Origin: Candidatus Krumholzibacteriota bacterium | GTDB taxonomy: Bacteria; Krumholzibacteriota; Krumholzibacteriia; JAJRXK01 | Assembly: GCA_963806035.1 (NCBI GenBank) | Contig: CAWDWO010000007.1 | Span: forward strand, 36,973 to 100,972 | Reading direction: 5' to 3' | Length of the DNA stretch: 64,000 bases | Shown: one piece after another, positions 1 through 64,000 of the stretch | How positions within the stretch are numbered: position 1 is the stretch's first letter | Layout of the letters: each line of letters starts with the position of its first letter | Notes under the pieces: generated by a model | What the model saw: the letters and a program-made list of their open reading frames with translations, nothing else | The model's database searches: none | What the model was told of the DNA's origin: nothing | Position numbers and translations under genes: made by a program

Positions 1-393
1 CCCGGAAGCCCCTCGAAGGCGCCGAGGCTCAGCTCGACCTCCGCGACGAAATTGCCGCCGCTGGTGGTGGAGTGAACGGCACTGAGACGGATCCGTGGCT
101 CAGAGCGCTCCGGAGTCCGGCTCACGGTCGATTGGTTTGAGGGAAGGGGGGAAGCGTGAGGGGAATTGAGCTGAACCACGCCGATCTTGCGATGATCGAC
201 CTGAATACCGTGGCGACGGAGCACCGCTTCGACATCGCGCACGATGGGACGAGGAGGGCGCTGGGTATCGCTCAGCACGTCGATCTGTTCGATCTCGCCC
301 TGAGCGTCGAGAATCAGCGACGCATAGCTCACGTTGCGAATCCTGGAGAGCTCGCGCTCCACCTCCATCACTTTCTTCGAATCGAGTCTCATG
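1..393 (-). CDS. Partial hypothetical protein (N-terminal ~131 aa; gene continues beyond window start)
   Basis: I translated the reverse strand myself: MRLDSKKVMEVERELSRIRNVSYASLILDAQGEIEQIDVLSDTQRPPRPIVRDVEAVL... runs with no stop from the ATG at ~393-391 to position 1. The track omits it because it has no stop inside the window. No family assignment. Confidence 0.35.
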
Positions 394-524
394 GAGCCAC
401 CTGAGTTCTTCCTGCCCGTGCCACTGCCCTGCGAGATTCGTCGTGCTACGACTCTAGCACACGAGCCGAGCCGTCACCAAGTAGGAAACATACTAAGCCA
501 TGAATTGACAAAAGATTGAAGGGT

Positions 525-1436
525 TTACTTCGGCCAGGCTACGAGCTGGCGCAGCTGCGCGCGTCTCTGCTGCACGGCGGCCGGGCTGAGATCCTTCAGG
601 CCGCGGACACTGAAGTCCTCCGCCGCGAAGCTCGCGAGTACCGTACCCTCGATCATGGCCTCCCGCAGGAGATCGTGATCCAGCTTCTCACGACCGGCCA
701 GATGCCCCAGGAAGCCCCCGGCGAAGGTGTCACCGGCGCCGGTCGGATCCTTGACCCGGTCCAGGATCACCGCCGGCAAGGCGAAGCGCTGCGCCCCGTC
801 GAAGAGCAGAGCACCGTGTTCGCCCTTCTTGACGACCACGCGCTCGGGCCCCATCCCCTGGATCACCTGCACCGACTCGACCAGGGAGTGCTTCCCGCTC
901 AGCAGGCGCACCTCCTCGTCGTTGAGAAAGACGAGATCACAGCGCTGCAGCACCTTGACCAACTCGGCGCGCGAGGATTCGATCCACAAGTTCATGGTGT
1001 CCACCGCCACCAGGCGCGGATCCTTGACCTGCTCGAGAACTTCCAACTGCAGAGAGGGATGGATGTTGGCGAGAAAGAGAAGCTCCGGGTCCTGAAAACT
1101 CTGCGGGAGAACCGGATGAAAGTGCTCGAAGACGTTCAAGTGAGTGAACAGGGTGTCGCGCCGATTCATGTTCTCGTGATAGCGACCACCCCAGCGGAAG
1201 CACTCCCCTTTCTCCACCTGGAGTCCGCTGGTGTCGATCCCCTTGCTCGAGAGCAGTTCCCGCGCACTCTGGGGAAGATCTTCTCCCACCACGGCCACCA
1301 GCCCCACCTGCGCATCGCGTGCAGCAGCGAGCGAGAAGAAAGTGGCGCTCCCTCCCAGCGCGTTTTCGGCCTTTCCCCAGCAAGTCTCCACCGAATCCAG
1401 AGCCACCGAACCTACTACCACGATCTGCATGAACAT
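525..1436 (-). CDS. PfkB-family carbohydrate kinase (ribokinase/sugar kinase-like)
   Basis: 303 aa ORF with an N-terminal GS..LD..E...G G.A.N motif and a C-terminal GAGDTFAGGFL anion-hole motif typical of PfkB kinases. Confidence 0.8.
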   Translation of the reverse strand: MFMQIVVVGSVALDSVETCWGKAENALGGSATFFSLAAARDAQVGLVAVVGEDLPQSARELLSSKGIDTSGLQVEKGECFRWGGRYHENMNRRDTLFTHLNVFEHFHPVLPQSFQDPELLFLANIHPSLQLEVLEQVKDPRLVAVDTMNLWIESSRAELVKVLQRCDLVFLNDEEVRLLSGKHSLVESVQVIQGMGPERVVVKKGEHGALLFDGAQRFALPAVILDRVKDPTGAGDTFAGGFLGHLAGREKLDHDLLREAMIEGTVLASFAAEDFSVRGLKDLSPAAVQQRRAQLRQLVAWPK

Positions 1437-1458
1437 TCCCCCATCGAAATTCTTGCGT

Positions 1459-3189
1459 TCACATTTGCTCGGGGGTGTCCATCCCCAGCAGAGTCAGAGT
1501 ATTGGCCAAGACGACGCGAGTCGCCGAACTCAGAGCCAGTCGGGCGCGTGAGAGATTGGTGTCGTCCGTGAGGATCCTACAGTGTTGGTAGAAGTGGTGG
1601 AAAGCCGAGGCCAGATCGACCGCGTATCTCGTCAAGCGCGAAACGTCGCGGGTCTCGGCACTTCGCGCGATGATGTGCGGTAGATCGGGTAGAAGGCGGC
1701 AGAGCGCGAGTTCCGCGTCTTCGGAAAGAAGCCGCAGTTCCTTCTCCGTGGCCGGGTGTTTGTCCGCTCCCTGCGCCTGCGCATTGCGTAACACGCTGCA
1801 GATCCGCGCGTGTGCGTACTTCACATACCAGCCGGGATTGTCGTTGCTCTGTTTGCGCGCCAGGTCCAGATCGAAGTCCAGGTGCGACGAGTTCTTCCGC
1901 GACAGGAAAAAGAAGCGCGCCACGTCAGCGCCCACCTCGTCGATCAGTTGATCCATCGTGACCAGTCGTCCCGCGCGTTTGGACATCTCCAGGGGACGAC
2001 CGTCCTGAATGAGGTTCACCTGCTGCAGAAGAATGATCTCGAGCCAATCGTGGGGAAAACCCAAACACTCGCTGGCTGCGGCCATGCGGGCGATGTAGCC
2101 GTGATGGTCGGGTCCCAAAAGATCGATGGCAACCTCCGCCCCACGCTCCTTCTTGCTCAGGTGGTAAGCGATGTCAGGTAGAAAGTAGGTGGGCACGCCG
2201 TCGCTCTTCACCAGCACCCTGTCCTTCTCGTCCTCGAACTCGCTCGTGGCCAGCCAGGTTGCTCCGTCCTTCTCGAAGACGTGTCCGGCTTCTTTCAAAA
2301 CCTCCAGGGTCTTCTCCAGCTTTCCGCTGCGGTGGAGTTCGGTCTCGAGATACCAGGAGTCGAAGCGAACCCCATAGCGGCGGCAAGTTGCTCTTTGGGA
2401 GAGGAGCATGGCGGCGATCCCGAAGGATCCGAAGGCCTGCGCCGAACTCTCGTCGCTTTGAAGTTCGAGCCAGTCCTTGGGCTCGCCCTTGGGCAGTGAG
2501 AGATCGCCGATGATGCGACCCGCCTCTTCGTCACTTTCCTGAGTGAGAAGAGAGGTGCCACGTTCCAGCAGATCGCGCGCGAGTTCTTGCAGGTACTCTC
2601 CCTGGTATCCCTCCTCGGGAAGCTCGGCGGCCTCTCCCCTCGCCTGGAGGTATCGTGCCCGGAGACTGCGTCCGAAGAGCAGGACCTGGCGGCCGGCATT
2701 GTTTACGTAAAACTCGCTGCTGGGCCGATAGCCCGCGCGGTCCATGACGCGATGCAGGGTCGATCCGACAGCGGCGGCGCGCGCACTCACGATGTTCAGA
2801 GGCCCCGTGGGATTCGCGCTGATGTACTCCAGGCTGATGCGCTGTCCCTCCCCGGCCTGGCTGCGTCCGTATTCCTCCGCCTCATCCAGGATGCGCAAAA
2901 TCGGCTCGGTAAGCGCTTCTTGCGAGTAACGGAAATTGATGAATCCCGGGCCCGCGATCTCCAGCGATTCCACCTGGGATTTGTCCAGCTCCAGGCTGGC
3001 TGCGATCTCTCCCGCGAGCTCCCGAGGTTTTCGCTCCAGTCGCTTCGCCAGAAGGAGAGCGACGTTGGAGCTGAGATCGCCGTGACTGGGATCCTTGGGC
3101 TGCTCCAGTTCCAGACGCACGTCTTCCTCGAAGACTCCGTAACCCTCCAGGGCTTTCATGAGAGCGTCGCGAATGAGCTTCTCGATCAT
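1459..3189 (-). CDS. argS: Arginine--tRNA ligase
   Basis: 576 aa. Has the N-terminal Arg-tRNA-synthetase add-1 region, a class I HIGH-like element (PNPTGPLNIVSAR/HHGY) and a DALR anticodon-binding-like C-terminus. Length and order match ArgS. Confidence 0.9.
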   Translation of the reverse strand: MIEKLIRDALMKALEGYGVFEEDVRLELEQPKDPSHGDLSSNVALLLAKRLERKPRELAGEIAASLELDKSQVESLEIAGPGFINFRYSQEALTEPILRILDEAEEYGRSQAGEGQRISLEYISANPTGPLNIVSARAAAVGSTLHRVMDRAGYRPSSEFYVNNAGRQVLLFGRSLRARYLQARGEAAELPEEGYQGEYLQELARDLLERGTSLLTQESDEEAGRIIGDLSLPKGEPKDWLELQSDESSAQAFGSFGIAAMLLSQRATCRRYGVRFDSWYLETELHRSGKLEKTLEVLKEAGHVFEKDGATWLATSEFEDEKDRVLVKSDGVPTYFLPDIAYHLSKKERGAEVAIDLLGPDHHGYIARMAAASECLGFPHDWLEIILLQQVNLIQDGRPLEMSKRAGRLVTMDQLIDEVGADVARFFFLSRKNSSHLDFDLDLARKQSNDNPGWYVKYAHARICSVLRNAQAQGADKHPATEKELRLLSEDAELALCRLLPDLPHIIARSAETRDVSRLTRYAVDLASAFHHFYQHCRILTDDTNLSRARLALSSATRVVLANTLTLLGMDTPEQM

Positions 3190-3578
3190 TGGGAAGCTCC
3201 ACTTTCGTCGAAGCGCGTGAGGGGTGCATCACCCCAGAGCCTCTCCAGAGCGTAGTAGCTGCGGGCCCGGGGCTGCATCACGTGCGCAACCACGTCGAAG
3301 AAATCGATGAGTACCCAGCTTCCCACGTCTTTCCCTTCCACGTGGAGAGGTTTCTCGCCGCGAGTCTGCGCTCCGTCCAGGATCGCGTTGGCGATCGTCT
3401 GTACCTGGAGTTGGCTACCGCCGCTGAGAAGCACGAAATAATCGGTGACGTCGCTCAGCTCGCTGACGTCGAGGAGAACCACGTCCTCCGCCTTCTTCGA
3501 AAGACCCCACTCCACGATGGCGCGAGCCAGCTCATGGCTTTGCTCTTTGCTCATAGTCTCGTCCGCAAAAGATTCCAA
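3186..3578 (-). CDS. rsfS: Ribosome silencing factor RsfS (iojap-like)
   Basis: 130 aa. The motif KAEDVVLLDV...DYFVLLSG.S..Q.QTIAN is typical of RsfS. It overlaps the argS start by 4 nt. Confidence 0.85.
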   Translation of the reverse strand: MESFADETMSKEQSHELARAIVEWGLSKKAEDVVLLDVSELSDVTDYFVLLSGGSQLQVQTIANAILDGAQTRGEKPLHVEGKDVGSWVLIDFFDVVAHVMQPRARSYYALERLWGDAPLTRFDESGASQ

Positions 3579-3590
3579 GGAAAATGACGC

Positions 3591-4589
3591 TCAGTTGAGG
3601 CGGCGAAGCACATAGTCCACCGCGTCGTTGAGGATCGCGGTCTGGGGATGTGGGCCGAGCGCATGGAGGCTCTCCTTCGCGCGTTCTCCGTAGTGTGCAG
3701 CCATCTTGGAGGCATATTCCAATCCGCCATTCTGATGCACCATCTCACGGACCTCGGCCCACAGACGAGGCTCGTCCGGACCGGCCACCATCGCCTTGCG
3801 CAACCGCGCTTTCAGTGGTGCTGACGCATTGCGCCAGGCCGCGATGAACGGAAGTGTGATGCGTCCCTCGCGCCAATCCCCGCCTACCGGTTTCCCGAGC
3901 CGCTTGGGGTCGCCGCGATAGTCAAAAATGTCATCGGTGATCTGAAAGGCCATTCCCAGGTTTTGCCCGAATGCAGAAAGGGCGGGCCGATGGTGTTGCA
4001 ACCCGGGATGGAACAACGAGCCGATTTCGCAGGAGGCCGCGATCAAACAGGCGGTCTTCTCGGAAATGATGGTGAAGTAGTCCTCTTCCGGCAGGTCGAG
4101 GCAGCTGCGGCTCTCCAGCTGCATCATCTCTGCCACGCTCATGCGATGCGTGGTGGCCGCGATGATGCGCATCGCGTCCTCCATGCCGCGCGCAGTGAGC
4201 AGGGAGAAGACCTTGGTATAGAGGAAGTCTCCCATGATGAGCGCGGCCGCGGGACCCCATTTCACGTTGACGGTGGGAAGTCGGCGCCGCGTGGCCGCGT
4301 CGTCGATGAAATCGTCGTGAACCAGGGTAGCGGTGTGAACCAACTCGACGCAGGCCGCCGCGAATGCGGCGTCCGGATGCATTTCGCTGCCGTTCTTGGA
4401 GGCAATGAGCACCAGCGTCGGGCGAAAGCGCTTGGACTTTCCCTGCTTCAGGTGCTCGCAGATCTGCCCCAAAAGCTCCAGTTCGCCGTTGAGCAGGGTC
4501 TCATACTCGTGCTCGAAGGAAATCAACTCCTCGGCCACAAAGGACTGAAGCGACTGGAGTTTGACGCGGTCCTCGCCGGCCAGAGGCAC
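3591..4589 (-). CDS. Polyprenyl diphosphate synthase (IspB/GGPPS-like trans-isoprenyl diphosphate synthase)
   Basis: 332 aa with two aspartate-rich motifs (LVHDDFIDDA and FQITDDIFDY). Confidence 0.85.
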   Translation of the reverse strand: MPLAGEDRVKLQSLQSFVAEELISFEHEYETLLNGELELLGQICEHLKQGKSKRFRPTLVLIASKNGSEMHPDAAFAAACVELVHTATLVHDDFIDDAATRRRLPTVNVKWGPAAALIMGDFLYTKVFSLLTARGMEDAMRIIAATTHRMSVAEMMQLESRSCLDLPEEDYFTIISEKTACLIAASCEIGSLFHPGLQHHRPALSAFGQNLGMAFQITDDIFDYRGDPKRLGKPVGGDWREGRITLPFIAAWRNASAPLKARLRKAMVAGPDEPRLWAEVREMVHQNGGLEYASKMAAHYGERAKESLHALGPHPQTAILNDAVDYVLRRLN

Positions 4590-4676
4590 TGTGATCCTGC
4601 CTTCAATGGAGATGCGACCTTCGAGCGAGCCCCGAAGGGATCACGCAAGAGCCTTACAGGTATACAATTGTCGCTG

Positions 4677-5402
4677 CTAGCTGTCAATGTCGTCCGGTTT
4701 GCGGTCTTTTCGCCTCCGCATGATCAGGGCGATGACGACACTGGTCATGTACAGCACCATGACCGGTCCAGCCAGCATGATCTGACTGATGATGTCCGGC
4801 GGGGTCAAAATGGCTGAAACGGTCAGAATGGCGATGAGGGCGTAGCGCCAGCCCCTGAGCAGCATCTGGGGGTGCACCACTCCGGCCCAGGAGAGAGCCA
4901 GAACCACCATGGGCAGCTCGAAGAGCAGGCCGAAGGCCAGACAGAGCCTCACCGCCAGCTCGAAGTATTCCCGCGCGGTGAGGAGAGGTCGGAGCTGTTC
5001 GGTTGCGAATCCGATCGCGAAACGGATCACCAGGGGCAAGAGAATGAAAAAGCAAAAGGCGACCCCCACGTAGAATAATCCGGTGGCCGCCACCAGCAGT
5101 GGCGTCACCACTCTCTTCTCGCGGGGACGCAGGCCTGGCGTGACGAAGCTGTAGAGCTTGAGGAGGATCAGGGGCAGCACCAAGAAGAGACCAACCGCGG
5201 TCGAGGCCTTCAACTTGAGCAGGAAAGCCTCCATCGGTGCGGTGAAGTAGAGACTCTCCTGCCCCGCCTTGCGAGCCGGACCAAGCAATCCGTCGACGAT
5301 CTGATCGCTGAAGAACCAGGCCACCACCGTGGCAAGTACCGCGAGCGCCAACGCCCAGAGGATGGTTTTCCTCAGTTCCGCGATATGCTCGATCATCGTC
5401 AT
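4677..5402 (-). CDS. tatC: Twin-arginine translocase subunit TatC
   Basis: A multi-pass membrane protein. Its start MIEHIAELRKTILW matches the TatC N-terminus and it has 6 predicted TM helices. I chose the internal Met (MTMIEH) as start rather than the ORF-track start at 5468. Confidence 0.85.
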   Translation of the reverse strand: MTMIEHIAELRKTILWALALAVLATVVAWFFSDQIVDGLLGPARKAGQESLYFTAPMEAFLLKLKASTAVGLFLVLPLILLKLYSFVTPGLRPREKRVVTPLLVAATGLFYVGVAFCFFILLPLVIRFAIGFATEQLRPLLTAREYFELAVRLCLAFGLLFELPMVVLALSWAGVVHPQMLLRGWRYALIAILTVSAILTPPDIISQIMLAGPVMVLYMTSVVIALIMRRRKDRKPDDIDS

Positions 5403-5439
5403 TTCGCCGCGTGACTTGCCGGCTCCATGACTCATGGCA

Positions 5440-5919
5440 TCACGTACCTTTCGCGGTGCGTCCCGCATCGCGTTTCAGGAGGGATCGAAGCTCGTCCATG
5501 AATTGGCTGGCGTTCTGAAAACTGCGATACACCGATGCGAAGCGCAGATAGGCCACCTCGTCGAGCTGCTCGAGCTCCTCCATCACCGCCCTTCCAATCT
5601 CTTCGCTGGGAATTTCCTCGCGCGCGGGAGCAAAAACGGTGGCTTCGACCCGATCGGCCAGGGCATCCATCTCTTCGCGCGTGACCGGTCGCTTGTGACA
5701 GGCCTGGATGACGCCCGCCAGCAAGCGGTCGCGATCATAGTTCTGGTGCCGGCCGTCTTTCTTCACGACCAGTGCCGAGGTGCGTTCCACGTATTCATAG
5801 GTGGTATAGCGATGCGAACAACTCACGCATTCGCGGCGCCGGCGGATCGCCGCGCCTTCTTTCGTGGAACGTGAGTCGACAACCCGATCTTCGAGATTAC
5901 CGCAGTTGGGGCAACGCAT
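5440..5919 (-). CDS. nrdR: Transcriptional repressor NrdR
   Basis: MRCPNCG...CSHRYTTYE gives a zinc ribbon followed by an ATP-cone. 159 aa. Confidence 0.9.
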   Translation of the reverse strand: MRCPNCGNLEDRVVDSRSTKEGAAIRRRRECVSCSHRYTTYEYVERTSALVVKKDGRHQNYDRDRLLAGVIQACHKRPVTREEMDALADRVEATVFAPAREEIPSEEIGRAVMEELEQLDEVAYLRFASVYRSFQNASQFMDELRSLLKRDAGRTAKGT

Positions 5920-5936
5920 GCGGCGGAACCTCCCTC

Positions 5937-7184
5937 TCAGGCCAATTCCGGATACAGGGGATGCGCGTCAGCGAGACTTCGGCTGCGCTGGCGAAGCTCG
6001 GGTAGCTCTGGACTCTCGAGCCCAACGCTCAGCGCGCGGCCGATGATCTGCGCGATTTCATCCATTTCGGCTTCCTTCATTCCACGCGTCGTCAGAGCGG
6101 GAGTCCCGATGCGGATCCCACTCGTGACGAATGGAGATTCAGGATCGAAGGGAATCGTGTTCTTGTTCACCGTGATGCCGACCTTCTCGAGTATTTCCTC
6201 GGCCGCCTTGCCGGTGAGCTTCTTCCCCCTTACGTCCACCAGCAGCAGATGCGTATCCGTTCCACCGCTCACCAAGCGCAAACCGTGCTCGGTGAGGCGC
6301 TCTCCCAGCCGCTTGGCGTTGGCGAGGGTCTGCTTCTGATCGACGTGGAATGGCTCCCGCATCGCCTCCAGGAAGCAGACCGCCTTGGCCGCGATGATGT
6401 GCATGAAGGGCCCGCCCTGGGTCCCGGGGAAGTTGATCTTGTTCACCGCTTTGGAACTCTCGGGATCCATGGTGAGAATCAAGCCTCCACGAGGACCGCG
6501 CAGAGTCTTGTGCGTGGTGGAAGTCACCACGGTCGCATGCGGCATGGGATCGGGATGCAGCTTTGCCGCGACCAGACCGGCGAAGTGCGCCATGTCCACC
6601 AGGAGCGGAATCTCGAGCTCGCGCGAAATCTGGCCCAACTTCTTGAAATCCCATGCGCGCGGATAAGCGCTGCTGCCGGTAACCAGCAGGGCGGGGCGCA
6701 GTTCCTTGCACTGCTTCTTCAGAGCATCGTAGTCGATCCTCTCGCTCTCGCGATCCACCTCGTAGTGGTGAGCCTCGAAGAGCATGCCGCTGAAGTTGAC
6801 GTTGTGGCCGTGGGTGAGGTGACCCCCGTGGCTCAAACTGAGTCCCAACACTCTCGAGCCTGGCTTCACGAAGGCGAGATACGCCGTGAGATTCGCGGAG
6901 GAACCGGAGTGGGGTTGCACGTTGGCGTAGGCCGCTCCGAAGAGTTCTTTCGCCCGATCGCGCGCGAGCCGCTCGGCCTCGTCGACGAATTCGCAGCCTC
7001 CGTAGTAACGGCGCCCGGGATAACCCTCCGCGTACTTGTTCGTGAGGACACTGCCCATTGCCTCCATCACCGCCAAACTGGTGAAGTTCTCGCTCGCGAT
7101 CATCTCCAACTGCCCGCGTTGGCGGTTCAGTTCGTTGGTCACTACCTCGGCAATGGCGGGATCAACCGACTTCAGGATGTTCAT
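5937..7184 (-). CDS. glyA: Serine hydroxymethyltransferase
   Basis: 415 aa. Has the canonical N-terminal block ...[39 protein letters not shown] and the PLP Lys region [12 protein letters not shown]. Confidence 0.95.
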
Positions 7185-7656
7185 GATCTTCCCTCTCGCT
7201 CAAGTCGTCCAAGAGTCGCGGAAGCGCGGCTTGCAAATGCTCCTCGATGGCAGCCCAGGTCTCGCGGTAGCGCGCCGGATCACCACCGTAGGGATCGATG
7301 AGATCCCCTCTCTCCGTGAGACCGGAAAATTCGGAGAGAGAGTATACCTTTCCTCGGGCCGAAGGATAGGCACGGAGGATGGCGTCCCGGTGGCTTTTGG
7401 TCATGGTCAAAATCAGATCGCTTTGCCCTACGAGTTCGAGATTCAAGGGACGCGTGCGGTGGCCGCTCAGGTCCGCCCCATGCTCGCGCGCCACCAGCAC
7501 CGCATTGGCCGATGCGGGCTGGCCCGGCGGGGCCTGCAGACCGGCAGAGGAAACCGTGGGTGGGTTTTGGACCTGGGCAAAGAGACTTCGCGCCAGGGCT
7601 GCGGCCATGGGGCTGCGGCAGCTATTGCCGGTACACACGAAGAGAATAGAACTCAT
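7162..7656 (-). CDS. Low-molecular-weight protein tyrosine phosphatase (LMW-PTP/ArsC-like fold)
   Basis: The start [17 protein letters not shown] contains the CX5R P-loop at the N-terminus. 164 aa. Confidence 0.8.
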
Positions 7657-7714
7657 AGTAAAATCGTAAGTTGTGAGAATTTCCGCTGAAGGCTATTCGT
7701 CCCCTGTGGCAAAG

Positions 7715-8280
7715 TCAAGCCGGTGGAGGCCAGGCCAGGTAACCGCTTCTGAGGAGCTCGGGGTGCTCCCCGCGCAAGTCCACCAGGGTCGAAGCCACGC
7801 CGGGGGAGACCTCCCCCAAGGCGAAAGAGGCGAGCTGCGGGAAGCGCCTCTGAGCCTCCTCGAGGCTCTCGGCGGGGGCTTCTCCCGCCCGATTGGCGCT
7901 GGTGGAGAAGAGCGGCGCATCGAGCTCTTCCAAGAGAGCGCGCAGGGGGGCGCAGGCGGGAACCCGCGCCGCGATGCTCCCCCCCTCGGCGATCCACTGC
8001 GGCGGAGCGCTTTCCTTCGGTGAGAGCAGCACGGTCAGAGCTCCGGGCCAGGTGCGGCGGAGCAGATCGAGGAATTCTTCCTTCGGCCGCGCCGCATGAC
8101 GAAGCACCGCTTCGAGCGAGGGAAAGAGCAGCAGGAAGGGCCGGCGGTCCACCGAGCCCTTCAGCTCGCGGAGCGACTGCGCCGCGCCGGGCAGAGTGGC
8201 CAGGGCGTGCAGACCAGGGAGAGTGTCGGTGTCCAGAAGAACGACCTTGCCCGCGCGGAGTGTCTCCGCCGCGTTCAACG
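7715..8280 (-). CDS. tsaC: L-threonylcarbamoyladenylate synthase TsaC/YrdC/Sua5 family
   Basis: The YrdC domain motifs are KVVLLDTDTLPGLHA, the WPGALT-like element and FSTSANRAGE. The N-terminal ~100 codons of the 294-aa ORF look like out-of-frame read-through, so the start is probably an alternative initiator near 8280 abutting purE. Confidence 0.7.
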
Positions 8281-8754
8281 TTTGCCCTCGGCCATTTCTC
8301 GGCGCAGTTCTTCGACCTTGCCCGAAATCTCGGGGCTGGACATGGCCAGAATCCGCGCGGCGAGATGGGCGGCGTTCTTGGCGCCGGCCTTCCCCACCGC
8401 CAGACTCGCCACGGGCACTCCGGCCGGCATCTGCGCGATCGAGAGCAGCGCATCCACTCCGTCCAACACTCCACCGGGCAAAGGAACGCCGAGCACCGGC
8501 TTCGCGCTGAGCGATGCGACCACGCCGGGCAGATGAGCCGCCATGCCTGCCATCGCGATGAAGAGAGCGCATCCCTTGCCCTCCATCTCGTTCACCCACA
8601 CGCGCAAGCTCTCGGCTTGCCGGTGGGCGCTGATGACGCGGTCTTCGTAGCGAATTTGGTAGCGGTCGAGGACGGCGATACAGGCCTTCACCATCTCGGC
8701 GTCACTGGGACTCCCCGAGACGATCCCGACCAGCGGTGGCGTATTGGAAGTCAT
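8275..8754 (-). CDS. purE: N5-carboxyaminoimidazole ribonucleotide mutase
   Basis: 159 aa. VGIVSGSPSD...P.GVPVA motifs of PurE. Overlaps purD by 4 nt. Confidence 0.9.
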   Translation of the reverse strand: MTSNTPPLVGIVSGSPSDAEMVKACIAVLDRYQIRYEDRVISAHRQAESLRVWVNEMEGKGCALFIAMAGMAAHLPGVVASLSAKPVLGVPLPGGVLDGVDALLSIAQMPAGVPVASLAVGKAGAKNAAHLAARILAMSSPEISGKVEELRREMAEGKR

Positions 8755-10016
8755 TCTGCTGCCTCCCCGGCTGCGATATCCGTGCGCATTTGAACTCCTT
8801 CGAACTGAAGACTCTCAGCCAGCTTCAATGCCCTCGTCTTGGCGGCCGGCACGCTTTGGGAGCGAGCCACCGCACAGAGCACGCGCCCTCCCTTGGTCAG
8901 CCAACGGCCCTCATCGCGCCGGGTTCCGGCGTGGAAGACCAGCGAATCGTCCGCCAGAGTGTCCAGGCCCGGAATGACTCGCCCGAGGCGCGGCTTTTCA
9001 GGGTAGCCCTCCGAGGCCAGGACCACACCCACCGCTGCTCCCTGCAGCGGCAGAGGGCCCTCCGCCGGGAGTTTTCCCACGGCGGCGCCATGCAGGAGGG
9101 GATAGAGATCCCCCGGGAACGCGGGGAGCACGACCTGGGTTTCCGGATCTCCAAAGCGGCAATTGTACTCGAGTAACTTCGGTCCGTCTCGGGTGAGAAT
9201 CAGTCCCAAGTAGAGCAGGCCGCGGTAGTCGAGTTCCCGGCGCCGCAATTCTCGCAGAGTGGGTGTCAAAATCTCGTCGACGACGCGCCGCATCAGCCCC
9301 TCGTCGGCATCCGCCACCGGGGTGTAAGCCCCCATGCCGCCGGTGTTGGGGCCCCGGTCGCCTTCACGCAGGCGCTTGTGGTCGCGACTGGGAGCGAACC
9401 ACGCCGCGCGTGTCCCGTCCAAGAGCGCGAAGACGGAGAGTTCGGGCCCGAAGAGTCTCTCCTCGAGCAGCACGACCTGCCCCGCTGCACCGAACGCGCC
9501 CTCGAGGAGGATGGCGCGCAGGGCCGCTTCGGCCTGAGTGGCATCGTCGCAGACGATGACCCCCTTGCCCGCGGCGAGGCCGCTCGCTTTCACCACGCAG
9601 GGCCCTGGATTGCGCCGAAGCCATTGAAGAGCGGAGGGCAGTTCCGTGAAGCTCGTCGAATTTGCGCAGGGAATTCCCGCCGCGCGCATGAATTCCTTGG
9701 CGTAGGACTTGTCGCCTTCCAGACGGGCGGCTCGAGCCGAGGGACCGAAGACCGCCACTCCGCTCTCTCGTAGACGATCCGCGAGGCCATCGACCAGAGG
9801 TTGCTCCGGCCCGATGACCACCAGATCGACCTCATGCCGCAGCGCGGCGCGCAGCCAGCCTTCCGTCTCGCTGCCTTCCACCAAACGCGCGCAGGCGCCC
9901 ATGGCATCGCTGCCGGGCGCCGCGAGGATCTCCTGGACTTTCTCCGATTGTGCCAGCTTCCACGCGAGCGCATGCTCGCGCCCACCGCTGCCGATGATCA
10001 GGACCCTGCCCGCCAT
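8751..10016 (-). CDS. purD: Phosphoribosylamine--glycine ligase
   Basis: 421 aa. MAGRVLIIGSGGREHALAWKL N-terminus and ATP-grasp fold. Confidence 0.9.
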   Translation of the reverse strand: MAGRVLIIGSGGREHALAWKLAQSEKVQEILAAPGSDAMGACARLVEGSETEGWLRAALRHEVDLVVIGPEQPLVDGLADRLRESGVAVFGPSARAARLEGDKSYAKEFMRAAGIPCANSTSFTELPSALQWLRRNPGPCVVKASGLAAGKGVIVCDDATQAEAALRAILLEGAFGAAGQVVLLEERLFGPELSVFALLDGTRAAWFAPSRDHKRLREGDRGPNTGGMGAYTPVADADEGLMRRVVDEILTPTLRELRRRELDYRGLLYLGLILTRDGPKLLEYNCRFGDPETQVVLPAFPGDLYPLLHGAAVGKLPAEGPLPLQGAAVGVVLASEGYPEKPRLGRVIPGLDTLADDSLVFHAGTRRDEGRWLTKGGRVLCAVARSQSVPAAKTRALKLAESLQFEGVQMRTDIAAGEAAE

Positions 10017-10060
10017 GGTTCCTTTCGCCCCGAAAGAATCCAGCTCTGCCTCGCGAACCC

Positions 10061-11233
10061 TCAGGCCAGGGTTTCCGCGTAGGCTTTCAATCGGGAGACT
10101 CCCTCGGCCAGATTCTCGCGCGAGTTGGCGTAGCTGAATCTGAGATACCCATCGCCGAAGGAACCGAAGGAGGTTCCCGCCAATGCAGCTACACCATACT
10201 CATCGAGCAGGGTCGACGCGAACTCGCGGCACGGCACGCCCAGCTTCTTGATGTTGGGAAAGACGTAGAACGCGCCGCCCGGGGTGAGACAGCTCACGCC
10301 GGGGACCTCGTTCAGGAGGCCGACGACCAGGTCGCGGCGTTCCTTGAATTCCTTCACCATGGCCTGCGCCCCGGACTGGTCCCCGAGAAGAGCCTCCACA
10401 CCAGCGAGCTGCGTGAAGGTCGAGGTGCACGAGGTGGAGTTGGTTTGCAGACGCGCGATGCTGGGAGCCAGGCTATGGGGCATCACACCGAAGCCGAGAC
10501 GCCATCCGGTCATGGCGTAGGTCTTCGAATGCCCATCGAGCACGATGGTGCGATCCTGCATGCCCTCGATCTCGAGCATGCTGTGGTGTTTTCTGTCGTA
10601 GATGATCTTCGAGTAGATCTCGTCGCTCAGCACCCAGCAGTCGTGCTCCTTGGCGACATCGGCCACGGCCTGAAGATCTTCTGGTGACAAAACTCCTCCG
10701 CAGGGATTGCCCGGGGTGTTGATGATGATCAGCTTGGTCTTGTCATTCGCAAGACGGCGCAGTTCCTGGGGATCGATGCTGAAACCGTTCTCTTCCCGCA
10801 GGGGCAGAGGGACCGCTTTGGCGCCGGTGAAGTGAATCATCGATTCGTAGATGGGGAAGCCGGGATTCGGATAGATGACTTCGTCACCCTCTTGGACGAG
10901 CGCGGTGAGCACGAAATAGATGATGGGCTTGGCGCCGGGTGTGATCACGATCTGATCACTGTCGACCTCGACACCACGGTCCTTGCTAAACCACTTCGCG
11001 AAGCCCTCTCTCGCCTCGGGCAAACCCGCGGAGGGGCCGTAATGGGTGGCGCCGTTCTTCAACGCCTTGACCGCGGCCTCCACGATGTTCGCGGGTGTAT
11101 CGAAGTCGGGCTCCCCGATCTCCAGGTGCACGACACTCTTGCCGGCAGCTTCGAGTTTCTTGGCCCGGGCCAGGACCTCGAACGCAGTCTCGGTGCCCAG
11201 CCTCTCCATCCTAGACGCCAGTTCTTTCGCCAC
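10061..11233 (-). CDS. Class I/II PLP-dependent aminotransferase (aspartate aminotransferase-like)
   Basis: 390 aa with GEPDFDTP, the PLP lysine region SKTYAMTGWR and an NPxGxxxS-like segment. Confidence 0.85.
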   Translation of the reverse strand: MAKELASRMERLGTETAFEVLARAKKLEAAGKSVVHLEIGEPDFDTPANIVEAAVKALKNGATHYGPSAGLPEAREGFAKWFSKDRGVEVDSDQIVITPGAKPIIYFVLTALVQEGDEVIYPNPGFPIYESMIHFTGAKAVPLPLREENGFSIDPQELRRLANDKTKLIIINTPGNPCGGVLSPEDLQAVADVAKEHDCWVLSDEIYSKIIYDRKHHSMLEIEGMQDRTIVLDGHSKTYAMTGWRLGFGVMPHSLAPSIARLQTNSTSCTSTFTQLAGVEALLGDQSGAQAMVKEFKERRDLVVGLLNEVPGVSCLTPGGAFYVFPNIKKLGVPCREFASTLLDEYGVAALAGTSFGSFGDGYLRFSYANSRENLAEGVSRLKAYAETLA

Positions 11234-11409
11234 GACGGCTACCTCCCCACCAGGGTACGTTACTTGAGATGAGACTCAGCGAATGTAGTCCCTTGGGGGC
11301 AAAAATTCCAAGCGCCCCTGTGAAAGAAAATAAGGAAGGAGAGCAGATGCGAGCCCGGCGGAACGATTGACTCCCTTGGAGCGAGATCGCGGCCGGAACT
11401 CGGCTGCGT

Positions 11410-12999
11410 TCAGGCCAGACTGCTCAGGTAGTCCTGGATTTCGTCGTAGATCTCGCGTCGCAATCCGGACTTGTCCCTGGCCAGGCGGCGCAGTTCGACA
11501 CCGCGGATGTATTTGACGTGAATGAAGCGCCGGACCAGCTTCACCGGCAGACGCACTGGCGAGCGGACGATCGCTAGGGGGACGTCCTTGTTCGCGAAGC
11601 CCGAGTGGAGTTTCTTGGTGGTGGCGATGTACTCCAGCACCGCGGGGAGCCGGCAAGAACTCGCGATGAAGGTCACGATCCCCGGTTTGTTCACGACCTT
11701 GGGGTTCCGCAACAGGCCGAGAAGAATGCTCGTATTGTTGATGTTCGCCATGATGAGGTCCTTCACGTTCTCCCTCTCCTCCCCTTCTTCCTCTTCGGAA
11801 GTGGGAGGGAAAGGCAAGCCCAGAGGCGCGCGCACGCGTCGGGCAGCGTGAAGGTCGAAGCGTACGATCAACTCCCCGTCTGCGAATTCCAGGCCGGGGA
11901 GCTGCGCGGCCTGAAGTGTCTTCTCGACGGTGGGCCCCACCGGTAATCTCAACCCATCCTCCTCGGCATAGCGGTAACTCAGGAGAACCGACTCCAAGGA
12001 ATCGATCGGAACCGGCCGGAGGTGGTGAGTAAACAGCGCTCTCCCGATCTCCATCAGCAGCCGGGAGTAATAGATCAGCTTCTTGTTCTCCAGGGGACGT
12101 TCGTGCAGACCCTGCAGCAAGCTCAGCGTGGGCTGCAGCAGCTCCTCCGTCTCACAGAGCTCCCGGACGCGAGCGAGCTCCTCTGGCGCCAGAGTTTCCA
12201 GAAACACCGAATGCTGCTCGTTGAAGAGGCGGCAGTCCCTGCTCTCGTCCAGTGCGTCCAGAAAGTTGGAGACGTCGCGGATGGATACGTCGAGTTCGGC
12301 CAATCGCGGCATCATGGCGCCCACCGCCTTGACCGCGTAGGGATCGATTTCGCCCGCGATGGCCGCCGCTCGCTGCTGAGCTGCATGCTGCTCGAGGCGG
12401 GCCAGACGCACGAAGGCCTTCAGCTTCTGCTGTGACAGTTCCCCCTTCTCGCGGATTTCCTCGTGGAGAACGCCAAAGACCTTGCGCGGCACGCGGGCCG
12501 CGCCCAGGTCGAGAGGCGAGGGAAGCGCGAAGGGATTTTGCTCGCGCGGAACGAGATCGGCCAACTCGCGTTCGACCGCTTCGATTTCGTCCAGGAGCGC
12601 GGCCTGCTGGGGTTCGAGGGTTTGGCCCCGATCCCGGCGATGACGGTAGCGGGTACCGACGCGGTGAAGGTGACGAAATTCGAAGATGCCTTCGATGACC
12701 GAGGAGCCCTGCGCCCTCACCGCCATGAAAGCGGCCAGTCCGGCAATTCCAGAGTTCTCGTCATCGGCCGCCACTGCGAAAAGTCCCTTGAGCATCTCCT
12801 TGAGCGAGTCGCTTCCGATGCGCTTGCGCAGCGATTCGGTGAGAGCCAGAGAGCGCTTGATGAGCTCCCCCTCCCCCTCGAGCTGATGCAACCAGCGCCG
12901 CACCACTGGCCGCGGGCGGCAGCGTGCCAGCGCTTTCGTCGAGATTTCGAGCAGAGGTTCAGACGTCAGAAGGGGGCTGGCTGTCCGGGATTGACTCAT
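11410..12999 (-). CDS. Hypothetical protein (529 aa; C-terminal helical repeat region)
   Basis: A long ORF with protein-like composition and no recognisable motifs. The acidic linker EEEEGEERE and a helical C-terminus suggest a HEAT/ARM-like fold. Confidence 0.5.
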   Translation of the reverse strand: MSQSRTASPLLTSEPLLEISTKALARCRPRPVVRRWLHQLEGEGELIKRSLALTESLRKRIGSDSLKEMLKGLFAVAADDENSGIAGLAAFMAVRAQGSSVIEGIFEFRHLHRVGTRYRHRRDRGQTLEPQQAALLDEIEAVERELADLVPREQNPFALPSPLDLGAARVPRKVFGVLHEEIREKGELSQQKLKAFVRLARLEQHAAQQRAAAIAGEIDPYAVKAVGAMMPRLAELDVSIRDVSNFLDALDESRDCRLFNEQHSVFLETLAPEELARVRELCETEELLQPTLSLLQGLHERPLENKKLIYYSRLLMEIGRALFTHHLRPVPIDSLESVLLSYRYAEEDGLRLPVGPTVEKTLQAAQLPGLEFADGELIVRFDLHAARRVRAPLGLPFPPTSEEEEGEERENVKDLIMANINNTSILLGLLRNPKVVNKPGIVTFIASSCRLPAVLEYIATTKKLHSGFANKDVPLAIVRSPVRLPVKLVRRFIHVKYIRGVELRRLARDKSGLRREIYDEIQDYLSSLA

Positions 13000-13073
13000 G
13001 ATTCCTCATGAAGGCTAGGAGTTCCGCGTTGAAGTGCCTCTCTGGAAAGCATGCAATCCTCACACCACCCCAC

Positions 13074-14669
13074 TCAGTCCGCCCCTCCCAGGCGCAACGA
13101 GAAACCGAGTCCCGCGGACCATTCGAGAAGCTCGCTGCGGTCCCTCACGAGTCGCAGCCAAGCCCCGGCCCTGCATCTGCCATCCCGACGGGCCAGCGCA
13201 CAGAGCAGTCCCGAGGCGCCGGGCTGAAGCCAAGTGCTGGCCAGACCCGCCGTCGCCACCCCGACCGCCCAGGGAGAGGAGCGGTCCCCCCGCGCCAGCG
13301 CCAATACCCCGCGCCAGAACCACGCTCTGCCCTTTTCCAGGCTCAGGGCCAGGAGAGTGGCCACCCCGGCATCGTCCCTTTGCTGGCGAAAGCGCAGTCC
13401 GCGTCGCAGTGCGCCGCCGCGTGCCCTCTCCTGCCAATCCAGTTTGAGGAGGAAGGCTGACGGCCCAGCTTGCTCTTCGTCGACCTGCAGGACGACGGCC
13501 AGGCGTGTCGTGGCCAAGGGCCCCGAGGCCCTCAACTGCCAGCGCTCATCGACGCGCACTGCACCCGGCTTGCCGCGACGGCGCCTCCGCGCCAGAGCCG
13601 CAAAAGTCCAGGCTCCTCCACTCAAACGACCGCTGGTCTGAATCACGCGATGTTCACGGTCCGTGGACTGGCCGGTGATGGGATCCTGACCGGAGGCATC
13701 GCCGGGCCCGGCCTGCGTCAACGCCACCCCCCAGCGCGCCGGGCCTTCCCGAAACTGCAGGGCCGCGCACACTCGATCCGAAGCCGAGGAACCCGGAGAA
13801 AAATCACGCACCCATTCCAGACGGGCTCGTAAGTCCTCGCGCTGCAAGGCGAAAAACAGTCCCGCTTCATCCTGATCTCGAAGTGCCAGCCCCAGCTCCG
13901 TTCCCTTCGAGGGGGCGAAGCGATACCCCACGAAAGCGAGGAAGGGAGCGGCATGGGTGTCCTCTGCTGCGCCGCGGGCCAGAAGGAGATGCCAGCTCTC
14001 GAGTTCGAGTTCGATGCCCCCGCCGCGCCAACTCTCGCCATAGAAACTGAGCCGGGGACGCAGGCGAGTTGCTCCGTTCAGCGAGGGACCGGCGGTTCGC
14101 GAGCGAAGCGAGGGATTTTCCAGCAGGAGGGGCCAGGGAAGCTTGGGGCGAAAGTCACCCACGATCAGTCTGCCCCAGCTCGCACGGTAGCTGGCCGCCG
14201 CGCTGCTCACCGTGCCTGGTCCGGGTTCAGCTTGTGCGAGGATCCTCAATTCATCCCGCTGCACCAGCAATCGAGGACGATGCCGCGCCGCGGCGTCCGG
14301 CTTCCAGGCGCTGCGATCTTCGAACTGGAGTTGGGCCTGATGAACCCGCGGGTGCAAGGAAACGAAAGGAGTCAGGGCCGCGATCCTGGCTTCGTCCATG
14401 CCCGGAATGCTCAGCAGATCCTCTAAAGTGGAGAGACCACCGTGTTCTCGCAGCCCCACGATCGCGCCGGCCAAACCCGCGTCCAGCCAGGGCAACAGGG
14501 CCAACTCTTCTTCGGTGGCCGTATCGAGATCCAAGGGTTCGTCGAGCCACTCCTTCAGTTGATCGATCATTTCGTCGCTTTCCGCAGCGTGGGCCGGATT
14601 CGCGCCTGGCAACAGAGCGAGTGAGAGAAACAGCCACAGGTGGATGCCCGCGCGCCTCATCCGCTTCAT
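13074..14669 (-). CDS. Secreted protein with N-terminal ComEA-like helix-hairpin-helix domain and C-terminal beta-rich (barrel-like) region
   Basis: Signal peptide MKRMRRAGIHLWLFLSLALLPGANPAHA. The HhH motif LDTATEEELALLPWLDAGLAGAIVGLREHGGLSTLEDLLSIPGMDEARIAAL is followed by an Ala/Gly/Arg-rich repetitive C-terminus. Confidence 0.55.
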   Translation of the reverse strand: MKRMRRAGIHLWLFLSLALLPGANPAHAAESDEMIDQLKEWLDEPLDLDTATEEELALLPWLDAGLAGAIVGLREHGGLSTLEDLLSIPGMDEARIAALTPFVSLHPRVHQAQLQFEDRSAWKPDAAARHRPRLLVQRDELRILAQAEPGPGTVSSAAASYRASWGRLIVGDFRPKLPWPLLLENPSLRSRTAGPSLNGATRLRPRLSFYGESWRGGGIELELESWHLLLARGAAEDTHAAPFLAFVGYRFAPSKGTELGLALRDQDEAGLFFALQREDLRARLEWVRDFSPGSSASDRVCAALQFREGPARWGVALTQAGPGDASGQDPITGQSTDREHRVIQTSGRLSGGAWTFAALARRRRRGKPGAVRVDERWQLRASGPLATTRLAVVLQVDEEQAGPSAFLLKLDWQERARGGALRRGLRFRQQRDDAGVATLLALSLEKGRAWFWRGVLALARGDRSSPWAVGVATAGLASTWLQPGASGLLCALARRDGRCRAGAWLRLVRDRSELLEWSAGLGFSLRLGGAD

Positions 14670-15424
14670 CGCGCTTCCCTCCCCTCTGGCCGGGCAAGTT
14701 CCAGCGCGAGATAGGGTCCCGCATCGATACTCGACACCAGAGGGAACGCGAGCGCGAGATTGAGTGAGGAAAATCGCAGTCCCAGATGCAGGCTGCCCCC
14801 CCTTGCGTCACCCCGGTACGCGAGCGAAAGCGGAGCGAGCAGCAGCTCGAGACCCGCGCTCCAAATGCCTCGCTCCTCGAAAGGGGAGTCCTCTCGCATG
14901 AGCGCCGCCGCCCAAGCGCTTCCTTCCAGCTCGAATACGTATGCGGCGCTCGAGGGAAGTCGAACACCTTCATGCTCCAGAGGAAATTCCTGCTCGATAC
15001 CGAAAGCGAAGCCGCGCGCCGTGAGCACTAGAGCCAGTTCACCCCGCGAACTCAGCTCGCTGGCGATCGTCTCCACCTCTCTCTTCTGGCGCTGCACTCG
15101 GGCGTGCACGCGGAACCCGGTCCCGGTGAATCGAAACCCCAGTCCCAGCTCCTGCTCGGAATAGGCTGCCGCGCGCAGCTGGCCGGCAAGAGTCCAGACG
15201 AGAACGGAGGAACTCAGGCCGAAGGCTCCCTCCAACCAGCTCTGACTGGAGGGCGCGAAGCTGACCGGGTTTCCCGCACCCAAGCGCAAACGGGCAGAGG
15301 GTGCGCGCATCCAGCAATCGCCGGGCAGAGCTTCCATGCGCCTCGGACCCGAAAAGGTTTCGGCGTGTGCGCTGAGCTGAAGGATGAAGAGGAGGGCGAT
15401 GACGAGCAGCCCCGGCCACCTCAT
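14666..15424 (-). CDS. Hypothetical secreted protein (Gly/Ala-rich, possible outer-membrane barrel)
   Basis: I chose Met45 as start. This gives the signal peptide MRWPGLLVIALLFILQLSAHA and an ATGA overlap with the upstream gene's stop. The ORF-track start at 15556 is less likely. Overlaps the next gene's start by 4 nt. Confidence 0.45.
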   Translation of the reverse strand: MRWPGLLVIALLFILQLSAHAETFSGPRRMEALPGDCWMRAPSARLRLGAGNPVSFAPSSQSWLEGAFGLSSSVLVWTLAGQLRAAAYSEQELGLGFRFTGTGFRVHARVQRQKREVETIASELSSRGELALVLTARGFAFGIEQEFPLEHEGVRLPSSAAYVFELEGSAWAAALMREDSPFEERGIWSAGLELLLAPLSLAYRGDARGGSLHLGLRFSSLNLALAFPLVSSIDAGPYLALELARPEGREAR

Positions 15425-17058
15425 GGTCGCCGTCCCAGTGCGACCAGCGCCGTCCAGCGACGCGGCGCCAACTCTCCGCCTTCGCTCTGTACCACCACCA
15501 CATAGGCCCCCATGGGAACCCGTTGGCCGCGGCTGGAGCGTCCGTCCCAGATCCACTGCCGCAAATTGCCCCCCGAGGTATCGTTGCCCAGCTCGGCGAC
15601 GGTCGTCCCCAGGAGATCCCTGATCTCGGCCTGGACTCTGAGCCCGCTCAGCTCGGCGTGCAGCAGCACGTGGAGGATGTCTCCTTCGCCGTCGCCATCG
15701 GGACTGAAGGGATTGGGAGAGAGCGCCAGGCCACTCTCTGGGCTGCTGAGGGCGGCGGCGGAATTCTCCTCTCCCGGACTGGGAGAGCCCGGAGAGAGAA
15801 ACCAGGCACTGGGAGCCTCGGGACTGACGAAACCACGTTCCATGCTCCTGCCGGCTTCGCCCACCAAATCGTCGCCGTAGCGAAGTTCGTCCACGACGGT
15901 TCCGCTGTCGTCACGCAAGAGAATCCGGTCCGCGAACTCGCTTCCGCCACTGGAGCTGTTGTTGAGCGAGGGCCATCCACCATCGGGGAGAACGACGGGT
16001 AGCTGCGATGAGAGCGCAAAGACGGATCGAAGTGCCTGCGGATCGGAGGAGAGGAGCGCGAAGCCCTCAGCGGAAAAGCCGAGTCCATCGAGTCCTCGCC
16101 AGTCCTCGGTGGCATCGGTGATCGCCCAGCCGTCGAGCACCTGTGGTGCGTCCGGTTCCCCCTTCAACTCGATCCACTCGGGGTGATCCGCGAGCGGCTT
16201 GGCCATGACCTCGTTCAAGAGAACCGGCCCGGGTCCCACTTGATATCCCAAGCTGGCGACCGCGGTGCTGTCGCTTCCCCAAGAGAGCTGGAAACGATGG
16301 CGGCCGCGGCTCAGCCACGCTTCCACCCGGCTTTGCAGTGTGTCACCGGGAGCGGCCTGAAGGACCTGTTGTTCCAGAGGAGTCGCGTCCAGGCTCCAAC
16401 GCAGCGAGAATTCCTGCTGGGGAGCGAAACCATCGACTTGGGCGGAGAACTCGAGTGCGACCTCTCCGGGCATTGCCAGGAAGGACGGCGAGGCACTCAG
16501 CCGCAGAAGATGCAGACTCTCGGCCCGCGCATTGGGACGGCCCGGAGTGGGAGGACTCAGGGCGGAGAAGTCCGCTCGATTGTCGTCGCTGTCGGCGCCG
16601 TCGGGGATGCGACCCAAACTCTCACCTGAGACATCCGGCGCCGCTTCGCCCTCTCCCAGCCCTTCGATTTCGCCCCAAGCCACTCGGTCGAGGATCGTCT
16701 CGTCGCGAGCCAACCACAGAGCATCCGGACCGTTCTGCAGATTCAGTGCTGCCTCGTCGTCCCTTCCTGCGACCTCGGCCCCACCCACGAGATAGAACTC
16801 ACCCGGTGCCAGACTGAGTCCCGCCTTCGCCGTCCACACCACACTTGGCTGTTCGGGCGCCGCACCATTGACGAAGAGCAAACGGACGCCATCCAGAGAA
16901 ATCGCGGTGTCGCCGTCGGCGTAGAGTTCCACGAACTCCCGGCCCCCGTCACTCCCCTTTGGATCGTAGAGAATCTCGTTGAGAACGAGTTGAGCGTGCG
17001 CGCGGGCGGGAAGCGTGAGACAGAGCAGAAGACCGAGGATGCGAAGCATGTGACGCAC
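15421..17058 (-). CDS. Secreted lamin-tail-domain (LTD) protein with C-terminal FlgD-Ig/T9SS-type sorting domain
   Basis: Signal peptide MRHMLRILGLLLCLTLPARAHA. Two LTD-like modules begin LNEILYDP..G..EFVEL and LLNEVMAKP...EWIELKG. The C-terminal segment LSPNPFSPDGDGEGD...YVVVVQ resembles the Por/T9SS CTD. Confidence 0.65.
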   Translation of the reverse strand: MRHMLRILGLLLCLTLPARAHAQLVLNEILYDPKGSDGGREFVELYADGDTAISLDGVRLLFVNGAAPEQPSVVWTAKAGLSLAPGEFYLVGGAEVAGRDDEAALNLQNGPDALWLARDETILDRVAWGEIEGLGEGEAAPDVSGESLGRIPDGADSDDNRADFSALSPPTPGRPNARAESLHLLRLSASPSFLAMPGEVALEFSAQVDGFAPQQEFSLRWSLDATPLEQQVLQAAPGDTLQSRVEAWLSRGRHRFQLSWGSDSTAVASLGYQVGPGPVLLNEVMAKPLADHPEWIELKGEPDAPQVLDGWAITDATEDWRGLDGLGFSAEGFALLSSDPQALRSVFALSSQLPVVLPDGGWPSLNNSSSGGSEFADRILLRDDSGTVVDELRYGDDLVGEAGRSMERGFVSPEAPSAWFLSPGSPSPGEENSAAALSSPESGLALSPNPFSPDGDGEGDILHVLLHAELSGLRVQAEIRDLLGTTVAELGNDTSGGNLRQWIWDGRSSRGQRVPMGAYVVVVQSEGGELAPRRWTALVALGRRP

Positions 17059-17134
17059 CTCCCGGGAGACTCGAGCGAAGGAGGCGCGAAATTTCTCAGT
17101 GCAAAAGCGAGAAAGAAGCCGGCGGCGAAAGAGC

Positions 17135-19369
17135 TCAGACGAGCCCCCAGCGCCGTCGGAGCATCCACTCCAGACTGAGCAACAGTAGAAGAGGAGCGAA
17201 GAGCTTGAAGCTCGCCCACAGAGGCGTGCGAGATCGAGTCACTTTGAGCTTGGACTTCAAAGGCAAATTGCGCGCCCACTCGCTCAGCTCAGCCCTCGTG
17301 ACCACGCTTCCACCGGTGGAGCGTGCAATGGACGCGAGCTGCGCGAAGTCTACGCCGGGATGCTGATACTCCACCGAGTAGGGATCCACGGCGAGCGAAC
17401 TCCAGGGAGAAAAAATACGGCCCGAACTCTCCTCCAAGGCGAGTCGAAACTGGTAGTGGCCCGCGGGCAGAGGGGGAATCGCGAGCTGTCTGCCTCCGGG
17501 CGGTCCATTTTGTGCCCGCTGCATGAGGGCGCGACCCAATACCGTGGTGTTCGAATCCGCGCCAGCAGAGGGTTCCTTTCTCCACTCGATCCACAGATCA
17601 CTGCTCTCGTCCGGCTGACGACGAGCATCCAAGACCACCGCCCGCAAGAGTGCGTCCTCGCCACGCGCGACCACGGGTCGCGGAAGGATGAGTTGCAGAC
17701 GCTTTCGGCTGGCGCCCTCGGCCAGGTAGTAGATGAGATTGCCCACCAGGGCCCGGTAAACGTCCTCCCCCTCTCGCTCGCCCAGCCGCCAGAAAGACCA
17801 GCTCCACATGGGAGCCGCCGACCAGCATGCCACCGTTCCCTTGGCGCTGCTCTTCAAGCTGAGCAACGGAGTCGTGCCTTCAGAGTCTTCCGCCTGCAGG
17901 AGAACGTCGGCGTCAGGCTTGGCAACGATGCCGTGAACTGCATCCCACAGGGGAGGCATTTGCTCCAGTCGCTCCAGCGGATCCCCCACCGAAGCGGGAA
18001 AGGCGAAGATCGGGCTCGAGATTCCCGCGGGAAGAAGTCGTACGCGATGCCGCGCGCGCTTCCATCGAGAGGCCGAGCTGAGCTGAACCGGCAAGAGTTC
18101 GCTGGCCTCGCGAGACAGCGAGCTGGGCGGCTGCCCGCGAGCCTCACCGAAGAGCACCCAGAGTCCGGCCCCTTCCCGCACCGAGGCGATCATGCCCGGA
18201 GCCCGCTCGCTCAGTTGCGCAAAATCTTCCAGAGAGAGGATGACCCAGGCGTCGACTCCGGCCGCCGCCGTGGCATCCACGGGCGGGGTCCATGTACTGT
18301 CGCTTCCGGCTTTCTGCCATCGATCCACCGCACGGTAGACGCCTTCGACATCGAAGCGTGGATCCTCGGCGAGACGACGCCGCAGAAAATGAAAATCCCA
18401 ACCGGGTCGCGACTGGACGATCATGATGTGCAGACGGTCCTTGAGAACTTCCGCGCCAATCTCGATCGCGTTGTTGTCCTGGAGCGCTTCGGAAGGAAGT
18501 GGGGTCAATCGCAGCACGCGGCGCAGCATACCCAGGCTGTCAGCCCGTACCACGAAACTCAAAGGGATGCGCCCGCCTCCTCTCGGCCAAGAAAAACTGA
18601 GCGTGTCCGGGCTGGCACCACCCTGCAAGATGGCGCGCGCATGTCCCGCGTTGGCGGATTCCACCACCGCCTCGGCCGTTATTTCGATCTGATCGCCGCG
18701 GTAAGCCACCGTGGGATAGTGGACGCGATCGAGACGTAGATCGCCTGGACCATTGCTGTCACCCACGGCGAGCGTGAACACGGGCAGACTGAGGCCGCGC
18801 AGTGAGGGCAACTCCGGATCCGTGCTCCTGCCGTCACTCAAGAGCAGAATCGCCTGCAGATTGTCCTCCAGGTGGGATTGCGCGGCCGACAAGAGGAGCG
18901 CGGGCAGATTGGTCCCCTCCTGCGAGCCTGCCTGCAGCTCGCGATGCAAACGGCGCGATCCTTCCGCGCTGAAAAGCTGTGGCTTTTCCGGCCGCCCGGA
19001 CAGTTGCCTCTGGGCAAGCTCGGCCAGATCGCGCGCGTCCTGCAGGCGTGTCGAACCGTCGTGGGATTTCAAAGTCATGCTGCCGCTGTCATCCACCAGC
19101 GTGAGCACGCTGGGCGAAAGCCGCTTGCTGTGACGCGAGAAGAGAACCGGCTCGAGAATCAAGAACAGCAGGAGCAGGAGTGCGCTGGCACGCAGAAGGC
19201 GCAGGATCCAGCGGCGGCTCGTGTTGAGCGAGGGCTGGGTGCGATGGTACGCGAGATACGATACGGCGAGTCCGACGATCAAAAGCAGGATGACCAGTGA
19301 CCAGTCGAGGGCGCCCTTGGGCCAGACGCTCAGTTTTGCCAAGGGGAGAGAAAGGGATGAGAGGGTCAC
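17135..19369 (-). CDS. BatA-like N-terminal transmembrane + von Willebrand factor A domain protein
   Basis: 744 aa. Two N-terminal TM helices are followed by a vWA MIDAS motif (LTLVDDSGSM). The long C-terminal extension contains a third hydrophobic segment. Confidence 0.65.
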   Translation of the reverse strand: MTLSSLSLPLAKLSVWPKGALDWSLVILLLIVGLAVSYLAYHRTQPSLNTSRRWILRLLRASALLLLLFLILEPVLFSRHSKRLSPSVLTLVDDSGSMTLKSHDGSTRLQDARDLAELAQRQLSGRPEKPQLFSAEGSRRLHRELQAGSQEGTNLPALLLSAAQSHLEDNLQAILLLSDGRSTDPELPSLRGLSLPVFTLAVGDSNGPGDLRLDRVHYPTVAYRGDQIEITAEAVVESANAGHARAILQGGASPDTLSFSWPRGGGRIPLSFVVRADSLGMLRRVLRLTPLPSEALQDNNAIEIGAEVLKDRLHIMIVQSRPGWDFHFLRRRLAEDPRFDVEGVYRAVDRWQKAGSDSTWTPPVDATAAAGVDAWVILSLEDFAQLSERAPGMIASVREGAGLWVLFGEARGQPPSSLSREASELLPVQLSSASRWKRARHRVRLLPAGISSPIFAFPASVGDPLERLEQMPPLWDAVHGIVAKPDADVLLQAEDSEGTTPLLSLKSSAKGTVACWSAAPMWSWSFWRLGEREGEDVYRALVGNLIYYLAEGASRKRLQLILPRPVVARGEDALLRAVVLDARRQPDESSDLWIEWRKEPSAGADSNTTVLGRALMQRAQNGPPGGRQLAIPPLPAGHYQFRLALEESSGRIFSPWSSLAVDPYSVEYQHPGVDFAQLASIARSTGGSVVTRAELSEWARNLPLKSKLKVTRSRTPLWASFKLFAPLLLLLSLEWMLRRRWGLV

Positions 19370-19517
19370 CGCGATTCCACTGCTCCGGGAAGGCTCTTGA
19401 AAGAGTCGGGGTGCGGGGCCGACCCGAGGTCCACGCGTTCCTTCGCGGCGAGGACGAAGTTAGGCGTGGAGGACTTGCTGAATACTCTACATACGATGGG
19501 ACCCGATTCGCCACCCG

Positions 19518-19551
19518 GAAACAAAAGCGCCGGCGGAGTCCGCCGGCGCTC
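19518..19551 (-). terminator. Rho-independent terminator downstream of the STAS gene
   Basis: A perfect 10-bp GC stem (GCGCCGGCGG/CCGCCGGCGC) with a 3-4 nt loop is followed on the minus strand by TTTTGTTTCC. It sits 25 nt after the stop of the 19576..19935 gene. Confidence 0.75.
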
Positions 19552-19575
19552 AGGAGTTCAGGAAAGCGGATTTTC

Positions 19576-19935
19576 TCAGGTCGTCGCCGATGCGCTCACG
19601 GCCTCTTCGACCGTGGCGAAGGCCTCGAGGATGTTCTGGAATTCCAACAGTTCGAACACTTCGTAGACGTCGGGAACCATGCCAACCAAGCGTAAGTCGC
19701 CGCCGTTTTCGCGGATCTCGCGAATGACGCTGATGAAGATGCCCCAGCCGGCCGAGGAGATGTAGGAGACCCGTGAGAGGTCCACGATGATCTTGTAACG
19801 CTTCGACTGAATCAGGGACTTGATCTCCCTCTCGAATTCCGCCGAGGTGGTCGTGTCGATGTAGCCTGCCACTTCCAGGACCTGCTGATCCGGGCAGGAT
19901 TCGTGCGCCTTCGAAATGACCATGATCCCATCCAT
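19576..19935 (-). CDS. Anti-sigma-factor antagonist (STAS domain, SpoIIAA/RsbV-like)
   Basis: 119 aa. The STAS fold signature is ...LEVAGYIDTTTSAEFEREI.....YKIIVDLSRVSYISSAGWGIF. The conserved phosphorylatable Ser lies in the YISSAG context. Confidence 0.85.
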   Translation of the reverse strand: MDGIMVISKAHESCPDQQVLEVAGYIDTTTSAEFEREIKSLIQSKRYKIIVDLSRVSYISSAGWGIFISVIREIRENGGDLRLVGMVPDVYEVFELLEFQNILEAFATVEEAVSASATT

Positions 19936-19991
19936 CGAAAGCCCATCTCTTTCTATGCTTGAGCTACCTTAGCTAAGCTATTGCAGCAGAA

Positions 19992-22527
19992 TTAGTTAGG
20001 TATTTTTCCCGTTCCGGTGTCCACGGGCTCCATTCCCGGCTCCTGCGACACTGGCGGCTGCTCTTCATCCGTGTGCAAGCTTTGGTCCAAGCCATCGCCG
20101 TGATCGGTCTGATTCTCCAAAGGGGCCCCCTTCTGGGGATTCAGCCCGCGGCGCCGCAGATAGAGGCGCCGTTTGGACTCGTTGCTGAGGTCCAGGCGCA
20201 CCAGCTCGTCGTAGACGATCTTGGCATTGGCCTCGTGACCCAGCTCGCAGAGGTGATCGGCCAGGCGTTTGGCACCCAGGCCTGGATCCTTTCGCACCAG
20301 CTCCAGAATCGCCTCGCGCCCTTCGACGGTGAGGCGCCGCATTCCGGACTGCGAGGCCCGGCCCGCGAGGGCCTCCTCTCCCCCGCGTTCTCTCATCCGT
20401 CGCCAGCGGTAGAAGGTGGAAACGGAGGTGCCGTAGCTCTGGCAGGCCTCCTCGATGCTCATCCCCTCGAGTTCCACCATGTCCAGCAAGCGCTGCCGGC
20501 GCTCGATCTCCAGCGAGGCCGGCCGCAACTTCTCCTTCACCGCCACCACCGTGATGTCGTCGTTTTGCGCGTTGCCTCCGGTGAAGGCCGCGATGTCCTC
20601 GTTGAACGCGGCGATGAATTCCTCCGCCGTCCGTCCCGCATTCTTGCGCACACACTCGATGAGGCGCTGCTCGCCGTACTGCTCACGTGCCGCATTCATC
20701 GCTTCGGTCACGCCATCGGTGTAGATGAGAAGCAGATCGTCCTGTTGCAGCTGGACCTTCTCCACTTCGATCGTCTTGGAGAACAGCTCCGGATCAGGCA
20801 GCGAAATCCCCACCGGGAACCCGGCTGGATTCAAGAAGAAGACCTCATCGGTTTCGATGCGATACAAGAGCATCGGATTGTGACCGGCCGAGGAGTAGCT
20901 GATCACGCGATTGCGCGAATCGAGGATGATGTAGAACAGGGTGATGAACATCCCGCGGCGCATGTCCTCGGTAATGAAAGTGTTGACGCGGCTCATCACG
21001 TCGCTGGCCGAGTGATTTCCCCTCGCCTCCATGCGCATGGCGGTGCGGATCATCGTCATCACCAGACTGCCCGGGATTCCCTTGCCCGAGACGTCCGCGA
21101 CCACGATTCCCACCGTGTCCTCGTCCACCGCGAAGAAGTCGTAATAGTCGCCGCCGACCTCCGCTGCCGCGCGGTACATCGCTGCGATCTCGTAACCGGA
21201 GAGATCCGGCATCGCGGTCGGCAACAGGGTGTGTTGAATCTCCCGCGCGAGCTGCATTTCCTTCTGGAGTCGTTCCTGCTCGACCAAATGCGATTGTGCG
21301 TGACGGAACTTGGATGCAATTTCGTTGAACGCGGCCGCGATCGTGGAAATCTCCTCGGGACCGTGCACCTCGATGTCCTCCTCGAGCACGCCGTCCCCGA
21401 TGGCCAGCACGCCCTCGGTGAGCTGCTGGATGGGGCGTACGAAGAGATTTACCATCACGAGTATGAGCAGAATTCCCACCACCAGGATGATCAGCCCGAT
21501 TCCCATGGCGTGCAAAAGCGCCGCGCGATAGTGCTGCTCCAGGTCCGAGGTCTTCAGTCCCAGCACCACTCGACCCAATTCGACCCTCTTCCCGGATGGC
21601 CCTTCGATGTCCACCGGATAATTCAGCTGCAACACTCGTCCCGAGTCGAATTGGATGCGCGTCCATTCTCCCGCGTTCTTTCCATGATCGATGAGCCGGC
21701 CTGGCTCGGGATGCCAAGAATTGAAGAGATTGTCCAGGACGCTGTCGGCCCAAATGCTGCCGTCTTTCCCGTGCACTACTCGAGCGAAGGCGATGGTGGA
21801 ATCGTGACGCGCAAGTTCGCTGACGCCCTGTTGCAGAAGCGTCCGTTCCACCGAATAGGGATCGCTGCTCGCGAGCACGCTCCTGGACTGCACCGCCAGA
21901 TCACGCGCGAGCGCCTCAATCCGACTGAGGTCTTGATCGAAGATGGCCTGCCGCTGTCGAAAGTGCACGACCGAGAGGGCGAGGATCACCAGGAGTGCCA
22001 GCCCGAAGGAGGCGCGCAGGGTGAAGCGCATTCTCAAACTGCGGTGCAGAGCGGAGAACTGAATACCTGGAATCCAGCGATCGATGGACGGACGCCGATC
22101 CATGCACATCCGGAGTTCGTTGCTTCCGTCGACGGTCGTGTAGTCCACCTCGTCCATGATCCGATTGATGAGGTAGATTCCGAGCCCGCCGCGCTTCCCG
22201 ATCGCCACGTAGTGGTCCAGGTCCGGGACTGCAACCGAGCCAAAGTCGAAGGACTCACCGGTATCCTTCAGGATGATCTCCACCTGACCGGCGAAGTACC
22301 TTACCCGGATGGTGATCTCGCCACCCTGATTGTGATAGGAATGCTGGATGATGTTCGTACAGGCTTCGTCCACCGCGAGCTTGAAATTGGCGGTGTCCGC
22401 CGGATCGAATCCGGCCTGCATGCAGATGCGTGCCACGAAATCGCGTACCTGAGCCAGGTGGCTCTCGCGGGCCTCGATGACGAGCTCCGCCCTCTTGATC
22501 CGGCCGCCGATCACTTGGGTCCGTCCT
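19992..22527 (-). CDS. Membrane sensor fusing an RsbW-like HATPase serine kinase, periplasmic domain, HAMP, a PP2C (SpoIIE/RsbU-like) phosphatase and a C-terminal transposase-type HTH
   Basis: N-terminal GHKL anti-sigma kinase motifs (VDEACTNIIQHSY...GGLGIYLI). TM1 ASFGLALLVILALSVV, a ~170 aa loop, then TM2 AMGIGLIILVVGILLILVMV. A HAMP linker precedes a PP2C domain (GGDYYDFF..VADVSGKGIPGSL...YTDGVTEA). The C-terminal MSIEEACQSYGTSVSTFYRWRRMRERGGEEAL matches the IS630/IS481-OrfA type HTH. I set the start at the GTG near 22527; the ORF-track start at 22814 overlaps the upstream gene and looks like read-through. Confidence 0.75.
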
Positions 22528-24526
22528 TCTCGCCGGCGCCCTGCTCGAGGCGGTCGATCCGTGCCTTGGCCTCTGCAATGTTGTTCTGAGCGCCCTGGTT
22601 TCCGGGATCGATCTTCAAAATCTGCTCCCACTGTCGAATCGCTTCTTCGTAGTTGCCATCGGTGAAGGAACGGAGGCCCGCCAGGTAGTACTGGCGCACC
22701 TGCTTCTCCTCGCTCGGGCTGAGGCTGGCCGGTCCCGACCTGCGGTGGGCGATCTGGTCGAGAAGCGCCAAGGCTTGCGCATGCTTGGGCTCCCGCTTCA
22801 AAACCTCGCGGCAAAGCGCTTCAGCCTGGTCCAGCTCGCCTTTCGAGAACGCCTCGAGCGCTTCGGTGAAGCGGCGCTCCTGTGCCAGCTCCCCGCGGGC
22901 GCGTTCGGCGTCGGCCTGCGCTTGCTCGCTCTCATGGCGAGCGGCATCCAACTCCGCCTTCCAGCGCTTCAGGGCCGCGGCGGGAGCAGGATTATCCGGG
23001 TCGAGAGAGGCTACGACGCTCCAGGCATTCAATGCGGATTCCCAGTCGCCTGCCTCCTCCGCCGCGGTGGCTCGTGAGGATGCGCTTGCCATCGCGCTGG
23101 CCTCGAGGTCCTCCACCTGCTGACGGAGACGCGGCAGCATGGGATAGTCCGCAGCGAGATCGCCCAGAGCGTTCAATTCCGCTCGCGCTTTCAGCGCATC
23201 GTGTTGGTCCAGCGCGGCCCGGAGTTGATTTTCGGTGTCTTCGATCCGGAGCGTGCGCCGCTGCTCGTCGGCCTTTTGCTGCGTGACGCGCTTTTCCAGC
23301 TGCTGCAGGCTTGCCAGCTGGGTCCTCAGAGAATCATCGGCCACACCAAGACTGCGGGCCCGCGCCAGGCTCTTCTGCGCGTCCTGGAGCGAATCCCGGC
23401 TGAGCGCATCCTGGAAATCCTGCACCGCACTCGTGATTTGGGCCTTGCGCCAGTTCTCCACGGCTTCCATGCGCGCCTGCATCAACTCTTTGGCCCGCAG
23501 TTCGTCGCGGTGACGGCGCCGATCCTTCATGTCCTGGCCGAAGTACCAGGAGAGGCTCAAGAACTGGGATGATCCCAATTCTCCGCCCGAACGAAACGCA
23601 TAGTCCACGGAGTAGTCCCGCCAGCGTCCACCCAGACCGGCGTTGAAATGGCCATCGTCGTAGCTGAGACGCAGGGTGTAGAGTCCTTGGTACTCGGCTT
23701 CCGCGCCCAGTCCGAGACGCTTGGCGGCGTACTGTGGTTTGTCGTAGACCGCGGCCAACTGGAGAGCCGTGTTCTCGCTGAATTCATGCCGTTTGCTCAG
23801 GGCAAAGCGCTGCGCATAGGGCAGCGTGTCTTCGCGCTCGATGAGCCTGAAGCTCGGTGCGATCAGATTCTGGTATACAAAGGAGAGCCGGACTCCCCCG
23901 AGACGCGGAGGGACCCAGGCCAGGCCCAAGTCCATGCCACCGCTGGTGCTCTTCTCTTCCAGATCCAGGCTGTGGATCTTGGCGCTCGTGCCCAAATCGA
24001 GCCTGCCGCCGAGGTACGGCAGCCTTCCCCCATATCCGTAACTCAAGAAAAGCTGTGTCTCTCCGTAGCTGATGCTTCCGGTGGGTCGGCTGGTACTGTC
24101 GTAGGTTTCGATGTCCCCCAGTTTGAGCCGCAGGAAGCCGATGCCGAAGCCTCCGGCGTTCAGAGTAGGATAGGCGAGTCCCAAGTAGCCGTAGGAGGCT
24201 CCGCCATCGAGACCGTAAAGACGGTTGTAGCTGAAGGTGAGCTGTGATCCTCGAGCATGGGGCAAGAGTGCCGGGTTCCAGAAGCAGGCGCTGGCATCAT
24301 CGGCCAGGCCCACCATCGTCGATCCCAAACCCACTCCGCGCGCGGTAGGACCGAGCTTGAAAATAGACTCGGTGCCTCCACCGTCGTCCGCGGCTCGGGC
24401 CAATCCCGCAGGGAAGAAGCACATGAGCAGAAGCAGCAGAAGGGCAGAAGCCGCGGCTCCGCGCGCGTTCTCACAGCGCGAAGTGTGCCTCGAGGTGGGC
24501 ACGAAGTTCGGATAGCCGCGCCTCAT
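22511..24526 (-). CDS. PorV-like (UPF0164/T9SS shuttle-type) outer-membrane beta-barrel with C-terminal coiled-coil/TPR extension
   Basis: Signal peptide ALLLLLLMCFFPAGLARA. The N-terminal motif GARGVGLGSTMVGLADDASACFWNPALL matches the PorV family consensus G.GGA.VA..DDASA..WNPAGL. The ~340 aa barrel region is Gly/Tyr-rich. The C-terminal ~330 aa is charged coiled-coil plus TPR-like repeats (YYLAGLRSFTDGNYEEAIRQWEQILKIDPGN). The start was chosen to give an ATGA overlap with the adhesin stop at 24523-24526. Confidence 0.6.
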   Translation of the reverse strand: MRRGYPNFVPTSRHTSRCENARGAAASALLLLLLMCFFPAGLARAADDGGGTESIFKLGPTARGVGLGSTMVGLADDASACFWNPALLPHARGSQLTFSYNRLYGLDGGASYGYLGLAYPTLNAGGFGIGFLRLKLGDIETYDSTSRPTGSISYGETQLFLSYGYGGRLPYLGGRLDLGTSAKIHSLDLEEKSTSGGMDLGLAWVPPRLGGVRLSFVYQNLIAPSFRLIEREDTLPYAQRFALSKRHEFSENTALQLAAVYDKPQYAAKRLGLGAEAEYQGLYTLRLSYDDGHFNAGLGGRWRDYSVDYAFRSGGELGSSQFLSLSWYFGQDMKDRRRHRDELRAKELMQARMEAVENWRKAQITSAVQDFQDALSRDSLQDAQKSLARARSLGVADDSLRTQLASLQQLEKRVTQQKADEQRRTLRIEDTENQLRAALDQHDALKARAELNALGDLAADYPMLPRLRQQVEDLEASAMASASSRATAAEEAGDWESALNAWSVVASLDPDNPAPAAALKRWKAELDAARHESEQAQADAERARGELAQERRFTEALEAFSKGELDQAEALCREVLKREPKHAQALALLDQIAHRRSGPASLSPSEEKQVRQYYLAGLRSFTDGNYEEAIRQWEQILKIDPGNQGAQNNIAEAKARIDRLEQGAGEKDGPK

Positions 24527-27500
24527 CGTGTCACCGCGATTCTGAAGTAGATCTCCCCGCCGGCCGCACGCACACGACAGATGTAGACCCCGTTCCGCAC
24601 CTCTTGACCGAGACCGTTGCGCCCGTCCCACAGCACATCACCGTCATGAATTCCAGGCTCCGCTTGCGAACTCCCGGCGGCAAAGCTCCACTGGCGAACT
24701 CGCTTTCCCAAAAGATCGAAAATCTCGATCTCGACCGGACCGCTCTGAGGGAGTGAATACGAGAGAGTGGCGGGCTCTCGACTCGGAACGAAGGGATTGG
24801 GATAGCTGTGAGCATCGAACTCGGAAGACGCCTTCGCCGTGACACTCGGACCGGCCAGGATGAGCGAGTGGCCGCCCCCCTCTTCGTCGAGTAAGGCATA
24901 GCTGAGCGCAAATCCCCCGGAGTCCAGGATGGAAGCGCTGCCGCCGTCCAACGCAAAACGGAAGGAGACATAGTCCGCATCGGCCTTGGCCTGCACCCCG
25001 ACGCGGAACGCGGCCGAGCTGTCCGAATCGATGACGAGGTCCACGGGAACGATCACGGGATTACCATTGACCGCCGCGCTCCAGTTCTGAGTGCCGTCGG
25101 TACGCCGCACCTGAATCGTCTGCAAGAAGCTCGACGGATTGGCGAAGGGCTGTCCCGCGTCGTCGACCAGGTTCAGCGCGAGCTGGGTGAAGTGCACCGC
25201 TTCGGGGTGACCGTTGCTGATGTGAACGGCAAAGCGCTCGTAGATGCGGTCGCTACCGATCAGCGGGCCGGTGTCGCTCAAGTCGCTGATTTCAAGCCGC
25301 AGTGGATCGGCCAGAATCGATAGCGCGACCGAACTCTCGGCCGTCGCTTCGCCGGCCGGCAATCCGCTGTTCTCGTCTAGGGGGATCTGCTCGGCGGTCA
25401 GAGTGATCTTCTGTACGCCCAGGTCCAAGCTGGTCGGACCCTGTAATCTCCACACGACCTCGTCGCTCGGATCGACGAGATCGACGCTGGCCGTCTTGCC
25501 ATCGAGAATGCTGAAGCCGGAGGGAACCGAAAGGTGCAGCCGTGCTGGCGGTAGGGTTTGCGCACTGCCACTGAGTACAAAATTTCCATGAAGTTCGACG
25601 ACCGCTCCCGGCGGCAGTTCTCCCCGATCGCGGGCACTGTTGGGCTCCAGAATCGTCAGTCGAGGAACGGCATGGGCGGCTTCCACGACCTGAAGATTCA
25701 CGCTCGCGCAGGTATCCGCCAACACGCTGCTGCTCTGCACGTCAGTGGCGTGTGCCACCGTGCGCAGCAGCAGGCCTGCCGCCGGGGTATTCGGGCAGAG
25801 AACCTGCCAGTTCACCGTGGTCTGTCCATCCGTCAGCATCTGACGGGCATTCCCTCCCACCAGCGCCAACTGCGGCGGCAAGAGCAGCTCGAGAGATCGC
25901 TGTTGCAAATTCGCTGGCCCGTCCACTTCTCCCTGCAGGGTGAAGGTCTGTCCCGTACTCAGAACGGTATCCTGAGCGCCCTGGGGCGAAATGATGCTCA
26001 AGCTGCAAGTATCGAAGGCGGTCCCGCCGAAAACCTCGAGCTGCAAAGTGCGGCTGGAGGCGCTGGTGAGCGGCCGCGCATCGGGATCGTTGGCGTCCAG
26101 GTCCACGCGCGAGAGCGCCGCCACCAGGTCGACGGTCTGTACCGTCGAAGGGGCCACGAGTCGAATCGTCGCTTCGGGATTGGAAGGATCGAGCTGAACC
26201 GGAAGAGTGCTTTGGGAGTCCAGAGTGAAACCCTGCAGACTGTTGAAATCGACCTCCACCGGCAACCAGGACCCGGATTGCTGTACGGAAGCATCCTGAT
26301 CCACCGCGAAACGCACGGAAAAAATCTGGCCTGGCGATACGGACATGGCGAGCGGATCGACGCTGTCCACGAGTTCTGCGCGGAAGCTGAGGGAGACTGG
26401 CCGCTGAACCTGAAGATTCGCCAGATCGTCCAGCGGACTCTGGGGCACGATTTCCTGCTGAGTAGTGGAGGACAATGCGCGCACGATCAAAGCCCGCAAG
26501 GACTCCGGTCCTGGAGTGGTCGTGATGCTCGTGTCGAAGTACAGGGTATCGATCTCGCTCGACTCCAGGCGCGGAACCGAAATGTCCGCCGCGCTCGAAG
26601 CGGGCGTCGCGCTTCCAGCCAAACGCACGGTGAGCGAATCGATGGCCTCGCCGGCGTTGTTGCCCACGACGACCCTCACCCCGATGTGCTGGCGGGTGTT
26701 GACTTGACTGAGAGGGGCACTCGGGTTCAGGGCAGTGGTCGAAAGAATGCGCAATCCGGCCGGATCGAAGAGGGTGAGCGTACCGTTCGGCAGAGGCAGA
26801 TCCGAGTCGAAGGGCAAACCGTTCTGTGTGCCTCGCACCCGCAGGTAACCCTGCGGGGTGCCCAAAATTAGATCCGAGGGCAAGGCCAGAGGGGAGAAGG
26901 CGAGCTGGGTGGTGCCCGTGGGCACGCTCGCCGGCGAAAGCGGATCGAGCACCGCCCCGATGCGCGCGCCCTGAGGCTCGCCGAAGTCAAGACGTGTCGT
27001 GAGGGGATCGAGTACGAGCTGTGCCTCTCCCTGGTTCGTCAGCGAGAGTTTGAACCCGACCGTCGATCCACGCAGGGCCGCGGCTGGATCGAGAGGCGTG
27101 GCAGCGAGGACCAGATCAGCCGGCGTTTCGGTGCTGATCGCGTCGACCTGAATGAGATCCGCGGAGAAGGGGAAGCTGTTCTCCGTGCCTGCCAGGTGCA
27201 GCTGTAGGTCCTGGCTCTGGCTCCCCAGGGCCGCATCCACCGTGGTGGGACCGAAGCTCAGCTCGGCTTCCTGGCCGGGTGCGAGAGCCAGAGAGCTGCT
27301 CAAGGCGCCGCTCCAGAGCCCGCCTCCAAAGCTCGCGAAGGAACTGGCCGCGTTCAGGGAAACCGTGGCGCCACCGTTGTTCTTGACCCGTGCCTTCAAG
27401 AGTAGATTGGCCCCGTGGTGGATTCGAGACGGGGTCACGCTTTTGTCGACCAGCTCGAGCTGTGATGCGCTGCTCACGCTGAGCGGCGTGGCCGAGGAGT

Positions 27501-30500
27501 CCGCAGGTGCCGTGAACTCGGCCCCTGCTACCGTCCCCGTGACGCGCGCCACGAAGCGGTAGTTCCCCGGCGGGGTGGCACTCCCCACTCTGACTCGCGA
27601 AGAGAGATCACGCTGACCACCGGCCGCGACTGCTCCCAAGGGGTCCTGATCGACCAGGGTGAAATCCGCCGCCGGTGAGGACTGCAATGCCAGCTGCGAG
27701 ATTCCGACGGAACCCGCGCCGAGGTTTTCCACCGTGACGCGAACGTTGAGAGTATCCCCCGGTACCGCCTGCGTCTCGTGACTCACCGAGCGAATGGCAA
27801 GGCCGCTGACCAGAAACGAGCCCTGCGGAAGCACGATGAAGCTCGAAACTGCTTGCCCGTGCGTGTCCTGCCCCGCCAGTTGCAGCGTGGGCCGGAACGA
27901 GCCCAGAGCGAAACTCGCGGGGAGGGTCGCCGTGCTGAAATTGAGGACTTGGCTCGACGAGGCCGGCACCACGGTATCGCTGGGGAGCGAGGCGGCGAGG
28001 ACCCCTCCCTGTCCATCCTCGATCTTCAGTTGCGAGAGTCCAGCGTCCAGGATTGCGTCGACGCCCCCGGTATTCTGTAGCGTGATGCTGAAGTTTAGAT
28101 TCTGCCCCGGCACCGCGGCCGCGGGAGTGAGCGCGCCATCGAGCGCCAGTGAGGCAGGCGACACGAAGATCGCGTCCGCGCTGCCCATGGCGGCCGCGCT
28201 CGCGAAGGAGACGGTGACCGTTCCGGCAGTGAGAGGAGACGCCAGCCGCAGGCCCACCATTCCCGATCCGTCGCTCAGCCTTTGAATCCCGCTGCGCTGG
28301 GGATCGAGATCGTCGGAGATGATCGCTCCTCCGTTTGCGCTCACGTCCACTGAGCTTCCCGCCGCCACCACGTTTCCGAATGCGTCGCGAATCGGTCCCG
28401 CGCTCAGCCGCGTCACCGAGACCCCATTGGCCGTGTTCTCGCTCGGATCCACGATGGGCACCGGAATCGTTCCCGAGGGCGAAGCGGGAACCACCAAGAG
28501 ATTGTTCAGACTGCCCCCAACCGCGGGCAGGGCGGCCAGGCTCACGTCCAGGGTCAAGGGACCGGCCTGCTGGGCGCTGAGATCCACCGTGGCTTTCCCC
28601 GCCACCAGCGAAGCCGGAGAAGGTGTCACGCTCAGCACGGATGGACTCGAGTTGAACGCCAGCTCGCCCGCCAGGTCGACCTCGTTGCCCGCGGAGTCCC
28701 TGGCGACGATCGTGAGAGAGTTGGGAGTTCCCGCGGTGAGAAGCGTGTCGCTGATCGAAAGCTCGAGATGGTCCGCGGAGCCTGGCAGAGCCTCTACCGT
28801 CCAGCGAACGGTCTCCAGCGAGCCGGGCGTGCCGTCCAGGATGGAGGCGCCGACCCGGTGCTCTCCGCTGCTCGTGGAAAGATGGAGTACAAAGGACAGC
28901 TCTCCGTTGGCATCGGTCGAAGCGAGACCATCATCCGTGGGTACGCTGGGGTCTTCCAGACTCGCTCCCGAAGGAGCGCTCAAGAGACTCAGACGCACGG
29001 GAACCCCACTGACCGCATTGCCATAGCTGTCGGCGACTCGCGCGAGCAGCGTGACCGTCGTTCCGGCCGGCGCGCTCTGCAGCGTGTCACCCACGGCGCT
29101 GAGCCGGAAGGCGGCGCCCGCCGACACTTCGATCAAAGGGCTCTGGGCGTTGATTGAAGGCTGCGATTTCAGGCTTGCCGTGACGGAAAACTGCTCCACC
29201 AGGGTGTCCCGCGCACTGGCCGAGAGAAGGCCCGCGTTCAGCGCGCCTTCAGAGGGAGTCAGGACGATTCCGGTTCCGGTGGAACTCAGCTCGACGGAGT
29301 CCGCTGCCGCCAGCACCCGGTTGCCCGCTGCATCGAGGGCGGTGATCGTCAGGGGAAGAGCCTGACCCGCTATCACGCTGGTCTGCGAGGGAAGCACGGC
29401 GAGCGAGGCAATGGGTCCGGCCACGGTATTCACCACGAAAAGGACCGTCTCCCGCGCGACGGGACTGCCATCCAGAATTCCCACTCGCAGGCGCAGGGTC
29501 TGCACCGTCGAGTCGGTGAGTACAGTGAAAGTCGCATGGCCGTTGGCGTCGCTGCTTGCGGGGCCGGCCTGGAGTGTGCCTCCCTCCAGCTGCAGGACAT
29601 TCAGCGTCTGGTTGCCAACTGAGTTGCCCAAGGCATCCAGCACCTGCACCCCGAGGTCCACGCTCGAACCCGCGGTCACGCCGGACAGGGTATCCGCGCC
29701 CGTGCTCACCAGTTCGTAGGCACTGCCCGAGCCCACACTCAGAAGCGGACCCAGATAGCCCTTGCCCTTGGCGCTGAGACGAATGTGATAGCTTCCCGCG
29801 GTGTCGATGCGCTGCAGGGAAGTCGAAAAGCTTCCCCCGATGAGCTGACCCTCAGAGACGTTGAGCGGAAGCGGGACCACCACGGTGCTGTCCGCACCGT
29901 CGACCAGGTCGAAGGAAAAGCTGTCTGATGCGGCGCTGGCCAAATTTCCAAAGGCGTCGTACGCCGTTGCACTCAAGGAGAAGGGGGCTCCCGCGGTCGC
30001 GGTCGCGGGATAGGCGAGCTGATACTCAGCCACCATCGTGCCGGCCAAGATTTGCAGGCTCCCGCTATCTCCGTCCAAGAGCGCCGCCGAATCGTCCGCG
30101 CTGAAGGCGTGCGTACCGGCCAAACTTCCCTGGTAGTAGACCGTGGCCTGTCCGCTGACCGCGAGGTTCAGCGTATCGAGATACGGTCCGCCGCTCTGCG
30201 CCGAGAAAACCAGACCGGTCGCGGGATCTGCGTGCACGATGACGGTGGCCGAAGAGCTCGAACTCAGATTGGCGAAGCTATCCACCAGCGACAGCCCGAA
30301 GCTGCCTTCGACTCCAGCCTCGACCGCGCCCGCGGGCGGGGAGAGCCGAATCGCGCTCGCGTTCCCCACTACCGAGCTATAGACGAGATCGTTGACCGCG
30401 CCCGAGGAGACTTGACTCGAGCTAGCATCCAGAACGTCCTGAAGTCCGGCCGTGGAGGGCGCGCGGTACATCACGTGGATCAGCCCGTTCCCATCGGTCA

Positions 30501-33075
30501 AGCCGCGCTGCGTGGCCAGACCGAGAGAATCCGTCTCTCCCACTCCGGAGAGAATCCCGTCCAGCAAATCGCTGGAAAACAAGGTCACCTCGGCGCCCGC
30601 TACTGGATTTCCATAGGAGTCGCTCGCCAAAGCCGCGACGAGTTCCGTGCCACCCACCACGAGGTTCCTCGGCCCGTTGGGTTGAAGGACGAGACTGCTC
30701 ATCGGACCCGCAGTGGCGATGGCGTTGAAGTTCACCGAAGGCGCGAAGGAAGATTCCGCTGACAGACTCTGGAGACCCGCCACCGTGCCCAACTCCCAGA
30801 GAGCACAGCTCGCGTATCCGAGCGAATCGCTCAGGGCCGTGTTCTGGTCGCCGGGAGTGAGAGGGTCCGTGTCCACACGTCCACCGTCGGCCAAAATGAA
30901 CTGCACGGTGGCTCCGCTCACTGGATTGCCAAAGGCATCCAGCGCGCGCGTCCGCAGAGCTTGCGCGACGGCAGTCCCCACGGTGGCGCTCTGTCCGTCT
31001 CCCGCGGTCAGCTGCAGATCGCTTGCGGGCGCTGCGAGGAAGCTCAGATCCGCGCTGCCGGATGCCGATCCGTCGCTGAGGATGACTGTCAGATCCTCCG
31101 CCAGCGTGTTGGTGAGTTGCAGCTCGACTCTTCCCGAATCGGCCGCTGCGAAGCTGTAGTCCGCCTCGCCGCCGGGCAGAGGAGTCAGGCTTCCCGCGCC
31201 GCTGCTGGCCCAGTTCAGATTGCTCCCGTCGCCCGAACTCGAACTCGAAAGGTGCACCGTGCCGCCGTAGTTACCCACGCGATTTCCCGTGGCATCCAAC
31301 GCGTCCGCGCGAATTGCGAGGGCCGTTCCCGCGCTTCCGATGGCGCCTGCCGGCAGGCTCAACGCAAAATGGTCCAGTGGCCCGGCTACGAATTCCAGAT
31401 TCAGTGGGGGACCTACCGGCAAGCCGTCGAGGCTCGCCTGTGCTGTTCCCGCGCCGGGGGTGGTGGAGCGCAAGCTCGCATGAAACTGTCCCGAGGCATC
31501 GGTGCTCGCGTCCAGTTTTTCGAGCTGCCACGCGGCCGGGAGCGTGAAACCGATGCGACTCGAGTCGATGTTCGCTACGGCATTGCCGAAAGCATCCTCC
31601 ATACGCAGAAGCAAGCCGATGGTGTCGACTCCGTCGGCGACCGCGGAGGCATCGCCGGAGAGCGTGGTCGAGGAAGAATCGACGGAAGAGGCCGTGAACT
31701 CGACGAGGGGTTGGGAGCTGAGCGTCACGCCCGCGGCCGTTACGCTCACGGGCCTGACGCCAGCGCTCGTCGAACGAAGCCTTGCCGCGAATTTGCCGTC
31801 AGCCGCGCTCGATCCACTCAGCTTTTCCACTGCCACCGCACTGGAGCTGATCACGATCTGCGCGCTGTCGACGCCAGCCACTGCATTGTCGAAGGCATCG
31901 CGCAGGGTTGTCTGCAGGGTCGTGAAATCAGAGCCGTCGGCGAGCGCCGGCCCGGCAAGGACAGCCGTGGAATGATCGGGGTCCACCGGTCCCGCGCTGA
32001 AGTCGAGATCGAGAGTGTCGCTCAGCGCCACTCCGCCCACTGAAACCGCGAGACGGCGGGCCGATGCGACAGTGGTGCGCAGAAGCGTCGCGAAGGACCC
32101 ATCCAGGGCCGAGTTCGCCGCCTGCTTTTCGACGCTGAGCCCATCCCCCAATACCGTGAAAACGATGGAGGAGGAATCGACTTGCGAAACCGCGGTTCCG
32201 CCGCTGTCGCGAAGAACGAGATCCACTTGGATAGCGTCGACACCGTCGGCCACGGCAGACGTGCCGCCACTCAGACTGGATTGTACCGGGTCGACTGCTC
32301 GTGGTGTGAAGATCACGGTGGGGTGAGTGTCGAGCGTCGAGCCGTCCACGACCGCATCCAGGCTCCAAGAGCCCGCCAGAAGCGTTCTGACTCGCAGGGG
32401 AAAGCTGCCGTCGGCCGCGCTGGCCGCTGTCGGCTTCTCGACCGAATAAGCGGGAGCTGACAGTGCAACCGAAATGCGCGCGCTGTCCACCCCGGCAATC
32501 GTGTTCCCGAACGCGTCGCGCAGAATCAGAGTGACCGAGCTGAAGGCGCTCCCGTCGGCCACTACCGGAGAAGTCGCACTCACGGAGCTCTGCTGAGAAT
32601 CGACTGCGGCGGGAATCAGGGTGATGGTGGTTTGATCGAAACCCAAGTCCGGAGCCGCGGAAGATCCGTCGACCACGGTGAGCCCGACCGGCAGCGAGTT
32701 GAGGTGGGTGGCGCGAAACAGGAGGTCCACTCCGGAGGAATCGGCGGCAATGCTCGCTGAACTCACCGCGGGACCCCCCACGAAGCGGTGATAGCTTCCG
32801 GAGGAGTTGTCGCTGAAGAGGTCGATCACCTGTGAGGCGGACACCGGCGAGGGATCACCGGTACTGTCCACGCTGAGGACCCGAATGGGCAGGTACTCCC
32901 CCGCGGTCGCCGTGTCCGAGGAGGTCTGGATCATCAGCGCGGATGGGGGTTGCGCGGCAAGGGAGGCGCGGGGCAGAAGCACACAGAAGCACACCGTGCT
33001 GAGGAGCAGGGAAACTCGTCTCAACGGTGCGAGACGATCGTGAATGCGCGTGAGTGGTCCCGGCATGGTGTTCAT
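24523..33075 (-). CDS. Giant (2850 aa) secreted adhesin-like protein with tandem Big_1-type Ig-like repeats, CARDB-like repeats and a C-terminal T9SS sorting domain
   Basis: Signal peptide ...LLLSTVCFCVLLPRASLAA. At least four ~100-aa repeats carry V(A)DG.D...L.LRDAFGN.V..VDS..I (invasin/intimin Big_1-like). Multiple (V/L).(V/L).N.G.a segments are CARDB-like. The C-terminal YPNPFVPSREPATLSYSLPQSGPVEIEIFDLLGKRV...GVYICRV is the T9SS CTD signature. Confidence 0.8.
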   Translation of the reverse strand: MNTMPGPLTRIHDRLAPLRRVSLLLSTVCFCVLLPRASLAAQPPSALMIQTSSDTATAGEYLPIRVLSVDSTGDPSPVSASQVIDLFSDNSSGSYHRFVGGPAVSSASIAADSSGVDLLFRATHLNSLPVGLTVVDGSSAAPDLGFDQTTITLIPAAVDSQQSSVSATSPVVADGSAFSSVTLILRDAFGNTIAGVDSARISVALSAPAYSVEKPTAASAADGSFPLRVRTLLAGSWSLDAVVDGSTLDTHPTVIFTPRAVDPVQSSLSGGTSAVADGVDAIQVDLVLRDSGGTAVSQVDSSSIVFTVLGDGLSVEKQAANSALDGSFATLLRTTVASARRLAVSVGGVALSDTLDLDFSAGPVDPDHSTAVLAGPALADGSDFTTLQTTLRDAFDNAVAGVDSAQIVISSSAVAVEKLSGSSAADGKFAARLRSTSAGVRPVSVTAAGVTLSSQPLVEFTASSVDSSSTTLSGDASAVADGVDTIGLLLRMEDAFGNAVANIDSSRIGFTLPAAWQLEKLDASTDASGQFHASLRSTTPGAGTAQASLDGLPVGPPLNLEFVAGPLDHFALSLPAGAIGSAGTALAIRADALDATGNRVGNYGGTVHLSSSSSGDGSNLNWASSGAGSLTPLPGGEADYSFAAADSGRVELQLTNTLAEDLTVILSDGSASGSADLSFLAAPASDLQLTAGDGQSATVGTAVAQALRTRALDAFGNPVSGATVQFILADGGRVDTDPLTPGDQNTALSDSLGYASCALWELGTVAGLQSLSAESSFAPSVNFNAIATAGPMSSLVLQPNGPRNLVVGGTELVAALASDSYGNPVAGAEVTLFSSDLLDGILSGVGETDSLGLATQRGLTDGNGLIHVMYRAPSTAGLQDVLDASSSQVSSGAVNDLVYSSVVGNASAIRLSPPAGAVEAGVEGSFGLSLVDSFANLSSSSSATVIVHADPATGLVFSAQSGGPYLDTLNLAVSGQATVYYQGSLAGTHAFSADDSAALLDGDSGSLQILAGTMVAEYQLAYPATATAGAPFSLSATAYDAFGNLASAASDSFSFDLVDGADSTVVVPLPLNVSEGQLIGGSFSTSLQRIDTAGSYHIRLSAKGKGYLGPLLSVGSGSAYELVSTGADTLSGVTAGSSVDLGVQVLDALGNSVGNQTLNVLQLEGGTLQAGPASSDANGHATFTVLTDSTVQTLRLRVGILDGSPVARETVLFVVNTVAGPIASLAVLPSQTSVIAGQALPLTITALDAAGNRVLAAADSVELSSTGTGIVLTPSEGALNAGLLSASARDTLVEQFSVTASLKSQPSINAQSPLIEVSAGAAFRLSAVGDTLQSAPAGTTVTLLARVADSYGNAVSGVPVRLSLLSAPSGASLEDPSVPTDDGLASTDANGELSFVLHLSTSSGEHRVGASILDGTPGSLETVRWTVEALPGSADHLELSISDTLLTAGTPNSLTIVARDSAGNEVDLAGELAFNSSPSVLSVTPSPASLVAGKATVDLSAQQAGPLTLDVSLAALPAVGGSLNNLLVVPASPSGTIPVPIVDPSENTANGVSVTRLSAGPIRDAFGNVVAAGSSVDVSANGGAIISDDLDPQRSGIQRLSDGSGMVGLRLASPLTAGTVTVSFASAAAMGSADAIFVSPASLALDGALTPAAAVPGQNLNFSITLQNTGGVDAILDAGLSQLKIEDGQGGVLAASLPSDTVVPASSSQVLNFSTATLPASFALGSFRPTLQLAGQDTHGQAVSSFIVLPQGSFLVSGLAIRSVSHETQAVPGDTLNVRVTVENLGAGSVGISQLALQSSPAADFTLVDQDPLGAVAAGGQRDLSSRVRVGSATPPGNYRFVARVTGTVAGAEFTAPADSSATPLSVSSASQLELVDKSVTPSRIHHGANLLLKARVKNNGGATVSLNAASSFASFGGGLWSGALSSSLALAPGQEAELSFGPTTVDAALGSQSQDLQLHLAGTENSFPFSADLIQVDAISTETPADLVLAATPLDPAAALRGSTVGFKLSLTNQGEAQLVLDPLTTRLDFGEPQGARIGAVLDPLSPASVPTGTTQLAFSPLALPSDLILGTPQGYLRVRGTQNGLPFDSDLPLPNGTLTLFDPAGLRILSTTALNPSAPLSQVNTRQHIGVRVVVGNNAGEAIDSLTVRLAGSATPASSAADISVPRLESSEIDTLYFDTSITTTPGPESLRALIVRALSSTTQQEIVPQSPLDDLANLQVQRPVSLSFRAELVDSVDPLAMSVSPGQIFSVRFAVDQDASVQQSGSWLPVEVDFNSLQGFTLDSQSTLPVQLDPSNPEATIRLVAPSTVQTVDLVAALSRVDLDANDPDARPLTSASSRTLQLEVFGGTAFDTCSLSIISPQGAQDTVLSTGQTFTLQGEVDGPANLQQRSLELLLPPQLALVGGNARQMLTDGQTTVNWQVLCPNTPAAGLLLRTVAHATDVQSSSVLADTCASVNLQVVEAAHAVPRLTILEPNSARDRGELPPGAVVELHGNFVLSGSAQTLPPARLHLSVPSGFSILDGKTASVDLVDPSDEVVWRLQGPTSLDLGVQKITLTAEQIPLDENSGLPAGEATAESSVALSILADPLRLEISDLSDTGPLIGSDRIYERFAVHISNGHPEAVHFTQLALNLVDDAGQPFANPSSFLQTIQVRRTDGTQNWSAAVNGNPVIVPVDLVIDSDSSAAFRVGVQAKADADYVSFRFALDGGSASILDSGGFALSYALLDEEGGGHSLILAGPSVTAKASSEFDAHSYPNPFVPSREPATLSYSLPQSGPVEIEIFDLLGKRVRQWSFAAGSSQAEPGIHDGDVLWDGRNGLGQEVRNGVYICRVRAAGGEIYFRIAVTR
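31395..32625 (-). repeat. Tandem intragenic repeats (~300 nt units encoding Big_1-like Ig domains) within the giant adhesin gene
   Basis: Four consecutive protein repeats recur, with a shared DNA core such as gtcgaca/ctccgtcggc(c/g)ac(g/c)gc roughly every 300 nt. They are diverged and the coordinates are approximate. Confidence 0.5.
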
Positions 33076-33234
33076 CGCAACCCAAGTGTCTGTGGATCAA
33101 GAACTTGGAAAGCAATGACCGTGCCCGGAGCGCGGGAATCCAAAACAGTATTTCAGGAAGGTTTCACGGGGGTCTCGGGCAAGAGAATCGCACGATCCCC
33201 GGCCGGCGGCGTACAGGAACCGGCCACAGCGCCC

Positions 33235-33753
33235 TCAGGATGCGTCCTGGTTGCCCAGCTCGTCCAGTTTGCGCATCCCCTCGAGCATCAGATAGTCGAG
33301 GCTGACGTCGAGCAGAATGTCCTCGTTTTCCGGGTAAATCTGCGAGTAGAAGGCGAAGTTGCCCTCCTCGATCGTCACCAGCTGAAAGACGATTTCCTCG
33401 ATCTGACTGCGCACCGCTTCCTTGAGTTGCTGGTCGGTGATCGAGCCCACCTCGACCAGGATCGTGCCTATCCTCTTCCCGCCGGCCAGACCCGCCTTCA
33501 TCTTCGCGCCCTCGAGTTGGGAGCGCTCCAGGAGCCCGCTGCGCACCAGGTAATCTCCCAGGCGCTCGGTCCGGGCGTCGGTGCGCGCGTAGATCAGTCG
33601 CCCCTGGTGAAAATAGACCCGAGCCCGTTGCTCACAGCCGTGAAGCACCAGTTTACCCGTGGCCTGCGCCAGGTGCAGGAGCTGAAAGATGTTCGCCACT
33701 CCGAAGAGTTCGATTCGGCCCCGCAAATCCAAGTTTCTCTCCCCCGTGAACAC
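33235..33753 (-). CDS. DUF4388 domain protein
   Basis: 172 aa. The G.L....(V/I).....Q.L.....TG.L.........G.IYF..G motif (FTGERNLDLRGRIELFGVANIFQLLHLAQATGKLVL...RVYFHQGRLIYA) is typical of DUF4388 (PatA-N-like). Confidence 0.7.
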   Translation of the reverse strand: MFTGERNLDLRGRIELFGVANIFQLLHLAQATGKLVLHGCEQRARVYFHQGRLIYARTDARTERLGDYLVRSGLLERSQLEGAKMKAGLAGGKRIGTILVEVGSITDQQLKEAVRSQIEEIVFQLVTIEEGNFAFYSQIYPENEDILLDVSLDYLMLEGMRKLDELGNQDAS

Positions 33754-33813
33754 GGCTCAAATCCGCCCAGGACGGCGGACTTTGGACCACCCCGCTTCAG
33801 CAACGCCCCTGTT

Positions 33814-36456
<2,643 letters not shown>

Positions 36457-36494
36457 TGCTCATCCTCCCGGATTGATCCTCAATTGCGGGCAAA

Positions 36495-36521
36495 GCCGAG
36501 AGGAAGGCTCCTGCTCTCGGC
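36495..36521 (-). terminator. Hairpin downstream of the BNR-repeat gene (candidate terminator)
   Basis: 8-bp stem GCCGAGAG/CTCTCGGC with an 11-nt loop, followed on the minus strand by TTTGCCC. It lies in the 168-nt gap between the BNR gene stop and the ppdK start. Confidence 0.35.
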
Positions 36522-36624
36522 GCCCATCGCTAAAAGTGCCAGCGATGATAGGTTGCTGGTCGCGGAGTGTCAAAGTCCTCGACAGAGGCGAAAACGAAGG
36601 AGTGGAGGCCCCGGGCGCTGAGGA

Positions 36625-39048
36625 TCAGCGGATGATCGTCAGCTTTCCTACCCGCTCCCCTCCCTTTGCGTTGGTGATTCTCCAGATATACACGCCACTG
36701 ACGACCTCTCGGCCCTTGGAATTCTTGGTGTCCCAGACGATGGTCCCACGCTGTTCACCGCTCACGACCTCGTTGCTCAACTCCGTCACGAGGTCCCCGG
36801 CCAAGGTGAAGATTTCCGCCTTGGAGTTCAGCGACACGTTGACGAAGTGGATCGAGGAGCCACCCGTTTCGTCCCAACCCGCGTTCCGTCGGAGTGGATT
36901 GGGGACGACCCAGATCTTCGAGAGATCGGGAGAGACCTTCTTGCTGACGGTGAATACCGTGTTGTTGTAGTTGCCCGGGAGAATGTGGTTCTGTGCCTGC
37001 GGCGATGACTCGTATTCCGAACGGGGCGAGAACTCCATGTCCCGATCCAGACCGCGCGGGCTGACGTCGCCGGTGAATCCATAGTCGAAGGTGCTCACCG
37101 CGTAGTGGTAGGTGAAACCATCGTAAATGTCTCGATCGAAGAAGCTCACACGGCCGCCCGGATCATCGAAATTGAAGCAGTTCGCGCGCTTGTCCGCGAA
37201 ACAACCGGGGATGATCCGCGGATTCACCGCGTCGCAGGGAGTCGAGTAACAAAACTCTGGATTATTGAGGTCATAGAGACCGATCAGCTCCCAGAGGGGC
37301 TCCTTGCTGTTGGATACGAACTTCACCGAGCGCCACACTGCGTAGCCCTGGAAGGTCTGCGCCCGTATCGTGAAGGTGTCGCCCGGGCGCAACAATCCGT
37401 TGCTGTCCGCGGTATCGGCGATCATGAACCTCACGGTGAGGCCGATGTCGGCATTGCGCAGATCTTGATCCGATGCGGTCACGTCGACGGTGTCGGTGAG
37501 GGGAATCGGCGCCCCCTCCTCGTAGATCCCTCCACCTCGGCTGGCCAAGAGCAGTTCCCCGGCCCGCGCCGGATTGTAGATCAAGTCTCCCACCTGTAAA
37601 GTAACCGGCGCCACGGTGAGTTCATCATAAAGACGTGTCCAGAGCTGGCCGCCATCGACCGAGTGCAGGATGCCGCTCTCCGGAGTGGTCATGAAGAACT
37701 CACTGGCATTCGACGGGTTCTGGATGATTTTTCGCAGGGAAGGAACGAGACCGTTGGTTCCCTGCGGCAAGAACGCGGTGGAATCCGACCAGCTCAGGCC
37801 GCCATCATTGCTGACGAACAGTCCTCTGGTGGACGAGGCTGCGAGGAGCCGCTGCGGATTGTTGCTGTCGAGAATCAGACTGCGAACGCTCACCTTGCGT
37901 CCCGAGGGATATTGGGCATTGGCACCGATGACCATGCCTTGATCCCTGCGCTCCCAGCTGTCGCCGCCGTCGGTCGTCGCGTAGACGCCCCAGTTCTGCA
38001 GAGCTACGTAGATGAGATTGGGGTCATTTGGAGAACTCACCACGTCATAGACTTGGGGTAGCGCTACTTGGGCGGAATCGGGGCTCGTCGCCGTGGGGCG
38101 AGGCACGAGGAGGGACGAAATGAGAGTCCAGTTGTCGCCGTTGTCCGTGCTCTCGAAGAAGCCCAGCCCGTTGATGGAAAGGAAGAGGCGTCCGGTCTTC
38201 TTGTCGTACCTGATCAAGCTGATCTCTTGCTTACCGCTCGAAATGTTCCGGGCGATACGCACGAAGTTCGCCCCGGCGTCCGTGGACCGATAGAGGCCGT
38301 CCGTCGATCCCACGAAGATGCGATCGGGATTGTCCGGATCCACCGCGATCGAGGAACCCGTAGCGCTCGGATTCTTCAGTTGATCGAGAATGGGATCGTT
38401 CGGCGAACTCAGAGTCACACTCCAGCTCGAGCCACCGTCATCACTGCGCAGCACGGGAATTCCCGGAATGACGACGTAGAGGCGGGTGCTGCCCTGACCA
38501 TCGGACCAAGTGCCGATCGCCTCGACGTTAGTCCGGCTCAGTGACTTGGGAATCCCCTGATTCGCCTGGCTGGCGACTCCCGAGTTGAGATCGATCTGGA
38601 AGACGCCGCCGGAGTTGGAGAGATTCAAGGAGCCCTGGAGAAAGCCTTCGGTTACCGAGGTGCTCTTCCAGATCACCGAGAGCAAGTCCACGGTGGGGTC
38701 GCCCACCGTCCCTCGATTCACGACCGTGAAGACGATATCCCGGTCCGAGTCCAGTTTGTAGGTCCCTTCCACCGTGGGCTCGAATTCCGTCAGATTATCG
38801 GCGCCCGTCAGGGTATAACAGGCGGTGCTGTCAGCGGACTCCGGTTGCCAACTGATTCGATTGCCTTCGACCGGCGCAGCCTGGAAATCGATGGTGAGAT
38901 CCAGTGGCGACCGCAACAGCAAGAAGTCCTGACAGTCACCCTGTGCGCTGGCTACGCTCGGAGCCATTAAAAGGCAGAGTGCGCCGATGAACGTCAGGGC
39001 CGAATGTCGGGCTCGGGGAAACGTGAGGTGCTTGCTTCTCTTCACCGA
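36625..39048 (-). CDS. Secreted BNR/Asp-box repeat protein (sortilin/Vps10- or glycosidase-like beta-propeller) with C-terminal T9SS sorting domain
   Basis: Several Asp-box motifs S.DGG.SW (SDDGGSSWSV, TTDGGDSWER, SNDGGLSWSD, SVDGGQLWTR). The signal peptide ends ...LLMAPSVASAQG. The C-terminal ...GVYIWRITNAKGGERVGKLTIIR is a CTD-like strand pattern. Start approximated at the internal V/K-rich n-region; the ORF-track start is 39126. Confidence 0.7.
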   Translation of the reverse strand, partial: SVKRSKHLTFPRARHSALTFIGALCLLMAPSVASAQGDCQDFLLLRSPLDLTIDFQAAPVEGNRISWQPESADSTACYTLTGADNLTEFEPTVEGTYKLDSDRDIVFTVVNRGTVGDPTVDLLSVIWKSTSVTEGFLQGSLNLSNSGGVFQIDLNSGVASQANQGIPKSLSRTNVEAIGTWSDGQGSTRLYVVIPGIPVLRSDDGGSSWSVTLSSPNDPILDQLKNPSATGSSIAVDPDNPDRIFVGSTDGLYRSTDAGANFVRIARNISSGKQEISLIRYDKKTGRLFLSINGLGFFESTDNGDNWTLISSLLVPRPTATSPDSAQVALPQVYDVVSSPNDPNLIYVALQNWGVYATTDGGDSWERRDQGMVIGANAQYPSGRKVSVRSLILDSNNPQRLLAASSTRGLFVSNDGGLSWSDSTAFLPQGTNGLVPSLRKIIQNPSNASEFFMTTPESGILHSVDGGQLWTRLYDELTVAPVTLQVGDLIYNPARAGELLLASRGGGIYEEGAPIPLTDTVDVTASDQDLRNADIGLTVRFMIADTADSNGLLRPGDTFTIRAQTFQGYAVWRSVKFVSNSKEPLWELIGLYDLNNPEFCYSTPCDAVNPRIIPGCFADKRANCFNFDDPGGRVSFFDRDIYDGFTYHYAVSTFDYGFTGDVSPRGLDRDMEFSPRSEYESSPQAQNHILPGNYNNTVFTVSKKVSPDLSKIWVVPNPLRRNAGWDETGGSSIHFVNVSLNSKAEIFTLAGDLVTELSNEVVSGEQRGTIVWDTKNSKGREVVSGVYIWRITNAKGGERVGKLTIIR

Positions 39049-39064
39049 TCCATCTTCCTCGGGT

Positions 39065-41404
39065 TTAATTCGTAACGTTGATGTTCCAGTTCTGCCCGAT
39101 GATCCAGAGCAGAGCGGTTTCCACATTGTCCAGGTCGAAAGCCAGGGGATTGAATCCCCAGAGGAAGTCCTGCGAGCCCGGCAACTGCTTGTACGGCGAG
39201 TACACGTTGCTGACGATACCGACCGCCGCCCCGTCGATAGGGGAATCCTCTCGGCCGTAGGGCTGGCATGAAGTCTTGGCGTTTGGAATGATCGGATCCC
39301 CCGCCAGGGCCGTGCCGGCAGGCCAGACCTCGTCCCTCGCCGCGCGATGTAGGTACATGGCCATCTGGCAGTCCCGCGGGATGAGAGTGACTTCCCTCTT
39401 GGGAGCGATGTTACGGTTGTAGAACTCTTCCCACTGGTAGCGATAGAAGGCCAGATCCTTGGGATAGTTGTTCGACTGGGGAAGCCTCGGTGAATCGGCC
39501 TTCGTCACGAGATCCTGCACGACACCTTGCGCGCTGGGATACTGCTCCAAGAAGTCCGGATCAACTTCAGCCCTGAACAGATAATCGCAACGCAGGGTGC
39601 TGGTGAGCTCAGCGCCACCGCCTTCACCGGTCCGGCCGTCGCTGACGGGCCGCACCCAGTCGCTCGCATCCAGGCACCAGCCGGTATAGGGCCAGCGCTC
39701 AGTCCCGGCCGGGGTACACGCCCCCTCGTTGGAGAAAGCGGAACAGCCCAGTCCGAGCGGTAACCTCTCCTCGGTATTGTAGACCACGGGGAATTCCACC
39801 GCGAGGTTCTCGATCATGCCCAGACTGGCATAGGGTCCCACGAAGAGAACGTTGCCGATCTTGGACTGATAGACCTCGAGCCAGTTGTATCTCGGTCCGG
39901 CCGTCGTGGGACGCAGTTTAGTGGCGAAGCCCGTGTTGGCACTTTTCCCCTGCACAAACCAGATCACCGACTTATAGCGGTTGATCAGACGGAAATCGAC
40001 GTCCTGTCCCCTGACGTAGTCCACTGAGGGATCGAAGCTCGAAACCTTCCCTGCCAGCATGCTCTCCCATTGTGAACGCCAGGTGATGGCAGGCTCTTGA
40101 TCCTGAGGAAGGTCGTAGTCAGTGACGAAGAGCAGATCCAGCTGCTGCGAGCGCGGAGTGATCTGAACCACTTCGAACTGAAAGGTCCCTCGCGTGATCG
40201 CGCCAGAATTGTCCCGGCACTGCACGACGAAGTTCGGACTACCCTGCTGGAAGGTCCGGGTCGAAGCACGTAGATAGCTGGTCCCACTGCCCCAGGGTAC
40301 CGCCCAACCGGGGTCATCCGGGTCGTTTACGTCCTGGATCTCCCAGCCGAAACGGTAGGCATCGATGATGCCGGCGTAGTCGGAGGCGTCCGCGGTCCAG
40401 CTGAAGTTGAGCGGTTGTCCCGCTGCGATCTCGTAGGTTTTCAGCAGATTGGGACCATTGAACGCCGAGTTCCCCAGGAACTTCTCGGTCACCGACAATG
40501 TCGGCGCCTTCCCCGGTGAAATTCGTACATGACGAACGTTGGTGTTCCATTCCAGGGTGGGAGTGACCGCCCCCGCCACGTCCTTGGCCTGTACCGCGAA
40601 GAAGAACGACTCCCCGACATCCTTGACGGGGAAGGTGACAACCCTCCCGCTGTCCTCGGGCGCGTCATACGCGATCCAATCGCTCCAGTGTCCATTGAAG
40701 ATCTTGGCCGGATCGATGGTCTGGTAGATGAACCGGGTCAGGCAGGTATCCGGACCCAACGCGGGTTCCATCACGTCGCGCGTGTTGACCAGCGCATAGC
40801 GAACCGCCGCCGGATCGCTGGCAACGTTATCCGGGTCGTCGCCTTCCCAGCCGAAGGTCAATGCGCGCGCGGAGGACACACAGTCGATCGTACCCTTGGA
40901 CTTGGGAAGGGTGATGGTGATGGTCGGCGAAAGGGTCGTGGCAGTGAAGGAAACCATCGCCGGCGTTTCGTCCGCCACGCCCAAGTTATCCACCGCACGC
41001 ACGAAAAAGGTATGCGTTTGCCAGTAACGGAAATCCTTGGGATCGGTGATCTGGGGGTTGTCGACATCGGTCTGGAACAATGCGATATCCGCGCTCACCG
41101 AGAAGGTGGAATCGGTCACGACGGTGGAGTGCCACGGCAGACCGAGAGTGTCCGCCTGGTCCACGATGCCGTCCTGGCCGTTGTCGCTGATGCGCCACTC
41201 GAAGTGGTCGACCCAGCCGTCATTGTCCAGCCCGGTCCAGTAGAACTGCACCGTGAAAGAGGTCTGTTCGAGAGCGGGCGGTGTTGCCGTCACTCGGGTG
41301 TCGGGCGGTTGGTTTGCCGTTACTTCGCCCGTGATACCGCTTTGGCAGGCGGTGATCCCCACCGCCAACGCGAGCGATAGAGCGATCCAGATCAGATTCT
41401 TCAT
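39065..41404 (-). CDS. Large hypothetical lipoprotein A (paralog of the adjacent gene)
   Basis: Lipobox MKNLIWIALSLALAVGITAC. About 780 aa of beta-rich sequence with repeated F.W.G.D.D.(G)W modules. The N-terminal ~130 aa align with the downstream paralog (PPDT.VT..P...F...W.G.D.DG.V..F ... F.VRAVD..G..D.TPA). Confidence 0.6.
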   Translation of the reverse strand: MKNLIWIALSLALAVGITACQSGITGEVTANQPPDTRVTATPPALEQTSFTVQFYWTGLDNDGWVDHFEWRISDNGQDGIVDQADTLGLPWHSTVVTDSTFSVSADIALFQTDVDNPQITDPKDFRYWQTHTFFVRAVDNLGVADETPAMVSFTATTLSPTITITLPKSKGTIDCVSSARALTFGWEGDDPDNVASDPAAVRYALVNTRDVMEPALGPDTCLTRFIYQTIDPAKIFNGHWSDWIAYDAPEDSGRVVTFPVKDVGESFFFAVQAKDVAGAVTPTLEWNTNVRHVRISPGKAPTLSVTEKFLGNSAFNGPNLLKTYEIAAGQPLNFSWTADASDYAGIIDAYRFGWEIQDVNDPDDPGWAVPWGSGTSYLRASTRTFQQGSPNFVVQCRDNSGAITRGTFQFEVVQITPRSQQLDLLFVTDYDLPQDQEPAITWRSQWESMLAGKVSSFDPSVDYVRGQDVDFRLINRYKSVIWFVQGKSANTGFATKLRPTTAGPRYNWLEVYQSKIGNVLFVGPYASLGMIENLAVEFPVVYNTEERLPLGLGCSAFSNEGACTPAGTERWPYTGWCLDASDWVRPVSDGRTGEGGGAELTSTLRCDYLFRAEVDPDFLEQYPSAQGVVQDLVTKADSPRLPQSNNYPKDLAFYRYQWEEFYNRNIAPKREVTLIPRDCQMAMYLHRAARDEVWPAGTALAGDPIIPNAKTSCQPYGREDSPIDGAAVGIVSNVYSPYKQLPGSQDFLWGFNPLAFDLDNVETALLWIIGQNWNINVTN

Positions 41405-41490
41405 TGCACCCCTCCCGCACTGGGCAGGCAAGATCGTTTCTCGGGGGTCGGGATTCGTTTTCGCGAGATGGCGAGGCCTCCGCTCGACGC

Positions 41491-43725
41491 TCATTCGTCC
41501 GGCATATAGTTGTCCGGCGGCCAGAGCTGGGTGATCACGCCGGTGGCTCCCGGATCCAATCCGAGATATGCCGAATAGGTTCTCGAGACGATGCTCGTAC
41601 GCCGTCCCTTGTCGGACATCGGCACCTTGGTCGTGTTGTCACCACAGCTCTCTCTCACGGTGAGAAAGCAATACGGAAAGACCTGACCGGCTTTGGCCGT
41701 TTTTCCCTGAACCCTCAGGTGAATTCTTCCGAGCTGCCTTGCCAGCACGACTCCCAACTCGTAATACGGTCCCTCGGTTCCGGTGTCCGGGTTGATCTTC
41801 GCGAAGAGATTCGGGAAACGCCAGAGGAGGTCGGGTACGAAGATCTCGACTCCCTTGCCAGGCACCCCGGCGCTCATTTCCCAGTAATTGCTCGTTCCCG
41901 GAGAGTCCCAGCGACCGAACACGTCGCGTCCCGCCCCCTCTTTCTCCTGATTCAAGGGGTCGTATTCGCTCGCGAGTTGATAGGTCCAGGACTCCACCGA
42001 ACCCTCCGGCTCGCGCGCATCCGCCCGCCCCTCGAATCGCACCGTGTAGCGAATGATCTTCCCCTGCACCACGAACGCACTGTCATTCGGCTTGGTGGCG
42101 GAGAAGACGTACTTCGAGCCGTCCCAATAACGCAAGGTACCCGAGGGCGTGTTGTCGGAATTGGCCGTGTAGTCCACGGTGTTCGAGGGCCAACGTTGCG
42201 ACAGGAAAGTCGGATCCTTGATCACCAGACTGTCGGTGTTCGCCGGCGAGACCGAGGTGAGAACCGGAATGAAACCCGCCACGAAGTTGAAAGTGGGGGG
42301 CGTCGGGTCCTTGCGCAGGAGCTCGTCCTCGGCGCGGAAGGACATGGAGTAGTCGAAGGGTCCCACGTGAAAGCCCAGCGTGTCCGCACGTTCGGCGGGA
42401 CTGTAGGAGGACTTCCAGAAGTAATTCGCTCCGCGGTCGTTCGTCGCGCGGGCGTCCTCGATCCTGGTCTGGTAGCTGACCTCGCTATCGGGATTGGAGC
42501 TCAAGTTCGGGTAGTCGCAGCAAGGCAGGCCCGCGAGCAGGGGATCGTTCCGATTGCGCTCGAAGCGATCGACTCCTCGCTGTTTGAACTGCACGTACGC
42601 CTTGTCCGGTACCGTGTCCCCTTCGCTGAAATTGATCCAGTTGACGCCGTCGGTCGTGTACCGCGGCCACTGCGAATCCTTGATCAGCTCGGTCTCGGGC
42701 GGATAATTGACGTTGTACCTCAACTCTCCCGAGAGAGCCGTGCTCTGCACCAGAGCTTCATCCAGCGCCGCCACCTTCAACAGATGGAAGCCGGAGGCCC
42801 ACATGCGCAGTTCGGGACAGTCGCCCCAACCCGAATTGCAGCCCGCCGGGAGGTTGTTCGGATCGATTTCTTCGTCGTTCTGGTAGTCGAAGCAGGTGGT
42901 GTCCAACGACCAGCTCTCGACTTCACGGCCCAGATCGGGATCGTAAGTCGTCGGATAGAACAGGGCGTCCTGCAGGTCCGACGCTTTATAACGATATCCG
43001 GTGATGGCGCCGTTGGGCGATGAGGCTTCCCAGCAGATGCGGAAGTGATTGGCGAAACCGATGAAGGGTTCCTCAGTCGTCTCCGGCGAGATCAGGTTTG
43101 GATCGGGGGCCCAGGGCCATATCACGTTTCCTGCGAGCTTCGGACCGTCCGGGGTTCCCACCCAACGTTCCGTCTCCTGCCCGGATTCATCGATGGTAGT
43201 TACGCGGAAGCGAATGACCGGATTCCCCAGGCTGTTGTTGAAGAAGTGCAAGCGCGCGGGAGTGGGATCGATCGCTCCCCTGTCGTCCACCGCGACGATG
43301 TGGAAAGTGATGTCCTTGGAAGTGTTGGATTCTCGGTCGATGGTGAAGACGAAGACCGAATCGGTCTTGGAGGTATAACCGACCACCCTCCCGTCGGTCT
43401 GCCTCAGGGTGAGCGCGTCGTCGGCGGGATCGAAGCGCTGATCTTCCTCATCCACGTCCGGCCTCGTCAAGTCGCGCACCGTCGAATCGGTGATGGCGAA
43501 GATGAACTTCACCACCTCCCCGTCCACGTCGTTACCGTACCAATACATGTGGCGGTTGAAGACCGTACCGGTAGTCTCCGCCGGCGCTCCCGTCACGAAG
43601 GTGTCCGGTGGAATGTTGACGATGATCGGTTCGGGGTCGAAGGCCCGGCACCCGTAGAAGACCACGAGAAAAAGCAGCAGCAACAGCGCCGCGGAGGCAA
43701 ATCTCGATTCGATTCGGCGTACCAT
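41491..43725 (-). CDS. Large hypothetical lipoprotein B (paralog of lipoprotein A)
   Basis: Signal peptide/lipobox MVRRIESRFASAALLLLLFLVVFYGC. 744 aa, beta-rich with many Trp/Tyr/Asp/Pro residues. The N-terminal domain is homologous to lipoprotein A. Confidence 0.6.
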   Translation of the reverse strand: MVRRIESRFASAALLLLLFLVVFYGCRAFDPEPIIVNIPPDTFVTGAPAETTGTVFNRHMYWYGNDVDGEVVKFIFAITDSTVRDLTRPDVDEEDQRFDPADDALTLRQTDGRVVGYTSKTDSVFVFTIDRESNTSKDITFHIVAVDDRGAIDPTPARLHFFNNSLGNPVIRFRVTTIDESGQETERWVGTPDGPKLAGNVIWPWAPDPNLISPETTEEPFIGFANHFRICWEASSPNGAITGYRYKASDLQDALFYPTTYDPDLGREVESWSLDTTCFDYQNDEEIDPNNLPAGCNSGWGDCPELRMWASGFHLLKVAALDEALVQSTALSGELRYNVNYPPETELIKDSQWPRYTTDGVNWINFSEGDTVPDKAYVQFKQRGVDRFERNRNDPLLAGLPCCDYPNLSSNPDSEVSYQTRIEDARATNDRGANYFWKSSYSPAERADTLGFHVGPFDYSMSFRAEDELLRKDPTPPTFNFVAGFIPVLTSVSPANTDSLVIKDPTFLSQRWPSNTVDYTANSDNTPSGTLRYWDGSKYVFSATKPNDSAFVVQGKIIRYTVRFEGRADAREPEGSVESWTYQLASEYDPLNQEKEGAGRDVFGRWDSPGTSNYWEMSAGVPGKGVEIFVPDLLWRFPNLFAKINPDTGTEGPYYELGVVLARQLGRIHLRVQGKTAKAGQVFPYCFLTVRESCGDNTTKVPMSDKGRRTSIVSRTYSAYLGLDPGATGVITQLWPPDNYMPDE

Positions 43726-43854
43726 AGACTTCCCCGAGCCCCTTGGCTATGACCCCAGCAAAGGGAGCAATTCTAGACTCTTCGACTCACCAATCCGCCA
43801 CCCGGTGGGGCCTGGGTGCGTACAATTCGCGGACTTCCGACTTAAGCCGCTGGA

Positions 43855-43884
43855 AATATAGGGCTTCGCCAGCGTCACTGTCAA
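43855..43884 (-). promoter_or_regulatory. Sigma-70-like promoter (TTGACA-18 nt-TATATT) upstream of the lipoprotein B / lipoprotein A / BNR operon
   Basis: Read on the minus strand: TTGACAgtgacgctggcgaagcccTATATT. The -35 element is at 43879-43884 and the -10 at 43855-43860. It is ~130 nt upstream of the lipoprotein B start codon, in a 269-nt intergenic region. Confidence 0.45.
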
Positions 43885-43994
43885 CACCTCCATCCCGAGG
43901 GAGAAAGGCAATAAACACCTTTGTTGACAGGGAGTTATGCCGCCGGAGGGATGATCTGCGCCGCCCCCCTCCCCATGGGGGGTACTGGCCCCAT

Positions 43995-46169
43995 TCAATT
44001 GGCCGGAAGCCGGCTGAGATCGGCGAAGCGCGCAAAAAGGTAGTGCAGGGACTCGAGCCAATCCAGGCGCCGCGCCCGCAGAGCGGGATCGGGCGCATTG
44101 ACCAGGACTTCGACGAAGTAGCGATCGATGGGCTGCCCGAGGGTCGCCAAGGACTCATAGGCCAGAGTGTAGTCGCTCGCAGCGAGCGCTTTCTCGAGCT
44201 GCGGCAGAATCTGCTGAGCCGCTTCGACCAGCTTCTGCTCGGCCTCGTCCTCCTGCTCTTTGGCGCGGTAGCTCTTCAGCTCACCCTTCTCCCAGCGCGA
44301 CCGTGACTCGCGCTGCAGCGCCTGCGCCCGCTCCTGGGGCTCGAGAGATTCCTCCGCAAGCCGGTCCGCCTTCACCAGGATGTTGCGGCACCGTCGCGCC
44401 CCTTCGATGAGCATCTGAAAGGTCTCGCTCCCCTGGAGTTTGGCCAGGTCCTCGCTGGCGCGGGCGTTCTCGACCGGATCCAGCGGGAAGACCGAGAGCA
44501 CCGCCTGTACGATCTCGGCTGGAAGTTCCTGAAGGAGGGTTTCCAGCCGACCCCAGAAGAGGCCGGTGATCACCGAGGCAGCCTTCTGCACCGTCTCCCG
44601 TGGTTGCGAATAGTTCCGCAGGCTCTTGTCGATCCAGCCCGTGAGATCACACCGCAATTCGTTCTGGCTCAAAATGCGCAGGATCGCCAGGGCCTGACGC
44701 CGAAGCGCATAGGGATCCTGACTTCCGGTGGGAATGAAGCCGGCGAGCACACAACCTGCGAGGGTGTCGAGGCGATCGGCCAGGGCCACCACCTGGCCCA
44801 GCTCACCCTCGGGAAGCCTGTCGTCCGCAAAACGGGGATAGAGGTGTTCGGCGATCGCGTCCGCGACATCCTCGTCCTCCCCTGCGGCCAGGGCGTAATA
44901 GCGCCCCATGACCCCCTGCAGCTTGGTGAACTCCTTACCGTCCTTGATCATCTCGGTGGCCAGATCGCTCTTGGACAAGAGCCCGGCGCGATGGACCTTC
45001 TCCCGGGGCAGATTCGGCATGAGAGCTTCTGCGAGTTCACAGGCGAGTCCCGCCACGCGATGGCACTTGTCACCCACCGAACCAAAGCCCTCGATCCAGA
45101 CGACGGAGCCCAATCGACGCAGTTTTTCTTCGCTGCTCTGCGCCTTGTCCTCGTTCCAGTAGAAGACCGCATCTTCCAGACGGGCGCGCAACACGCGTTC
45201 ATTCCCTTCCTTCACGTTCTTTCGGCCTTCGTCCGCGCCGTCTCGAAAGGTGAGGAAGTGCGGGAGAAGCGCGCCCTCGCTCGACTCCACGCTGAAGTAG
45301 CGCTGATGGGCGCGCATGGCGGTGATGATGACTTCCCGCGGCAGAACTTGGGTCATGGCCGGGTCGAAATCACCGCGCACCCCGCGGGGGTGCTCAGCCA
45401 GGTACACCAGCTCTTGCAGAAGTTCGCCGTCCTCGTGAACGCGACCTCCGATTTCTTCGGCCAGCTGTCCAGCCTCGCTTTCGATGAGCTTCCGCCGCCG
45501 AGATGGGCGGACGATGACCGAAGCTTCGGCCAGGCAGGCCTCGTAGGACTTGGCATCGGGCAACTCTACCCGCCCCCCATGCAGAGTGCGATGTCCGCGG
45601 GTCTCGCGGCCGGCCCGAAGCGGAGTCAGCTGCAAGGGCACGAGCTCCTCGCCCAAAAGACAGACCAGCCAACGAATGGGCCGCGCGTAACTCAGGTCGT
45701 TGCCGGGAATCCAGCGCATGGTCTTGGGGAAACCCAGATTCACGAGGCGGCGCAGGAGCCCTCCCTCTTGCAAGAGATCCAGGGTTCGTTCGCCGCCGAG
45801 TTCGAGTTCGATGCCCAAGCGCTCGCCCTTTTCCTGCGGGATGCGCCGCAGGTCCTCGACTTTCACTCCCACACTGCGCGCGAATCCTTCGGCTGCCTTG
45901 GTCGGCTTTCCTTGCGCATCGAAGGCCGCGTTCACCGCGGGGCCCAGCTTCAGACTCTTGGTGCGCGGTGTCGCCAGTGCAACTTCATGAACCAATACGG
46001 CGATCCTGCGCGGAGTTGCGAAGGATTCCACCTTGTCTGCGGGAAAATCGATCCCCTTTTCCTTCAGAAAGGCGCTCACCCTCTCGACCAGAACTTTGCG
46101 AGCGCGATCGAGATAGCCGGCCGGGATTTCCTCACTGCCGATTTCCAGCAGAAACTCGCTTCTATCCAC
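43995..46169 (-). CDS. glyS: Glycine--tRNA ligase beta subunit
   Basis: The N-terminus [16 protein letters not shown] matches GlyS (E. coli MSEKTFLVEIGTEELPP). It ends with an anticodon-binding/DALR-like C-terminus. The start is a GTG at 46169, 2 nt after the glyQ stop. Confidence 0.9.
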
Positions 46170-47046
46170 GGCCCACCTTCTTGAGCAGGGGGAAACCCAT
46201 CTCTTCCCGCTTGGCGACATAGGCTTTCGCGGCCAGGCGGGCGAGTCTGCGCACCCGTGCGATATAACCCGTGCGCTCGGTGACGCTTATGGCGCCGCAA
46301 GCTTCCAAGAGGTTGAAATAGTGACTGCACTTGGTCACCGCATCGTAGCCGGGGAAGACCAGACCCTTTTCCAGAAGAATTTCCGCTTCCTTCTCCCGCT
46401 CCTCGAACCAACGAAAATAGAGTTTGGTGTCGACCCATTTGAAATTGAACTCGCTGAATTCACGCTCCGACTGGCCGTTCACCTCGCCCCAGGTAACGCC
46501 CCCTCCCCAATTCAGGTCCATGACGTGATTGCAGTCCTGGATGTACATGGCCAGGCGCAAAAGGCCGTAGGTGAGTTCGCAGCTCACCGGCTCCAGTTCC
46601 AATCCACCACACTGCTGGAAATAGGTGAACTGCGTGACTTCCATGCCGTCCAACCAGACTTCCCAGCCGAGCCCGGCCGCGCCCAGAGTCGGACTCTCCC
46701 AGTCGTCTTCCACGAAACGGACGTCGTGCGCTTTGGGATCGATTCCGATCGCGCTGAGACTGCTGAGATAGAGTTCTTGCACATCTTCCGGCGCCGGTTT
46801 GAGCAGCACCTGGTACTGCAGAAACTGCTGCACGCGATTCGGGTTTTCGCCGTAGCGGCCATCCTTGGGCCGCTTGGAGGGCTCGACGTAGGCAACGCGC
46901 CAGGGCTCGGGCCCCAGACACCGCAAGAAAGTGTTGGGATTGAATGTCCCCGCCCCCACCTCGGAGTTGTGGGGTTGCACGATGACGCAGCCCTGTGCCA
47001 TCCAGAACCGCTGCAGTTCGTGGATCATCTCCTGATAGCTTTTCAC
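46162..47046 (-). CDS. glyQ: Glycine--tRNA ligase alpha subunit
   Basis: 294 aa. [37 protein letters not shown] is near-canonical GlyQ. Confidence 0.95.
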
Positions 47047-47825
47047 TGCTTGGCTCCTCGTTCATCTTTGGGAACGCTGAGCCAGTACAGGGCCTTGGGA
47101 ATACGATACTGGGGCAGGTGGTAGCTCATGTGCAGATGAAGGCACTTGCCGATTTGCCTTCGTTGCTGCTCGCTCAACTCCATTGCGTTCTCTCCGTCCA
47201 GCGTCTGATCCAAGGCTCGCCAGGTGTACAGCTCCTCGGCGTTTACCCTCTGCCCCTTGCCCAGGCTGCAGCGAGTGCAGCTCAAATCTCCCTCGTTGGG
47301 CCTGAAGAAGGCTGCGTCGCACTCCATCAGGGAAGCGCCACAAACTCCGCAAGCGTCTAACTTGATCCCCAACCCCAGATTCCACAAGAGCCGCGATTCC
47401 AGGGCGAAGAACAGGGCGGCCACGCCAGGGGAGCCCTCCTCGTGCCAGCGCTGCAAGTAGCCGCGGAAGACTGCCACGACTTCCGGGTCGGGTTCCCTTT
47501 CGGGTAGCAGACGATCCGCCAGTTCCAGGGCGGCGAGAAGGTAGGAGAGCTTATCCAGGCTGCTGGCTCCGGTCAAGACGGCCCGGATCAGGCTCGCCTC
47601 GCTGAGAGTCCAGAGTTCACGATCCTTGCGGGGATAGAACAGAAGCTCGACTTCGTTGCCGGGCTCGAGCACCCCCGTGAGCGGTGAGTTGGGCCTGCGT
47701 ACGCCCTTCGCCACCACTTTGATCTTCCCGTGCTCTTTGCTGAGAGCGCTCACGATGCGAGAGCTCTCCCCCAACTTCAAGCTGCGGAGAACGACCGCCT
47801 CGTCCCGGCATACCCTGCCGCGCAT
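47043..47825 (-). CDS. recO: DNA repair protein RecO
   Basis: The OB-fold N-terminus is (E)[26 protein letters not shown] and the zinc-finger region is CGVCG...CTRC. I chose the internal Met (MRGRV) at 47825 as start; the ORF-track start at 48017 reads into mgtE. Confidence 0.8.
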
Positions 47826-47851
47826 GAACCCATCTCCTGAAGTCCGGAGGC

Positions 47852-49210
47852 TCAGAGGCCGAGAAATTTGTGAGCGAGACTCAAGTAGACCAGAAGTCCC
47901 AACACGTCGTTGCTCGTCGTGATAAAAGGACCAGTGGCCAGCGCCGGGTCGACTCCCATCCAATTCAGTATCAAGGGCACGATCGTCCCGATCGAAGTCG
48001 CGACCACGACGACGCACATCAGGGCCATGCCGATCACGAAACCGACGGCAGGATCCTGCCGAAACAGGATCAGAGTCAGCACGAGGATGCCCCCGAGAAG
48101 AAAGCCGTTGAGCAATCCGACGAACACCTCACGCAGAACGTGCCGGCGCGCGCGGAAACGATCAAAATTGCCCGTGGCCAGCGCGCGAATGAGGTTGGAC
48201 GAAGTCTGTACGCCGGAATTTCCCCCCGTCGCCATCACCAGCGGAATGAAGAACGCCAGGATCACCTTCACCTGAAGCCCCGCCTGAAAACGGGAGATCA
48301 CCAGAGCCGAGAGCAACTCGCCCAGAAGGCCCATCATGAGCCAGGGCAGACGCGCCCTGGAGATGGCCTTCACCGAAGTCTGTCCAAACTCTTCCTCGCT
48401 GGAGCCGGCGAAGCGCGCCATGTCCTCGGTCGCTTCCTCCGTCATGACGTCGATCACGTCGTCGACGGTGATGCGACCCACCAAGCGGCGGTTGGTATCG
48501 ACGACAGCCATCGAGAGCAAGTCTCGCCGAGCGAAGAGCTGAGCCACTTTCTCCTGATCCTCCATCACCTCGATGGAGACGGGATCGGGATTCATGACCG
48601 CGGCTGCCTTGGCGTTCGGATCGAGAATGAACACCCTGACGACGGGAATCTGTCCCAGGAGCCGGCCGGCGGAATCGACTACGAACACGAATTGATGGCT
48701 GAGAAGCTCTTCCTCTCCGAGCTTTCTCAGGCCTTCGGCGATCTTACCAACCGTGTACTCCTGATTGACCGACAAGAACTCCTTGGCCATGACTCCGCCG
48801 GCGGAGTCCTCGGGATACCGCAACAGCTCGGAGAGTTCGACCGCGTCTTGATGGTCGACCTGGTCCAGGAGGTCGACCACGCGAAGCGCCTGGTCGTCCT
48901 CCATCTGGGCCACGACGTCGGCAGCGTCATCGCTGTCGAGCGCATCGAGCATCCCCACGATTTCCTGGTCTTTGAGCAGATCCAATAGATCCGGCAGGCT
49001 GCGCTCGTCCAATTCGGTGAGGATCGCGGCCGCGACTTCCGCGGGAAGCAGTCTGAGCACCGCGACTTTGCGCTCGTGATCGAAGCCGCGCAGGATGTCG
49101 GCGACGTCGGCCGGAGTCCGATCCAGAAGGAGACGCGCCGCTCCGTCGACGTCCTCCGCATCGAAGCGCTCGAGGATCTGCTGGAAAAGAGGCTGAAGAT
49201 CTTCGAGCAT
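47852..49210 (-). CDS. mgtE: Magnesium transporter MgtE
   Basis: 452 aa. MgtE N-domain, tandem CBS domains and a C-terminal 5-TM channel domain. Confidence 0.9.
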   Translation of the reverse strand: MLEDLQPLFQQILERFDAEDVDGAARLLLDRTPADVADILRGFDHERKVAVLRLLPAEVAAAILTELDERSLPDLLDLLKDQEIVGMLDALDSDDAADVVAQMEDDQALRVVDLLDQVDHQDAVELSELLRYPEDSAGGVMAKEFLSVNQEYTVGKIAEGLRKLGEEELLSHQFVFVVDSAGRLLGQIPVVRVFILDPNAKAAAVMNPDPVSIEVMEDQEKVAQLFARRDLLSMAVVDTNRRLVGRITVDDVIDVMTEEATEDMARFAGSSEEEFGQTSVKAISRARLPWLMMGLLGELLSALVISRFQAGLQVKVILAFFIPLVMATGGNSGVQTSSNLIRALATGNFDRFRARRHVLREVFVGLLNGFLLGGILVLTLILFRQDPAVGFVIGMALMCVVVVATSIGTIVPLILNWMGVDPALATGPFITTSNDVLGLLVYLSLAHKFLGL

Positions 49211-49231
49211 CTCGCGCGTCCGGGCTAGGGT

Positions 49232-49903
49232 CTAGACATCGCTCAAGTCGGTAAGGCGCTCGGGATGATCGCCGATTCTCGCAAGAACCATCTCCCGGGC
49301 CCGCGGGGAGACCACCGCGCCGCCCGAAATCACCATCTTGAGGCCCTCTTCGATGGAGATGTCTAGCTGAATAGCATCTTCGACGGGAATCAGCAAGAAA
49401 TAGCCGCTGGTGGGGTTGGGCGTCGTGGGCAGGAAGATGTGATAGAGAGCTCTACCACCCGGGTTGTTCAACTCGTTGGTAACGAAGCCCAGGCTCCACG
49501 ATCCACGGCGGGGATATTCGAAGAGGACGACTTTCCGGAAGGCCCGGCTCTGGTCGGCGAAGAGCACCGTGGTGAGTTCCTTGGTGGCGGTGTAGATGCC
49601 CTTGAGAAAGGGAATGCGCGTCACCAGACGATCGAAGGCACTCAGCACTGCCTTTCCGAAAAGGCTGTTGGCCGCCGCTCCCACCGCACTGATGACCAGG
49701 ACGGCAGCCACCAGTCCGATGGCCGTACCTGCGATTTGCGGCAGGTGACCGTGGAGCCATGGCGTGCGCGAGATCCCCGGTCCCAGCCATCCGTCGACCG
49801 TGCGCACGATGAACCACAGCACCCAGAAGGTCACCACGACGGGAATGACGACGACGAGCCCGGTGAGGAAGGCTCGACGAATGCTGCGCAACGGGCGCCT
49901 CAC
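49232..49903 (-). CDS. DUF502 family membrane protein
   Basis: 223 aa. Two N-terminal TM helices and a conserved P.TPNPTSGY-like segment (LPTTPNPTSGYFLLIP). Confidence 0.7.
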   Translation of the reverse strand: MRRPLRSIRRAFLTGLVVVIPVVVTFWVLWFIVRTVDGWLGPGISRTPWLHGHLPQIAGTAIGLVAAVLVISAVGAAANSLFGKAVLSAFDRLVTRIPFLKGIYTATKELTTVLFADQSRAFRKVVLFEYPRRGSWSLGFVTNELNNPGGRALYHIFLPTTPNPTSGYFLLIPVEDAIQLDISIEEGLKMVISGGAVVSPRAREMVLARIGDHPERLTDLSDV

Positions 49904-51210
49904 GACTCCTGCTCCGGGGAACTCCCGTTGCCCTCTTCGCGAGGCGAGAGCACACGCTCGCTGACGAGCGTGACCTGGAGCATGCGCTGCCTTTCCACGC
50001 GATCGATGGTGAAGCGGAGGCCCTGGTATTCCACGCCGTCTCCTCGACTCGGAACTTTCCCCAATTCCGCGTAGAGGAAACCACCGAGGGTGTCGCTATC
50101 CTCGGTGGGAAGAGCCAGCCCCAATTCCTCGTTCAAGTCATCGAGATCGATGCGAGGATCGAGGATCGCGTGGTGATCGTCGAGTACACGGATGCGCTCG
50201 CCTTCCTGGTCGAACTCATCGCGAATCTCGCCGACGATCTCCTCGAGAATGTCTTCCATGGTGACGATGCCCGCCGTCCCCCCGTACTCGTCGACCACGA
50301 CCGCGAGATGAACCCTCTGTTCGCGAAACTCGCGCAGGGCTTCGTCCACGCTTTTGCTCTCGGGCAAAAAGTGCACCGGACGCAAGAGTTGACGCAGCGT
50401 GGGCATCTCGCTCCTGGCGCGAGCGACCAGCAGATCCTTCGTGTGCAGGATGCCCAAGATCGTGTCCTGGTTCTGTTCCCACACCGGCAGACGCGTGTAG
50501 GGCTGGTTCACCGCGAAGCTCTCCGCATCGGCGAAGCTCGTGTTCACGTCGAGACCCTGCACGTCCACCCTGGGCACCATGATCTCGCGGATTTCGGTGT
50601 CTCTCAAATCGAAGATGGAACGCACCAGGTCGCGCTCCTCCTCCTCCATTTCCACTTCGGCGTCCTCATCGGCAAGGATCGCGCGCAGCTCGCCTCCGCT
50701 CAGGGGTGGAGAGATGTCCATCGCACCCAGTTCCGGAGCTACTTTTGCCACAGAGAACCAGAGCAGACGAGTGAAGGGCGCGAACACGGCGAGAACGAGC
50801 GAAGCCAGCGGCAAGGTGGCGCGAGCGAAGGCCGCGGGACGGGAGAGAGCCAGCGACTTGAACAACAGGCTACCCAAAACCAGGAGCGCGAAGAACACGA
50901 TCCAGGCCAGAATCCACAGGAGGGCGCGCCATTGCAGTGCTGCCAGAATTTTCGCAAGGAGCGCCGCGCTGAGACAGGCCACGACGAGATGCGAACTCGA
51001 AAGCGAAAGGAGCAGATCCTTGGACCGTGAGATGAGGCCCCTTATTGGCCGGGGCAGATCCTCGTCGCTCAGCAGTCCCTCGCGCCGCATTCGTAAGAGG
51101 GTCACGTAGGAGCTGATCATTCCGGCCACTAGGAAGCAGAGCAAGAGCCCGCTGAAAAAGAGCAAGAGATCCGATCCGATGAGCCCGTGATCCAGATCGC
51201 CTTCGTTCAC
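49900..51210 (-). CDS. CNNM/CorC-family transporter (DUF21-CBS pair-CorC_HlyC; TlyC-like hemolysin-type)
   Basis: 436 aa. N-terminal 4-TM DUF21, two CBS domains and a C-terminal CorC/HlyC transporter-associated domain. Confidence 0.85.
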   Translation of the reverse strand: MNEGDLDHGLIGSDLLLFFSGLLLCFLVAGMISSYVTLLRMRREGLLSDEDLPRPIRGLISRSKDLLLSLSSSHLVVACLSAALLAKILAALQWRALLWILAWIVFFALLVLGSLLFKSLALSRPAAFARATLPLASLVLAVFAPFTRLLWFSVAKVAPELGAMDISPPLSGGELRAILADEDAEVEMEEEERDLVRSIFDLRDTEIREIMVPRVDVQGLDVNTSFADAESFAVNQPYTRLPVWEQNQDTILGILHTKDLLVARARSEMPTLRQLLRPVHFLPESKSVDEALREFREQRVHLAVVVDEYGGTAGIVTMEDILEEIVGEIRDEFDQEGERIRVLDDHHAILDPRIDLDDLNEELGLALPTEDSDTLGGFLYAELGKVPSRGDGVEYQGLRFTIDRVERQRMLQVTLVSERVLSPREEGNGSSPEQES

Positions 51211-51764
51211 CTACTCGCTCCTCCTTCTGATCCTCCGAGAGGCTCTTCTCGAGGGGCCCTGAGAATTGTTTCCTGTGCGTCTTCCATCTCCTGAGCATCC
51301 TCATCGTTCATGTGGTCGTACCCGAGAGTATGAAGCATGCCGTGGATCGCGAGAAACTGGAATTCTTCGCCGTCACCGTGATCGCGCCGGATGTCTCTAT
51401 TTTGCATGGTCTCCACGCTGATGAGAACCTGGCCGACCACGATCTCCTCTTCCTGCGATTCGGGACTGAAATCGCGCGCCTGTCGTTTCCCCTGCAGCAG
51501 ATCCCGCCGAAAGCTCTCGTGCCCCTCCAGATAGGAGAAGGAAAGTACGTCAGTCGCTCGATCCTTGTTGCGATAGTCGCGATTGAGCCGGCGGATCACC
51601 CGGTCGTCGGTGAGCACGACTTCTAGAATCCCGTCGGAGGGGCCGAAACCGGCGATCAAGCGACGCAGTTGGTTCTCTGCTTCAACGTCTGGTAGCCACG
51701 GAGTCCTGTCCCCGTCGACCGCGAGCTCGAGTCTCAATGCTCTCCTTCTCCTTCTTGTCCTCAT
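51207..51764 (-). CDS. ybeY: Endoribonuclease YbeY (rRNA maturation factor)
   Basis: Zinc-binding motif HGMLHTLGYDH. The start is uncertain. I chose the Met at 51764, and the ORF extends to 51791. It overlaps the 3' end of pgpH. Confidence 0.8.
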   Translation of the reverse strand: MRTRRRRRALRLELAVDGDRTPWLPDVEAENQLRRLIAGFGPSDGILEVVLTDDRVIRRLNRDYRNKDRATDVLSFSYLEGHESFRRDLLQGKRQARDFSPESQEEEIVVGQVLISVETMQNRDIRRDHGDGEEFQFLAIHGMLHTLGYDHMNDEDAQEMEDAQETILRAPREEPLGGSEGGASR

Positions 51765-53973
51765 GCTCCTTCTGGCCGGGATAGGCAACACGTTGGTGAT
51801 GAATCCCCACCAGGATCGGCACGAAGGCCTCTCGAACTCGCGCCAGGTCGCGCATGGTCAGATTGCAGTCGTCGAGCTCGCCTTCTTCCATTCTCCGCTC
51901 GAGGATTCCCTTGACCATTTCCCTGATTCGGCTGGGAGTGGGCCGGCGCAGCGAGCGCGTGCTCGCCTCGACCCCGTCAGCCAGCATGACGATGGCCGTT
52001 TCCTTGGACTGAGGTTTGGGGCCGGGATAGCGGAAGTCCTCGACTTTCACCGCGCCGCCGTCATCGCGTTCGAGCGCCTTGTGATAGAAATAGCGCATCA
52101 CGCTCGTTCCGTGGTGCTCGGGAATGAAGTCGGTCACGTCCTTGGGCAGCCCCCACTGGCGCCCCAGCTCGACACCGTCCTTCACGTGAGCTGCGATGAC
52201 CAAAGCGCTCATGCGCGGAGACAGATCGTCGTGAGCGTTGGGCCCGCCCTTTTGATTCTCCACGTAGTAGCGGGGTTTGAGGAGCTTGCCGATGTCGTGG
52301 TAGTTCGCCCCGACTCGGGTTCGCAGAGAGTTGGCGCCGATCGCGCGACTGGCTGCCTCCGCGAGAGTCCCCACCACTTGGCTGTGGTGGAAAGTGCCGG
52401 GAGATTCCAGGGCCATTCTGCGCAAAAGCGGGTGATTGAGATCGCTCAGCTCGAGCAGGGTGAGATCGGTCGTGATCTCGAAGATGCTCTCGAACACCGG
52501 CAAGAGGAAGAGGGCCAGGGCCGTGCTGACGATCCCACTGCCGATACCCCAGAGAACGGGACGCACCCACTCTCTGAGACTGTTGGCCTGTCCCAGCTGC
52601 AGCGCCCCGACCGATATCAGATAACCGATCGAGACCACTCCGATCGCTTTGTAGAATTGATTGCGATTTCTCACTCGCCTCACCATGCGCATCGCGATGG
52701 CGCCGGCGACGATCCAGACCAGAAGGGTCGAGGCCGGAATGCTGGGCAAAAGCGCGATGAGAAGAACCGAGCTCATGAGCATTCTCGCGGCGGGACCCTC
52801 CCCGTGCAGAATCGTGGCCAGCATGACCAACATGACGATGGGAACCGCAATCGGTCCGAAGGTCCCGCGGCTCAACGCGAGCCAGGTGAACAGGAGATAG
52901 AGCGCGAGGAGCACGCAGAGCGCGAGAAAACGCCGGTAGTCGCTGAGCTGTTTCTTGTGTCGTCCACTCAAGCTCAAGCAGAGTCCGAGCAGGAGGGAGA
53001 GCACCAGAATTGCGCGCCCGGTGCGCAGCCGCAGCGCAATGCCCTTGTTCGAGGCAAATGCGCGCTCGCGGCGCGCCTCCTCGAGTGCGGTCAATACCGC
53101 AAGGTCTTCGCGATTCACGCGCACGCCGCTGTCCAGAATCCGCTCGTTGCGCGCGAACTCCCGGTTGGTGGGCACTTCCGCCACCGCGACACTTCTCTGC
53201 TCCTCGGTGCGCGCGTCGTCGTAGGACAGATTGGGGGTGAGCAGGTAGGCCAGGATCGCGGCGGCGGCGGCCTTCTCGTCCGCGCGGCGGAAAAAAGCGC
53301 CGGCTTCCTTGCGCGCTGCCTCGCCCTGGCGATACCCCAAGACGAGGTCATCGACCTCTTCCACCCTGTCTTCCAGACTGTCCGGATCGATGACGTGGAC
53401 GAGGCTGTAGTTGCCTCGCGGAGTGGTATCCACGATGCCGCGTTCCAGCAGCTTGTCGGCCAGGCTCGCGATCGCATTCGACTTGCTCTCGGTGCCGCCG
53501 TTCACCAGCCAGCGCAAGTACTGGGCGCCAATCCCGCGAAACTCGGATTGAAGGAGCGATACTTTCTTCGCCAGAGTGAGACTGTCCGAGGCGGCCAGGA
53601 ACTTGGCGCGAGTCAAGAATCGCGCGACTTCCTCCTTCGAGTGCTTTTCCGCTTCGGTCTCTCTCATGTAGACCGGCTCGACTCGCCGTGAAGCTTCGAG
53701 CCGCGCGGCCTCCAACTCCCGGCGCGGCCGGGGCGCGCTGAAAGCGAAGGGGGCACGGATCTCATGCTCGGTGATGTCTCCCACTTCCAGCTTGAGGCTG
53801 GGTGCGCTCCGGATCGGCGGAAAGAGCAAGAGGTGCAGGGCGGTGATCGCCAAAAGAGGGAGACCGTACGCGAGCACGAGACGGAAGCTCAATCGCTCCC
53901 GCCACCAATTGGTACCCGGGTCGCGCGCTTCGACCTGTGCGGTTCTTCGCAGTGCCTGACGCCACGATCTCAT
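51682..53973 (-). CDS. pgpH: 7TM-receptor HD-domain phosphodiesterase (PgpH/YqfF-like, cyclic-di-AMP phosphodiesterase family)
   Basis: 763 aa. Extracellular 7TMR-HDED domain, seven TM helices and a cytoplasmic HD domain (HH...VGANYHDIGKL...). Confidence 0.8.
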   Translation of the reverse strand: MRSWRQALRRTAQVEARDPGTNWWRERLSFRLVLAYGLPLLAITALHLLLFPPIRSAPSLKLEVGDITEHEIRAPFAFSAPRPRRELEAARLEASRRVEPVYMRETEAEKHSKEEVARFLTRAKFLAASDSLTLAKKVSLLQSEFRGIGAQYLRWLVNGGTESKSNAIASLADKLLERGIVDTTPRGNYSLVHVIDPDSLEDRVEEVDDLVLGYRQGEAARKEAGAFFRRADEKAAAAAILAYLLTPNLSYDDARTEEQRSVAVAEVPTNREFARNERILDSGVRVNREDLAVLTALEEARRERAFASNKGIALRLRTGRAILVLSLLLGLCLSLSGRHKKQLSDYRRFLALCVLLALYLLFTWLALSRGTFGPIAVPIVMLVMLATILHGEGPAARMLMSSVLLIALLPSIPASTLLVWIVAGAIAMRMVRRVRNRNQFYKAIGVVSIGYLISVGALQLGQANSLREWVRPVLWGIGSGIVSTALALFLLPVFESIFEITTDLTLLELSDLNHPLLRRMALESPGTFHHSQVVGTLAEAASRAIGANSLRTRVGANYHDIGKLLKPRYYVENQKGGPNAHDDLSPRMSALVIAAHVKDGVELGRQWGLPKDVTDFIPEHHGTSVMRYFYHKALERDDGGAVKVEDFRYPGPKPQSKETAIVMLADGVEASTRSLRRPTPSRIREMVKGILERRMEEGELDDCNLTMRDLARVREAFVPILVGIHHQRVAYPGQKEHEDKKEKESIETRARGRRGQDSVATRR

Positions 53974-54959
53974 TGCGAAGCCTCCGGAGTGCCCGCGCCG
54001 TTCCTCTGTCCGTTCGAGGCGGCGTTTTCCTCGAAAGCCGCTACGATTCGACGTACCAGAGGATGGCGAACCACGTCTCGCTCGTCGAGATCGATGAAGC
54101 TCACTCCCGGCACGTCCTGGATGATGGAGCGAACCCGCACGAGCCCACTGGTCTCGGGCTGAGTGATGTCGATCTGGGTGATGTCACCGGTGACGATGGC
54201 CCGGGTCCCTTCGCCAATGCGGGTGAGAAACATCTTCATCTGGCCCAGGGTCGTGTTTTGTCCTTCGTCCAAGATGACGAAGGCGTGATTCAGGGTCCGG
54301 CCTCTCATGTAGGCCAGTGGAGCCACTTCGATGGTCCCGTTTGCCAAGAGGCGCGTCAGACGAGAAGTCCCCAGGCACTCGCTCAGGGCATCGTGCAGAG
54401 GACGCAGATAGGGATCCACTTTTTCCTGTAGGTCCCCCGGCAAAAAGCCGAGTTGCTCGCCCGCCTCCACCGCGGGACGTACGAGGAAGATCCTCTCCAC
54501 TTCCCGGTTCTGCAGGGCCATGAGCGCCAGGACCACGGCAAGATAGGTCTTTCCCGTCCCCGCCGGACCCACGGCGAAGACCACGTCGTGATCTCGAATC
54601 GCCTCGAGATAGCGCGCCTGGCCTCGAGTGCGCGCATGAATGGTGACGCGCTGTTTCCCATTCAGATGGATGCCTTCGGCCACCGCACCGCGCAGCTTGG
54701 GGGCCTCGCCCGCCAAGATCCGATCGATGCTCTCCGGATCGATACGCCGGCCCTCTTGCGCCCAACGCAGAACCTCGCCCATGGCCTTCTCCATGGCGTC
54801 GACGCGCCCCGGTTCACCTTGGAGGATGAGGGTATCACCGCGCACCACGAGCGTGCCTTCGAAACGCTCTTCCAGACGCCGTAGGTTGGCGTCCTGGTGG
54901 CCCAGAAAATCGAGGAGGTCCAGGCCCTTCAGGGAAATGGTGGTTCGCTTCTCGTTCAT
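53970..54959 (-). CDS. phoH: PhoH-like ATPase (PhoH/YbeZ)
   Basis: Walker A motif GPAGTGKTYLAV. The KH-like N-terminus begins at MNEKRTTISL. The ORF-track start at 55166 includes a non-coding-looking Arg/Pro-rich leader. Confidence 0.9.
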   Translation of the reverse strand: MNEKRTTISLKGLDLLDFLGHQDANLRRLEERFEGTLVVRGDTLILQGEPGRVDAMEKAMGEVLRWAQEGRRIDPESIDRILAGEAPKLRGAVAEGIHLNGKQRVTIHARTRGQARYLEAIRDHDVVFAVGPAGTGKTYLAVVLALMALQNREVERIFLVRPAVEAGEQLGFLPGDLQEKVDPYLRPLHDALSECLGTSRLTRLLANGTIEVAPLAYMRGRTLNHAFVILDEGQNTTLGQMKMFLTRIGEGTRAIVTGDITQIDITQPETSGLVRVRSIIQDVPGVSFIDLDERDVVRHPLVRRIVAAFEENAASNGQRNGAGTPEASQ

Positions 54960-55129
54960 CGAGGGCGGCGCCGCGGCAAATGGGGAACTCCAAAAGGCCC
55001 GGTTACGGGCGCTGGCGATCGTCCGAGGAGTCCCTGGCTGAAAGTTATCCCAGTTCCCAGGGCCCTGCAAGCCACGAGGCAGCAGGGTACGTGCCGAGAA
55101 GACCCCTTTTGCGGCGCGAAGACGACGAA

Positions 55130-55155
55130 GCGCCCCCGGCTCTTGCCGGGGGCGC
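55130..55155 (-). terminator. GC-rich hairpin downstream of the LysM lipoprotein gene (candidate terminator)
   Basis: Perfect 11-bp stem GCGCCCCCGGC/GCCGGGGGCGC with a TCTT loop. On the minus strand it is followed by TTCGTCGTCTTCG, which is only weakly U-rich. Confidence 0.4.
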
Positions 55156-55186
55156 CAAGGACGCATGGAGCGAGCGCGCTCAGAGG

Positions 55187-55894
55187 CTAGTCGCGCGGAA
55201 TCCGCAGCTTCCAGCCGGGCCAGATGATGTCAGGATCGCTGATTTGATCCTTGTTGGCCTCGTAGAGCTTGGTCCACTGCGCGGGATCGTTGTAGACCTC
55301 CCAGTACCAGGCGATCTTGCCCAAATACTCGTCCGGCTGCACCGTCCAGGTGGTCGGCCAGTCGCGCGGGATGGTCAATTCCCAACCAGGGTAGATCAAA
55401 TTGGGATCCTCGATCTTGTCCTTGTTCGCACGGTAGATCCGTGGCCACTTCAGAGGATCCGCGTAGATCTGGTCCATGGCCGAGATGCCATAGAGGAACT
55501 CGCCATCTTTCACGGTCCAGACCTTCGGCAGGTTCTCGTAGTAGTCGATCTCTTTTTGAACCGCGTCGATATCGGACTTCTTCTGACCGTACTGATCCTC
55601 GAGCTTCTTGATGTCGGAATCCAGCGAAGCGGTCTGCGCCTTGAGCTTCTGCGTTTCGCCGTTCACTTCCTGTGACTTCTGCCCGAGATTCGCGAGCTCC
55701 TGATCCAAAGAAGCGCAGTAGTCGGAGTACTGATCCTTGCTCAGCTTCTGCACCTCTTCGGGGGTGTAATAATCGCCTGCCGTGACATCGACCTGACGGT
55801 CAACACCCGAGGAACAAGCGGTGAGTGCCATGAGTCCGACAGCAACCAGGGAGAGCCCAGCGCGGCGGATGATCTGCTGCTTCATGTTGATCAT
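55187..55894 (-). CDS. Lipoprotein with N-terminal coiled coil and two LysM-like (YgaU-type) domains
   Basis: Lipobox LMALTAC. The coiled-coil heptads read QELANLGQKSQEVNGETQKLKAQTASLDSDIKKLEDQ. Two repeats of W.V...(E/D).L..I.........W..(I/L)Y.ANKD.I.DP(N/D)(L/I)I.PGW.L.IPRD are present. Confidence 0.65.
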   Translation of the reverse strand: MINMKQQIIRRAGLSLVAVGLMALTACSSGVDRQVDVTAGDYYTPEEVQKLSKDQYSDYCASLDQELANLGQKSQEVNGETQKLKAQTASLDSDIKKLEDQYGQKKSDIDAVQKEIDYYENLPKVWTVKDGEFLYGISAMDQIYADPLKWPRIYRANKDKIEDPNLIYPGWELTIPRDWPTTWTVQPDEYLGKIAWYWEVYNDPAQWTKLYEANKDQISDPDIIWPGWKLRIPRD

Positions 55895-55912
55895 TCCTTT
55901 CCGGCTTGGGGC

Positions 55913-56191
55913 CTAGCGGCCGCTGCCCTTCTTGAGTGTTTCCAGCTGCGAGTCCAACTCGCTCTTGTCGGGCAAGTTCTCGAGCTTCTTCTGAAGATCC
56001 GCTTGCTTGGACTTCTCCGTCTCCAGCTGGGCCTTCGCGGAGTCCAACTGTCCTTGTGCCGTCTGCAGCTCCGAGCGAGCGCTTTCGATTTGTGACGGAT
56101 CCGTCGCACAGGGTTGGTTCTTGGAGCAACCAGTGACGAAAAGCGCCAAACCGATCGTGCAAACGGTGACGAGCCTGATGATGTTCTTCAA
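55913..56191 (-). CDS. Small coiled-coil lipoprotein (Lpp-like)
   Basis: 92 aa. Lipobox LFVTGCS followed by heptad-rich Q/L/K/E sequence. Confidence 0.5.
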   Translation of the reverse strand: MKNIIRLVTVCTIGLALFVTGCSKNQPCATDPSQIESARSELQTAQGQLDSAKAQLETEKSKQADLQKKLENLPDKSELDSQLETLKKGSGR

Positions 56192-56326
56192 GCCCGTTGC
56201 ACCTCCTCTCGCGCCACTTCATTCTGAGGGCGCAAACGTTGGATCCCGACAAAACGCCCTAATTGCGTCCTGACGGTGATCGTTCTTCACGATTTCCTCG
56301 CCAACATAACCTCAGCCGGAATACTG

Positions 56327-58129
56327 TCAAGCACTATTGGTGCCGTTTTCCGACTCATTTTGCGCAGGAACCGTCAGTTTCAAGCTCAGTTCGGCCAATT
56401 GACGCGCTGAGATATTGGAGGGCGCGCCGTCGAGAGGATTGGCCGCGATGGTGGTCTTGGGAAATGCAATGACCTCTCGGATACTCTTCCCGCCGACCAG
56501 CATGGTCACGATCCGATCCAGTCCCAGGGCGATTCCTCCGTGCGGAGGGGCCCCGTACTCGAGCGCCCGCAGAAACCAGCCGAATTTGCGCTGCGCCTCA
56601 TCCTTGGAAATGCCGCACACCGACAGAACGCGTTCCTGCAGCTCGCGCTGGTGGATTCGAATGCTTCCGCTGCCCAGTTCCATGCCGTTGCAGACCAGAT
56701 CGTAGAGCCGGGCGTAGACGCTTCCCGGATCAGATTCCAGCGCCGCGAGGTCCTGCTCGCGCGGCATGGTGAACATGTGATGCATGGCGGTCCAGCCGCC
56801 ACTCTCTTCATCCTGTTCGAAGAGTGGGAAGTCGTGGACCCAGCAGAACTCGAAGTCCTCAGCTTTGCGCAGCCCCAGGCGCTCCGCGATTTCCAGACGC
56901 AACTGACCCAATACCCGATTCGCGCGCGAACGCGTGTCCGCCACGAAGAGAACGAGGTCGCCCGGCCGCGCACCGGCATCCTCGGCCAGTTCCTGCAGAG
57001 CCGCGCTCTCGAAGAACTTGGCAAAGGAACCGCTCAATCCCTCTTCAGTCCACTTCAGGTAGGCCAGACCCTTCGCGCCGTACTTGCGCGCGATCTCCTC
57101 CAACTCCGCGATATCCTTGCGCGAGCTCGTGGCCAGCGAGGGCGCGACCACGACTTTCACTCGTCCCCCCTCCTCCACCACTCTCGAGAACACCTTGAAT
57201 CCGCCGGCGGCGGCTCGCTCGCTCAGATCGACCAAGGGCAGCTCGAAGCGCAAGTCGGGTTTGTCCGAGCCGTATACATCCATCGCTTCATCGAAACTCA
57301 GCCGCGGAAAGGGAGTCTGAATCTCCCTTCCCAGCGCGCGCCCCACGATGTTGGACATCAGTCCCTCCACCAGGGCGTAGATCATCTCCTCGTCGACGAA
57401 GCTCATTTCGATGTCGATCTGGGTGTGCTCAGGCTGCCGGTCCGCGCGCAGGTCCTCGTCGCGGAGGCAGCGCGCGAGTTGGAAATAGCGGTCCACTCCG
57501 CTGATCATCAGCGTCTGTTTGTAGAGTTGGGGACTTTGGGGCAGCGCATAGAACTTGCCCGGATGAACGCGGCTGGGAACCACGTAGTCCCGCGCGCCCT
57601 CCGGGGTGGTCTGAATCAAGAGTGGGGTTTCCACTTCCAGAAAACCCTCATCGGACAAGAACTCGCGCGTCGCGCGCGCCACCTCGTGGCGAATCCGCAG
57701 GTTGTGCTGCATCTCGGGCATGCGCAGATGGAGATAGCGGTACTTGAGAATGAGCTCCTCGCCGGCCCCCTCGATGTGCTCGGGTTGGAAGGGCAAGACC
57801 GCGCAGCGGTTCAAGAGTTCCAGCTGTTCTGCCACGACCTCGATTCCCCCGGTCTGCATCTGGGGATTGACCATGTCGTCGGGCCGTGCGCGCACGCTCC
57901 CCTTCACCGCGACCACGTCTTCCTGTCGCAGCGATTGCGCCTTCACGTGCATCGCTTCGTCTTGCGGACCGAAGACCACCTGGGTCACCCCATAGCGATC
58001 CCGCAAATCGACGAACACCAGTCCTCCGTGGTCGCGCCGGGAAGCCACCCAACCGTTGAGGGTGACCTCGTGTCCGGCCTGAGCCGGAGTCAGTTCCCCG
58101 CAGGTGTGACTGCGCCTGAGCCCTTTCAT
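56327..58129 (-). CDS. aspS: Aspartate--tRNA ligase
   Basis: 600 aa. N-terminal OB fold, class II motifs (FRDE-like, GGIALGLDR) and the bacterial-type GAD insertion. Confidence 0.95.
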   Translation of the reverse strand: MKGLRRSHTCGELTPAQAGHEVTLNGWVASRRDHGGLVFVDLRDRYGVTQVVFGPQDEAMHVKAQSLRQEDVVAVKGSVRARPDDMVNPQMQTGGIEVVAEQLELLNRCAVLPFQPEHIEGAGEELILKYRYLHLRMPEMQHNLRIRHEVARATREFLSDEGFLEVETPLLIQTTPEGARDYVVPSRVHPGKFYALPQSPQLYKQTLMISGVDRYFQLARCLRDEDLRADRQPEHTQIDIEMSFVDEEMIYALVEGLMSNIVGRALGREIQTPFPRLSFDEAMDVYGSDKPDLRFELPLVDLSERAAAGGFKVFSRVVEEGGRVKVVVAPSLATSSRKDIAELEEIARKYGAKGLAYLKWTEEGLSGSFAKFFESAALQELAEDAGARPGDLVLFVADTRSRANRVLGQLRLEIAERLGLRKAEDFEFCWVHDFPLFEQDEESGGWTAMHHMFTMPREQDLAALESDPGSVYARLYDLVCNGMELGSGSIRIHQRELQERVLSVCGISKDEAQRKFGWFLRALEYGAPPHGGIALGLDRIVTMLVGGKSIREVIAFPKTTIAANPLDGAPSNISARQLAELSLKLTVPAQNESENGTNSA

Positions 58130-58560
58130 GAATCCACTCCTCGATCCGTTTCGACGCCCGCGCCCGCGCTCACGCGCAAACGTTGTGTCAGAGCATAGTA
58201 CACGATGGCGATCAAACCTCCCGCTGAACTTCCCGCGAGGTCGGCCGCGTAGTCCGAAAGGGAAGCTGTGCGCCCCGGAATCAGCCGCTGGTAAGTCTCA
58301 TCCACTGCACCCATGAAGAACGCGAGCAAGATCACCAGGAGCCAAGCCGCCAGGGCCGTCTTACCCTGCGCTCGGAAGAGGCGAAAAGAGAGAAAGCCCA
58401 GGATCGAGTACTCGATGCCATGGGCCAGATAGTCCTTCACGGAAAAGCCGACCTTCTGCAGGGTCGGCTCGGGAATCGAAGAAACGGCCAGAATCACCGC
58501 CATCCAGATGATGAGCGGGATTCGATAGTGGAGGGTAGAAGTCGCGTTTCCTGCTGTCAA
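58126..58560 (-). CDS. VanZ-like family membrane protein
   Basis: 144 aa with 4 TM helices and the D.TG(Y/H)..L pattern (SVKDYLAHGIEYSILGFL). Confidence 0.7.
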   Translation of the reverse strand: MTAGNATSTLHYRIPLIIWMAVILAVSSIPEPTLQKVGFSVKDYLAHGIEYSILGFLSFRLFRAQGKTALAAWLLVILLAFFMGAVDETYQRLIPGRTASLSDYAADLAGSSAGGLIAIVYYALTQRLRVSAGAGVETDRGVDS

Positions 58561-58578
58561 GACGGCCCGCCGATGTGC

Positions 58579-59442
58579 TCAAGGACGCAGGTTGGGAAAG
58601 GGGCGATCCGGCGCGAAGCCGTCGATCCCCAAGAGCGCCAGCCCGCTCAACGCGAGCGCAGCGGGCATGTGCTTGTTGTCGAAGCGGAAGGCGTCCAGAT
58701 TCAGAGCCGCCGAACGCAGGCTCCTGCGCGCGGCTGGGGAAAGACTCGGCGCCGCCGCCAGAACGATTCCGCCCCCCGGGGGGCCGGCCGGACCGAAACT
58801 GAAACGCTTGGGATCGATGATGCCGTCTTCGATGGCGCGGCGCAGATCGCTCTCGCGCACGATGGCGAGGTCATAGCTTCCGTGGGCCAGAGCGCAAAGC
58901 GCCTCCTCGTGATCGTAGACGTCGTGGCCGCTCGCCACCTCGGAGAATCCGGAGTCCAGGGGGTGGCCGTGCTCCGCCAGGTATTTGCTGGCGCCTTTGC
59001 CACCCATCCAAGACCAGGAGTCCCCCAGGATCAGCCGCGGCTTCGCCAACTCGAACCAGCGCTTACCCTGAGGAAATACCAGATAGGGCCGCTCGTAGGC
59101 CGCATCCAGTCCCGGGCCCTTGGCGCGGGCGAGAATCTCGAAGCCCGTCGAATCGGCCAGTAGCGAGACTGGCAACAAGAAGAGCCGCGCCTTCGAAAGT
59201 TCTTCGGGCATCTGCGATGCGGTGACGACCTTGGGCACCACGCTACGCCTCAGCTGTTGCGAGAGGTATTCGCAGAGCGGTTTCACCGCGCGCTGGGTGC
59301 GCGTGCGGCCACCACCTTCCAGCACGGTGAGCTGCACCGATCCCGGGAGCTGCGGATCGTGCCAGGGCAAGAAGGTACTGAGCGCCGCGATCACCACGAG
59401 TCCGAAAATGATCCAGGTCCCCGCTTCGCCGACTCGCTTCAT
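58579..59442 (-). CDS. Periplasmic solute-binding-like protein (PhnD/SsuA-type fold, tentative)
   Basis: The N-terminal hydrophobic segment GTWIIFGLVVIAALSTF is followed by an alpha/beta pattern with GG...(S/T) and DLAIV/SYDLAIVRESDL. This resembles phosphonate-binding protein topology, but the assignment is weak. Confidence 0.4.
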   Translation of the reverse strand: MKRVGEAGTWIIFGLVVIAALSTFLPWHDPQLPGSVQLTVLEGGGRTRTQRAVKPLCEYLSQQLRRSVVPKVVTASQMPEELSKARLFLLPVSLLADSTGFEILARAKGPGLDAAYERPYLVFPQGKRWFELAKPRLILGDSWSWMGGKGASKYLAEHGHPLDSGFSEVASGHDVYDHEEALCALAHGSYDLAIVRESDLRRAIEDGIIDPKRFSFGPAGPPGGGIVLAAAPSLSPAARRSLRSAALNLDAFRFDNKHMPAALALSGLALLGIDGFAPDRPFPNLRP

Positions 59443-60364
59443 CGCTTGCCCTTCCCCCGTCGACGATGACCTGGAAACTGGACGGGTCCACCGTGGTGGA
59501 GATGACACCTTCGGGCACTTCGACTTTGGGCTCGATCTGGTAGACGCCGCCCTTGGTGTCCTCGAAGTGCACCACCACTCTGAGGTCTTTCACGCCGATC
59601 GAGGCGAGCACGTGCGCGGGGCCTTTCAAGCGTAGCTTGGCGGACTTCGGCTGCACGTAGACCCGTGATGTGTCCACCTGGTCGCTCACCACACTGATGG
59701 GCACGTTGATGAAGCTGCGTTCGATAATCTCGTCGATGGAGATGGATACATCGGCCTCCACCGGCCGGAGCACGAGGTCGGCGTCGGGGCTGACCAGACG
59801 CACGGTCTCACGGAACGAACGGCGCCGCTTGGAGATCTTCAAGGGTTGTGTATTGACGTGATCGAGTGAAGCCACCAGAGGAGCCGCGCCCTCCACTTTC
59901 ACTTGCGGCGGGCTCACTTCCGGCTTCCCCGCCAGAATCAGACCCTCGTCCAACTTACCGGCCAGGATGACTCGGACCGGTACCGAAGACTCCGCTTTGG
60001 GATAGATTCTGAGGTGCAGCGCGGTCGGGCTCTCGACCGAGAGAGCCGTACCCCCGTCGATCACCTCCCTCACCGAGATGTCGTGGTGGAACTCGCCGAC
60101 GCTCACCGAAGAGAGGTCGACCTCGACTCTGCCCCTGCCCTTGTTGAGGAGATCATGGAGCAGCCGCTCCAACTTCGACTCGCGGAGTCTCACCCAGATC
60201 GTCTCCGGCGCCTTGGAAGCCCGGATCGCCAGACTGTCGGGCAAGCCGGTGAGTGACAGGGGCAGCTCCACGACCTTCTCCACGTCCTGCTGCGCCGCGG
60301 CCTGCGCCCAAAGCACGAGGGCGAGGAGCACACAAACTATTTTGACACTGAGGTTACGGGTCAT
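59243..60364 (-). CDS. YbbR-like domain protein (CdaR-type)
   Basis: Signal/TM MTRNLSVKIVCVLLALVLWAQA, then repeated beta-rich YbbR-like modules (...VELPLSL.GLP......P..I.VRLR...). The last ~65 codons overlap the neighbouring gene and are low complexity, so this may be a frameshift or a genuine overlap. Confidence 0.55.
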   Translation of the reverse strand: MTRNLSVKIVCVLLALVLWAQAAAQQDVEKVVELPLSLTGLPDSLAIRASKAPETIWVRLRESKLERLLHDLLNKGRGRVEVDLSSVSVGEFHHDISVREVIDGGTALSVESPTALHLRIYPKAESSVPVRVILAGKLDEGLILAGKPEVSPPQVKVEGAAPLVASLDHVNTQPLKISKRRRSFRETVRLVSPDADLVLRPVEADVSISIDEIIERSFINVPISVVSDQVDTSRVYVQPKSAKLRLKGPAHVLASIGVKDLRVVVHFEDTKGGVYQIEPKVEVPEGVISTTVDPSSFQVIVDGGRASDEASRRSGDLDHFRTRGDRGAQYLLALARSAAPGIGAAHRAGRWWPHAHPARGETALRIPLATAEA

Positions 60365-60396
60365 GTTTGCATGACCTCAACGCGAAGTACGGTCTA

Positions 60397-61791
60397 TCAA
60401 GGGAGGATCAGATCCTGTCCCACCCGGAGGCTACTCGTTTTGAGATGATTGAGTTCCCGAATCGTCACGACACTGGTGTCGTAGACACGCGCGAGATCCC
60501 AGAGGGTGTCGCCACGACGAACCTTGTGGGTCCGCTGCCTGGCGATCTGAGGCTGTCCTTTCTCTCCGTACCGTTCGCAGTATGCAATGACCGCGCTGGC
60601 AATGGCCTTCGCGATTTCCACTTGAGTGGTGCGGTGTCTCAGGTGCCTCGCTTCGGTCTTGTTGCTCAAGTATCCTACCTCGACCAGAATCGAGGGCATG
60701 GAGAGGGTACGCAGAACCGCGAAGCGCGCCTGTTTGATGAAGCGCGTGTCCATGCTGGAAACCCCTCCGAGGTGCTCCAGCGTCAGCTCCGCGAACTGAC
60801 CACTGCGGCGCAGGATCCCCGAGGACTGCAAGTCCATGAGAATGGACATCATGGTGTCGTCCACCTGGTCGGTCGCGCCCATCCCCACCATGTGCGCCGC
60901 GTTCTCTCGGTTCGCCAGTTCGGCAGCAGCCTGGTCCGTCGCGCCACGGGGCGAGAGAAAGTAGATTTCCGCGCCGTGCGCCCGCGAAGAACGGGCGCTG
61001 TTGGCGTGGATACTCAGAAACAGATCTCCCTGGTGCCGGCGCGCGATCTCCACTCTACCGTGAAGGTCGATAAAACGATCGCTACTGCGGGTCAGAATGA
61101 CTTTGAAGTTGGTACGCGCGCGCAGCTCCTCGGCCATGTACTGCGCGATGTTCAACACCAGATCCTTCTCGCGGATCACCCCGCAGCCGCGGGTGCCCGG
61201 ATCCTTTCCGCCGTGCCCGGGGTCGATGACGATCACGTAGGGGTGACCCTCTCCCGGCGCGTGCAGGGTGGGTGAACTCGCGCGAATCACTTCCGCCTGC
61301 TGCCTGTCTGGAACAGCGGAGCCCGGGGCAGTCGAGTCGATTTCCGGCTGCTTCTCCTCCGCCTCCTCCGCGCTCGCGAGCTGCGCCTCGGGCGCGCCGG
61401 AACCACCGTCCACGTCGATCACCACGCGCGGAGGTTTGGATTCGGAGGCCGCCAAGCTGAAGTGGGAATAGGCCAGTTGGCCCTCGAGGTCGAGCACAAC
61501 TTGAAGACGGTTCCCCAGATCGTTGAAGCGCACTCTCTTCACCCGCTTCTGGTCGATCGCCATTTCGCTCATGTTGAGCTTGGCCGAGTGCGGAAACTCC
61601 AGCACGATCCGCTCCGGATTGTGCACGCGCCGGATGCGATAGTCGCTCTGTCGGCTCAGGTCGAGCACGATCCGCGTGCGCTCCTCCGTGCTGGAATGAC
61701 GCACGCGCAGAAGCTCTGCGGCCGAGACATCCAGCACGGCGGACAGGCTCCAGACCAGAGCCAAGAGGAAGAGAAGAAGCTTCTTGGTCAT
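60397..61791 (-). CDS. N-acetylmuramoyl-L-alanine amidase (AMIN domain - Amidase_3 - LysM)
   Basis: Signal peptide, then the AMIN domain (RVRHSSTEERTRIVLDL...). The Amidase_3 catalytic region is VIVIDPGHGGKDPG...SIHANS. The C-terminal LysM is HKVRRGDTLWDLARVYDTSVVTIRELN. Confidence 0.85.
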   Translation of the reverse strand: MTKKLLLFLLALVWSLSAVLDVSAAELLRVRHSSTEERTRIVLDLSRQSDYRIRRVHNPERIVLEFPHSAKLNMSEMAIDQKRVKRVRFNDLGNRLQVVLDLEGQLAYSHFSLAASESKPPRVVIDVDGGSGAPEAQLASAEEAEEKQPEIDSTAPGSAVPDRQQAEVIRASSPTLHAPGEGHPYVIVIDPGHGGKDPGTRGCGVIREKDLVLNIAQYMAEELRARTNFKVILTRSSDRFIDLHGRVEIARRHQGDLFLSIHANSARSSRAHGAEIYFLSPRGATDQAAAELANRENAAHMVGMGATDQVDDTMMSILMDLQSSGILRRSGQFAELTLEHLGGVSSMDTRFIKQARFAVLRTLSMPSILVEVGYLSNKTEARHLRHRTTQVEIAKAIASAVIAYCERYGEKGQPQIARQRTHKVRRGDTLWDLARVYDTSVVTIRELNHLKTSSLRVGQDLILP

Positions 61792-61907
61792 GTGTGCACG
61801 GAGGATGGGTGAATCCTCTCGGCGGCAGCCTAGATAGCCAATGCGAGCCTGTCAACGTCGGGACGCGCCCAAGAAGTTCTGATGCGAACTATCTCGGCGA
61901 TTTCGGC

Positions 61908-62927
61908 TCAGTCGCGGATGATGAAGAGGAAGGGATTCTCGGTCTTGCCGTTCTGCACGACCTCGTAGTGGACGTGCGGACCGGTGCTCCGACCGGTATT
62001 TCCCACATAGCCGATGAGATCGCCCCGGTGGATGCGCTGTCCCTTGTGCACCGTGAAGCCGTTCAGATGGCCGTAGCGCGTATGGACTCCATTGCCATGG
62101 TCCAGCTCCACCATCTTCCCCATGCGGCCACGGCGCGAGGCGCGCACCACCACTCCGTCCGCAGTCGCATGGACCGGAGTGCCGATGGGTGCCGAGAAAT
62201 CCACACCGTTGTGAAAGGCCGGTCTGCCGGTGAAGGGATCGATGCGCCGGCCGTAGCGACTCGAGAGATAACCGCGCTGCAGGGGACGAATGCTGGGAGT
62301 GGCCTCGCGAGCGAGTTGATCGTCCTGCAGGACGCGAAGCACCTGCTGGTAGCTCTCCTCCTGGAAGCGGGCCTGCCGCAGCAGCTTGTCGAGCTGGTCG
62401 GAGACCTCGCTCAGCCGCTGCCGGCTCAAAGGCGTCAGGCTCTCCACGGAGGGATCCGGGGCCGGCTCGGGGCCGCCCACGCCCATCTGGATGACCGTCT
62501 TGTCCAGGGTGCCCAGGCCAGCCAGAAGGTTGGCCCGTTCCAAGAGCTCGAAGTTACGGCTCATCTGGGCTTCGTAGCCGGCCGACTTCTCCTGCAATTG
62601 GGTAATCTTGGTGCGCAGCGCCTTGATTTCGCGGCCGCGACGTCCCTCTTCGTGCATGGCCAGACCCTGGCGCACGAATCCGACCGTCATCACTCCGACC
62701 ATCAGGAACAAGAGCAGAAGGGCAGCGGCCACAGCGCTCACCAGACGCTTGCTGAGCCGCACCGTGCGCACTCCACCTTCCCCGCTGGGGACGTAGAGGA
62801 ATGTCCAATGGGAATCTTTCATCGTTTCGTGATTGGGGCTCTTTTGGCAGTCGTTCGCGGTTTGGGTTCGTGCGGGGCATTGTCCGAAGAGCCGCGCTAC
62901 GTTACGCAGGCCCCGGCGGCTTGTCAA
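61908..62927 (-). CDS. M23 family metallopeptidase (murein DD-endopeptidase-like)
   Basis: N-terminal TM and coiled coil. The C-terminal motifs HNGVDFSAPIGTPVHATADGVV and HLHYEV are LytM/M23 hallmarks. Confidence 0.85.
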   Translation of the reverse strand: MTSRRGLRNVARLFGQCPARTQTANDCQKSPNHETMKDSHWTFLYVPSGEGGVRTVRLSKRLVSAVAAALLLLFLMVGVMTVGFVRQGLAMHEEGRRGREIKALRTKITQLQEKSAGYEAQMSRNFELLERANLLAGLGTLDKTVIQMGVGGPEPAPDPSVESLTPLSRQRLSEVSDQLDKLLRQARFQEESYQQVLRVLQDDQLAREATPSIRPLQRGYLSSRYGRRIDPFTGRPAFHNGVDFSAPIGTPVHATADGVVVRASRRGRMGKMVELDHGNGVHTRYGHLNGFTVHKGQRIHRGDLIGYVGNTGRSTGPHVHYEVVQNGKTENPFLFIIRD

Positions 62928-63021
62928 GCCGGCCCCACTGGTCCAACGCAGATCAGCAAAAGATGTTCCAAGAACGTCCGGCCCGCTCCCAGCACGGGCC
63001 CCGGGCGCCCCATCGTGCCCC

Positions 63022-63888
63022 TCAGCCCTCGTCGTAGTGCATTCGCAAAACCTCGTATTCTTGGTCAGCTTCGCGAAGACGCCGCAGAGCGCGTTCCTTG
63101 AGCTGGCGGATCCGCTCGCGGGTGAGATTCATCCGCTGGCCGATCTCCTCTAAGGTCAAGGAGCGTACTTCACCCATCCCGTAATAGAGCTGGAGAATTT
63201 CCGCTTCTCGCTGCGGAAGGCCGGTGAGGGCCTTCTCGATGTCGTCCCGGCGGCTGCGCTCCAGGAGAGGCACCTCTGCCCCTCTCTCGGGGCGATCGGC
63301 CAGGGTTTCGACGTAGCTGCGGCCGTCCTCGTCGCTGAGAAGATCGTCGAGATAGGCCTCGGATTGACCCACGCACAAGGCCTCGCGGACCTCGGGCTCG
63401 CTGTAGCCACAATCGGCCGCGATCTCGTCGGGCCGCGGGTCCCGACCCAGGACCTGTTGCAGACGTCCCTGCGCTTTGGTGACGCGATGTAAAACCGCGG
63501 TGCGGTTCTGCGGCAAGCGGACGACACGGGATTGGTCAGAGAGCGCCTGCAGGATGGACTGGCGAATCCACCACACGGCATAGGAGATGAATTTGAAGCC
63601 CCGCTTCTCGTCGAAGCGGTGCGCCGCCTTCATCAGACCCAGATTGCCCTCGTTGATCAGGTCCTGTAGCGAGAGGCCCTGATTCATGTACTGCTTGGCC
63701 ACGGTGACCACGAAGCGGAGATTGGCACGCACCATTTCGTGCGCGGCTTCCTCGTCACCGTCGTGAATCCTGCGAGCCAGACGAATTTCATCGTCTTTGG
63801 TGAGAAGCGGATAGCGTCCGATCTCTCGCAGGTATTGTTCGAGACTGCGTTCGTTCCTTCCTCCACCTCGTGCGCGATGGCGGATCAT
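63022..63888 (-). CDS. RNA polymerase sigma factor, sigma-70 family (RpoD/RpoS-like, regions 1.2-4)
   Basis: Region 2 is DLINEGNLGLMKAAHRFDEKRGFKFISYAVWWIRQSI, region 3 follows, and region 4.2 is the HTH LTLEEIGQRMNLTRERIRQLKERALRRL. The start is taken at the internal Met (MIRHR...) because the ORF-track N-terminus is an Arg/Cys-rich leader. Confidence 0.85.
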   Translation of the reverse strand: MIRHRARGGGRNERSLEQYLREIGRYPLLTKDDEIRLARRIHDGDEEAAHEMVRANLRFVVTVAKQYMNQGLSLQDLINEGNLGLMKAAHRFDEKRGFKFISYAVWWIRQSILQALSDQSRVVRLPQNRTAVLHRVTKAQGRLQQVLGRDPRPDEIAADCGYSEPEVREALCVGQSEAYLDDLLSDEDGRSYVETLADRPERGAEVPLLERSRRDDIEKALTGLPQREAEILQLYYGMGEVRSLTLEEIGQRMNLTRERIRQLKERALRRLREADQEYEVLRMHYDEG

Positions 63889-64000
63889 GACAAGGTTCCT
63901 GACCTGGGGTACGGATCTCAGCGACCGGCTCGCTGATCGGTTGACTTCACCCCTCCTTCGACATGGGCGGTGGCAAGCCCGCCCCACCGCGTGCGCTCTG

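Follow-up and report, generated by a model that had tools for sequence, protein, structure and literature searches.

As shown in Table 1, four genes of the window (the whole 64-kb stretch of DNA that was analysed) form one minus-strand block in the order adhesin, barrel, sensor, and STAS. Why are a giant adhesin-like protein and its PorV-like barrel encoded together with a partner-switching module? The block points to an undescribed trans-envelope signalling route tied to the cargo of a type IX secretion system (T9SS). I hold with moderate confidence that this conserved and probably sigma-54-driven four-gene unit links a surface adhesin, across the envelope, with a phospho-switch in the cytoplasm. 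Since the minus strand carries nearly every gene of the window, co-orientation alone is uninformative here. The evidence comes from the overlaps, the terminator, and the conservation instead.

Table 1. Predicted features of the four-gene block, in order of transcription
Feature	Protein length or residues	Position in the window (nt)	Strand	Basis
Sigma-54-type -24/-12 element GGGCACGGTCATTGCT		33111..33126	minus	36 nt upstream of adhesin ATG
Giant adhesin-like protein	2850 aa	24523..33075	minus	Pfam/TIGRFAM domains, hydrophobic N-terminus
Adhesin T9SS type A C-terminal domain (CTD)	aa 2758-2847	about 24535-24804	minus	TIGR04183
Outer-membrane PorV/PorQ-family barrel with helical/TPR tail	671 aa	22511..24526	minus	Family model, profile, fold
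14-strand barrel	aa 94-329	about 23540-24247	minus	AlphaFold2 model
Helical/TPR tail of barrel protein (330 aa)	aa 333-665	about 22532-23530	minus	AlphaFold2 model, TPR_2
Inner-membrane bifunctional sensor	840 aa	19992..22514	minus	Pfam, PDB relatives, AF2
Sensor RsbW-type Ser kinase	aa 13-137			
Sensor TM1	aa 165-183			
Sensor Cache-like periplasmic domain	aa 184-340			
Sensor TM2	aa 341-359			
Sensor HAMP	aa 354-400			
Sensor PP2C/SpoIIE phosphatase	aa 464-660			
Sensor IS481/HTH_23-type HTH	aa 668-783			
Single-domain STAS protein (anti-sigma-factor-antagonist type)	119 aa	19576..19935	minus	Pfam STAS, TIGR00377
Predicted phospho-acceptor Ser61 of STAS		codon 19755..19753	minus	Motif alignment
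Intrinsic terminator, 3' of block		19518..19551	minus	Hairpin and T-tract

The adhesin stop codon and the barrel ATG share the sequence ATGA, and the barrel stop codon and the sensor GTG share GTGA, each giving an overlap of 4 nt. The sensor has in-frame start candidates at 22814, 22631, 22514, and 22436, and the orthologue N-termini line up with 22514 in an alignment. The gap between the sensor and STAS genes is 56 nt, or 68 nt if the STAS protein starts at Met5, as in the gene calls of relatives. The tight packing of four co-oriented genes described in the earlier note is thus borne out by the coordinates, the overlaps, and the gap, apart from a second overlap of about 17 nt, which turned out to be the 4-nt GTGA. 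As read from the sequence, both overlaps are of the translational-coupling kind. The strong terminator claimed to follow the last gene was also recovered. In its hairpin (19551..19525), 10 of the 12 stem base pairs are G-C, the loop has 3 nt, and TTTTGTTT follows; the fold of the 76-nt stretch has an energy of -36.9 kcal/mol (z = -4.28; 0/200 shuffles as good). It is by far the strongest of the 16 terminator-like sites in 17000-36600, a region whose shuffles have a mean of 12.6 such sites. The last STAS gene is followed by a comparable hairpin and T-run in 12/44 related loci.

The motif GGCAYG-N4-TTGCW has a sole exact match on both strands of the 64 kb, with 0.13 expected, while the background of matches of at least 10/12 is 0.026 per kb per strand. 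The element recurs upstream of the adhesin gene in L168, L169, and L170, in Eisenbacteria (L020/L021/L028), and in KSB1 (L035), and a sigma-54 motif lies at the corresponding position in three phylum-level groups. A recognisable motif was not found in Zixibacteria, FCPU426, and some other loci. Judging from the motif, the four-gene unit is most likely driven by sigma-54. Neither the window nor any fetched locus yielded an enhancer-binding protein gene; thus, sigma-54 activation would depend on genes outside the examined DNA. Together, the overlaps, the conserved promoter, and the terminator suggest that the block is co-transcribed.

The adhesin has a signal peptide with a hydrophobic N-terminus, Big_1/Invasin_D3 Ig-like repeats, CARDB/DUF11 repeats, and a T9SS type A CTD (Pfam: Big_1 1.8e-51, Invasin_D3 3e-37, CARDB 1.4e-08). 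The CTD scores 24.8 bits against TIGR04183 (Por_Secre_tail), just above the cut-off of 23. It is the best-conserved part of the adhesin across phyla; phmmer with a 100-aa query mostly gave 1e-12 to 1e-21, whereas other CTDs in those loci gave about 1e-4. This conservation, far better than that of the rest of the protein and of the other CTDs, fits a cognate cargo-barrel pair. The window and all fetched loci also yielded no T9SS core gene, and T9SS export would therefore depend on genes outside the examined DNA.

The barrel protein has a signal peptide and scores 90.5 against NF033709 (PorV_fam), just above the cut-off of 90. Its tail matches TPR_2 at 3.4e-12, and its family profile matches PorV at 1.3e-08. 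The AlphaFold2 model (mean pLDDT 82) shows a PorV-like fold of 14 strands followed by helices, and its best Foldseek matches in the PDB are the PorV chains 8gl6_F and 6h3i_F. The possibility of a housekeeping PorV was rejected (NF033710, 18.7 versus a cut-off of 250); by family models, the protein is not an equivalog of PorV, PorQ, or PorV2. Thus, the earlier description as PorV-TPR holds for the family and the tail but not for the housekeeping protein. On these matches, the protein belongs to the PorV/PorQ family as a dedicated paralogue whose long helical/TPR tail probably lies in the periplasm.

The sensor matches SpoIIE (6.7e-49), HATPase_c_2 (2.2e-28), HAMP (9.8e-09), and HTH_23 (5.8e-08) in Pfam, has partial RsbW and SiaA family matches, and has RsbW (6m36), Rv1364c (3ke6), and SiaA (6k4e) as PDB relatives. 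Two TM segments were predicted. The part between them is modelled by AF2 with a long-helix and beta-sheet pattern at pLDDT 83-90; this domain of the window sensor has no significant Pfam Cache match, and orthologues contain PF17203 (sCache_3_2). The N-box and G-boxes of the kinase and the Asp motifs of the PP2C domain are invariant in 15 sequences. The partner-switching assignment stands on these kinase and PP2C domains and can be refined: the sensor is a predicted SypE-like bifunctional protein that joins an RsbW-type kinase to a PP2C phosphatase and also has a Cache-like domain in the periplasm and an HTH at its C-terminus. The STAS protein (Pfam STAS 4.5e-21; TIGR00377 5.1e-19) carries the motif SYISSAGWG, which was aligned with SYMDSAGLG of TM1442 and the SpoIIAA motif. 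Ser61 is present in 86/89 STAS domains of related loci.

Is this gene order found in other bacteria? A full-length sensor orthologue was found in 56 distinct loci, and 52 of them, each with 2.3 kb or more of DNA upstream, entered the upstream count. The barrel lies directly upstream of the sensor in 51/52 loci, and a CTD-bearing ORF precedes the barrel in 50/52. A STAS domain, fused or in a downstream gene, completes the tetrad in 43/48 loci; it was not detected in five loci with enough downstream DNA. The barrel stop codon and the sensor start are -4 to +2 nt apart in 21 loci and less than 30 nt apart in most. The block recurs in many uncultured phyla of the FCB group; Krumholzibacteria, Latescibacterota, Eisenbacteria, Zixibacteria, FCPU426, KSB1, and Calditrichota are among the record labels. 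Genes on either side of the block vary between phyla, and the DUF4388/PPDK and unk774/LTD neighbours are shared by closer relatives only.

The linkage was also seen from the side of the barrel. The closest metagenome barrel-TPR relatives have the sensor downstream (L088-L094, L096, L098, L102), as do all four distant representatives of 50% clusters, with a sensor or partner-switching genes. In one of the latter, L171, separate genes encode the phosphatase, a kinase-STAS fusion, and a STAS protein. Thus, partner-switching genes follow every sampled full-length barrel-TPR relative, even where kinase and phosphatase are split. Short PorV/PorQ-like barrels adjoining CTD cargo show no sensor linkage, and both barrel and adhesin are missing from generic PP2C/RsbW loci; the sensor is linked solely to the subfamily of barrels that have the long helical/TPR tail. 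With the order conserved in both directions, there is good support for the proposal of the earlier note that a T9SS cargo/shuttle pair is physically linked to a partner-switching module. The earlier note would have taken a gene order shared by no related genome as a refutation, and the order is shared widely. The novelty of the link holds as well, since full-text literature searches found no paper joining T9SS and partner switching.

How might the unit work? The type IX system would export the adhesin, and a PorV-family barrel of its own would hold or shuttle it, much as SprF binds SprB (PMC9143113). Cognate shuttles for T9SS cargo are known (PMC12618676), and the C-tail of SprF connects to a periplasmic partner (PMC12635249). 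As with SprB-SprF of Flavobacterium johnsoniae, a giant repetitive T9SS-CTD adhesin is encoded directly upstream of its own PorV/PorQ/PorP-superfamily barrel, and a periplasmic C-terminal extension of the barrel would reach an internal partner. In contrast, this adhesin has a CTD that scores as type A and not as type B, its barrel carries a 330-aa helical/TPR domain instead of a short twin-cysteine tail, and a kinase/phosphatase sensor gene overlaps the barrel stop codon, which is undescribed for any SprF- or PorV-like gene. The tail, or the CTD of unsecreted adhesin, may touch the Cache-like domain in the periplasm. HAMP would then shift the balance of the cytoplasmic RsbW-type kinase and the PP2C phosphatase, which would set the phosphorylation of Ser61, as SypE does on SypA.

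HsbR-HsbA of Pseudomonas aeruginosa and CrsR-CrsA of Shewanella are grouped with SypE-SypA as similar systems. The SypE and SypA proteins of Vibrio fischeri are encoded inside a sigma-54-controlled surface-polysaccharide locus (PMC4517449). The window resembles this in having a single polypeptide with an RsbW-type Ser kinase and PP2C, predicted to act on a single-domain STAS protein, and, from the promoter motif, in placing the genes inside a sigma-54-dependent surface-structure locus. However, the input is TM-Cache-TM-HAMP instead of a receiver domain, the sensor has an extra C-terminal HTH, and the genes alongside are those of a T9SS-type adhesin and its barrel instead of polysaccharide genes.

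Tentatively, the sensor might instead detect a small molecule or envelope cue via Cache, with STAS gating the secretion, display, or expression of the adhesin and the barrel-TPR protein serving as a non-sensing shuttle or anchor. Cache domains usually bind small ligands, and orthologues have sCache_3_2; SypE and SypA act post-transcriptionally on surface polymer production (PMC4517449), and the operon's own promoter could be a target of the HTH. However, the near-constant overlap of the barrel and sensor genes and the linkage to long-tail barrels, not to short ones, would be left unexplained. Such outward control is the direction proposed in the earlier note. The anatomy fits an inward flow, from adhesin and barrel to sensor, at least as well.

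The CTD of PorA binds and activates PorY in the periplasm of Porphyromonas gingivalis (PMC12152298). An inward flow of the PorA-PorY type, in which periplasmic CTD-bearing adhesin binds the sensor directly and reports the secretion load while the TPR tail is structural (spacing, or docking to peptidoglycan or the T9SS), would agree with the unusually well-conserved CTD, but it is unlikely, as it gives no reason for the strict barrel-sensor adjacency and overlap or for the conservation of the long tail. The proposed unit does resemble PorA-PorY-PorX-SigP in that a T9SS cargo would inform an inner-membrane sensor via the periplasm. That system, however, uses a histidine kinase two-component pathway and an ECF sigma factor instead of a Ser kinase, PP2C, and STAS; PorA is small and not encoded beside PorY, and no barrel-TPR protein takes part. 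Mere inherited synteny of a cargo/shuttle pair with an unrelated stress-type partner-switching module is very unlikely on the present conservation data: close relatives are syntenic over the whole region, housekeeping neighbours included, and the window genes are nearly all co-oriented, but the triad persists across many phylum-level groups with changing flanks, the genes overlap in the manner of translational coupling, and the link outlasts the split of the switch into separate genes. The conservation from both sides, the packing, the conserved residues, and the PorV-like barrel favour the coupled unit.

The output of the coupled unit would be the state of STAS together with the membrane-tethered HTH, probably feeding back on the operon, secretion, or adhesion/biofilm behaviour. 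In FecA-FecR-FecI, NlpE-CpxA, and RcsF-IgaA, an outer-membrane protein signals through a periplasmic arm to an inner-membrane regulator. The signalling logic is alike, but the protein families are unrelated, and the output here would be Ser phosphorylation of STAS instead of ECF sigma release or a His-Asp relay. A sigma factor gene was not called among the annotated neighbours. Chlamydia RsbU has a periplasmic sensor domain and PP2C, a likeness to the sensor here. (The RsbU system is defined in PMC11619594; the examples from FecA to IgaA are also discussed in PMC12152298.) Unlike RsbU and Rv1364c of M. tuberculosis, the sensor has its kinase at the N-terminus, ahead of the membrane segment, carries an HTH, and is coupled by its gene to an outer-membrane barrel and a secreted adhesin. 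Its C-terminal output region differs by lineage (HTH; HTH and three STAS domains; TPR; none); thus, the HTH cannot be a universal output. Most Krumholzibacteria have the sensor in a long form of roughly 1400 aa, which resembles the all-in-one phosphatase-kinase-STAS fusion of Rv1364c (PDB 3ke6), with PAS, PP2C, kinase, and STAS in one chain.

The earlier note had made its proposal depend on whether the gene order is conserved in related genomes, and it was found that the order is kept across many phyla. The best 120 homologues of the sensor all score above 745 bits, and many of them are labelled Krumholzibacteria or Latescibacteria. Relatives whose sensors are 86%, 73%, 59%, and 46% identical to that of the window have the adhesin, barrel-TPR, sensor, and STAS genes in the same order. 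For a sensor-side scan, one genome was taken per species, which gave 78 loci, and all ORFs were translated and searched with the window proteins. A full-length sensor orthologue is present in 56 distinct loci. In 52 of these loci, the DNA upstream of the sensor gene extends over 2.3 kb or more; the barrel gene lies directly upstream of the sensor gene in 51 of the 52, and an ORF bearing a T9SS type A C-terminal domain (CTD) precedes the barrel gene in 50. STAS is present in 43 of 48 loci, either fused to the sensor or encoded by one or two downstream genes. Between the stop codon of the barrel gene and the start codon of the sensor gene, there is a 4-nt overlap in 11 loci and a distance of 0-2 nt in another 10; in most loci, the distance is less than 30 nt. 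By record title, the loci are labelled Krumholzibacteriia, Latescibacterota, Eisenbacteria, Zixibacteria, FCPU426, KSB1, and Calditrichota; a few carry odd labels, given here as written in the records (Hyphomicrobiales, Omnitrophota, and Actinomycetota). The module is widespread in uncultured FCB-group phyla. At loci whose match is confined to the generic PP2C or kinase domains (Acidobacteriota, Nitrospirae, Anaerolineales, and Rhodothermales), both the barrel and the adhesin are absent.

A metagenome scan with the barrel profile gave a similar picture. In the closest barrel-TPR relatives (loci L088-L094, L096, L098, and L102), the barrel gene is preceded by the gene for a CTD protein and followed by the sensor gene. 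More distant, shorter PorV/PorQ-like barrels also often come after a CTD protein but lack the sensor. Four distant barrel representatives (322-423 bits) were all found to have a CTD protein upstream (1e-13 to 1e-20), and all four have partner-switching genes downstream. The flanks of the block vary from phylum to phylum. On the downstream side, unk774 and LTD persist in Krumholzi-, Latesci-, and Eisenbacteria alone. The upstream DUF4388/PatA_N and pyruvate phosphate dikinase (PPDK) genes are kept at this place only in close relatives (L168-L170) and were rejected as part of the core module for this reason.

Several variants of the switch were found. Most Krumholzibacteria have a long sensor (about 1400 aa, as in locus L008), in which the HTH is followed by three STAS domains; downstream of the sensor gene are genes for a ParA/MinD-like ATPase and a TPR protein and two STAS genes. 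The window lineage has the short sensor form and one STAS gene. The C-terminal end of the sensor is an HTH in the window, an HTH with three STAS domains in the long form, a TPR in KSB1 and Calditrichota, and nothing in locus L172. Since this region varies between lineages, the STAS protein is probably a more constant output than the HTH. In locus L171, the switch is split into a HAMP-PP2C protein (534 aa), a STAS-kinase fusion (253 aa), and a STAS protein (115 aa), and still lies directly after the CTD protein and barrel-TPR genes. The link thus survives rearrangement of the switch and is therefore hard to explain without a functional connection. L172, a distant member, has genes in this order for a barrel-TPR protein, a sensor without an HTH, a STAS protein, a GGDEF diguanylate cyclase, and Wza/Wzz-type polysaccharide export. 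This gene order hints at a c-di-GMP or biofilm output that would recall HsbA-HsbD of Pseudomonas.

The window sequence confirmed that four minus-strand genes are tightly packed before a strong terminator, as the earlier note had described. The window has a G+C content of 60-67% and about 40 genes; since nearly all of them share the minus strand, co-orientation in itself carries no weight. Housekeeping genes in this minus-strand set are argS, glyQS, aspS, glyA, purD/purE, tatC, mgtE, and PPDK. Overlaps of 4 and about 17 nt had been claimed. The first is correct, and the second is also 4 nt: in-frame start candidates for the sensor lie at 22814, 22631, 22514, and 22436, and the N-termini of orthologues align at 22514, a GTG codon. 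The 56-nt gap before the STAS gene was found as claimed, and it becomes 68 nt if Met5, the start used by the gene calls of relatives, is taken as the STAS start. The terminator region has a folding energy of -36.9 kcal/mol (z = -4.28), and none of 200 shuffles was as stable. A similar structure, defined as a hairpin of -12 kcal/mol or better plus a T-run no more than 150 nt past the last STAS gene, is present in 12 of 44 related loci. The terminator is common, not universal, among them.

Alignment of the adhesin upstream region with those of three relatives brought out a conserved element, GGGCACGGTCATTGCT. It agrees with the sigma-54 consensus TGGCACG-N4-TTGCW at 11 of the 12 specified positions, including GG at -24, GC at -12, and the canonical spacing, and is the sole match to GGCAYG-N4-TTGCW in the 64 kb, where 0.13 are expected. 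A sigma-54 element is found at the orthologous position in 8 of 15 adhesin upstream regions, belonging to Krumholzibacteria-, Eisenbacteria-, and KSB1-labelled records. Elements matching at least 10 of 12 positions lie there in the close relatives L168, L169, and L170, three Eisenbacteria loci, and one KSB1 locus, against a background of 0.026 such matches per kb per strand, or about 0.003 per 100 nt. The element is absent upstream of the adhesin in Zixibacteria, FCPU426, and some other loci examined. A search of all ORFs in the window and in the related loci L001-L167 for the GAFTGA and Walker-A motifs of enhancer-binding proteins (EBPs) found neither, and rpoN was not seen either. A sigma-70 promoter scan of positions 17000-36600 gave 2 sites versus 2.2 expected, none usefully placed, with a consensus that may not apply to this lineage. 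An Rfam scan of the whole window gave no family at the gathering score; therefore, no riboswitch or known leader was recognized upstream of the adhesin. The promoter element, both overlaps, the short gap, and the terminator together suggest one sigma-54-dependent transcript of about 13.6 kb.

Features of the adhesin-sensor block, its neighbours in the window, and selected related loci
Feature	Sequence	Position	Strand	Remarks
Sigma-54-type -24/-12 element, GGGCACGGTCATTGCT	window	33111-33126	-	ends 36 nt before adhesin ATG
Adhesin gene (2850 aa)	window	33075..24523	-	Big_1, Invasin_D3, CARDB/DUF11 repeats; hydrophobic signal-like N-terminus; ends ...CGATGA; stop overlapped 4 nt by ATG of barrel gene
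Barrel gene (671 aa)	window	24526..22511	-	ends ...AAGTGA; stop overlapped 4 nt by sensor GTG
Sensor gene (840 aa)	window	22514..19992	-	HATPase_c_2 13-137; TM1 165-183; TM2 341-359; HAMP; SpoIIE/PP2C 464-660; HTH_23/IS481 668-783
STAS gene	window	19935..19576	-	56 nt past sensor gene
Terminator	window		-	25 nt past STAS stop; GAGCGCCGGCGG-ACT-CCGCCGGCGCTT, then TTGTTT
DUF4388/PatA_N small protein	window	33235-33756	-	just upstream of block
BNR/Sortilin-repeat protein (959 aa)	window	36625-39504	-	CTD-bearing
CTD-bearing protein	window	17058..15421		
Downstream cluster	window	11410-19459	-	past terminator
Two-ORF adhesin locus	L169	1334-10004		contig of L001
Long sensor form	L008	10001-17102		
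Split switch	L171	3235-5933		
Sensor without HTH, with GGDEF	L172	7874-13827		

The C-terminus of the adhesin (aa 2758-2847) matches TIGR04183, the T9SS type A CTD, at 24.8 bits versus a cut-off of 23, a small margin near the threshold. The N-terminus looks like a signal peptide, with a hydrophobic segment at aa 15-41 and the end ...ASLAA. No T9SS core component (SprA/Sov, PorK/L/M/N, or PorU) was found within the 64-kb window. The window encodes two further CTD-bearing proteins, which suggest that a T9SS is in use in this organism. One of them, the BNR/Sortilin-repeat protein, is the third T9SS-type cargo in the window, and its C-terminus matches the CTD regions of PorZ and PorU (2e-15 and 2.9e-07). 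In L169, a relative with 86% sensor identity, the gene calls split the adhesin into two ORFs of 2647 aa and 240 aa. The 240-aa ORF holds the CTD, and a frameshift, a premature stop codon, or an assembly error parts the secretion signal from the adhesin.

The barrel matches the PorV/PorQ family NF033709 at 90.5 bits (aa 91-362 of the longer ORF), near the threshold of 90. A housekeeping PorV was rejected, since NF033710 gave 18.7 bits versus its equivalog cut-off of 250; the scores for PorQ (50.6 versus 220) and PorV2 (44.6 versus 325) are also below the equivalog cut-offs. The L008 orthologue matches PorP/SprF PF11751 at 25.6 versus a gathering threshold of 22.3, and the window barrel has no match to this family. 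A PDB search with the single barrel sequence retrieved designed TPR proteins only; PorV surfaced only by profile and by fold. A profile of 13 barrel relatives matches PorV 6h3i_F at 1.3e-08. The AlphaFold2 model, built with 13 relatives as input, has a mean pLDDT of 82 and runs from short N-terminal helices through 14 β-strands (aa 94-329, pLDDT mostly >80) to an all-helical tail (aa 333-665) with TPR motifs. In a Foldseek search of the PDB with this model, PorV chains of SprA-PorV complexes came top (8gl6_F at 5.2e-08 and 6h3i_F at 1.3e-06), and FadL and TodX ranked after them. The protein is thus predicted to form a 14-strand FadL-type outer-membrane barrel. By general barrel topology, both ends of an even-stranded barrel face the periplasm; therefore, the TPR tail should be periplasmic. 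A word-indexed search for homologues gave only 13 matches, and the family became visible only with an exhaustive profile search. This search returned 2675 representatives at E <= 1e-30, TPR-only proteins counted in, and the best 150 of these are mostly full-length (600-700 aa). The adjacency of the two genes, together with the high conservation of the CTD, indirectly suggests that the barrel may bind the adhesin CTD.

The sensor scores 166.9 bits for SpoIIE and 99.2 bits for HATPase_c_2. In 15 sensor sequences with identity down to 44%, the PP2C motifs GGDYYD, ADVSGKG, YTDG, and NDDIT are invariant, as are the N-box and G-box residues N54, D84, G86, and G106/G109/G110/G112 of the kinase. The kinase matches RsbW 6m36 at 2.4e-16, and the PDB relatives of the sensor by sequence are RsbW, RssB-type PP2C domains, Rv1364c, and SiaA. 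Within an AlphaFold2 model of moderate quality (mean pLDDT 68), the 155-aa loop between TM1 and TM2 (pLDDT 83-90) forms a long helix and then a six-stranded sheet, and is predicted to be Cache/PAS-like. Sensor orthologues carry PF17203 (sCache_3_2).

The STAS protein matches the STAS model at 75 bits and also matches anti-sigma-antagonist models. Its SYISSAGWG aligns with SYMDSAGLG of TM1442, and Ser61 aligns with the Ser of D-S-[AS]-G-L-G in TM1442 and SpoIIAA. This alignment places Ser61 at the phospho-acceptor position, and the residue is kept in 86 of 89 STAS domains of related loci. Versus the usual D-S-S-G-L-G, the STAS domains of the module (L001-L094) have a near-invariant D-L-x-x-V-x-Y-I-S-S-x-G-W-G-I-F, which could be used as a signature to find the module. 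Judged from sequence, the block has the parts of a partner-switching system, namely a PP2C phosphatase, an RsbW-type kinase, and a single-domain STAS protein with a putatively phosphorylatable Ser. No sigma-factor family was found among the called neighbours of L001-L009 and L168-L172 or in the scanned ORFs of the window; a target sigma factor may be encoded elsewhere.

By prediction, the adhesin is outside, the barrel in the outer membrane, the TPR tail and the Cache-like domain in the periplasm, the two TM segments and HAMP in the inner membrane, and the kinase, PP2C, HTH, and STAS in the cytoplasm. This anatomy and the conservation point to a probable function of the module. In the best-supported reading, the adhesin and its cognate barrel would be a cargo-anchor pair after the manner of SprB and SprF (PMC9143113, PMC12618676). 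The protein ligand of the sensor would be the barrel tail, or the CTD still in the periplasm; the CTD of PorA in the periplasm is the ligand of PorY (PMC12152298). The sensor would toggle phosphorylation and dephosphorylation of STAS Ser61, in the way SypE acts on SypA inside the sigma-54-controlled syp locus (PMC4517449), and the output would be via the STAS state and the HTH. The adhesin may then serve as an antenna, passing a signal from its own PorV-like barrel through the periplasmic TPR arm to the Cache-HAMP kinase/phosphatase, and so to the STAS phosphorylation state. Facing outward, it would report contact with a surface or with prey, tension, or the state of secretion. I regard this route as a serious possibility, held at somewhat less than even confidence. 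The earlier note had signalling gate the adhesin; this direction may also apply, possibly as feedback alongside the best-supported reading.

Each part is of a known kind: a T9SS cargo, a PorV/PorQ-family barrel, and a SypE/SypA-like bifunctional switch. As in SypE, an RsbW-type kinase and a PP2C are in one polypeptide, and a STAS gene adjoins. In contrast, SypE has a central REC input domain, while the window sensor has no REC match and has a TM-periplasmic domain-TM-HAMP arrangement instead. Literature searches for T9SS with partner switching or with anti-sigma factor antagonists, and for T9SS in Krumholzibacteriota or Latescibacter, returned nothing relevant. In the literature searched, the coupling of cargo, barrel, and switch, the TPR-tailed barrel subfamily, and the domain order kinase-TM-Cache-TM-HAMP-PP2C-HTH are not described, and the joining of a T9SS cargo/shuttle pair to partner switching would be, as had been supposed, a new wiring.

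Most of what is known about T9SS regulation comes from PorXY-SigP of a single pathogen, and a growing number of non-sigma-factor targets is known for partner-switching systems. The module is a concrete, widely conserved candidate for sensing the state of T9SS adhesins, consisting of a dedicated PorV-family barrel with a predicted periplasmic arm and of a Ser kinase/phosphatase switch to which the barrel is firmly linked at the gene level. If this is true, partner switching is extended to input from the outer membrane. If the adhesin is indeed an antenna, this would be an undescribed envelope-sensing route, in which the reading of surface adhesion by partner switching is standard in many FCB-group phyla. 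Hundreds of Krumholzibacteriota, Latescibacterota, Eisenbacteria, Zixibacteria, KSB1, FCPU426, and Calditrichota genomes carry the module genes. Those now labelled 'TPR protein', 'SpoIIE family phosphatase', and 'anti-sigma factor antagonist' would gain functional names and a testable model.

Some neighbours of the block were also noted. The DUF4388/PatA_N protein scores 37.7 bits against the MshE-type c-di-GMP-binding motif NF053729, whose cut-off is 38, and could be a c-di-GMP receptor. In the cluster past the terminator, the first gene encodes a protein of 744-774 aa that has two TM segments and no family match, and the second encodes an LTD-domain protein whose T9SS-type CTD is weak. They are followed by an ORF of about 250 aa and by genes for a 577-aa protein with weak similarity to GspK/HHH_3 and for a 531-aa protein. 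Krumholzi-, Latesci-, and Eisenbacteria loci keep the order of the first two genes, which is not kept in KSB1, Zixibacteria, and FCPU426, and the last three were seen in Krumholzibacteria gene calls.

Follow-up and report, generated by a model that had tools for sequence, protein, structure and literature searches.

How does a partner switch deliver its output when no sigma factor is encoded beside it? Partner switching (PP2C phosphatase, STAS antagonist and GHKL kinase) is one of the chief ways in which bacteria signal other than by two-component systems, and output delivery by sigma-less partner switches is still unclear in the field. The question is raised by a locus of a Candidatus Krumholzibacteriota bacterium, where a gene for a membrane sensor combining kinase, phosphatase and a transposase-type helix-turn-helix (HTH) is followed by a STAS gene. 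We analysed this locus within a 64,000-nucleotide stretch of DNA, hereafter the window. The best explanation, to which we give as a whole a probability of about 0.65, is that sensor and STAS protein are a real two-gene signalling module ending a cell-surface adhesin operon, and that this module would act as a bifunctional switch like SypE, but with a transmembrane sensor where SypE has its REC domain, and would set the phosphorylation of the STAS protein and control the adhesin locus.

The sensor is one intact gene and is not frameshifted. The ORF at 19992..22814 on the minus strand contains no internal stop, and no frameshift or stop splits the kinase, phosphatase and HTH parts. The probable start codon is a GTG at 22514 that forms a 4-nt overlap (GTGA) with the stop of the upstream gene; taking this GTG as the start gives a protein of 840 aa. 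The two proteins closest to it, P0001 (92% identity) and P0002 (86%), have the same length and align over 99–100% of it. The initial annotation had recognized a single polypeptide, which stands; its size of 845–940 aa does not, and its upper coordinate, 22527, lies about 13 nt too far. Pfam positions below are converted to the 840-aa numbering.

19992..22514, minus strand: sensor gene, 840 aa plus stop, uninterrupted ORF, same length in P0001 and P0002
22104..22478, minus strand: RsbW/SpoIIAB-type GHKL serine kinase domain, aa 13–137 (Pfam HATPase_c_2, E = 2e-28)
21957..22025, minus strand: transmembrane helix 1 (TM1), about aa 164–186, hydropathy peak; long helix 160–215 in the AF2 model
21522..21956, minus strand: periplasmic sensor domain, about 145 aa, alpha/beta, Cache/PAS-like
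21441..21521, minus strand: transmembrane helix 2 (TM2), about aa 332–358, hydropathy peak; helix 322–374 in the AF2 model
21315..21455, minus strand: HAMP domain, aa 354–400 (Pfam HAMP, E = 1e-8)
20535..21125, minus strand: SpoIIE/RsbU-type PP2C phosphatase, aa 464–660 (Pfam SpoIIE, E = 7e-49)
20145..20522, minus strand: bipartite HTH module of the transposase N-terminal type, aa 665–790, two three-helix bundles
19995..20126, minus strand: acidic C-terminal tail, aa 797–840, pLDDT <50, net charge −9, mean identity 12%

HMM searches and structural matches bear out both this domain order and the fusion in a single polypeptide, as first proposed from the sequence, with a GHKL kinase at the N-terminus and an HTH in the C-terminal segment. 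The kinase domain matches NCBIfam RsbW at 3e-22, and Foldseek aligned its model with RsbW (6m36/6m37; target-normalised TM-score 0.87–0.91) and with SpoIIAB. Its conserved motifs are the N-box E50/N54, D84xG86 and G109-G110-L111-G112. None of these residues, N54 included, varies in an alignment of 21 homologues; in one of 121 sequences they are at least 90% conserved, a count lowered by N-terminally truncated fragments. The metal-binding residues of the phosphatase (D456, D474, D600, D652 and D653) are invariant in both alignments. Foldseek matches of the PP2C domain include Rv1364c (3ke6), SiaA (6k4e; target-normalised TM-score 0.81), RssB and SpoIIE. Mean identity is 54–71% for the catalytic domains and 25% for the periplasmic domain, the least conserved structured part. 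The latter is modelled by AF2 with pLDDT >90 as two helices and a six-strand sheet, and the model is also confident for the kinase and the HTH. In two homologues (L014 and P0033), sCache_3_2 matches at 2.2e-6 and 3.5e-4, slightly under the gathering score. The pair of transmembrane helices described initially is thus retained around a periplasmic domain that hydropathy reduces from about 170 to about 145 aa. Beyond HAMP, a long coiled helix reaches about aa 430 (helix 387–430 in the AF2 model). Together, sequence and structure prediction show the following topology: kinase and PP2C domains are both intact and lie in the cytoplasm, TM1 carries the RsbW-type kinase, TM2 carries the PP2C via HAMP and the coiled helix, and the Cache/PAS-like domain faces the periplasm.

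The sensor gene is the third of the four genes in this unit.

24523..33075, minus strand: giant Ig-like adhesin, 2850 aa, heading the unit (Pfam Big_1, Invasin_D3, CARDB)
22511..24631, minus strand: upstream partner gene, with a PorV/PorQ-family outer-membrane domain, a coiled coil and a C-terminal TPR (start given as ORF limit only)
19936..19991, minus strand: gap between sensor and STAS genes, 56 nt, with the palindrome CTTAGCTAAG at 19968–19977
19576..19935, minus strand: STAS-domain protein gene, 119 aa (PF01740, E = 4.5e-21)
19525..19551, minus strand: intrinsic terminator with a 12-pair stem (10 G-C), a 3-nt loop and a T-rich tail, ending the adhesin-PorV-sensor-STAS unit

The STAS gene, the gap and the strong terminator are as reported in the initial annotation. 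The terminator is by far the strongest terminator-like site in 17 kb, and the STAS gene is probably co-transcribed with the sensor. The STAS protein, the only one in the window, matches the NCBIfam anti-sigma factor antagonist at 5e-19 and carries the motif DLSRVSYISSAGWG / YISSAGWG, in which S60 or S61 is the candidate phospho-serine. It is orthologous to the stand-alone STAS adjoining the sensor in all loci with the short form of the sensor, where its gene lies directly downstream (in L014 a ParA-like gene lies in between). The recurrence of the fusion beside STAS genes, which the initial annotation had proposed to check, holds across phyla. The partner gene upstream, whose stop overlaps the sensor start codon, matches NCBIfam PorV_fam at 1.4e-25, at the cutoff, and Pfam TPR. 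A PorV-like gene is found directly upstream of the sensor in every locus for which that flank was available, across phyla. In loci labelled Krumholzibacteriota/Latescibacterota, Eisenbacteria, Calditrichota, Ignavibacteria and KSB1, an adhesin homologue precedes it, and the order adhesin, PorV-TPR, sensor, STAS is kept. This gene order is what suggests a link between the adhesin and the sensor-STAS module. The DUF4388 gene upstream of the adhesin, sought as a further member of the cluster, was found in no other locus.

None of the neighbours of the module in the window is a sigma gene; in agreement with the initial report of no adjacent sigma factor, the nearest sigma-70-family gene lies 40 kb away (63022–63987). 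Similarly, no sigma-70-type gene (groups 1–3) was found within 10 kb in 20 of 20 fusion-bearing loci, in a scan whose group 1/2-like query ECF sigma factors could escape.

The HTH is the most unusual part of the sensor. It matches HTH_23 (aa 668–716, E = 6e-8) and HTH_28 (E = 2e-7) above the Pfam gathering scores and HTH_32 (aa 700–758, E = 7e-7) below. Among NCBIfam models, it matches IS481 (NF033577) at 5.5e-14 over positions 2–109 of 284, with 52 bits against a cutoff of 224, as well as IS630 (NF033545; 8e-8) and IS3 (9e-8). The Pfam search found no rve, DDE or DDE_3 catalytic domain in the sensor. The insertion sequence type of this HTH had been recognized at the outset; it was placed at the very C-terminus, and a 44-aa disordered acidic tail comes after it, which is all that follows. 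In 24 family members the HTH is basic (net charge +5 to +16, pI 9.5–10.5), and all other cytoplasmic or periplasmic domains of the window protein are acidic. Variants of the recognition helix include SVSTFYRWRR and SPSTYYRYKKR; its residues S697, T700, Y702 and R703 are invariant among aligned homologues, with a mean identity for the module of 38%, compared with the 54–71% of the catalytic domains; in the Calditrichota clade it often falls under the precomputed Pfam thresholds. A fold search with the model, in which two sub-domains are joined by a flexible linker, returned DNA-binding HTH and transposase or paired domains, none of them significant; among the nearest are DNA-binding domains from TnsB, MuA, Mos1 and SETMAR, along with the Pax paired domain. 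Searches of PDB sequences with the HTH, as a single sequence or a profile, gave spurious three-helix matches (antibody chains, protein A) and a weak match to Lin0861. The nearest relatives outside the sensor family are not transposases but HTH modules in tandem on family-2 glycosyltransferases. DNA binding by the HTH, for which its basic charge, its invariant recognition-helix residues and a fold that matches only DNA-binding HTH domains speak, is most likely or, on a more cautious grading, plausible.

The palindrome CTTAGCTAAG, which the initial annotation had put forward as the target of the HTH, is indeed present in the gap, as its single occurrence in the window. A single match is not unusual, since at least one match with at most one mismatch was obtained in 26 of 100 shuffles. 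The palindrome is absent from all 84 fetched loci, whose 10-kb flanks stop short of the adhesin promoter in the close relatives. At its position, the 86%-identical relative (L001) has an unrelated sequence, followed by a conserved ribosome-binding and start region; the recognition helix of this relative differs by one conservative F-to-Y change. We therefore dropped CTTAGCTAAG as a conserved operator, for which it is a poor candidate.

The kinase-PP2C-HTH fusion defines an old family spread over several phyla and tied to the adhesin/PorV-like operon. The best 120 homologues comprise 100 proteins of the form kinase-PP2C-HTH-3xSTAS and 17 kinase-PP2C-HTH proteins, and none without the HTH. Most relatives thus fuse three STAS domains behind the HTH, which places the whole switch in one polypeptide. 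In the 84 loci, which are from species-representative genomes, an ORF that joins kinase and PP2C always includes the HTH where the C-terminal part is present; the remaining loci (L020 and above) are ordinary operons in which PP2C, STAS and kinase are encoded separately. MAGs that contain the module carry the labels Krumholzibacteriota/Latescibacterota, Eisenbacteria, Calditrichota, Ignavibacteria, KSB1, Zixibacteria and FCPU426. The family comprises 1695 proteins at E <= 1e-10 around the window sensor and more than 1300 at E <= 1e-60 around a Calditrichia member. A second homologue search, seeded with the latter in search of a cultured host, gave MAG-derived proteins only, and all family members are from uncultured organisms. 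A ParA/MinD-like gene follows the sensor in two loci (L004 and L014). Candidate kinase-TM-HAMP-PP2C fusions in Planctomycetota, Spirochaetes, Sumerlaeota and others, detected by tblastn with residues 3–660 as query, proved to be chains in which PP2C, STAS and kinase each have their own gene. We found no published description of the architecture of the sensor, which the initial annotation had not recognized as described either.

Several known systems share parts of this design. SypE carries a serine kinase at its N-terminus and a PP2C at its C-terminus, with a regulatory domain between them (PMC3610818). It acts by phosphorylation and dephosphorylation, under REC control, on SypA, a single STAS target encoded in a cell-surface/biofilm locus without a sigma factor (PMC3610818; PMC8256260); the target of SypA is unknown (PMC8256260). 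The likeness to SypE proposed initially holds for the layout as described: both proteins have an N-terminal RsbW-like kinase with the ATP-binding Asn (N54 in the sensor) and a C-terminal PP2C, for which the sensor has a strong SpoIIE match and invariant metal-binding Asp residues. Whereas SypE has a cytoplasmic REC domain fed by a phosphorelay, the sensor, in which the Pfam search found no Response_reg (REC) match, has TM1, the periplasmic Cache-like domain, TM2 and HAMP, and each catalytic domain is therefore carried by a different transmembrane helix. SypE also lacks the HTH. By analogy, a putative function of the module is to phosphorylate and dephosphorylate the conserved STAS serine as SypE does.

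The best structural match to the sensor model is Rv1364c of Mycobacterium tuberculosis (3ke6; E = 1.9e-12), which likewise has an RsbU-like PP2C and an RsbW-like GHKL kinase in one polypeptide. Like the ~1400-aa relatives of the sensor, Rv1364c also has a fused STAS domain. However, its phosphatase precedes its kinase, the opposite of the order in the sensor, and it is soluble, lacks the transmembrane sensor, HAMP and HTH, and is part of the SigF network. SiaA of the Pseudomonas aeruginosa SiaABCD system shares a transmembrane sensor with HAMP and PP2C, a small partner protein and a role in surface or aggregation behaviour. In that system, in contrast, the kinase is supplied by a protein of its own, SiaB; SiaC, the target, is no classical STAS, and an HTH is lacking. 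The sensor scores 69.3 bits against NCBIfam SiaA (NF038263), over aa 339–659 only; as this is far under the cutoff of 700, it is not a SiaA orthologue. In canonical RsbU/RsbV/RsbW systems, phosphatase, antagonist and kinase are separate, as seen here in the unrelated loci mentioned above, and a cognate sigma factor, sequestered by the kinase, is co-encoded; the fusion loci differ on both counts, with kinase and phosphatase in one ORF and no sigma-70-type gene within 10 kb. CapK/CapS (EMBO J 2026) is a precedent for the control of a DNA-binding protein by a partner-switch kinase with no sigma factor involved (PMC13373217). It shares with the sensor-STAS pair an anti-sigma-type GHKL kinase, STAS and HTH domains, and there STAS phosphorylation directly controls DNA binding (PMC13373217). 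However, CapK is soluble, has the order HTH-STAS-GHKL and is switched on by single-stranded DNA, CapS is a STAS-wHTH protein, and the system has no phosphatase, no membrane sensor and another HTH type and lies upstream of anti-phage operons (PMC13373217). Domain order and context thus place the sensor-STAS pair outside CapK/CapS. Finally, the IS481, IS630 and IS3 transposases share the bipartite HTH-HTH family (HTH_23/28/32) at their N-termini. IS481 and IS630 transposases are mobile and multi-copy, whereas the HTH of the sensor is single-copy in the window, syntenic across phyla and fused to a signalling protein.

In the SypE-like reading that we favour, a periplasmic or envelope signal, perhaps relayed by the neighbouring PorV-like/TPR protein or the adhesin, would shift the balance between kinase and phosphatase. 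The kinase would phosphorylate the STAS serine and the phosphatase would remove the phosphate. Unphosphorylated STAS, the HTH or both might deliver the output, most likely to the adjacent type IX-type adhesin locus, at the level of either expression or activity. A DNA-binding HTH would make the sensor a membrane-tethered regulator needing no sigma factor.

A bolder and more tentative reading, which we regard as possible, is a sigma-less, self-contained partner switch in which a domesticated transposase HTH takes the place of the sigma factor and the phosphorylation state of STAS frees it for DNA. TM1 and TM2 would allow the membrane sensor to switch between its own kinase and phosphatase. STAS, acting in trans here and as three copies in cis in most relatives, would cause the anti-sigma-type kinase domain, or the STAS domains themselves, to let go of the HTH. 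If true, one membrane-tethered polypeptide would carry a periplasmic signal to a type IX-type adhesin promoter, in a system common to much of the FCB superphylum and never studied.

Other explanations dispense with DNA binding by the HTH. It might instead bind other proteins, for example as a sigma-region-4-like decoy or client held by the kinase domain and freed by unphosphorylated STAS, or as a docking site for STAS or for a ParA-like ATPase. The constant association of the HTH with the kinase-PP2C fusion would fit this role, as would the weak matches to Sigma70_r4_2 (E = 0.014 in the window and 8e-4 in L006) and the sigma-54, sigma-H and sigma-L HTH domains among the fold matches, but any HTH resembles sigma region 4 at such similarity. 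No conserved DNA site was found in the 84 loci, a ParA/MinD-like gene follows the sensor in two of them, and the N-terminal HTH of CapK had no detectable signalling role (PMC13373217). Nevertheless, the module is strongly basic and its sequence places it in transposase DNA-binding HTH families, so that we consider a purely protein-binding HTH doubtful. An accidental HTH, whether an IS481/IS630 remnant, a frameshift-fused neighbour gene or an assembly artefact, is hardly credible. The best family matches of the segment are indeed transposase N-termini, but the same fusion occurs at the same position in 120 of 120 top homologues from several phyla, with invariant recognition-helix residues, conserved synteny, no DDE/rve domain and no second copy in the window. 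The intact ORF and the conservation of the fusion across phyla refute such an origin.

The locus could also encode an ordinary partner switch acting on a sigma factor from another part of the genome, with the kinase domain as the anti-sigma factor and the HTH as an accessory. The kinase is closest to RsbW and SpoIIAB, the window does contain the distant sigma-70-family gene, and ECF sigma factors could have been missed by the query used. We consider this unlikely: the 20 fusion-bearing loci have no sigma-70-type gene within 10 kb, the module sits in an adhesin operon instead, and sigma-less STAS switches are well documented (SypE/SypA, SiaABC, CapK/CapS).

The sensor clearly exemplifies the recruitment of a transposase DNA-binding module into signalling. 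The family, which spans several poorly known phyla and joins kinase, sensor, phosphatase, a candidate DNA-binding output and, in many members, three antagonist domains in one chain, is a natural experiment in partner switching. Its tie to a giant adhesin and a PorV-like outer-membrane protein makes the control of surface attachment its probable role in these uncultured bacteria.

The sensor is encoded on the minus strand by an ORF (19992..22814) free of internal stops, which overlaps the gene before it (22511..24631) over its initial 300 nt. A GTG at 22514 shares 4 nt (GTGA) with the TGA stop of that gene and gives an 840-aa protein, the length of its two closest database relatives (P0001, 92% identity; P0002, 86%). 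We therefore place the gene at 19992-22514; the upper coordinate 22527 and the 845-940 aa of the initial annotation were slightly off. Its observation of a multidomain sensor followed by a STAS gene and a terminator is confirmed by the intact ORF, by Pfam and NCBIfam matches, the Pfam domains HATPase_c_2, HAMP, SpoIIE, HTH_23, and HTH_28 lying in this one ORF, and by the 56 nt between sensor stop and STAS start.

Domains of the sensor (840-aa numbering; Pfam E values) and features downstream, all minus strand
aa 13-137: HATPase_c_2, 2e-28
aa 354-400: HAMP, 1e-8
aa 464-660: SpoIIE, 7e-49
aa 668-716: HTH_23, 6e-8 (HTH_28 also matches the sensor, 2e-7)
aa 700-758: HTH_32, 7e-7, below the gathering score
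19576..19935: STAS gene, 119 aa (PF01740, 4.5e-21)
19551-19525: terminator-like site after the STAS gene, 12 pairs (10 G-C), the strongest in 17 kb

About 145 residues lie between two hydrophobic segments (roughly aa 164-186 and aa 332-358). The nearest NCBIfam model is RsbW (3e-22) for the N-terminus and SiaA (2e-19, far below cutoff) for the HAMP-PP2C part. An AlphaFold2 model built on 121 sequences (mean pLDDT 80.9) is confident for the kinase and periplasmic domains and for aa 665-790, which make up the HTH region. It predicts a PAS/Cache-like periplasmic domain of two helices and a six-strand sheet, an HTH region of seven helices (two three-helix bundles and one further helix), and disorder at residues 797-840. 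Foldseek against the PDB, with TM-scores normalised to target length, matched the RsbU and RsbW domains of Rv1364c (3ke6, E = 1.9e-12), the SiaA PP2C (6k4e, 0.81), and the RssB and SpoIIE phosphatase domains; the N-terminus matched RsbW (6m36/6m37, 0.87-0.91) and SpoIIAB. Because all catalytic signatures are kept (kinase E50/N54, D84xG86, and G109-G112; PP2C D456, D474, D600, and D652/D653), both enzymes look active. These residues are all invariant in a 21-sequence alignment; among 121 sequences those of the PP2C are invariant, and conservation of those of the kinase is 90% or more, lowered by the truncated fragments in that alignment. As judged from sequence, the sensor carries an intact partner-switching-type kinase and phosphatase, which its predicted topology places in the cytoplasm on opposite TM helices of one periplasmic sensor. 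The STAS protein, whose gene is predicted to be co-transcribed, retains the serine motif.

Residues 673-783 match the N-terminus of IS481 transposases in NCBIfam (5.5e-14, model positions 2-109 of 284), as well as IS630 (8e-8) and IS3 (9e-8) transposases. No transposase catalytic domain was found in the sensor with NCBIfam, and we rejected the possibility that it is itself a transposase. Modelled separately (pLDDT 83), the HTH region gave weak Foldseek matches only (E ≥ 0.16), headed by the bipartite DNA-binding domains of the transposases TnsB and MuA and followed by Pax paired domains and Mos1/SETMAR. Twenty-four family members have a basic module (net charge +5 to +16, pI 9.5-10.5), and the kinase, periplasmic, HAMP, and PP2C parts of the window protein are all acidic. 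Searched against 1.84 billion representative proteins, the HTH-module profile had 2758 matches (E ≤ 1e-3), of which 326 reached E ≤ 1e-10. Ranking next behind the family itself are proteins with the module in two tandem copies (P0192, P0201, P0162, P0165, P0205, and P0217 are such relatives outside the family). The copies either stand N-terminally in proteins of 760-2000 aa that contain family-2 glycosyltransferase domains or occur in HTH-only proteins some 300 aa long. Two short HTH-only proteins bear candidate-phyla-radiation MAG labels (Microgenomates and Pacebacteria). A transposase catalytic domain is absent from all ten relatives checked, so HTHs of this subtype have repeatedly been recruited into proteins other than transposases.

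The HTH might have been fused by accident, as a leftover of an IS, through a frameshift, or as an artefact. The distribution of the family refutes this reading and leaves it extremely improbable. A search with the sensor returned 1695 proteins at E ≤ 1e-10, the best 120 of which were sorted by purpose-built domain HMMs. One hundred are long forms of about 1400 aa, in which three STAS domains follow kinase-PP2C-HTH, 17 are kinase-PP2C-HTH proteins, and 3 are fragments; the HTH is missing from none of the 120. Pfam gives, on representatives, the order HATPase_c_2, TM, weak sCache_3_2, TM, HAMP, SpoIIE, HTH, linker, and three STAS. A scan of one genome per species yielded 84 loci, whose ORFs were searched with the domain HMMs; wherever kinase and PP2C share one ORF and its C-terminal part is present, the HTH is always there. 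Fusion loci carry the MAG labels Latescibacterota/Krumholzibacteria, Eisenbacteria, Calditrichota, Ignavibacteria, KSB1, Zixibacteria, and FCPU426, with one Omnitrophota; as the initial annotation had proposed to examine, the fusion recurs next to STAS genes across several phyla. The remaining loci, fusion-like in tblastn, proved with the HMMs to be ordinary separate PP2C, STAS, and kinase genes lacking the HTH. A search seeded with the Calditrichia member found 1337 proteins at E ≤ 1e-60, every one of them derived from a MAG or metagenome. Compared with the window protein, mean identity is 71% for PP2C, 63% for HAMP, 54% for the kinase, 38% for the HTH, 25% for the periplasmic domain, and 12% for the tail; in the recognition helix, S697, T700, Y702, and R703 do not vary among 121 sequences. 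Conservation of the fusion and of these residues excludes a remnant, frameshift, or artefact; on this comparative evidence the HTH is an old and constant component of the sensor family. Two sensors of 1267 and 1336 aa (L057 1871-5671 and L011 6082-10089, respectively) have behind the HTH an extension that ends in TPR repeats and is devoid of STAS domains.

Genes around the sensor and STAS genes, all minus strand
33235-33753: DUF4388 protein, 172 aa (2.6e-29), between the pyruvate phosphate dikinase and adhesin genes
24523-33075: adhesin, 2850 aa, Big_1/Invasin_D3/CARDB repeats, heading the unit, before the PorV-like gene
22511-24631: PorV/PorQ-family outer-membrane domain, long coiled coil, C-terminal TPR repeats (NF033709, 1.4e-25, at cutoff)
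17135-19369: 744-aa membrane protein, no known family
15421-17058: lamin-tail-domain protein with a type IX-like C-terminal domain
13074-14669: helix-hairpin-helix/GspK-like protein
11410-12999: 529-aa protein

The order adhesin, PorV-TPR, sensor, STAS recurs in the close relatives L001-L003, and in the long-form loci L004, L005, and L008, and loci with the labels Eisenbacteria, Calditrichota, Ignavibacteria, and KSB1 show it too; the start/stop overlap of the PorV-like and sensor genes is also conserved. Most related loci have, ahead of the PorV-like gene, a giant protein homologous to the adhesin. As the PorV-like gene immediately precedes the sensor gene in all phyla that have the module, its product may be the sensor's periplasmic partner. 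By eye, the adhesin C-terminus resembles a type IX secretion sorting domain. The DUF4388 protein, of which no homologue was found in the other loci, has two R-[LI]-G-x-x-L-V-x-x-G motifs, which are reminiscent of the c-di-GMP-binding MshEN motif. Where the long-form loci have several STAS genes standing alone, it is the final one that the window STAS protein matches best (E = 7e-35 to 6e-42), whereas its matches to their fused STAS domains are weaker (between about 1e-10 and 1e-26). Behind the sensor, the long-form loci (L004, 14254-17315) have a gene for a ParA/MinD-like ATPase, then a small ORF, a gene for a TPR protein, and a pair of stand-alone STAS genes, a set that the window lineage lacks. 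A ParA-like gene separates sensor and STAS genes in the Ignavibacteria locus L014 (about 12815-13590). Past the terminator lie the 744-aa and lamin-tail proteins and three more proteins without clear families; the four genes at 11410-19369 form a second conserved set, of which the 744-aa and lamin-tail genes adjoin the module only in the Krumholzibacteria/Eisenbacteria group. In L001, the 86%-identical relative, two genes (of 475 and 302 aa) are called where the counterpart of the 744-aa protein lies (12998-15389), which could be a frameshift or a genuine split.

By analogy with SypE/SypA (PMC3610818) and HAMP-PP2C phosphatases, we propose a kinase/phosphatase-STAS switch under periplasmic control (probability 0.65). 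A periplasmic signal would shift the ratio of kinase to phosphatase activity and hence the phosphorylation state of the STAS protein; as TM1 bears the kinase and TM2, through HAMP, the phosphatase, one transmembrane movement could regulate both reciprocally. The probable target of the output is the adhesin locus that houses the module. The kinase might instead serve a sigma factor encoded elsewhere, which we consider improbable. The only sigma gene detected among the larger ORFs of the window (63022-63987, minus strand; sigma-70 family, regions 1.2, 2, 3, and 4) lies 40 kb from the module, just upstream of M23 peptidase and AmiC-like amidase genes, and none of 20 fusion-bearing loci has a sigma-70-type gene within 10 kb, which bears out the earlier remark that no cognate sigma factor is adjacent. 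For the HTH, DNA binding is the most plausible function, one that we put forward tentatively; a role as a protein-interaction or decoy module seems unlikely. The operator first suggested, CTTAGCTAAG at 19968-19977, had to be abandoned: its single occurrence in the window is not above chance, it is absent from all 84 loci, and L001, whose recognition helix is identical save for one F-to-Y change, has unrelated sequence at that spot.

The likeness to SypE that had been drawn holds for the kinase-phosphatase-STAS logic, by which the module would work similarly, but not for the REC domain. As its enzymes are fused and it has no sigma factor, it is not a canonical Rsb module either. Orthology with SiaA was rejected, the NCBIfam score being far below cutoff, as was identity with the CapK/CapS pair, in which an anti-sigma-type kinase and a STAS domain can directly control DNA binding (PMC13373217). 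The HTH placed directly before three STAS domains in long forms recalls CapS, a STAS-wHTH repressor. Database names of members are limited to "SpoIIE family protein phosphatase", "anti-sigma factor antagonist", and "RsbU/anti-sigma regulatory factor/transposase". In agreement with the initial annotation, we found no description of the architecture in full-text literature covering few subscription journals. The proposed working of the module is open to testing. Its parts and logic are familiar, and what is new is how they are combined: a single transmembrane sensor bears two opposing enzymes and a domesticated transposase HTH, often with three STAS domains fused in the same polypeptide, and in several phyla it is constantly associated with a giant adhesin and a PorV-like protein.

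Follow-up and report, generated by a model that had tools for sequence, protein, structure and literature searches.

Models of the T9SS are based almost entirely on Bacteroidota, where substrates with a type-A C-terminal sorting domain (CTD) share one general PorV and private carriers serve type-B substrates only. The extracellular loops of PorV bind type-A CTDs (PMC10994853), and dedicated carriers are known to stay bound to their substrates (PMC9143113, PMC10994853). On the periplasmic side, a disulfide bond joins the C-tail of SprF to GldK (PMC12635249), PorE, a TPR/OmpA protein, is bound by PorP (PMC9143113), and PorW/SprE, which is rich in TPRs, connects the translocon with the ring (PMC8754138, PMC10994853).

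The 64-kb stretch of DNA analysed here (hereafter, the window), from a Krumholzibacteriia-like bacterium, covers a housekeeping region (glyQS, recO, mgtE, aspS, argS, tatC, glyA, purD and ppdK) with an operon that runs in the order adhesin, carrier, RsbW-kinase/Cache/HAMP/PP2C/HTH sensor, STAS protein and terminator (Table 1). As in SprB-SprF of Flavobacterium johnsoniae and PG1035-PorP-PorE of Porphyromonas gingivalis, a giant repeat adhesin is encoded beside its own 14-strand FadL-family barrel, and the carrier is believed to remain attached to its substrate as an anchor; an onward connection from the periplasmic side of the carrier, made there by the SprF C-tail or through TPR-containing PorE (PMC9143113, PMC12635249), is predicted here. 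Unlike in those type-B systems, however, the CTD is type-A-like (TIGR04183), the barrel belongs to the PorV/PorQ rather than the PorP/SprF family, a TPR-like domain of 330 aa, fused to the barrel, takes the place of a short Cys-X-Cys tail or a separate lipoprotein, and a Cache/HAMP signal transducer is encoded next to it as the conserved neighbour. The DUF4388/PATAN gene that precedes the adhesin gene is found at the equivalent position in homologous loci L001-L003 and is missing from distant loci; it may open the unit, but only in close relatives. The strong terminator-like hairpin behind the STAS gene is the likely operon end. No core T9SS genes (sprA/sov, porK/L/M/N, porU) were found among the scanned open reading frames of the window; the two further CTD proteins encoded there (Table 1) are only indirect evidence for a T9SS core in the genome.

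Table 1. Features of the adhesin-carrier-sensor locus and further CTD proteins; positions are those of the window, and aa ranges refer to the respective protein.
Feature	Position	Strand	Basis or detail
DUF4388/PATAN (PatA_N) protein, 172 aa	33235..33753	-	PF14332, 102 bits; between ppdK and adhesin gene
Giant adhesin-like cargo, 2850 aa, ATG start	24523..33075	-	Big_1/Invasin_D3 Ig-like repeats, CARDB/DUF11-like region, CTD
Adhesin, putative Sec signal peptide, ~aa 1-40	32956-33075	-	Read from translation: n-region Arg, hydrophobic VSLLLSTVCFCVLL, then SLA↓AQ
Adhesin, type-A-like T9SS CTD, aa 2758-2847 of 2850	24535..24804	-	TIGR04183 (NCBIfam)
Adhesin stop/carrier start overlap, ATGA	24523..24526	-	Carrier ATG 24526-24524, adhesin TGA 24525-24523; minus strand reads ...gtgacacgATGAggcgc...
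PorV/PorQ-family outer-membrane barrel with C-terminal helical/TPR tail (carrier), 671 aa	22511..24526	-	Signal peptide ~aa 1-45
Carrier, barrel domain, aa 56-330	23537..24361	-	N-terminal helical plug segment and 14 beta-strands; last strand ends LSLSWYFG (beta-signal-like)
Carrier, all-helical TPR-like tail, aa 333-665	22532..23530	-	AF2 pLDDT ~85-90 throughout tail
Carrier stop/sensor start overlap, GTGA (GTG start of sensor)	22511..22514	-	Identical 4-nt overlap in L001, L002 and many other loci
Inner-membrane transducer (sensor), 840 aa	19992..22514	-	Pfam/NCBIfam; TM segments read from translation
Sensor, RsbW-type Ser kinase, aa 13-137			HATPase_c_2, 99 bits
Sensor, first TM, ~aa 165-185			Read from translation
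Sensor, Cache-like periplasmic domain, aa 186-335	21510-21959	-	hhalign
Sensor, second TM, aa 336-358, then HAMP, aa 354-400			
Sensor, PP2C/SpoIIE phosphatase, aa 464-660			SpoIIE, 167 bits
Sensor, homeodomain-like HTH, aa 668-760			
Single-domain STAS protein, 119 aa	19576..19935	-	PF01740, 75 bits
Terminator-like hairpin	19525..19551	-	12-bp stem, 10 G-C pairs, T-rich tail; 25 nt past STAS stop
Further CTD protein	15421-17058		
Further CTD protein	36625-39126		

The sequence-only reading had taken the upstream gene to encode a Big_1/CARDB adhesin that ends in a T9SS CTD and is coupled to the next gene by an ATGA overlap, and both parts of this description proved correct. The adhesin matches Big_1 over 10 stretches (1.8e-51), Invasin_D3 over 7 stretches (3e-37) and CARDB (1.4e-8), and its C-terminus passes the TIGR04183 (Por_Secre_tail) cutoff of 23 bits both in the context of the whole protein (24.8 bits) and as the last 150 aa (29.8 bits); the overlap is read directly from the minus strand. 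The HMM scans yielded no type-B CTD match in the adhesin. Its CTD aligns with the C-termini of 23 proteins encoded upstream of the barrel in homologous loci (consensus YPNPF...IYTL.GE.V...WDGRN..G..V.NGVY...KIAVVK); 19 of these 24 C-termini match TIGR04183 and all 24 match the PorU-CTD region. The three CTDs of the window share a common type-A-like layout, and comparison among them revealed no evident special subclass for the carrier-linked adhesin.

The carrier gene lies in an open reading frame at 22511..24631(-), its 671 codons being counted from the overlapping ATG. Its assignment as PorV-like was upheld at the level of the broad family and failed at that of orthology. The match to the PorV/PorQ family model NF033709 is marginal (90.7 bits over aa 56-327, 0.7 bit above the cutoff of 90), as compared with 185 bits for a tail-less paralogue from an Eisenbacteria MAG. 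In the AF2 model (pLDDT 82), 14 strands occupy aa 94-329, and the best Foldseek matches in the PDB are F. johnsoniae PorV structures (8gl6_F, E=8.7e-8; 6h3i_F; target TM-scores 0.60-0.65), followed by FadL/TodX transporters; a profile of the carrier family likewise retrieves PorV 6h3i_F (E=1.3e-8). The carrier also has the N-terminal motif of PorV and PorQ (GGT.S.F..G..AR..GLG.A....DDASA..WNPA), and the family alignment shows a conserved ...FG at the last strand of the barrel. By contrast, the carrier falls far short of the equivalog models for PorV (NF033710, 18.8 versus 250 bits), PorQ (NF033711, 50.8 versus 220) and PorV2 (44.8 versus 325), and does not reach the PorP/SprF family model TIGR03519 (14 bits versus a cutoff of 90.55, E=0.025). 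The barrel thus represents a diverged, large subfamily of the PorV/PorQ family rather than an orthologue of PorV or PorQ. Unlike these proteins, which measure ~340-400 aa and have no C-terminal domain, it is carried on 671 aa, and unlike PorV, which handles many substrates, it is encoded one-to-one with its cargo. A split inverse autotransporter of the intimin/invasin type was ruled out by the 14-strand PorV/FadL-type barrel and the T9SS CTD of the cargo. PorV/PorQ-family barrels are also encoded in unrelated contexts, for instance, downstream of TonB-dependent-receptor-like genes, and family membership by itself therefore does not prove a carrier role.

The C-terminal half of the carrier, for which ~330 aa of coiled coil and TPR repeats in the periplasm or at the surface had been proposed, is modelled as an all-alpha TPR-like solenoid spanning aa 333-665. 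TPR HMMs are confined to ~aa 555-655 (TPR_2, 42.1 versus 27 bits; TPR_1, 33.4 versus 27.8; TPR_11, 30 versus 26.8), and elsewhere in the tail only the helix pattern of the AF2 model is TPR-like. That model shows helix-turn-helix hairpins, some with 44-residue helices, and lends no specific support to a long coiled coil. Of the two proposed locations, outer-membrane protein topology points to the periplasm and away from the surface, since the 14 strands are closed by a beta-signal-like last strand. The length of the tail is conserved among members of the carrier family. The tail may be too short to span the periplasm.

The tailed barrel is far from being confined to this genome. All 13 homologues retrieved through a word index are 647-701 aa long, except for one 476-aa fragment, and an exhaustive profile search returned 2675 matches at E<=1e-30; of the 150 best cluster representatives, over 130 measure 600-700 aa and show one match covering profile positions ~20-653. 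Judging from these searches, the carrier belongs to a large, widespread family that is neither annotated nor named and is not peculiar to the source genome; we found no description of tailed PorV-like proteins in the literature. The pairing of adhesin and barrel, sought in related genomes, is present in several phyla. A CTD-bearing open reading frame of 1000-3300 aa ends at the start of the barrel in 28 of the 29 tail-bearing loci outside Elusimicrobia (in the exception, L022, the CTD gene is divergent), and the junctions are mostly 1- or 4-nt overlaps (ATGA/GTGA or TAATG). Recurrence of both the pairing and the overlaps in diverged homologues argues against chance. Moreover, the adjacency is retained down to 23-30% identity, while the passenger repeats change from locus to locus, from Big_1/Invasin_D3 to CLIPPER/DUF11/DUF7483, as a dedicated cargo/carrier pair would predict.

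The idea of a dedicated pair nevertheless had to be widened: the minimum unit is at least a trio, consisting of the adhesin, the carrier and a Cache-like/HAMP inner-membrane transducer, and this trio is shared by several uncultured phyla. Local phmmer, hmmsearch and hhalign comparisons across the fetched loci placed a Cache-like periplasmic domain with HAMP immediately downstream of the barrel in all 29 tail-bearing loci outside Elusimicrobia, the window included. No such sensor was found within +/-10 kb of the other fetched loci (among them ~25 tail-less PorV-like and the other Elusimicrobia-type loci), except for L047, where a sensor-like open reading frame lies ~2.4 kb downstream of a 605-aa Elusimicrobia barrel. 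The outputs come in four alternative forms, namely RsbW-kinase/PP2C/HTH with or without a fused STAS, HD-GYP, PP2C and HisKA-HATPase, and this variation identifies the periplasmic/HAMP input part as the conserved partner. The periplasmic domain of the window sensor has no direct Pfam match, and a word-index search with its TM/Cache/HAMP fragment returned a single homologue; its subfamily aligns with the sCache_3_2-type subfamily of other loci with a probability of 97.5% (hhalign, E=6.9e-12, 137 columns).

By sequence, the partner-switching set of the locus is complete, comprising the RsbW kinase, the PP2C phosphatase and a STAS protein that retains Ser-Ser (in YISSAGWG) where SpoIIAA/RsbV carry their phospho-serine motif and is the presumed substrate of both enzymes. 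The STAS gene is placed equally in L001, L002 and L006, and is fused to the sensor in L004. The repertoire resembles RsbU/RsbW/RsbV partner switching in its HATPase_c_2 kinase, PP2C/SpoIIE phosphatase and STAS substrate, but differs in that one membrane protein unites the kinase and the phosphatase on either side of a periplasmic Cache-like domain and HAMP and ends in an HTH domain, in the coupling of its gene to that of an outer-membrane carrier, and in the lack of an adjacent sigma factor gene.

Beyond the trio, a CTD-bearing gene lies directly upstream of a PorV-like barrel gene in 52 of 80 genome loci, including 13 of 18 from Elusimicrobia/Endomicrobiales, and in Elusimicrobia the tailed barrel accompanies CTD-only proteins of 130-160 aa. 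The open reading frames of ~950-1080 aa before tail-less barrels and of ~1000 aa before some tailed ones were considered as PorU sortases, which would suggest a porU-porV operon; this assignment was rejected, their NCBIfam matches being to TonB-dependent-receptor-like proteins, the MXAN_6640 metalloprotease, choice-of-anchor R or no family, and NF033707 (PorU) matching them in the CTD only. Similarly, proteins of ~1600-1850 aa in Elusimicrobia loci were rejected as SprA-like translocons, Pfam giving only C-terminal TPR.

Taken together, these observations lead us to favour, with a probability of roughly one half, a dedicated carrier and anchor with a periplasmic tail that links the adhesin to a signalling module across the envelope, the whole being a co-transcribed and translationally coupled envelope module. 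The adhesin would cross the inner membrane via Sec and be directed by its type-A-like CTD, the presence of which is observed, to T9SS-type export through the outer membrane. Gene pairing and family membership suggest that the CTD is received there by its own 14-strand PorV/PorQ-family barrel, not by the general PorV, and that this barrel probably anchors the adhesin at the surface, in the manner of SprF with SprB and of PorQ with PorZ. Given that type-A CTD substrates of Bacteroidota share one general PorV, a dedicated type-A-like carrier would be without experimental precedent. Strict co-occurrence and a shared compartment further suggest that the 330-residue tail contacts the Cache-like domain of the transducer, whose kinase and phosphatase would act on the adjacent STAS protein, the HTH domain being an additional element. 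Against such a contact, a regulator gene may just happen to adjoin the operon that it controls. Whether the adhesin-carrier complex is exported, loaded or engaged would, on the favoured reading, set the partner-switching or transcriptional output; alternatively, signalling might run inside-out, with cytoplasmic signals controlling retention of the adhesin. Our literature searches uncovered no report of a T9SS linked to partner switching, or of a T9SS in Krumholzibacteriota or Elusimicrobia.

The tail could instead be a mechanical link from the carrier/anchor barrel to peptidoglycan or to a periplasmic T9SS structure, such as the hub/track or an SprE/PorW-like scaffold, and thus a counterpart, in fused form, of PorP-PorE or of the connection between the SprF C-tail and GldK, with the sensor only regulating expression of the operon. 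Known carriers have periplasmic partners (PorP-PorE, PMC9143113; SprF-GldK, PMC12635249; PorW/SprE, PMC8754138, PMC10994853) and the tail is a TPR-like scaffold. Such a link, which we regard as conceivable but doubtful, leaves unexplained why the tail and the periplasmic sensor domain co-occur in 29 of 29 loci while the cytoplasmic outputs change, and why the sensor is absent from loci of tail-less paralogues; furthermore, the tail contains neither a conserved cysteine motif nor a peptidoglycan-binding domain.

A rather unlikely scenario is that the CTD and the PorV-like barrel form a self-contained two-partner export and anchoring pair for which the T9SS core is unnecessary, the tailed version adding trans-envelope signalling. 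The frequent CTD gene/barrel adjacency, which extends to Elusimicrobia/Endomicrobiales outside the FCB group, would fit this scenario, as would the statement that T9SS genes are absent from Elusimicrobia (PMC11285876) and a window devoid of T9SS core genes. However, a plugged 14-strand barrel of the FadL type is not known to be able to translocate a folded repeat protein of 2850 aa, a CTD canonically marks proteins for the T9SS, and T9SS core genes are believed to exist in other FCB phyla (PMC11285876).

It is improbable that the tail serves as a periplasmic chaperone or holdase that keeps the giant adhesin export-competent and hands it to the translocon: TPR domains do act as secretion chaperones, the tail weakly matches the SycD/LcrH class (E=0.0017) and translational coupling to a very large cargo would suit such a role, but the tail is kept with unrelated passenger domains as well as with the short CTD-only proteins of Elusimicrobia, and a chaperone role would not account for the obligate Cache-HAMP neighbour. 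Finally, an ordinary FadL-family channel that feeds a small molecule, the usual type of Cache ligand, to the sensor, with the adhesin next to it by accident, would accord with FadL/TodX being the next-best structural matches but is very hard to reconcile with the higher scores of PorV in both sequence and fold searches and with start/stop-overlapping CTD cargo genes in 28 of 29 loci across phyla.

The favoured carrier/anchor coupled to signalling follows a logic similar to that of the LapA/LapE/LapG/LapD system of Pseudomonas fluorescens, in which an outer-membrane protein retains a giant repeat adhesin at the surface and an inner-membrane HAMP transducer controls this retention via a periplasmic interaction. 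The Lap system differs in being built on a T1SS, from unrelated proteins, and in relying on a periplasmic protease, which has no counterpart here. A c-di-GMP-type output (HD-GYP) is present in some of the homologous loci.

From this locus and its relatives, it would seem that type-A-like CTDs are commonly served by private carriers of the PorV family in uncultured FCB phyla and Elusimicrobia, and that one large carrier subfamily acquired a periplasmic TPR domain that became genetically inseparable from a Cache/HAMP transducer. More speculatively, and with low confidence, CTD surface proteins and adjacent PorV-like barrels could be one-to-one cognate pairs across the non-Bacteroidota FCB phyla and Elusimicrobia, possibly without the canonical T9SS core in some phyla, whereas the TPR-tailed pair with its transducer could be a trans-envelope device that reports export, load or attachment of the adhesin or controls its retention. 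The strictness of the co-occurrence pattern makes the idea of a link between tail and transducer directly testable. Collectively, the recurring trio suggests an undescribed way to secrete, anchor and monitor very large adhesins; if the link is physical, the carrier would be the first of the T9SS to be wired to a signal-transduction pathway, and the cell would have a means of sensing or controlling a giant adhesin through two membranes.

The locus belongs to a family of PorV-like carriers with a TPR tail; every one is flanked by a cargo gene encoding a type IX secretion system (T9SS) C-terminal sorting domain (CTD) and by a Cache/HAMP transducer gene. The sequence-only reading, which proposed a dedicated adhesin/shuttle pair with an unusual extension, was largely right but incomplete, missing both the transducer gene as a third partner and the large family.

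The 2850-aa adhesin has an N-terminus resembling a Sec signal peptide, followed by 10 Big_1 and seven Invasin_D3 matches and a CARDB/DUF11-like region. As had been proposed, it ends in a T9SS CTD: residues 2758–2847 match TIGR04183, the curated type-A sorting domain model, at 24.8 bits, and at 29.8 bits when the C-terminus is scored by itself; the cutoff is 23. The minus strand at the adhesin/barrel junction reads ...acacgATGAggc..., so that the barrel ATG overlaps the adhesin TGA stop, confirming the suggested ATGA coupling. Similarly, the GTG start of the transducer gene overlaps the barrel TGA (GTGA at 22511–22514), and the next gene encodes a single-domain STAS protein with Ser-Ser at the phospho-site motif and is followed by a 12-bp G+C-rich terminator hairpin. 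At a locus with 73% identity (L001), gene calling splits the adhesin into two, 1334–9277 (2647 aa) and 9282–10004 (240 aa), with the CTD in the second, which indicates a frameshift, stop or assembly error just before the CTD.

The barrel protein passes the NF033709 (PorV/PorQ family) cutoff only just (aa 56–327; marginal score of 90.7 against 90) and fails the PorV, PorQ and PorV2 equivalog models as well as the PorP/SprF family model. Its AF2 model, computed from 13 homologues (mean pLDDT 82), has 14 beta-strands (aa 94–329) preceded by a short helical segment at the N-terminus. Foldseek ranks Flavobacterium johnsoniae PorV (8gl6_F, 6h3i_F) first in the PDB, with a target TM of 0.60–0.65 and FadL/TodX lower, and the family profile matches PorV 6h3i_F from sequence alone (E=1.3e-8), in agreement with the PorV-like assignment made earlier. 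The final strand ends in LSLSWYFG, resembling a beta-signal, and the closing FG is nearly conserved across the family. The extension, too, is real: residues 333–665 are wholly helical in the model, folded into helix-turn-helix hairpins with some helices of 44 residues, TPR HMMs match only the last ~100 residues, and canonical PorV (402 aa in chain 6h3i_F) has no such tail. Because the strand number is even, we infer from general outer-membrane protein topology that the tail is periplasmic.

This architecture represents a large uncharacterised family rather than an accident. A word-index search returned 13 proteins with 27%–87% identity, all of 647–701 aa except one fragment, and when 1.84 billion cluster representatives were searched exhaustively with a profile, 2675 proteins had E<=1e-30, a count that includes TPR-only matches; among the best 150, more than 130 are 600–700 aa long with one match over profile positions ~20–653. 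The relatives carry no informative names, being labelled ‘TPR repeat protein’ or nothing. The closest genome matches (55% and 44%) are Candidatus Krumholzibacteriia MAGs, and full-length relatives are found in MAGs bearing the labels Ignavibacteria, Latescibacterota, Zixibacteria, Eisenbacteria, Endomicrobiales and Elusimicrobia.

In the close relatives, ppdK is followed by a DUF4388/PATAN gene, the giant Big_1 protein, the tailed barrel, an ~840-aa HATPase_c_2/HAMP/SpoIIE/HTH protein and STAS, with the barrel gene overlapping each neighbour by 4 nt. In distant relatives (27%–35% identity), the giant protein carries other repeats (CLIPPER/DUF11, DUF7483), its stop still lies at the barrel start codon and the HAMP protein is still found downstream. 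ORFs were called mechanically across 29 tail-bearing genome loci; at those outside Elusimicrobia, an ORF of 1000–3300 aa, or one cut by the contig end, stops at the barrel start, mostly through ATGA/GTGA or TAATG overlap, the exception being L022 with its divergently oriented giant gene. The pairing, which the sequence-only reading proposed to look for in related genomes, recurs. The upstream C-termini align as a single CTD family, matched by TIGR04183 in 19/24 cases and, in 24/24, by the region of the PorU model that covers the CTD.

The transducer consists of an RsbW-type kinase, a transmembrane segment, an ~150-aa periplasmic stretch, a second transmembrane segment, HAMP, a PP2C phosphatase and a homeodomain-like HTH. 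Local searches of all retrieved loci distinguish four types of downstream protein: kinase/PP2C/HTH, some members with fused STAS domains; sCache-HAMP-HD-GYP; sCache-HAMP-PP2C; and sCache-HAMP-HisKA-HATPase. In the first type, the periplasmic domain lacks a Pfam match and shows homology to the sCache_3_2-type domains found in the other types (hhalign probability 97.5%, E=6.9e-12). An HMM of this domain matches the ORF directly 3′ of the barrel in 29/29 non-Elusimicrobia tail-bearing loci, including the present one, and nothing at loci of tail-less PorV-like paralogues or other Elusimicrobia-type barrels; the sole other match lies ~2.4 kb downstream of a 605-aa Elusimicrobia barrel (L047). Accordingly, the Cache/HAMP input module goes with the tail, whichever cytoplasmic output is attached, and the periplasm is the only compartment common to tail and module. 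The transducer HTH (aa 668–760) is transposase-like (HTH_23/28/32, with weak IS481/IS630 N-terminal matches); its conservation in 13/25 homologous downstream proteins marks it as a genuine domain, not an IS remnant, and for a partner-switching protein it would be unusual to have an output domain that binds DNA while tethered to the membrane. Four loci (L004, L009, L012, L036) encode sensors of ~1470–1510 aa with several fused STAS domains; L004, where genes for a ParA/MinD-like ATPase, a TPR protein and two further STAS proteins follow, is an expanded partner-switching cluster.

In 52 of 80 genome-contig loci of the barrel family (L007–L086), tailed or not, an ORF that matches an HMM of the CTD stops shortly before the PorV-like gene, in the same orientation, including 13/18 in Elusimicrobia/Endomicrobiales, 3/3 in Calditrichota, 2/2 in KSB1 and 7/9 in Ignavibacteria, as well as Eisenbacteria and Glassbacteria loci, against 0/4 in Bacteroidota sensu stricto/Cytophagia and 0/1 in Chlorobi. 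Outside Bacteroidota, then, the pairing of one cargo gene with one carrier gene looks like the norm. Elusimicrobia/Endomicrobiales have their own tailed subfamily of ~530–575 aa (L030, L032, L034, L037; also L028, L031, L038, L070), with a CTD-only ORF of 130–160 aa directly upstream (L032 9435–9917, L034 9536–9934, L037 1340–1774), a FliG_M+FliG_C+TPR protein of ~600–720 aa and then a 1600–1850-aa protein matching only C-terminal TPR downstream, and giant CTD proteins (2300–3200 aa) nearby. We found no report of T9SS in Elusimicrobia in the literature, and the pairing pattern raises the possibility of a general one-to-one system outside Bacteroidota that perhaps does not always depend on canonical T9SS. 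PorV/PorQ-family barrels also occur beside unrelated genes, including TonB-dependent-receptor-like ones; in Chlorobi and Bacteroidetes MAGs, tail-less PorV-like genes lie directly 3′ of such ORFs of ~955 aa (L058 7107–9977, L086 7018–9882). At L043, a CTD-carrying MXAN_6640-type HExxH metalloprotease gene (7146–9968) precedes the PorV-like gene.

The locus lies in a housekeeping stretch (62% G+C) with nearly all genes on the minus strand (ppdK, glyQS, recO, mgtE, aspS, argS, tatC, glyA, purD). No core T9SS genes were found within the 64-kb window; for FCB phyla other than Bacteroidota, T9SS is no more than suspected (PMC11285876), and we found no literature on it in Krumholzibacteriota. Two further CTD proteins of the window do not adjoin a PorV-like gene, and five large ORFs have no Pfam or NCBIfam match, two of them overlapping by 4 nt and several having syntenic counterparts in the close relatives L001/L002. 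PATAN domains are found in motility and development regulators, and the DUF4388/PATAN gene may therefore add another regulator to the unit.

Features of the adhesin–barrel–transducer locus and other window genes
Feature	Position	Strand	Remark
STAS gene	19576-19935	-	
Transducer, 840 aa	19992-22514	-	
Tailed barrel, 671 aa	22511-24526	-	
Adhesin	24523-33075	-	
DUF4388/PATAN-domain gene	33235-33753	-	between ppdK and adhesin gene; kept in closest relatives
Lamin-tail-domain (LTD) protein	15421-17058	-	CTD protein; FlgD_ig/CHU_C-like C-terminus
BNR/Sortilin-type beta-propeller protein	36625-39126	-	CTD protein; C-terminus matches PorZ/PorU CTD
Unmatched ORFs, 296–809 aa	39065-41494	-	overlaps next
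	41491-43725	-	
	17135-19369	-	
	11410-12999	-	
	14666-15556	-	

The analysis shows the CTD, the PorV-family barrel, the helical tail, the operon structure and the co-occurrence statistics; how these parts work together is inferred. We consider it probable (roughly 70%) that the barrel is the private carrier or anchor of the adhesin, by analogy with carriers that pick up the CTD inside the SprA pore, then exit together with it (PMC10994853), and also with type-B substrates, which remain attached to a PorP/SprF-like carrier of their own (PMC9143113). With about even odds, the periplasmic tail would contact the Cache-like domain of the transducer, much as SprF has a functional C-tail in the periplasm (PMC12635249) and as in PorP–PorE (PMC9143113). 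The output would then be the kinase/phosphatase balance on STAS, perhaps together with the HTH, and the signal could run either outside-in or inside-out. Dedicated T9SS carrier proteins are of a known kind; their link to signal transduction would be previously undescribed.

Follow-up and report, generated by a model that had tools for sequence, protein, structure and literature searches.

In Bacteroides, SusE and SusF are adjacent lipoproteins with a common N-terminal Ig-like domain followed by tandem β-sandwiches, and they are encoded next to an enzyme-like protein that is secreted or at the surface. We found a similar arrangement in a 64,000-nucleotide stretch of Candidatus Krumholzibacteria DNA (the whole of which is called the window here), where two lipoprotein genes and a gene for a secreted protein follow one another on the minus strand in the order B, A, C, all downstream of the sequence TTGACA-18-TATATT. 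Krumholzibacteriota and Latescibacterota, the phyla in which we find this locus, are uncultured members of the FCB group, and to our knowledge their cell envelopes are essentially undescribed. A search for literature on Krumholzibacteriota and type IX secretion returned no relevant work.

Membership of the SusE/SusF families was rejected since neither SusE (PF14292) nor SusF_SusE (PF16411) matched. Furthermore, A differs from both in having a unique α/β C-terminal domain, and the related loci that were annotated contained neither TonB-dependent transporter genes nor SusD genes. Unlike a substrate-specific utilisation locus, B-A-C is conserved, with a consensus promoter, in all the related loci examined. 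The Mfa/Fim type V pilus operons of Porphyromonas encode lipoprotein pilins, which have two domains, together with the T9SS cargo Mfa5. They resemble B-A-C in combining several related lipoprotein precursors and one T9SS-CTD protein in one operon; A and B, however, are proteins of five to seven domains and approximately 750 residues. Type V pilins were rejected, with no pilin match in Pfam and none among the 50 best Foldseek matches of A or B.

Protein C recalls PorZ and PorU of the T9SS attachment complex: it has a β-propeller as well as a CTD, and the latter is nearer to their retained CTDs than to the generic sorting domain. C is not a PorZ, since it scores 57.3 bits against a cutoff of 260 and has one BNR propeller instead of two seven-bladed ones. 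It also differs from PorU in lacking the C25 peptidase domain (29 bits against a cutoff of 420). The preliminary description of this DNA had likened the lipoproteins to GldJ/GldK-type components, and, like GldJ, GldK and PorK, they are paired lipoproteins with conserved lipoboxes in an FCB-group bacterium with T9SS-type cargo. The analogy did not hold. A and B have no FGE-sulfatase domain and consist of FN3/Ig/macroglobulin-type β-sandwich arrays plus, in A, an unrelated α/β domain, and no gldL/M/N (porL/M/N)-like genes flank B-A-C at the four annotated orthologous loci (L001, L004, L006 and L008). The same description had itself pointed out that the FGE/sulfatase-modifying-factor signature was missing, and this agrees with our searches, in which neither protein matched Pfam or NCBIfam at E <= 0.1. 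Lastly, bacterial α2-macroglobulin-like lipoproteins and complement MG arrays share with A and B the lipid-anchored chain of FN3/MG-like β-sandwiches and supply their best Foldseek matches. This assignment was rejected given TM-scores of 0.11-0.16, about 10% identity and no thioester, bait or receptor-binding domain; A and B are also only half the length of these lipoproteins.

Gene order and promoter of the B-A-C locus

Lipoprotein B has 744 residues and is encoded by an open reading frame at 41491-43725 (minus strand). After 86 nt on the same strand it is followed by lipoprotein A (39065-41404; 779 residues), which starts with the ATG at 41404 behind the ribosome-binding site GGGAGGGG. Protein C (36625-39045, minus strand) has 806 residues counted from the in-frame GTG at 39045. 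This GTG, rather than the ATG at 39126, is most plausibly the start because a GAGGAAG site lies upstream of it and a signal peptide (KRSKHLTF...SVASA/QGD) follows it. The gap between A and C, which are on the same strand, is then 19 nt instead of the 17 nt given before. All three proteins have signal peptides, and the mature forms have a pI of 4.5-4.7 and 6-10 cysteines each, features that suggest an extracytoplasmic character.

Upstream of B lies a sigma-70-type promoter (43884-43855, minus strand) with a -35 hexamer TTGACA (43884-43879), an 18-nt spacer and a -10 hexamer TATATT (43860-43855). It agrees with the sigma-70 consensus at 11 of 12 positions. It had been called the clearest promoter in the window, a rank it shares: the only other site with 11 of 12 matches is TTGACA-17-TATCAT before ppdK (36573-36545, minus strand), which marks the downstream limit of the B-A-C unit. 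The exact sequence TTGACA-N18-TATATT precedes B once per locus in the window and in 38 related loci, which makes 39 distinct sequences. This recurrence reaches down to approximately 30% protein identity, while the flanking sequence diverges and only the hexamers, their spacing and a few bases before the -10 hexamer are conserved. The related loci, 1.43 Mb in total, contain 55 near-consensus sites, of which 38 lie upstream of B and 2 upstream of ppdK. The site thus has the features sought in a sigma-70 promoter, namely near-consensus hexamers, a spacing of 16-18 nt and a fixed position relative to the gene. By sequence comparison, the predicted promoter of B is phylogenetically footprinted.

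The positions of the predicted promoter and the start codon would place a 5' untranslated leader of approximately 120 nt at 43726-43848 (minus strand). RNAalifold on four close relatives gave a possible, weakly supported hairpin just before the GGGG ribosome-binding site, with two compensatory pairs, and a scan of the leader against Rfam gave no match. A CCCCAC motif in the leader is present in only 16 of the 39 sequences.

We found the B-A-C order in 46 of the 49 distinct related loci with a B gene, some of them labelled Latescibacterota; the remaining three are interrupted by contig ends. At the four orthologous loci for which genes were called and annotated with Pfam, the triad lies among glyQS, ppdK, PatA_N and genes for a CTD protein and a giant CTD protein. 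The synteny of glyQS and ppdK, which flank it, is nearly as strong as that of the triad itself, and therefore part of the linkage may reflect a generally conserved gene order. Some loci have extra genes inserted on either side of the triad. On one Latescibacterota chromosome (L063) an A-C-A-A-A cluster, preceded only by a very weak B-like open reading frame, lies beside nusG/rpoB rather than ppdK. Overall, our data support B-A-C as a real three-gene unit, which is probably co-transcribed.

Two lipoproteins with a common N-terminal module

As a lipoprotein signal we took a hydrophobic signal peptide ending in a lipobox [LVI][ASTVI][GAS]C that is kept in orthologues, and both A and B have one at the level of predicted sequence. 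In A the lipobox is ITAC, with Cys20 at 41345-41347, and the cysteine is kept in 77 of 78 homologues (variants LAGC, VAGC and LSGC). In B it is FYGC, with Cys26 at 43648-43650, and the cysteine is kept in all 66 homologues, in the pattern L[YF]GC-RAF[DE]PE. The B lipobox (F/L-Y/F-G-C) is atypical at -2 while G-C is invariant, and it is followed by an invariant arginine at +2 within a conserved tether, CRAF[DE]PE. Lipobox conservation in orthologues had been set beforehand as a test of the lipoprotein assignment, which these counts bear out.

The two proteins had been described as paralogues, which applies to one part of each. The N-terminal module of A (40925-41323, minus strand; residues ~28-160) contains FYWTGLDNDGWVD, a DxDGxxD-type loop, and that of B (43222-43629, minus strand; residues ~33-168) contains W.G.D.DG and a VAVDD.G..D.TPA-type strand. 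BLASTP aligned A and B with 30% identity (E 2e-9) over the N-terminal ~135-160 residues only. In hhalign the two family profiles matched with a probability of 99.4% (E 1.6e-21), and local HMM cross-matches also join the two modules. Outside the module nothing aligns by BLASTP or hhalign. A and B are only partly paralogous, and the other ~75-80% of each differs. Of the F.W.G.D.D motifs noted as repeated in both, the strict form [FYM].W.G.D.D occurs twice in A (residues 54 and 184) and once in B (residue 60).

Beyond the module, B is a chain of β-sandwich domains in an all-β AF2 model (pLDDT 85.6). Foldseek of the full-length B model against PDB matched only FN3, macroglobulin-type and Ig arrays, and the B-family profile had no match among PDB sequences. 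None of the 76 B homologues has a Pfam domain. The AF2 model of A (pLDDT 92.3, pTM 0.79) places two to three further β-sandwich domains, FN3/Ig-like in Foldseek, in the middle region (40163-40924, minus strand; residues ~161-414), followed by a C-terminal α/β domain of 365 residues (39068-40162, minus strand; residues 415-779) with a pLDDT mostly above 95. A is 99% identical to a protein of a Candidatus Krumholzibacteria MAG, and its 111 homologues are also free of Pfam domains.

We found 294 matches to the C-terminal domain of A among 1.84 billion (1.84e9) representative proteins, and a homologue search with its profile returned only unannotated family members. Scanning 21 such domains against Pfam at E <= 5 gave no match, nor did the domain profile match any PDB sequence. 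The profile of full-length A had a single weak match among PDB sequences, the ColH PKD domain (E 0.021), which falls in the N-terminal module. Foldseek of full-length A against PDB and BFVD gave only FN3, Ig and MG arrays, and among the matches listed (E <= 1.6e-6) no PDB chain covered the C-terminal domain. These data support the conclusion, in line with the preliminary description, that no described family includes A or B. The fold of the C-terminal domain was searched as part of full-length A, and it may be that of a known enzyme. The order of its strands, β-α-β (LLLVDD...YKxVIW...GNVLxxG), recalls a class I glutamine-amidotransferase-like or ThuA-like fold, a resemblance that we considered and do not claim.

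Across 219 sequences the conserved residues of this domain are D428/D429, W446, D462, Y477, W482, D582, R602, E660, Y662 and C679. The protein in the window has T428 in place of aspartate and S602 in place of arginine, at positions that are 89-92% conserved in the family, and therefore its putative pocket may be atypical. In some relatives the domain is fused to a FlgD_ig/Por_Secre_tail CTD, which indicates that the domain acts extracellularly or at the cell surface.

Protein C and the linkage of A-family genes to CTD genes

Protein C consists of a Sec signal peptide, an N-terminal region, a BNR/Asp-box propeller (approximately 37450-38530, minus strand), an FN3-like domain and a T9SS-type CTD. 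The propeller contains five strict Asp-boxes (SxDxGxx[WF]) and a sixth, degenerate one (TTDGGDSW) that we read in the translation. It matches Sortilin-Vps10 in Pfam (42.8 bits, cutoff 33) and the BNR glycosyl hydrolase 3b7f in PDB (E 6.5e-10), so that C has both the repeated Asp-boxes and the family match sought in a BNR/Asp-box propeller. The match to the F510_1955 glycosylhydrolase (87 bits) is below the cutoff of 175. The propeller is a clade-specific insertion, and the ~450-residue homologues of C in distant lineages do not have it. Judged from these alignments, the propeller is dispensable and not a core part of the system. The conserved core of C (36628-37533, minus strand; residues ~505-806), which comprises the FN3-like domain 'GYAVWRS...DGFTYHYAVSTFD' and the CTD, is the only part that aligns with the distant homologues.

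The CTD occupies the C-terminal ~100 residues (about 36628-36939, minus strand). It matches positions 665-757 only of the PorZ model (NF052228; 57.3 bits, E 1e-15) and, less well, the PorU model (29 bits, E 2e-7), each far below the model's cutoff. Against the generic TIGR04183 it scores 16.5 bits (cutoff 23), and the cutoffs of the Pfam CTD models (PF18962/PF13860-type) are also missed. The short homologues of C score 32-45 bits on the PorZ model; on the generic sorting-domain model C and these homologues score 16-22 bits, while other local cargo scores about equally on both. Orthologues of C match FlgD_ig at 19 bits, with weak CHU_C or Por_Secre_tail matches. An HMM built from local CTDs gives C 108.7 bits and also picks the giant protein and an LTD protein in the window. 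Apart from the gap to A and the other small corrections given above, the features first described (two lipoproteins, a BNR/CTD protein and a promoter) are present.

We found a same-strand CTD gene directly adjacent to 77 of 109 A-family genes overall, and to 27 of 53 in loci without B, while the density of CTD open reading frames is only 0.87 per 10 kb. In approximately 30 loci a ~1000-residue CTD protein, 'U', is encoded either upstream of B or next to paralogues of A. The A family is expanded, with multiple paralogues per genome that are paired with different cargo. One related locus (L009) has a PorU-like gene with Peptidase_C25 and FlgD_ig domains.

Candidate roles of the B-A-C proteins

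We propose, with a probability of roughly 0.4, that B-A-C forms an abundant, lineage-specific surface complex in which the lipoproteins partner T9SS-exported proteins. B, A and C would be expressed as one operon from a strongly selected sigma-70-type promoter, and their product would be an abundant extracytoplasmic complex that is specific to Krumholzibacteriota and Latescibacterota and most likely sits at the cell surface. A and B would be lipid-anchored through their N-terminal cysteines, with the same acidic β-sandwich module next to the anchor. The DxDGxxD-type loop of this module probably binds calcium, and through the module A and B likely dock with each other or with a partner that they share. 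The further β-sandwich domains of B may form a rigid stalk. A would display its family-specific α/β domain, whose conserved Asp, Glu, Arg, Trp and Tyr residues form a cluster that resembles a ligand-binding or hydrolytic pocket for a putative ligand. C would be exported via the type IX pathway through its CTD, and at the surface the lipoproteins may retain it or act on it. In broader terms, lipoproteins of the A family may be dedicated partners of T9SS-type cargo.

The least unlikely alternative is a SusE/SusF-like surface unit for glycan capture and hydrolysis, in which A and B are glycan-binding lipoproteins made of Ig-like and PKD-like domains and the C-terminal domain of A or the propeller of C is a glycosidase. 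Adjacent lipoproteins with a common Ig-like domain and tandem β-sandwiches, the likeness of C to BNR glycosyl hydrolases, the acidic and aromatic cluster in A and the expansion of A paralogues would all suit such a unit. However, C has no propeller in many lineages that keep the triad, its glycosylhydrolase score is below the cutoff, and Pfam gave no SusE, SusF or CBM match. Neither a SusC/SusD-type transporter nor a regulator or CAZyme gene neighbours the triad in the loci examined. Unlike utilisation loci that are induced by their substrate, the triad keeps a conserved place among housekeeping genes, and its consensus promoter is invariant.

It is improbable that the triad is an accessory or attachment module of the T9SS itself, with C a CTD-retaining, PorZ-like surface component and A and B the lipoprotein subunits that tether or process cargo. 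The preference of the CTDs of C and its short homologues for the PorZ model over the generic one points this way, as does the adjacency of A-family and CTD genes, and a triad conserved wherever B occurs under a strong constitutive-type promoter is what would be expected of machinery. Yet the similarity to PorZ is confined to the CTD, the two propellers of PorZ are absent (one BNR propeller in the window, none in distant lineages), and A and B are unlike any known T9SS component. That a genome has several A paralogues paired with different cargo is easier to reconcile with cargo-specific partners than with core machinery.

About as improbable is a periplasmic envelope scaffold, in which A and B face the periplasm like bacterial α2-macroglobulin lipoproteins and work without C or type IX secretion. 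The top Foldseek matches include arrays of bacterial α2-macroglobulin and of complement MG domains, and the invariant +2 arginine and tether of B could be a retention or sorting signal. Against this, the low TM-scores reflect generic β-sandwich repeats, no A2M, thioester or bait-region Pfam match was found, the C-terminal domain of A also occurs on CTD-exported proteins, and linkage to a CTD protein is strict. That three unrelated envelope genes are adjacent merely through lineage-wide conservation of gene order, as the broad synteny with glyQS and ppdK in most loci might suggest, is very improbable given that the triad persists despite differing flanks (L063) and inserted genes, that A and B have a domain in common, and that the short same-strand gaps follow a single conserved promoter before B.

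A broader form of the proposed surface complex is speculative, and we consider it unlikely. The triad, with the linked ~1000-residue CTD protein of most lineages, would be the first known case of a new kind of envelope system in Krumholzibacteriota and Latescibacterota. In it, a dedicated family of lipoproteins with the new α/β domain would capture, anchor or mature type-IX-exported proteins at the cell surface, as an alternative to the LPS-linked PorU/PorZ attachment of Bacteroidota, and B-A-C would be the major constitutive surface layer.

Our analysis defines a strictly linked gene set (46 of 49 B loci) with its promoter, two new protein families and one new domain, and a statistical link between A-family lipoprotein genes and T9SS-type cargo genes. 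The near-invariant promoter of B may be usable in experiments as a strong promoter for these phyla, and also as a marker of their highly expressed envelope genes. If exported proteins are indeed anchored or processed by the lipoproteins, the system would reveal how proteins secreted by the type IX route become attached to the surface outside Bacteroidota.

Organization and conservation of the predicted B-A-C operon

The preliminary description of this region reported two lipoproteins, here B and A, and a third protein, C, with a BNR propeller and a T9SS-type C-terminal domain (CTD), all behind a near-consensus promoter. Our data confirm this observation. Within the window (G+C approximately 62%), glyS (43995-46220) comes first in gene order on the minus strand, followed by lipoprotein B (41491-43725, 744 aa), lipoprotein A (39065-41404, 779 aa), the ORF of C (36625-39126), ppdK (33814-36456), and the gene of a giant, 2850-aa protein (24523-33075). 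A starts at ATG 41404, with GGGAGGGG in front and 86 nt after the B stop. For C, the in-frame GTG at 39045 is the most plausible start; GAGGAAG lies in front of it, the A stop is 19 nt upstream, and a normal signal peptide results. A shares 99% identity with a protein from a Candidatus Krumholzibacteria metagenome-assembled genome, and all named homologues of A and B are from Krumholzibacteria.

Gene linkage was determined from the gene tables of homologue-bearing contigs and from a scan in which each GTDB species was represented by a single genome, with families mapped by local HMMs. We found that B, A, and C are contiguous in 46 of 49 distinct B-carrying loci, the other three being cut by contig ends. 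Record titles of the loci are mostly Krumholzibacteriota, with several Latescibacteria or Latescibacterota (placed within the FCB group by NCBI taxonomy) and one UBP1. The triad is usually flanked by glyQS and ppdK, and extra A paralogues or other genes lie between C and ppdK in some loci. On a Latescibacterota chromosome (L063), an A-C-A-A-A cluster adjoins nusG/rpoB instead, and only a very weak B-like ORF precedes it. We firmly conclude that B-A-C is a conserved, presumably co-transcribed operon whose three extracytoplasmic products belong to undescribed families, and that it is confined to Krumholzibacteriota and Latescibacterota-type lineages. On a long contig of a close relative (L013:7574-12010), B is split over several ORFs with an in-frame fusion to A, probably owing to frameshift errors of assembly.

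The promoter of B (TTGACA-18-TATATT, 43884-43855, minus strand), one of only two sites in the window that match 11 of 12 consensus positions, stood up to comparison. In 39 distinct sequences (the window and 38 related loci), a single copy of the exact pattern was found per locus, always with an 18-nt spacer and always directly before B, whose coding region starts within approximately 160 nt in those inspected, among them loci labelled Latescibacteria. Conservation is limited to the hexamers, their spacing, and a few bases before the -10 element, while the flanks are divergent. Related loci totalling 1.43 Mb contain 55 near-consensus sites, and 38 of these are the B promoter. Unlike it, the second site of the window, a ppdK promoter-like TTGACA-17-TATCAT (36545-36573, minus strand) 50 nt past the C stop and approximately 90 nt before ppdK, is kept in only two related loci. 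This is strong comparative evidence, at the level of sequence, for a functional B promoter under purifying selection, and suggests high, probably constitutive, expression. The B leader (43726-43848, minus strand) has no match in an Rfam scan and contains blocks conserved clade by clade. One such block, a CCCCAC motif that 16 of the 39 related leaders share, could base-pair with the ribosome-binding site GGGG. Two compensatory pairs in four sequences are weak evidence for a hairpin before that site.

Several other ORFs of the window were annotated. The giant protein, a homologue of which lies downstream of ppdK in related loci too, combines a DUF11-type repeat with a T9SS sorting domain barely over cutoff (TIGR04183, 24.8 bits). 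The third CTD-bearing protein of the window (15421-17058, minus strand, 545 aa) matches the Lamin Tail Domain twice and ends in a FlgD_ig-type domain. The minus-strand ORF at 19992-22814 (940 aa), overlapped by an 838-aa plus-strand ORF, is an unusual fusion of HATPase_c_2 (anti-sigma-factor-kinase-like), HAMP, SpoIIE/PP2C phosphatase, and HTH_23/HTH_28. Minus-strand ORFs of 744 aa (17135-19369) and 529 aa (11410-12999) match neither Pfam nor the A/B family HMMs.

Lipoproteins A and B

A and B had been said to belong to no nameable family, and this holds: Pfam and NCBIfam scans gave no match at E <= 0.1, precomputed Pfam domains are found in none of their orthologues (76 matches for B, 111 for A), and a search of PDB sequences returned nothing for the B family profile and nothing convincing for that of A (best match the ColH PKD domain, E 0.021). 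We also found nothing in the literature on A, B, or C. The lipoboxes hold as well: 66/66 B sequences and 77/78 A sequences have the Cys, and the B junction L[YF]GC-RAF[DE]PE is nearly invariant. In their mature form, A, B, and C are all acidic (pI 4.5-4.7) and have 6-10 cysteines each, features consistent with an extracytoplasmic location.

The suggested paralogy of A and B applies to their N-terminal parts and does not extend over the full length. Homology is confined to approximately 135-160 residues after the lipid anchor (BLASTP 30% identity, E 2e-9), and profile-profile comparison likewise recovers the anchor-proximal module only (probability 99.4%, E 1.6e-21). This module carries the W.G.D.DG motif already pointed out in the preliminary description. 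Strict copies lie at residues 54 and 184 of A and residue 60 of B, and the DxDGxxD loop would, judged by the motif, be a calcium-site-like feature. Both AlphaFold2 models are of high confidence. B is modelled as all β (pLDDT 85.6, pTM 0.69), and A as β-sandwiches up to residue ~415 followed by an α/β domain of 365 residues (pLDDT 92.3, pTM 0.79). Foldseek searches of both models against the PDB, and of A also against BFVD, gave among the matches listed only arrays of FN3, Ig, and macroglobulin domains (TM-scores 0.1-0.2), which are generic repeat matches and not family membership. An α2-macroglobulin identity was rejected on account of these low scores and the absence of Pfam matches, and so were type V pilins, which had no Pfam match and were not among the best 50 Foldseek matches of either model. 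The likeness to GldJ/GldK that had been raised, and to PorK, is limited to lipoprotein status, since A and B have no FGE domain and no gldLMN genes flank them at the four annotated orthologous loci (L001, L004, L006, and L008). SusE/F are analogous in architecture but differ in sequence and context.

Even permissive thresholds gave no match in Pfam or among PDB sequences for the α/β domain of A (residues 415-779), and an exhaustive HMMER search recovered only 294 relatives from 1.84 billion representative proteins. Among 219 of them, D428, D429, W446, D462, Y477, W482, G517, G523, P539, D582, R602, E660, Y662, C679, and G750 are conserved, an acidic and aromatic set without a Ser, Cys, or His nucleophile pattern that is compatible with a putative ligand-binding or glycoside-type pocket. 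In the window, A has T428 and S602, where 92% and 89% of these family members have Asp and Arg, respectively, and its putative pocket may be altered. In some relatives the domain precedes a FlgD_ig/Por_Secre_tail CTD and in one a proprotein-convertase P-domain (P0229, P0230, P0239, P0241, P0243, P0247, and P0222). Therefore, the domain functions beyond the cytoplasmic membrane, most probably at the cell surface, and its presence on lipoproteins as well as on CTD-ending proteins indicates two delivery routes.

Protein C, CTD partners, and a possible surface complex

C contains five strict Asp-boxes and a sixth, degenerate one (TTDGGDSW, read in translation), a Sortilin-Vps10 match over cutoff, and a BNR glycosyl-hydrolase match in the PDB (E 6.5e-10). 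Its last ~100 residues fall under the generic sorting-domain cutoff; they match the models of PorZ (E 1e-15) and PorU (E 2e-7) in the CTD part. In distant lineages the counterpart of C has only ~450 aa and aligns to no more than C residues ~505-806 (FN3-like domain and CTD); the propeller is therefore a clade-specific insertion.

CTD-bearing genes recur beside A. A-family genes are multi-copy, and 77 of 109 directly adjoin a same-strand CTD-bearing gene; where the locus lacks B, 27 of 53 do so. The density of CTD ORFs is 0.87 per 10 kb. These partners have no Pfam domain besides the CTD. In most lineages, and in approximately 30 loci, an unannotated, conserved protein of ~1000-1100 aa, U, which is missing from the window, is encoded between glyS and B (e.g., L004:6669-9752, L008:549-3869, and L006:6015-9056), and U also stands beside solo A paralogues in L014 (one genome) and L067. 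Its sole recognisable domain is a FlgD_ig/Por_Secre_tail CTD. The only T9SS machinery-like gene seen among the loci examined is PorU-like (L009:1-1676, minus strand; Propeptide_C25, Peptidase_C25, and FlgD_ig); two distant A paralogues in tandem are located ~8 kb away from it.

We propose, with a probability of roughly 40%, that B-A-C encodes an abundant surface complex. A and B would dock through the shared module next to the lipid anchor and would hold or act on their T9SS-exported partner C; A-family lipoproteins would be general partners of CTD cargo. A unit for glycan capture and hydrolysis is unlikely, given that the propeller is dispensable and the context housekeeping-like. A T9SS attachment or accessory module, for which the PorZ-like flavour of the C CTD is the one basis, seems rather improbable; C falls short of the PorZ family (57 vs 260 bits), with its match in the CTD only. 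That A and B form a periplasmic scaffold is about as improbable, and mere synteny of the three genes is very improbable.

As a probable surface lipoprotein and T9SS-cargo gene cluster, B-A-C is of a known kind; what is new in it are the protein families and one domain. Strict B-A-C linkage, an invariant promoter, and the pairing of lipoproteins with cargo, all in uncultured hosts, are unexpected and testable.
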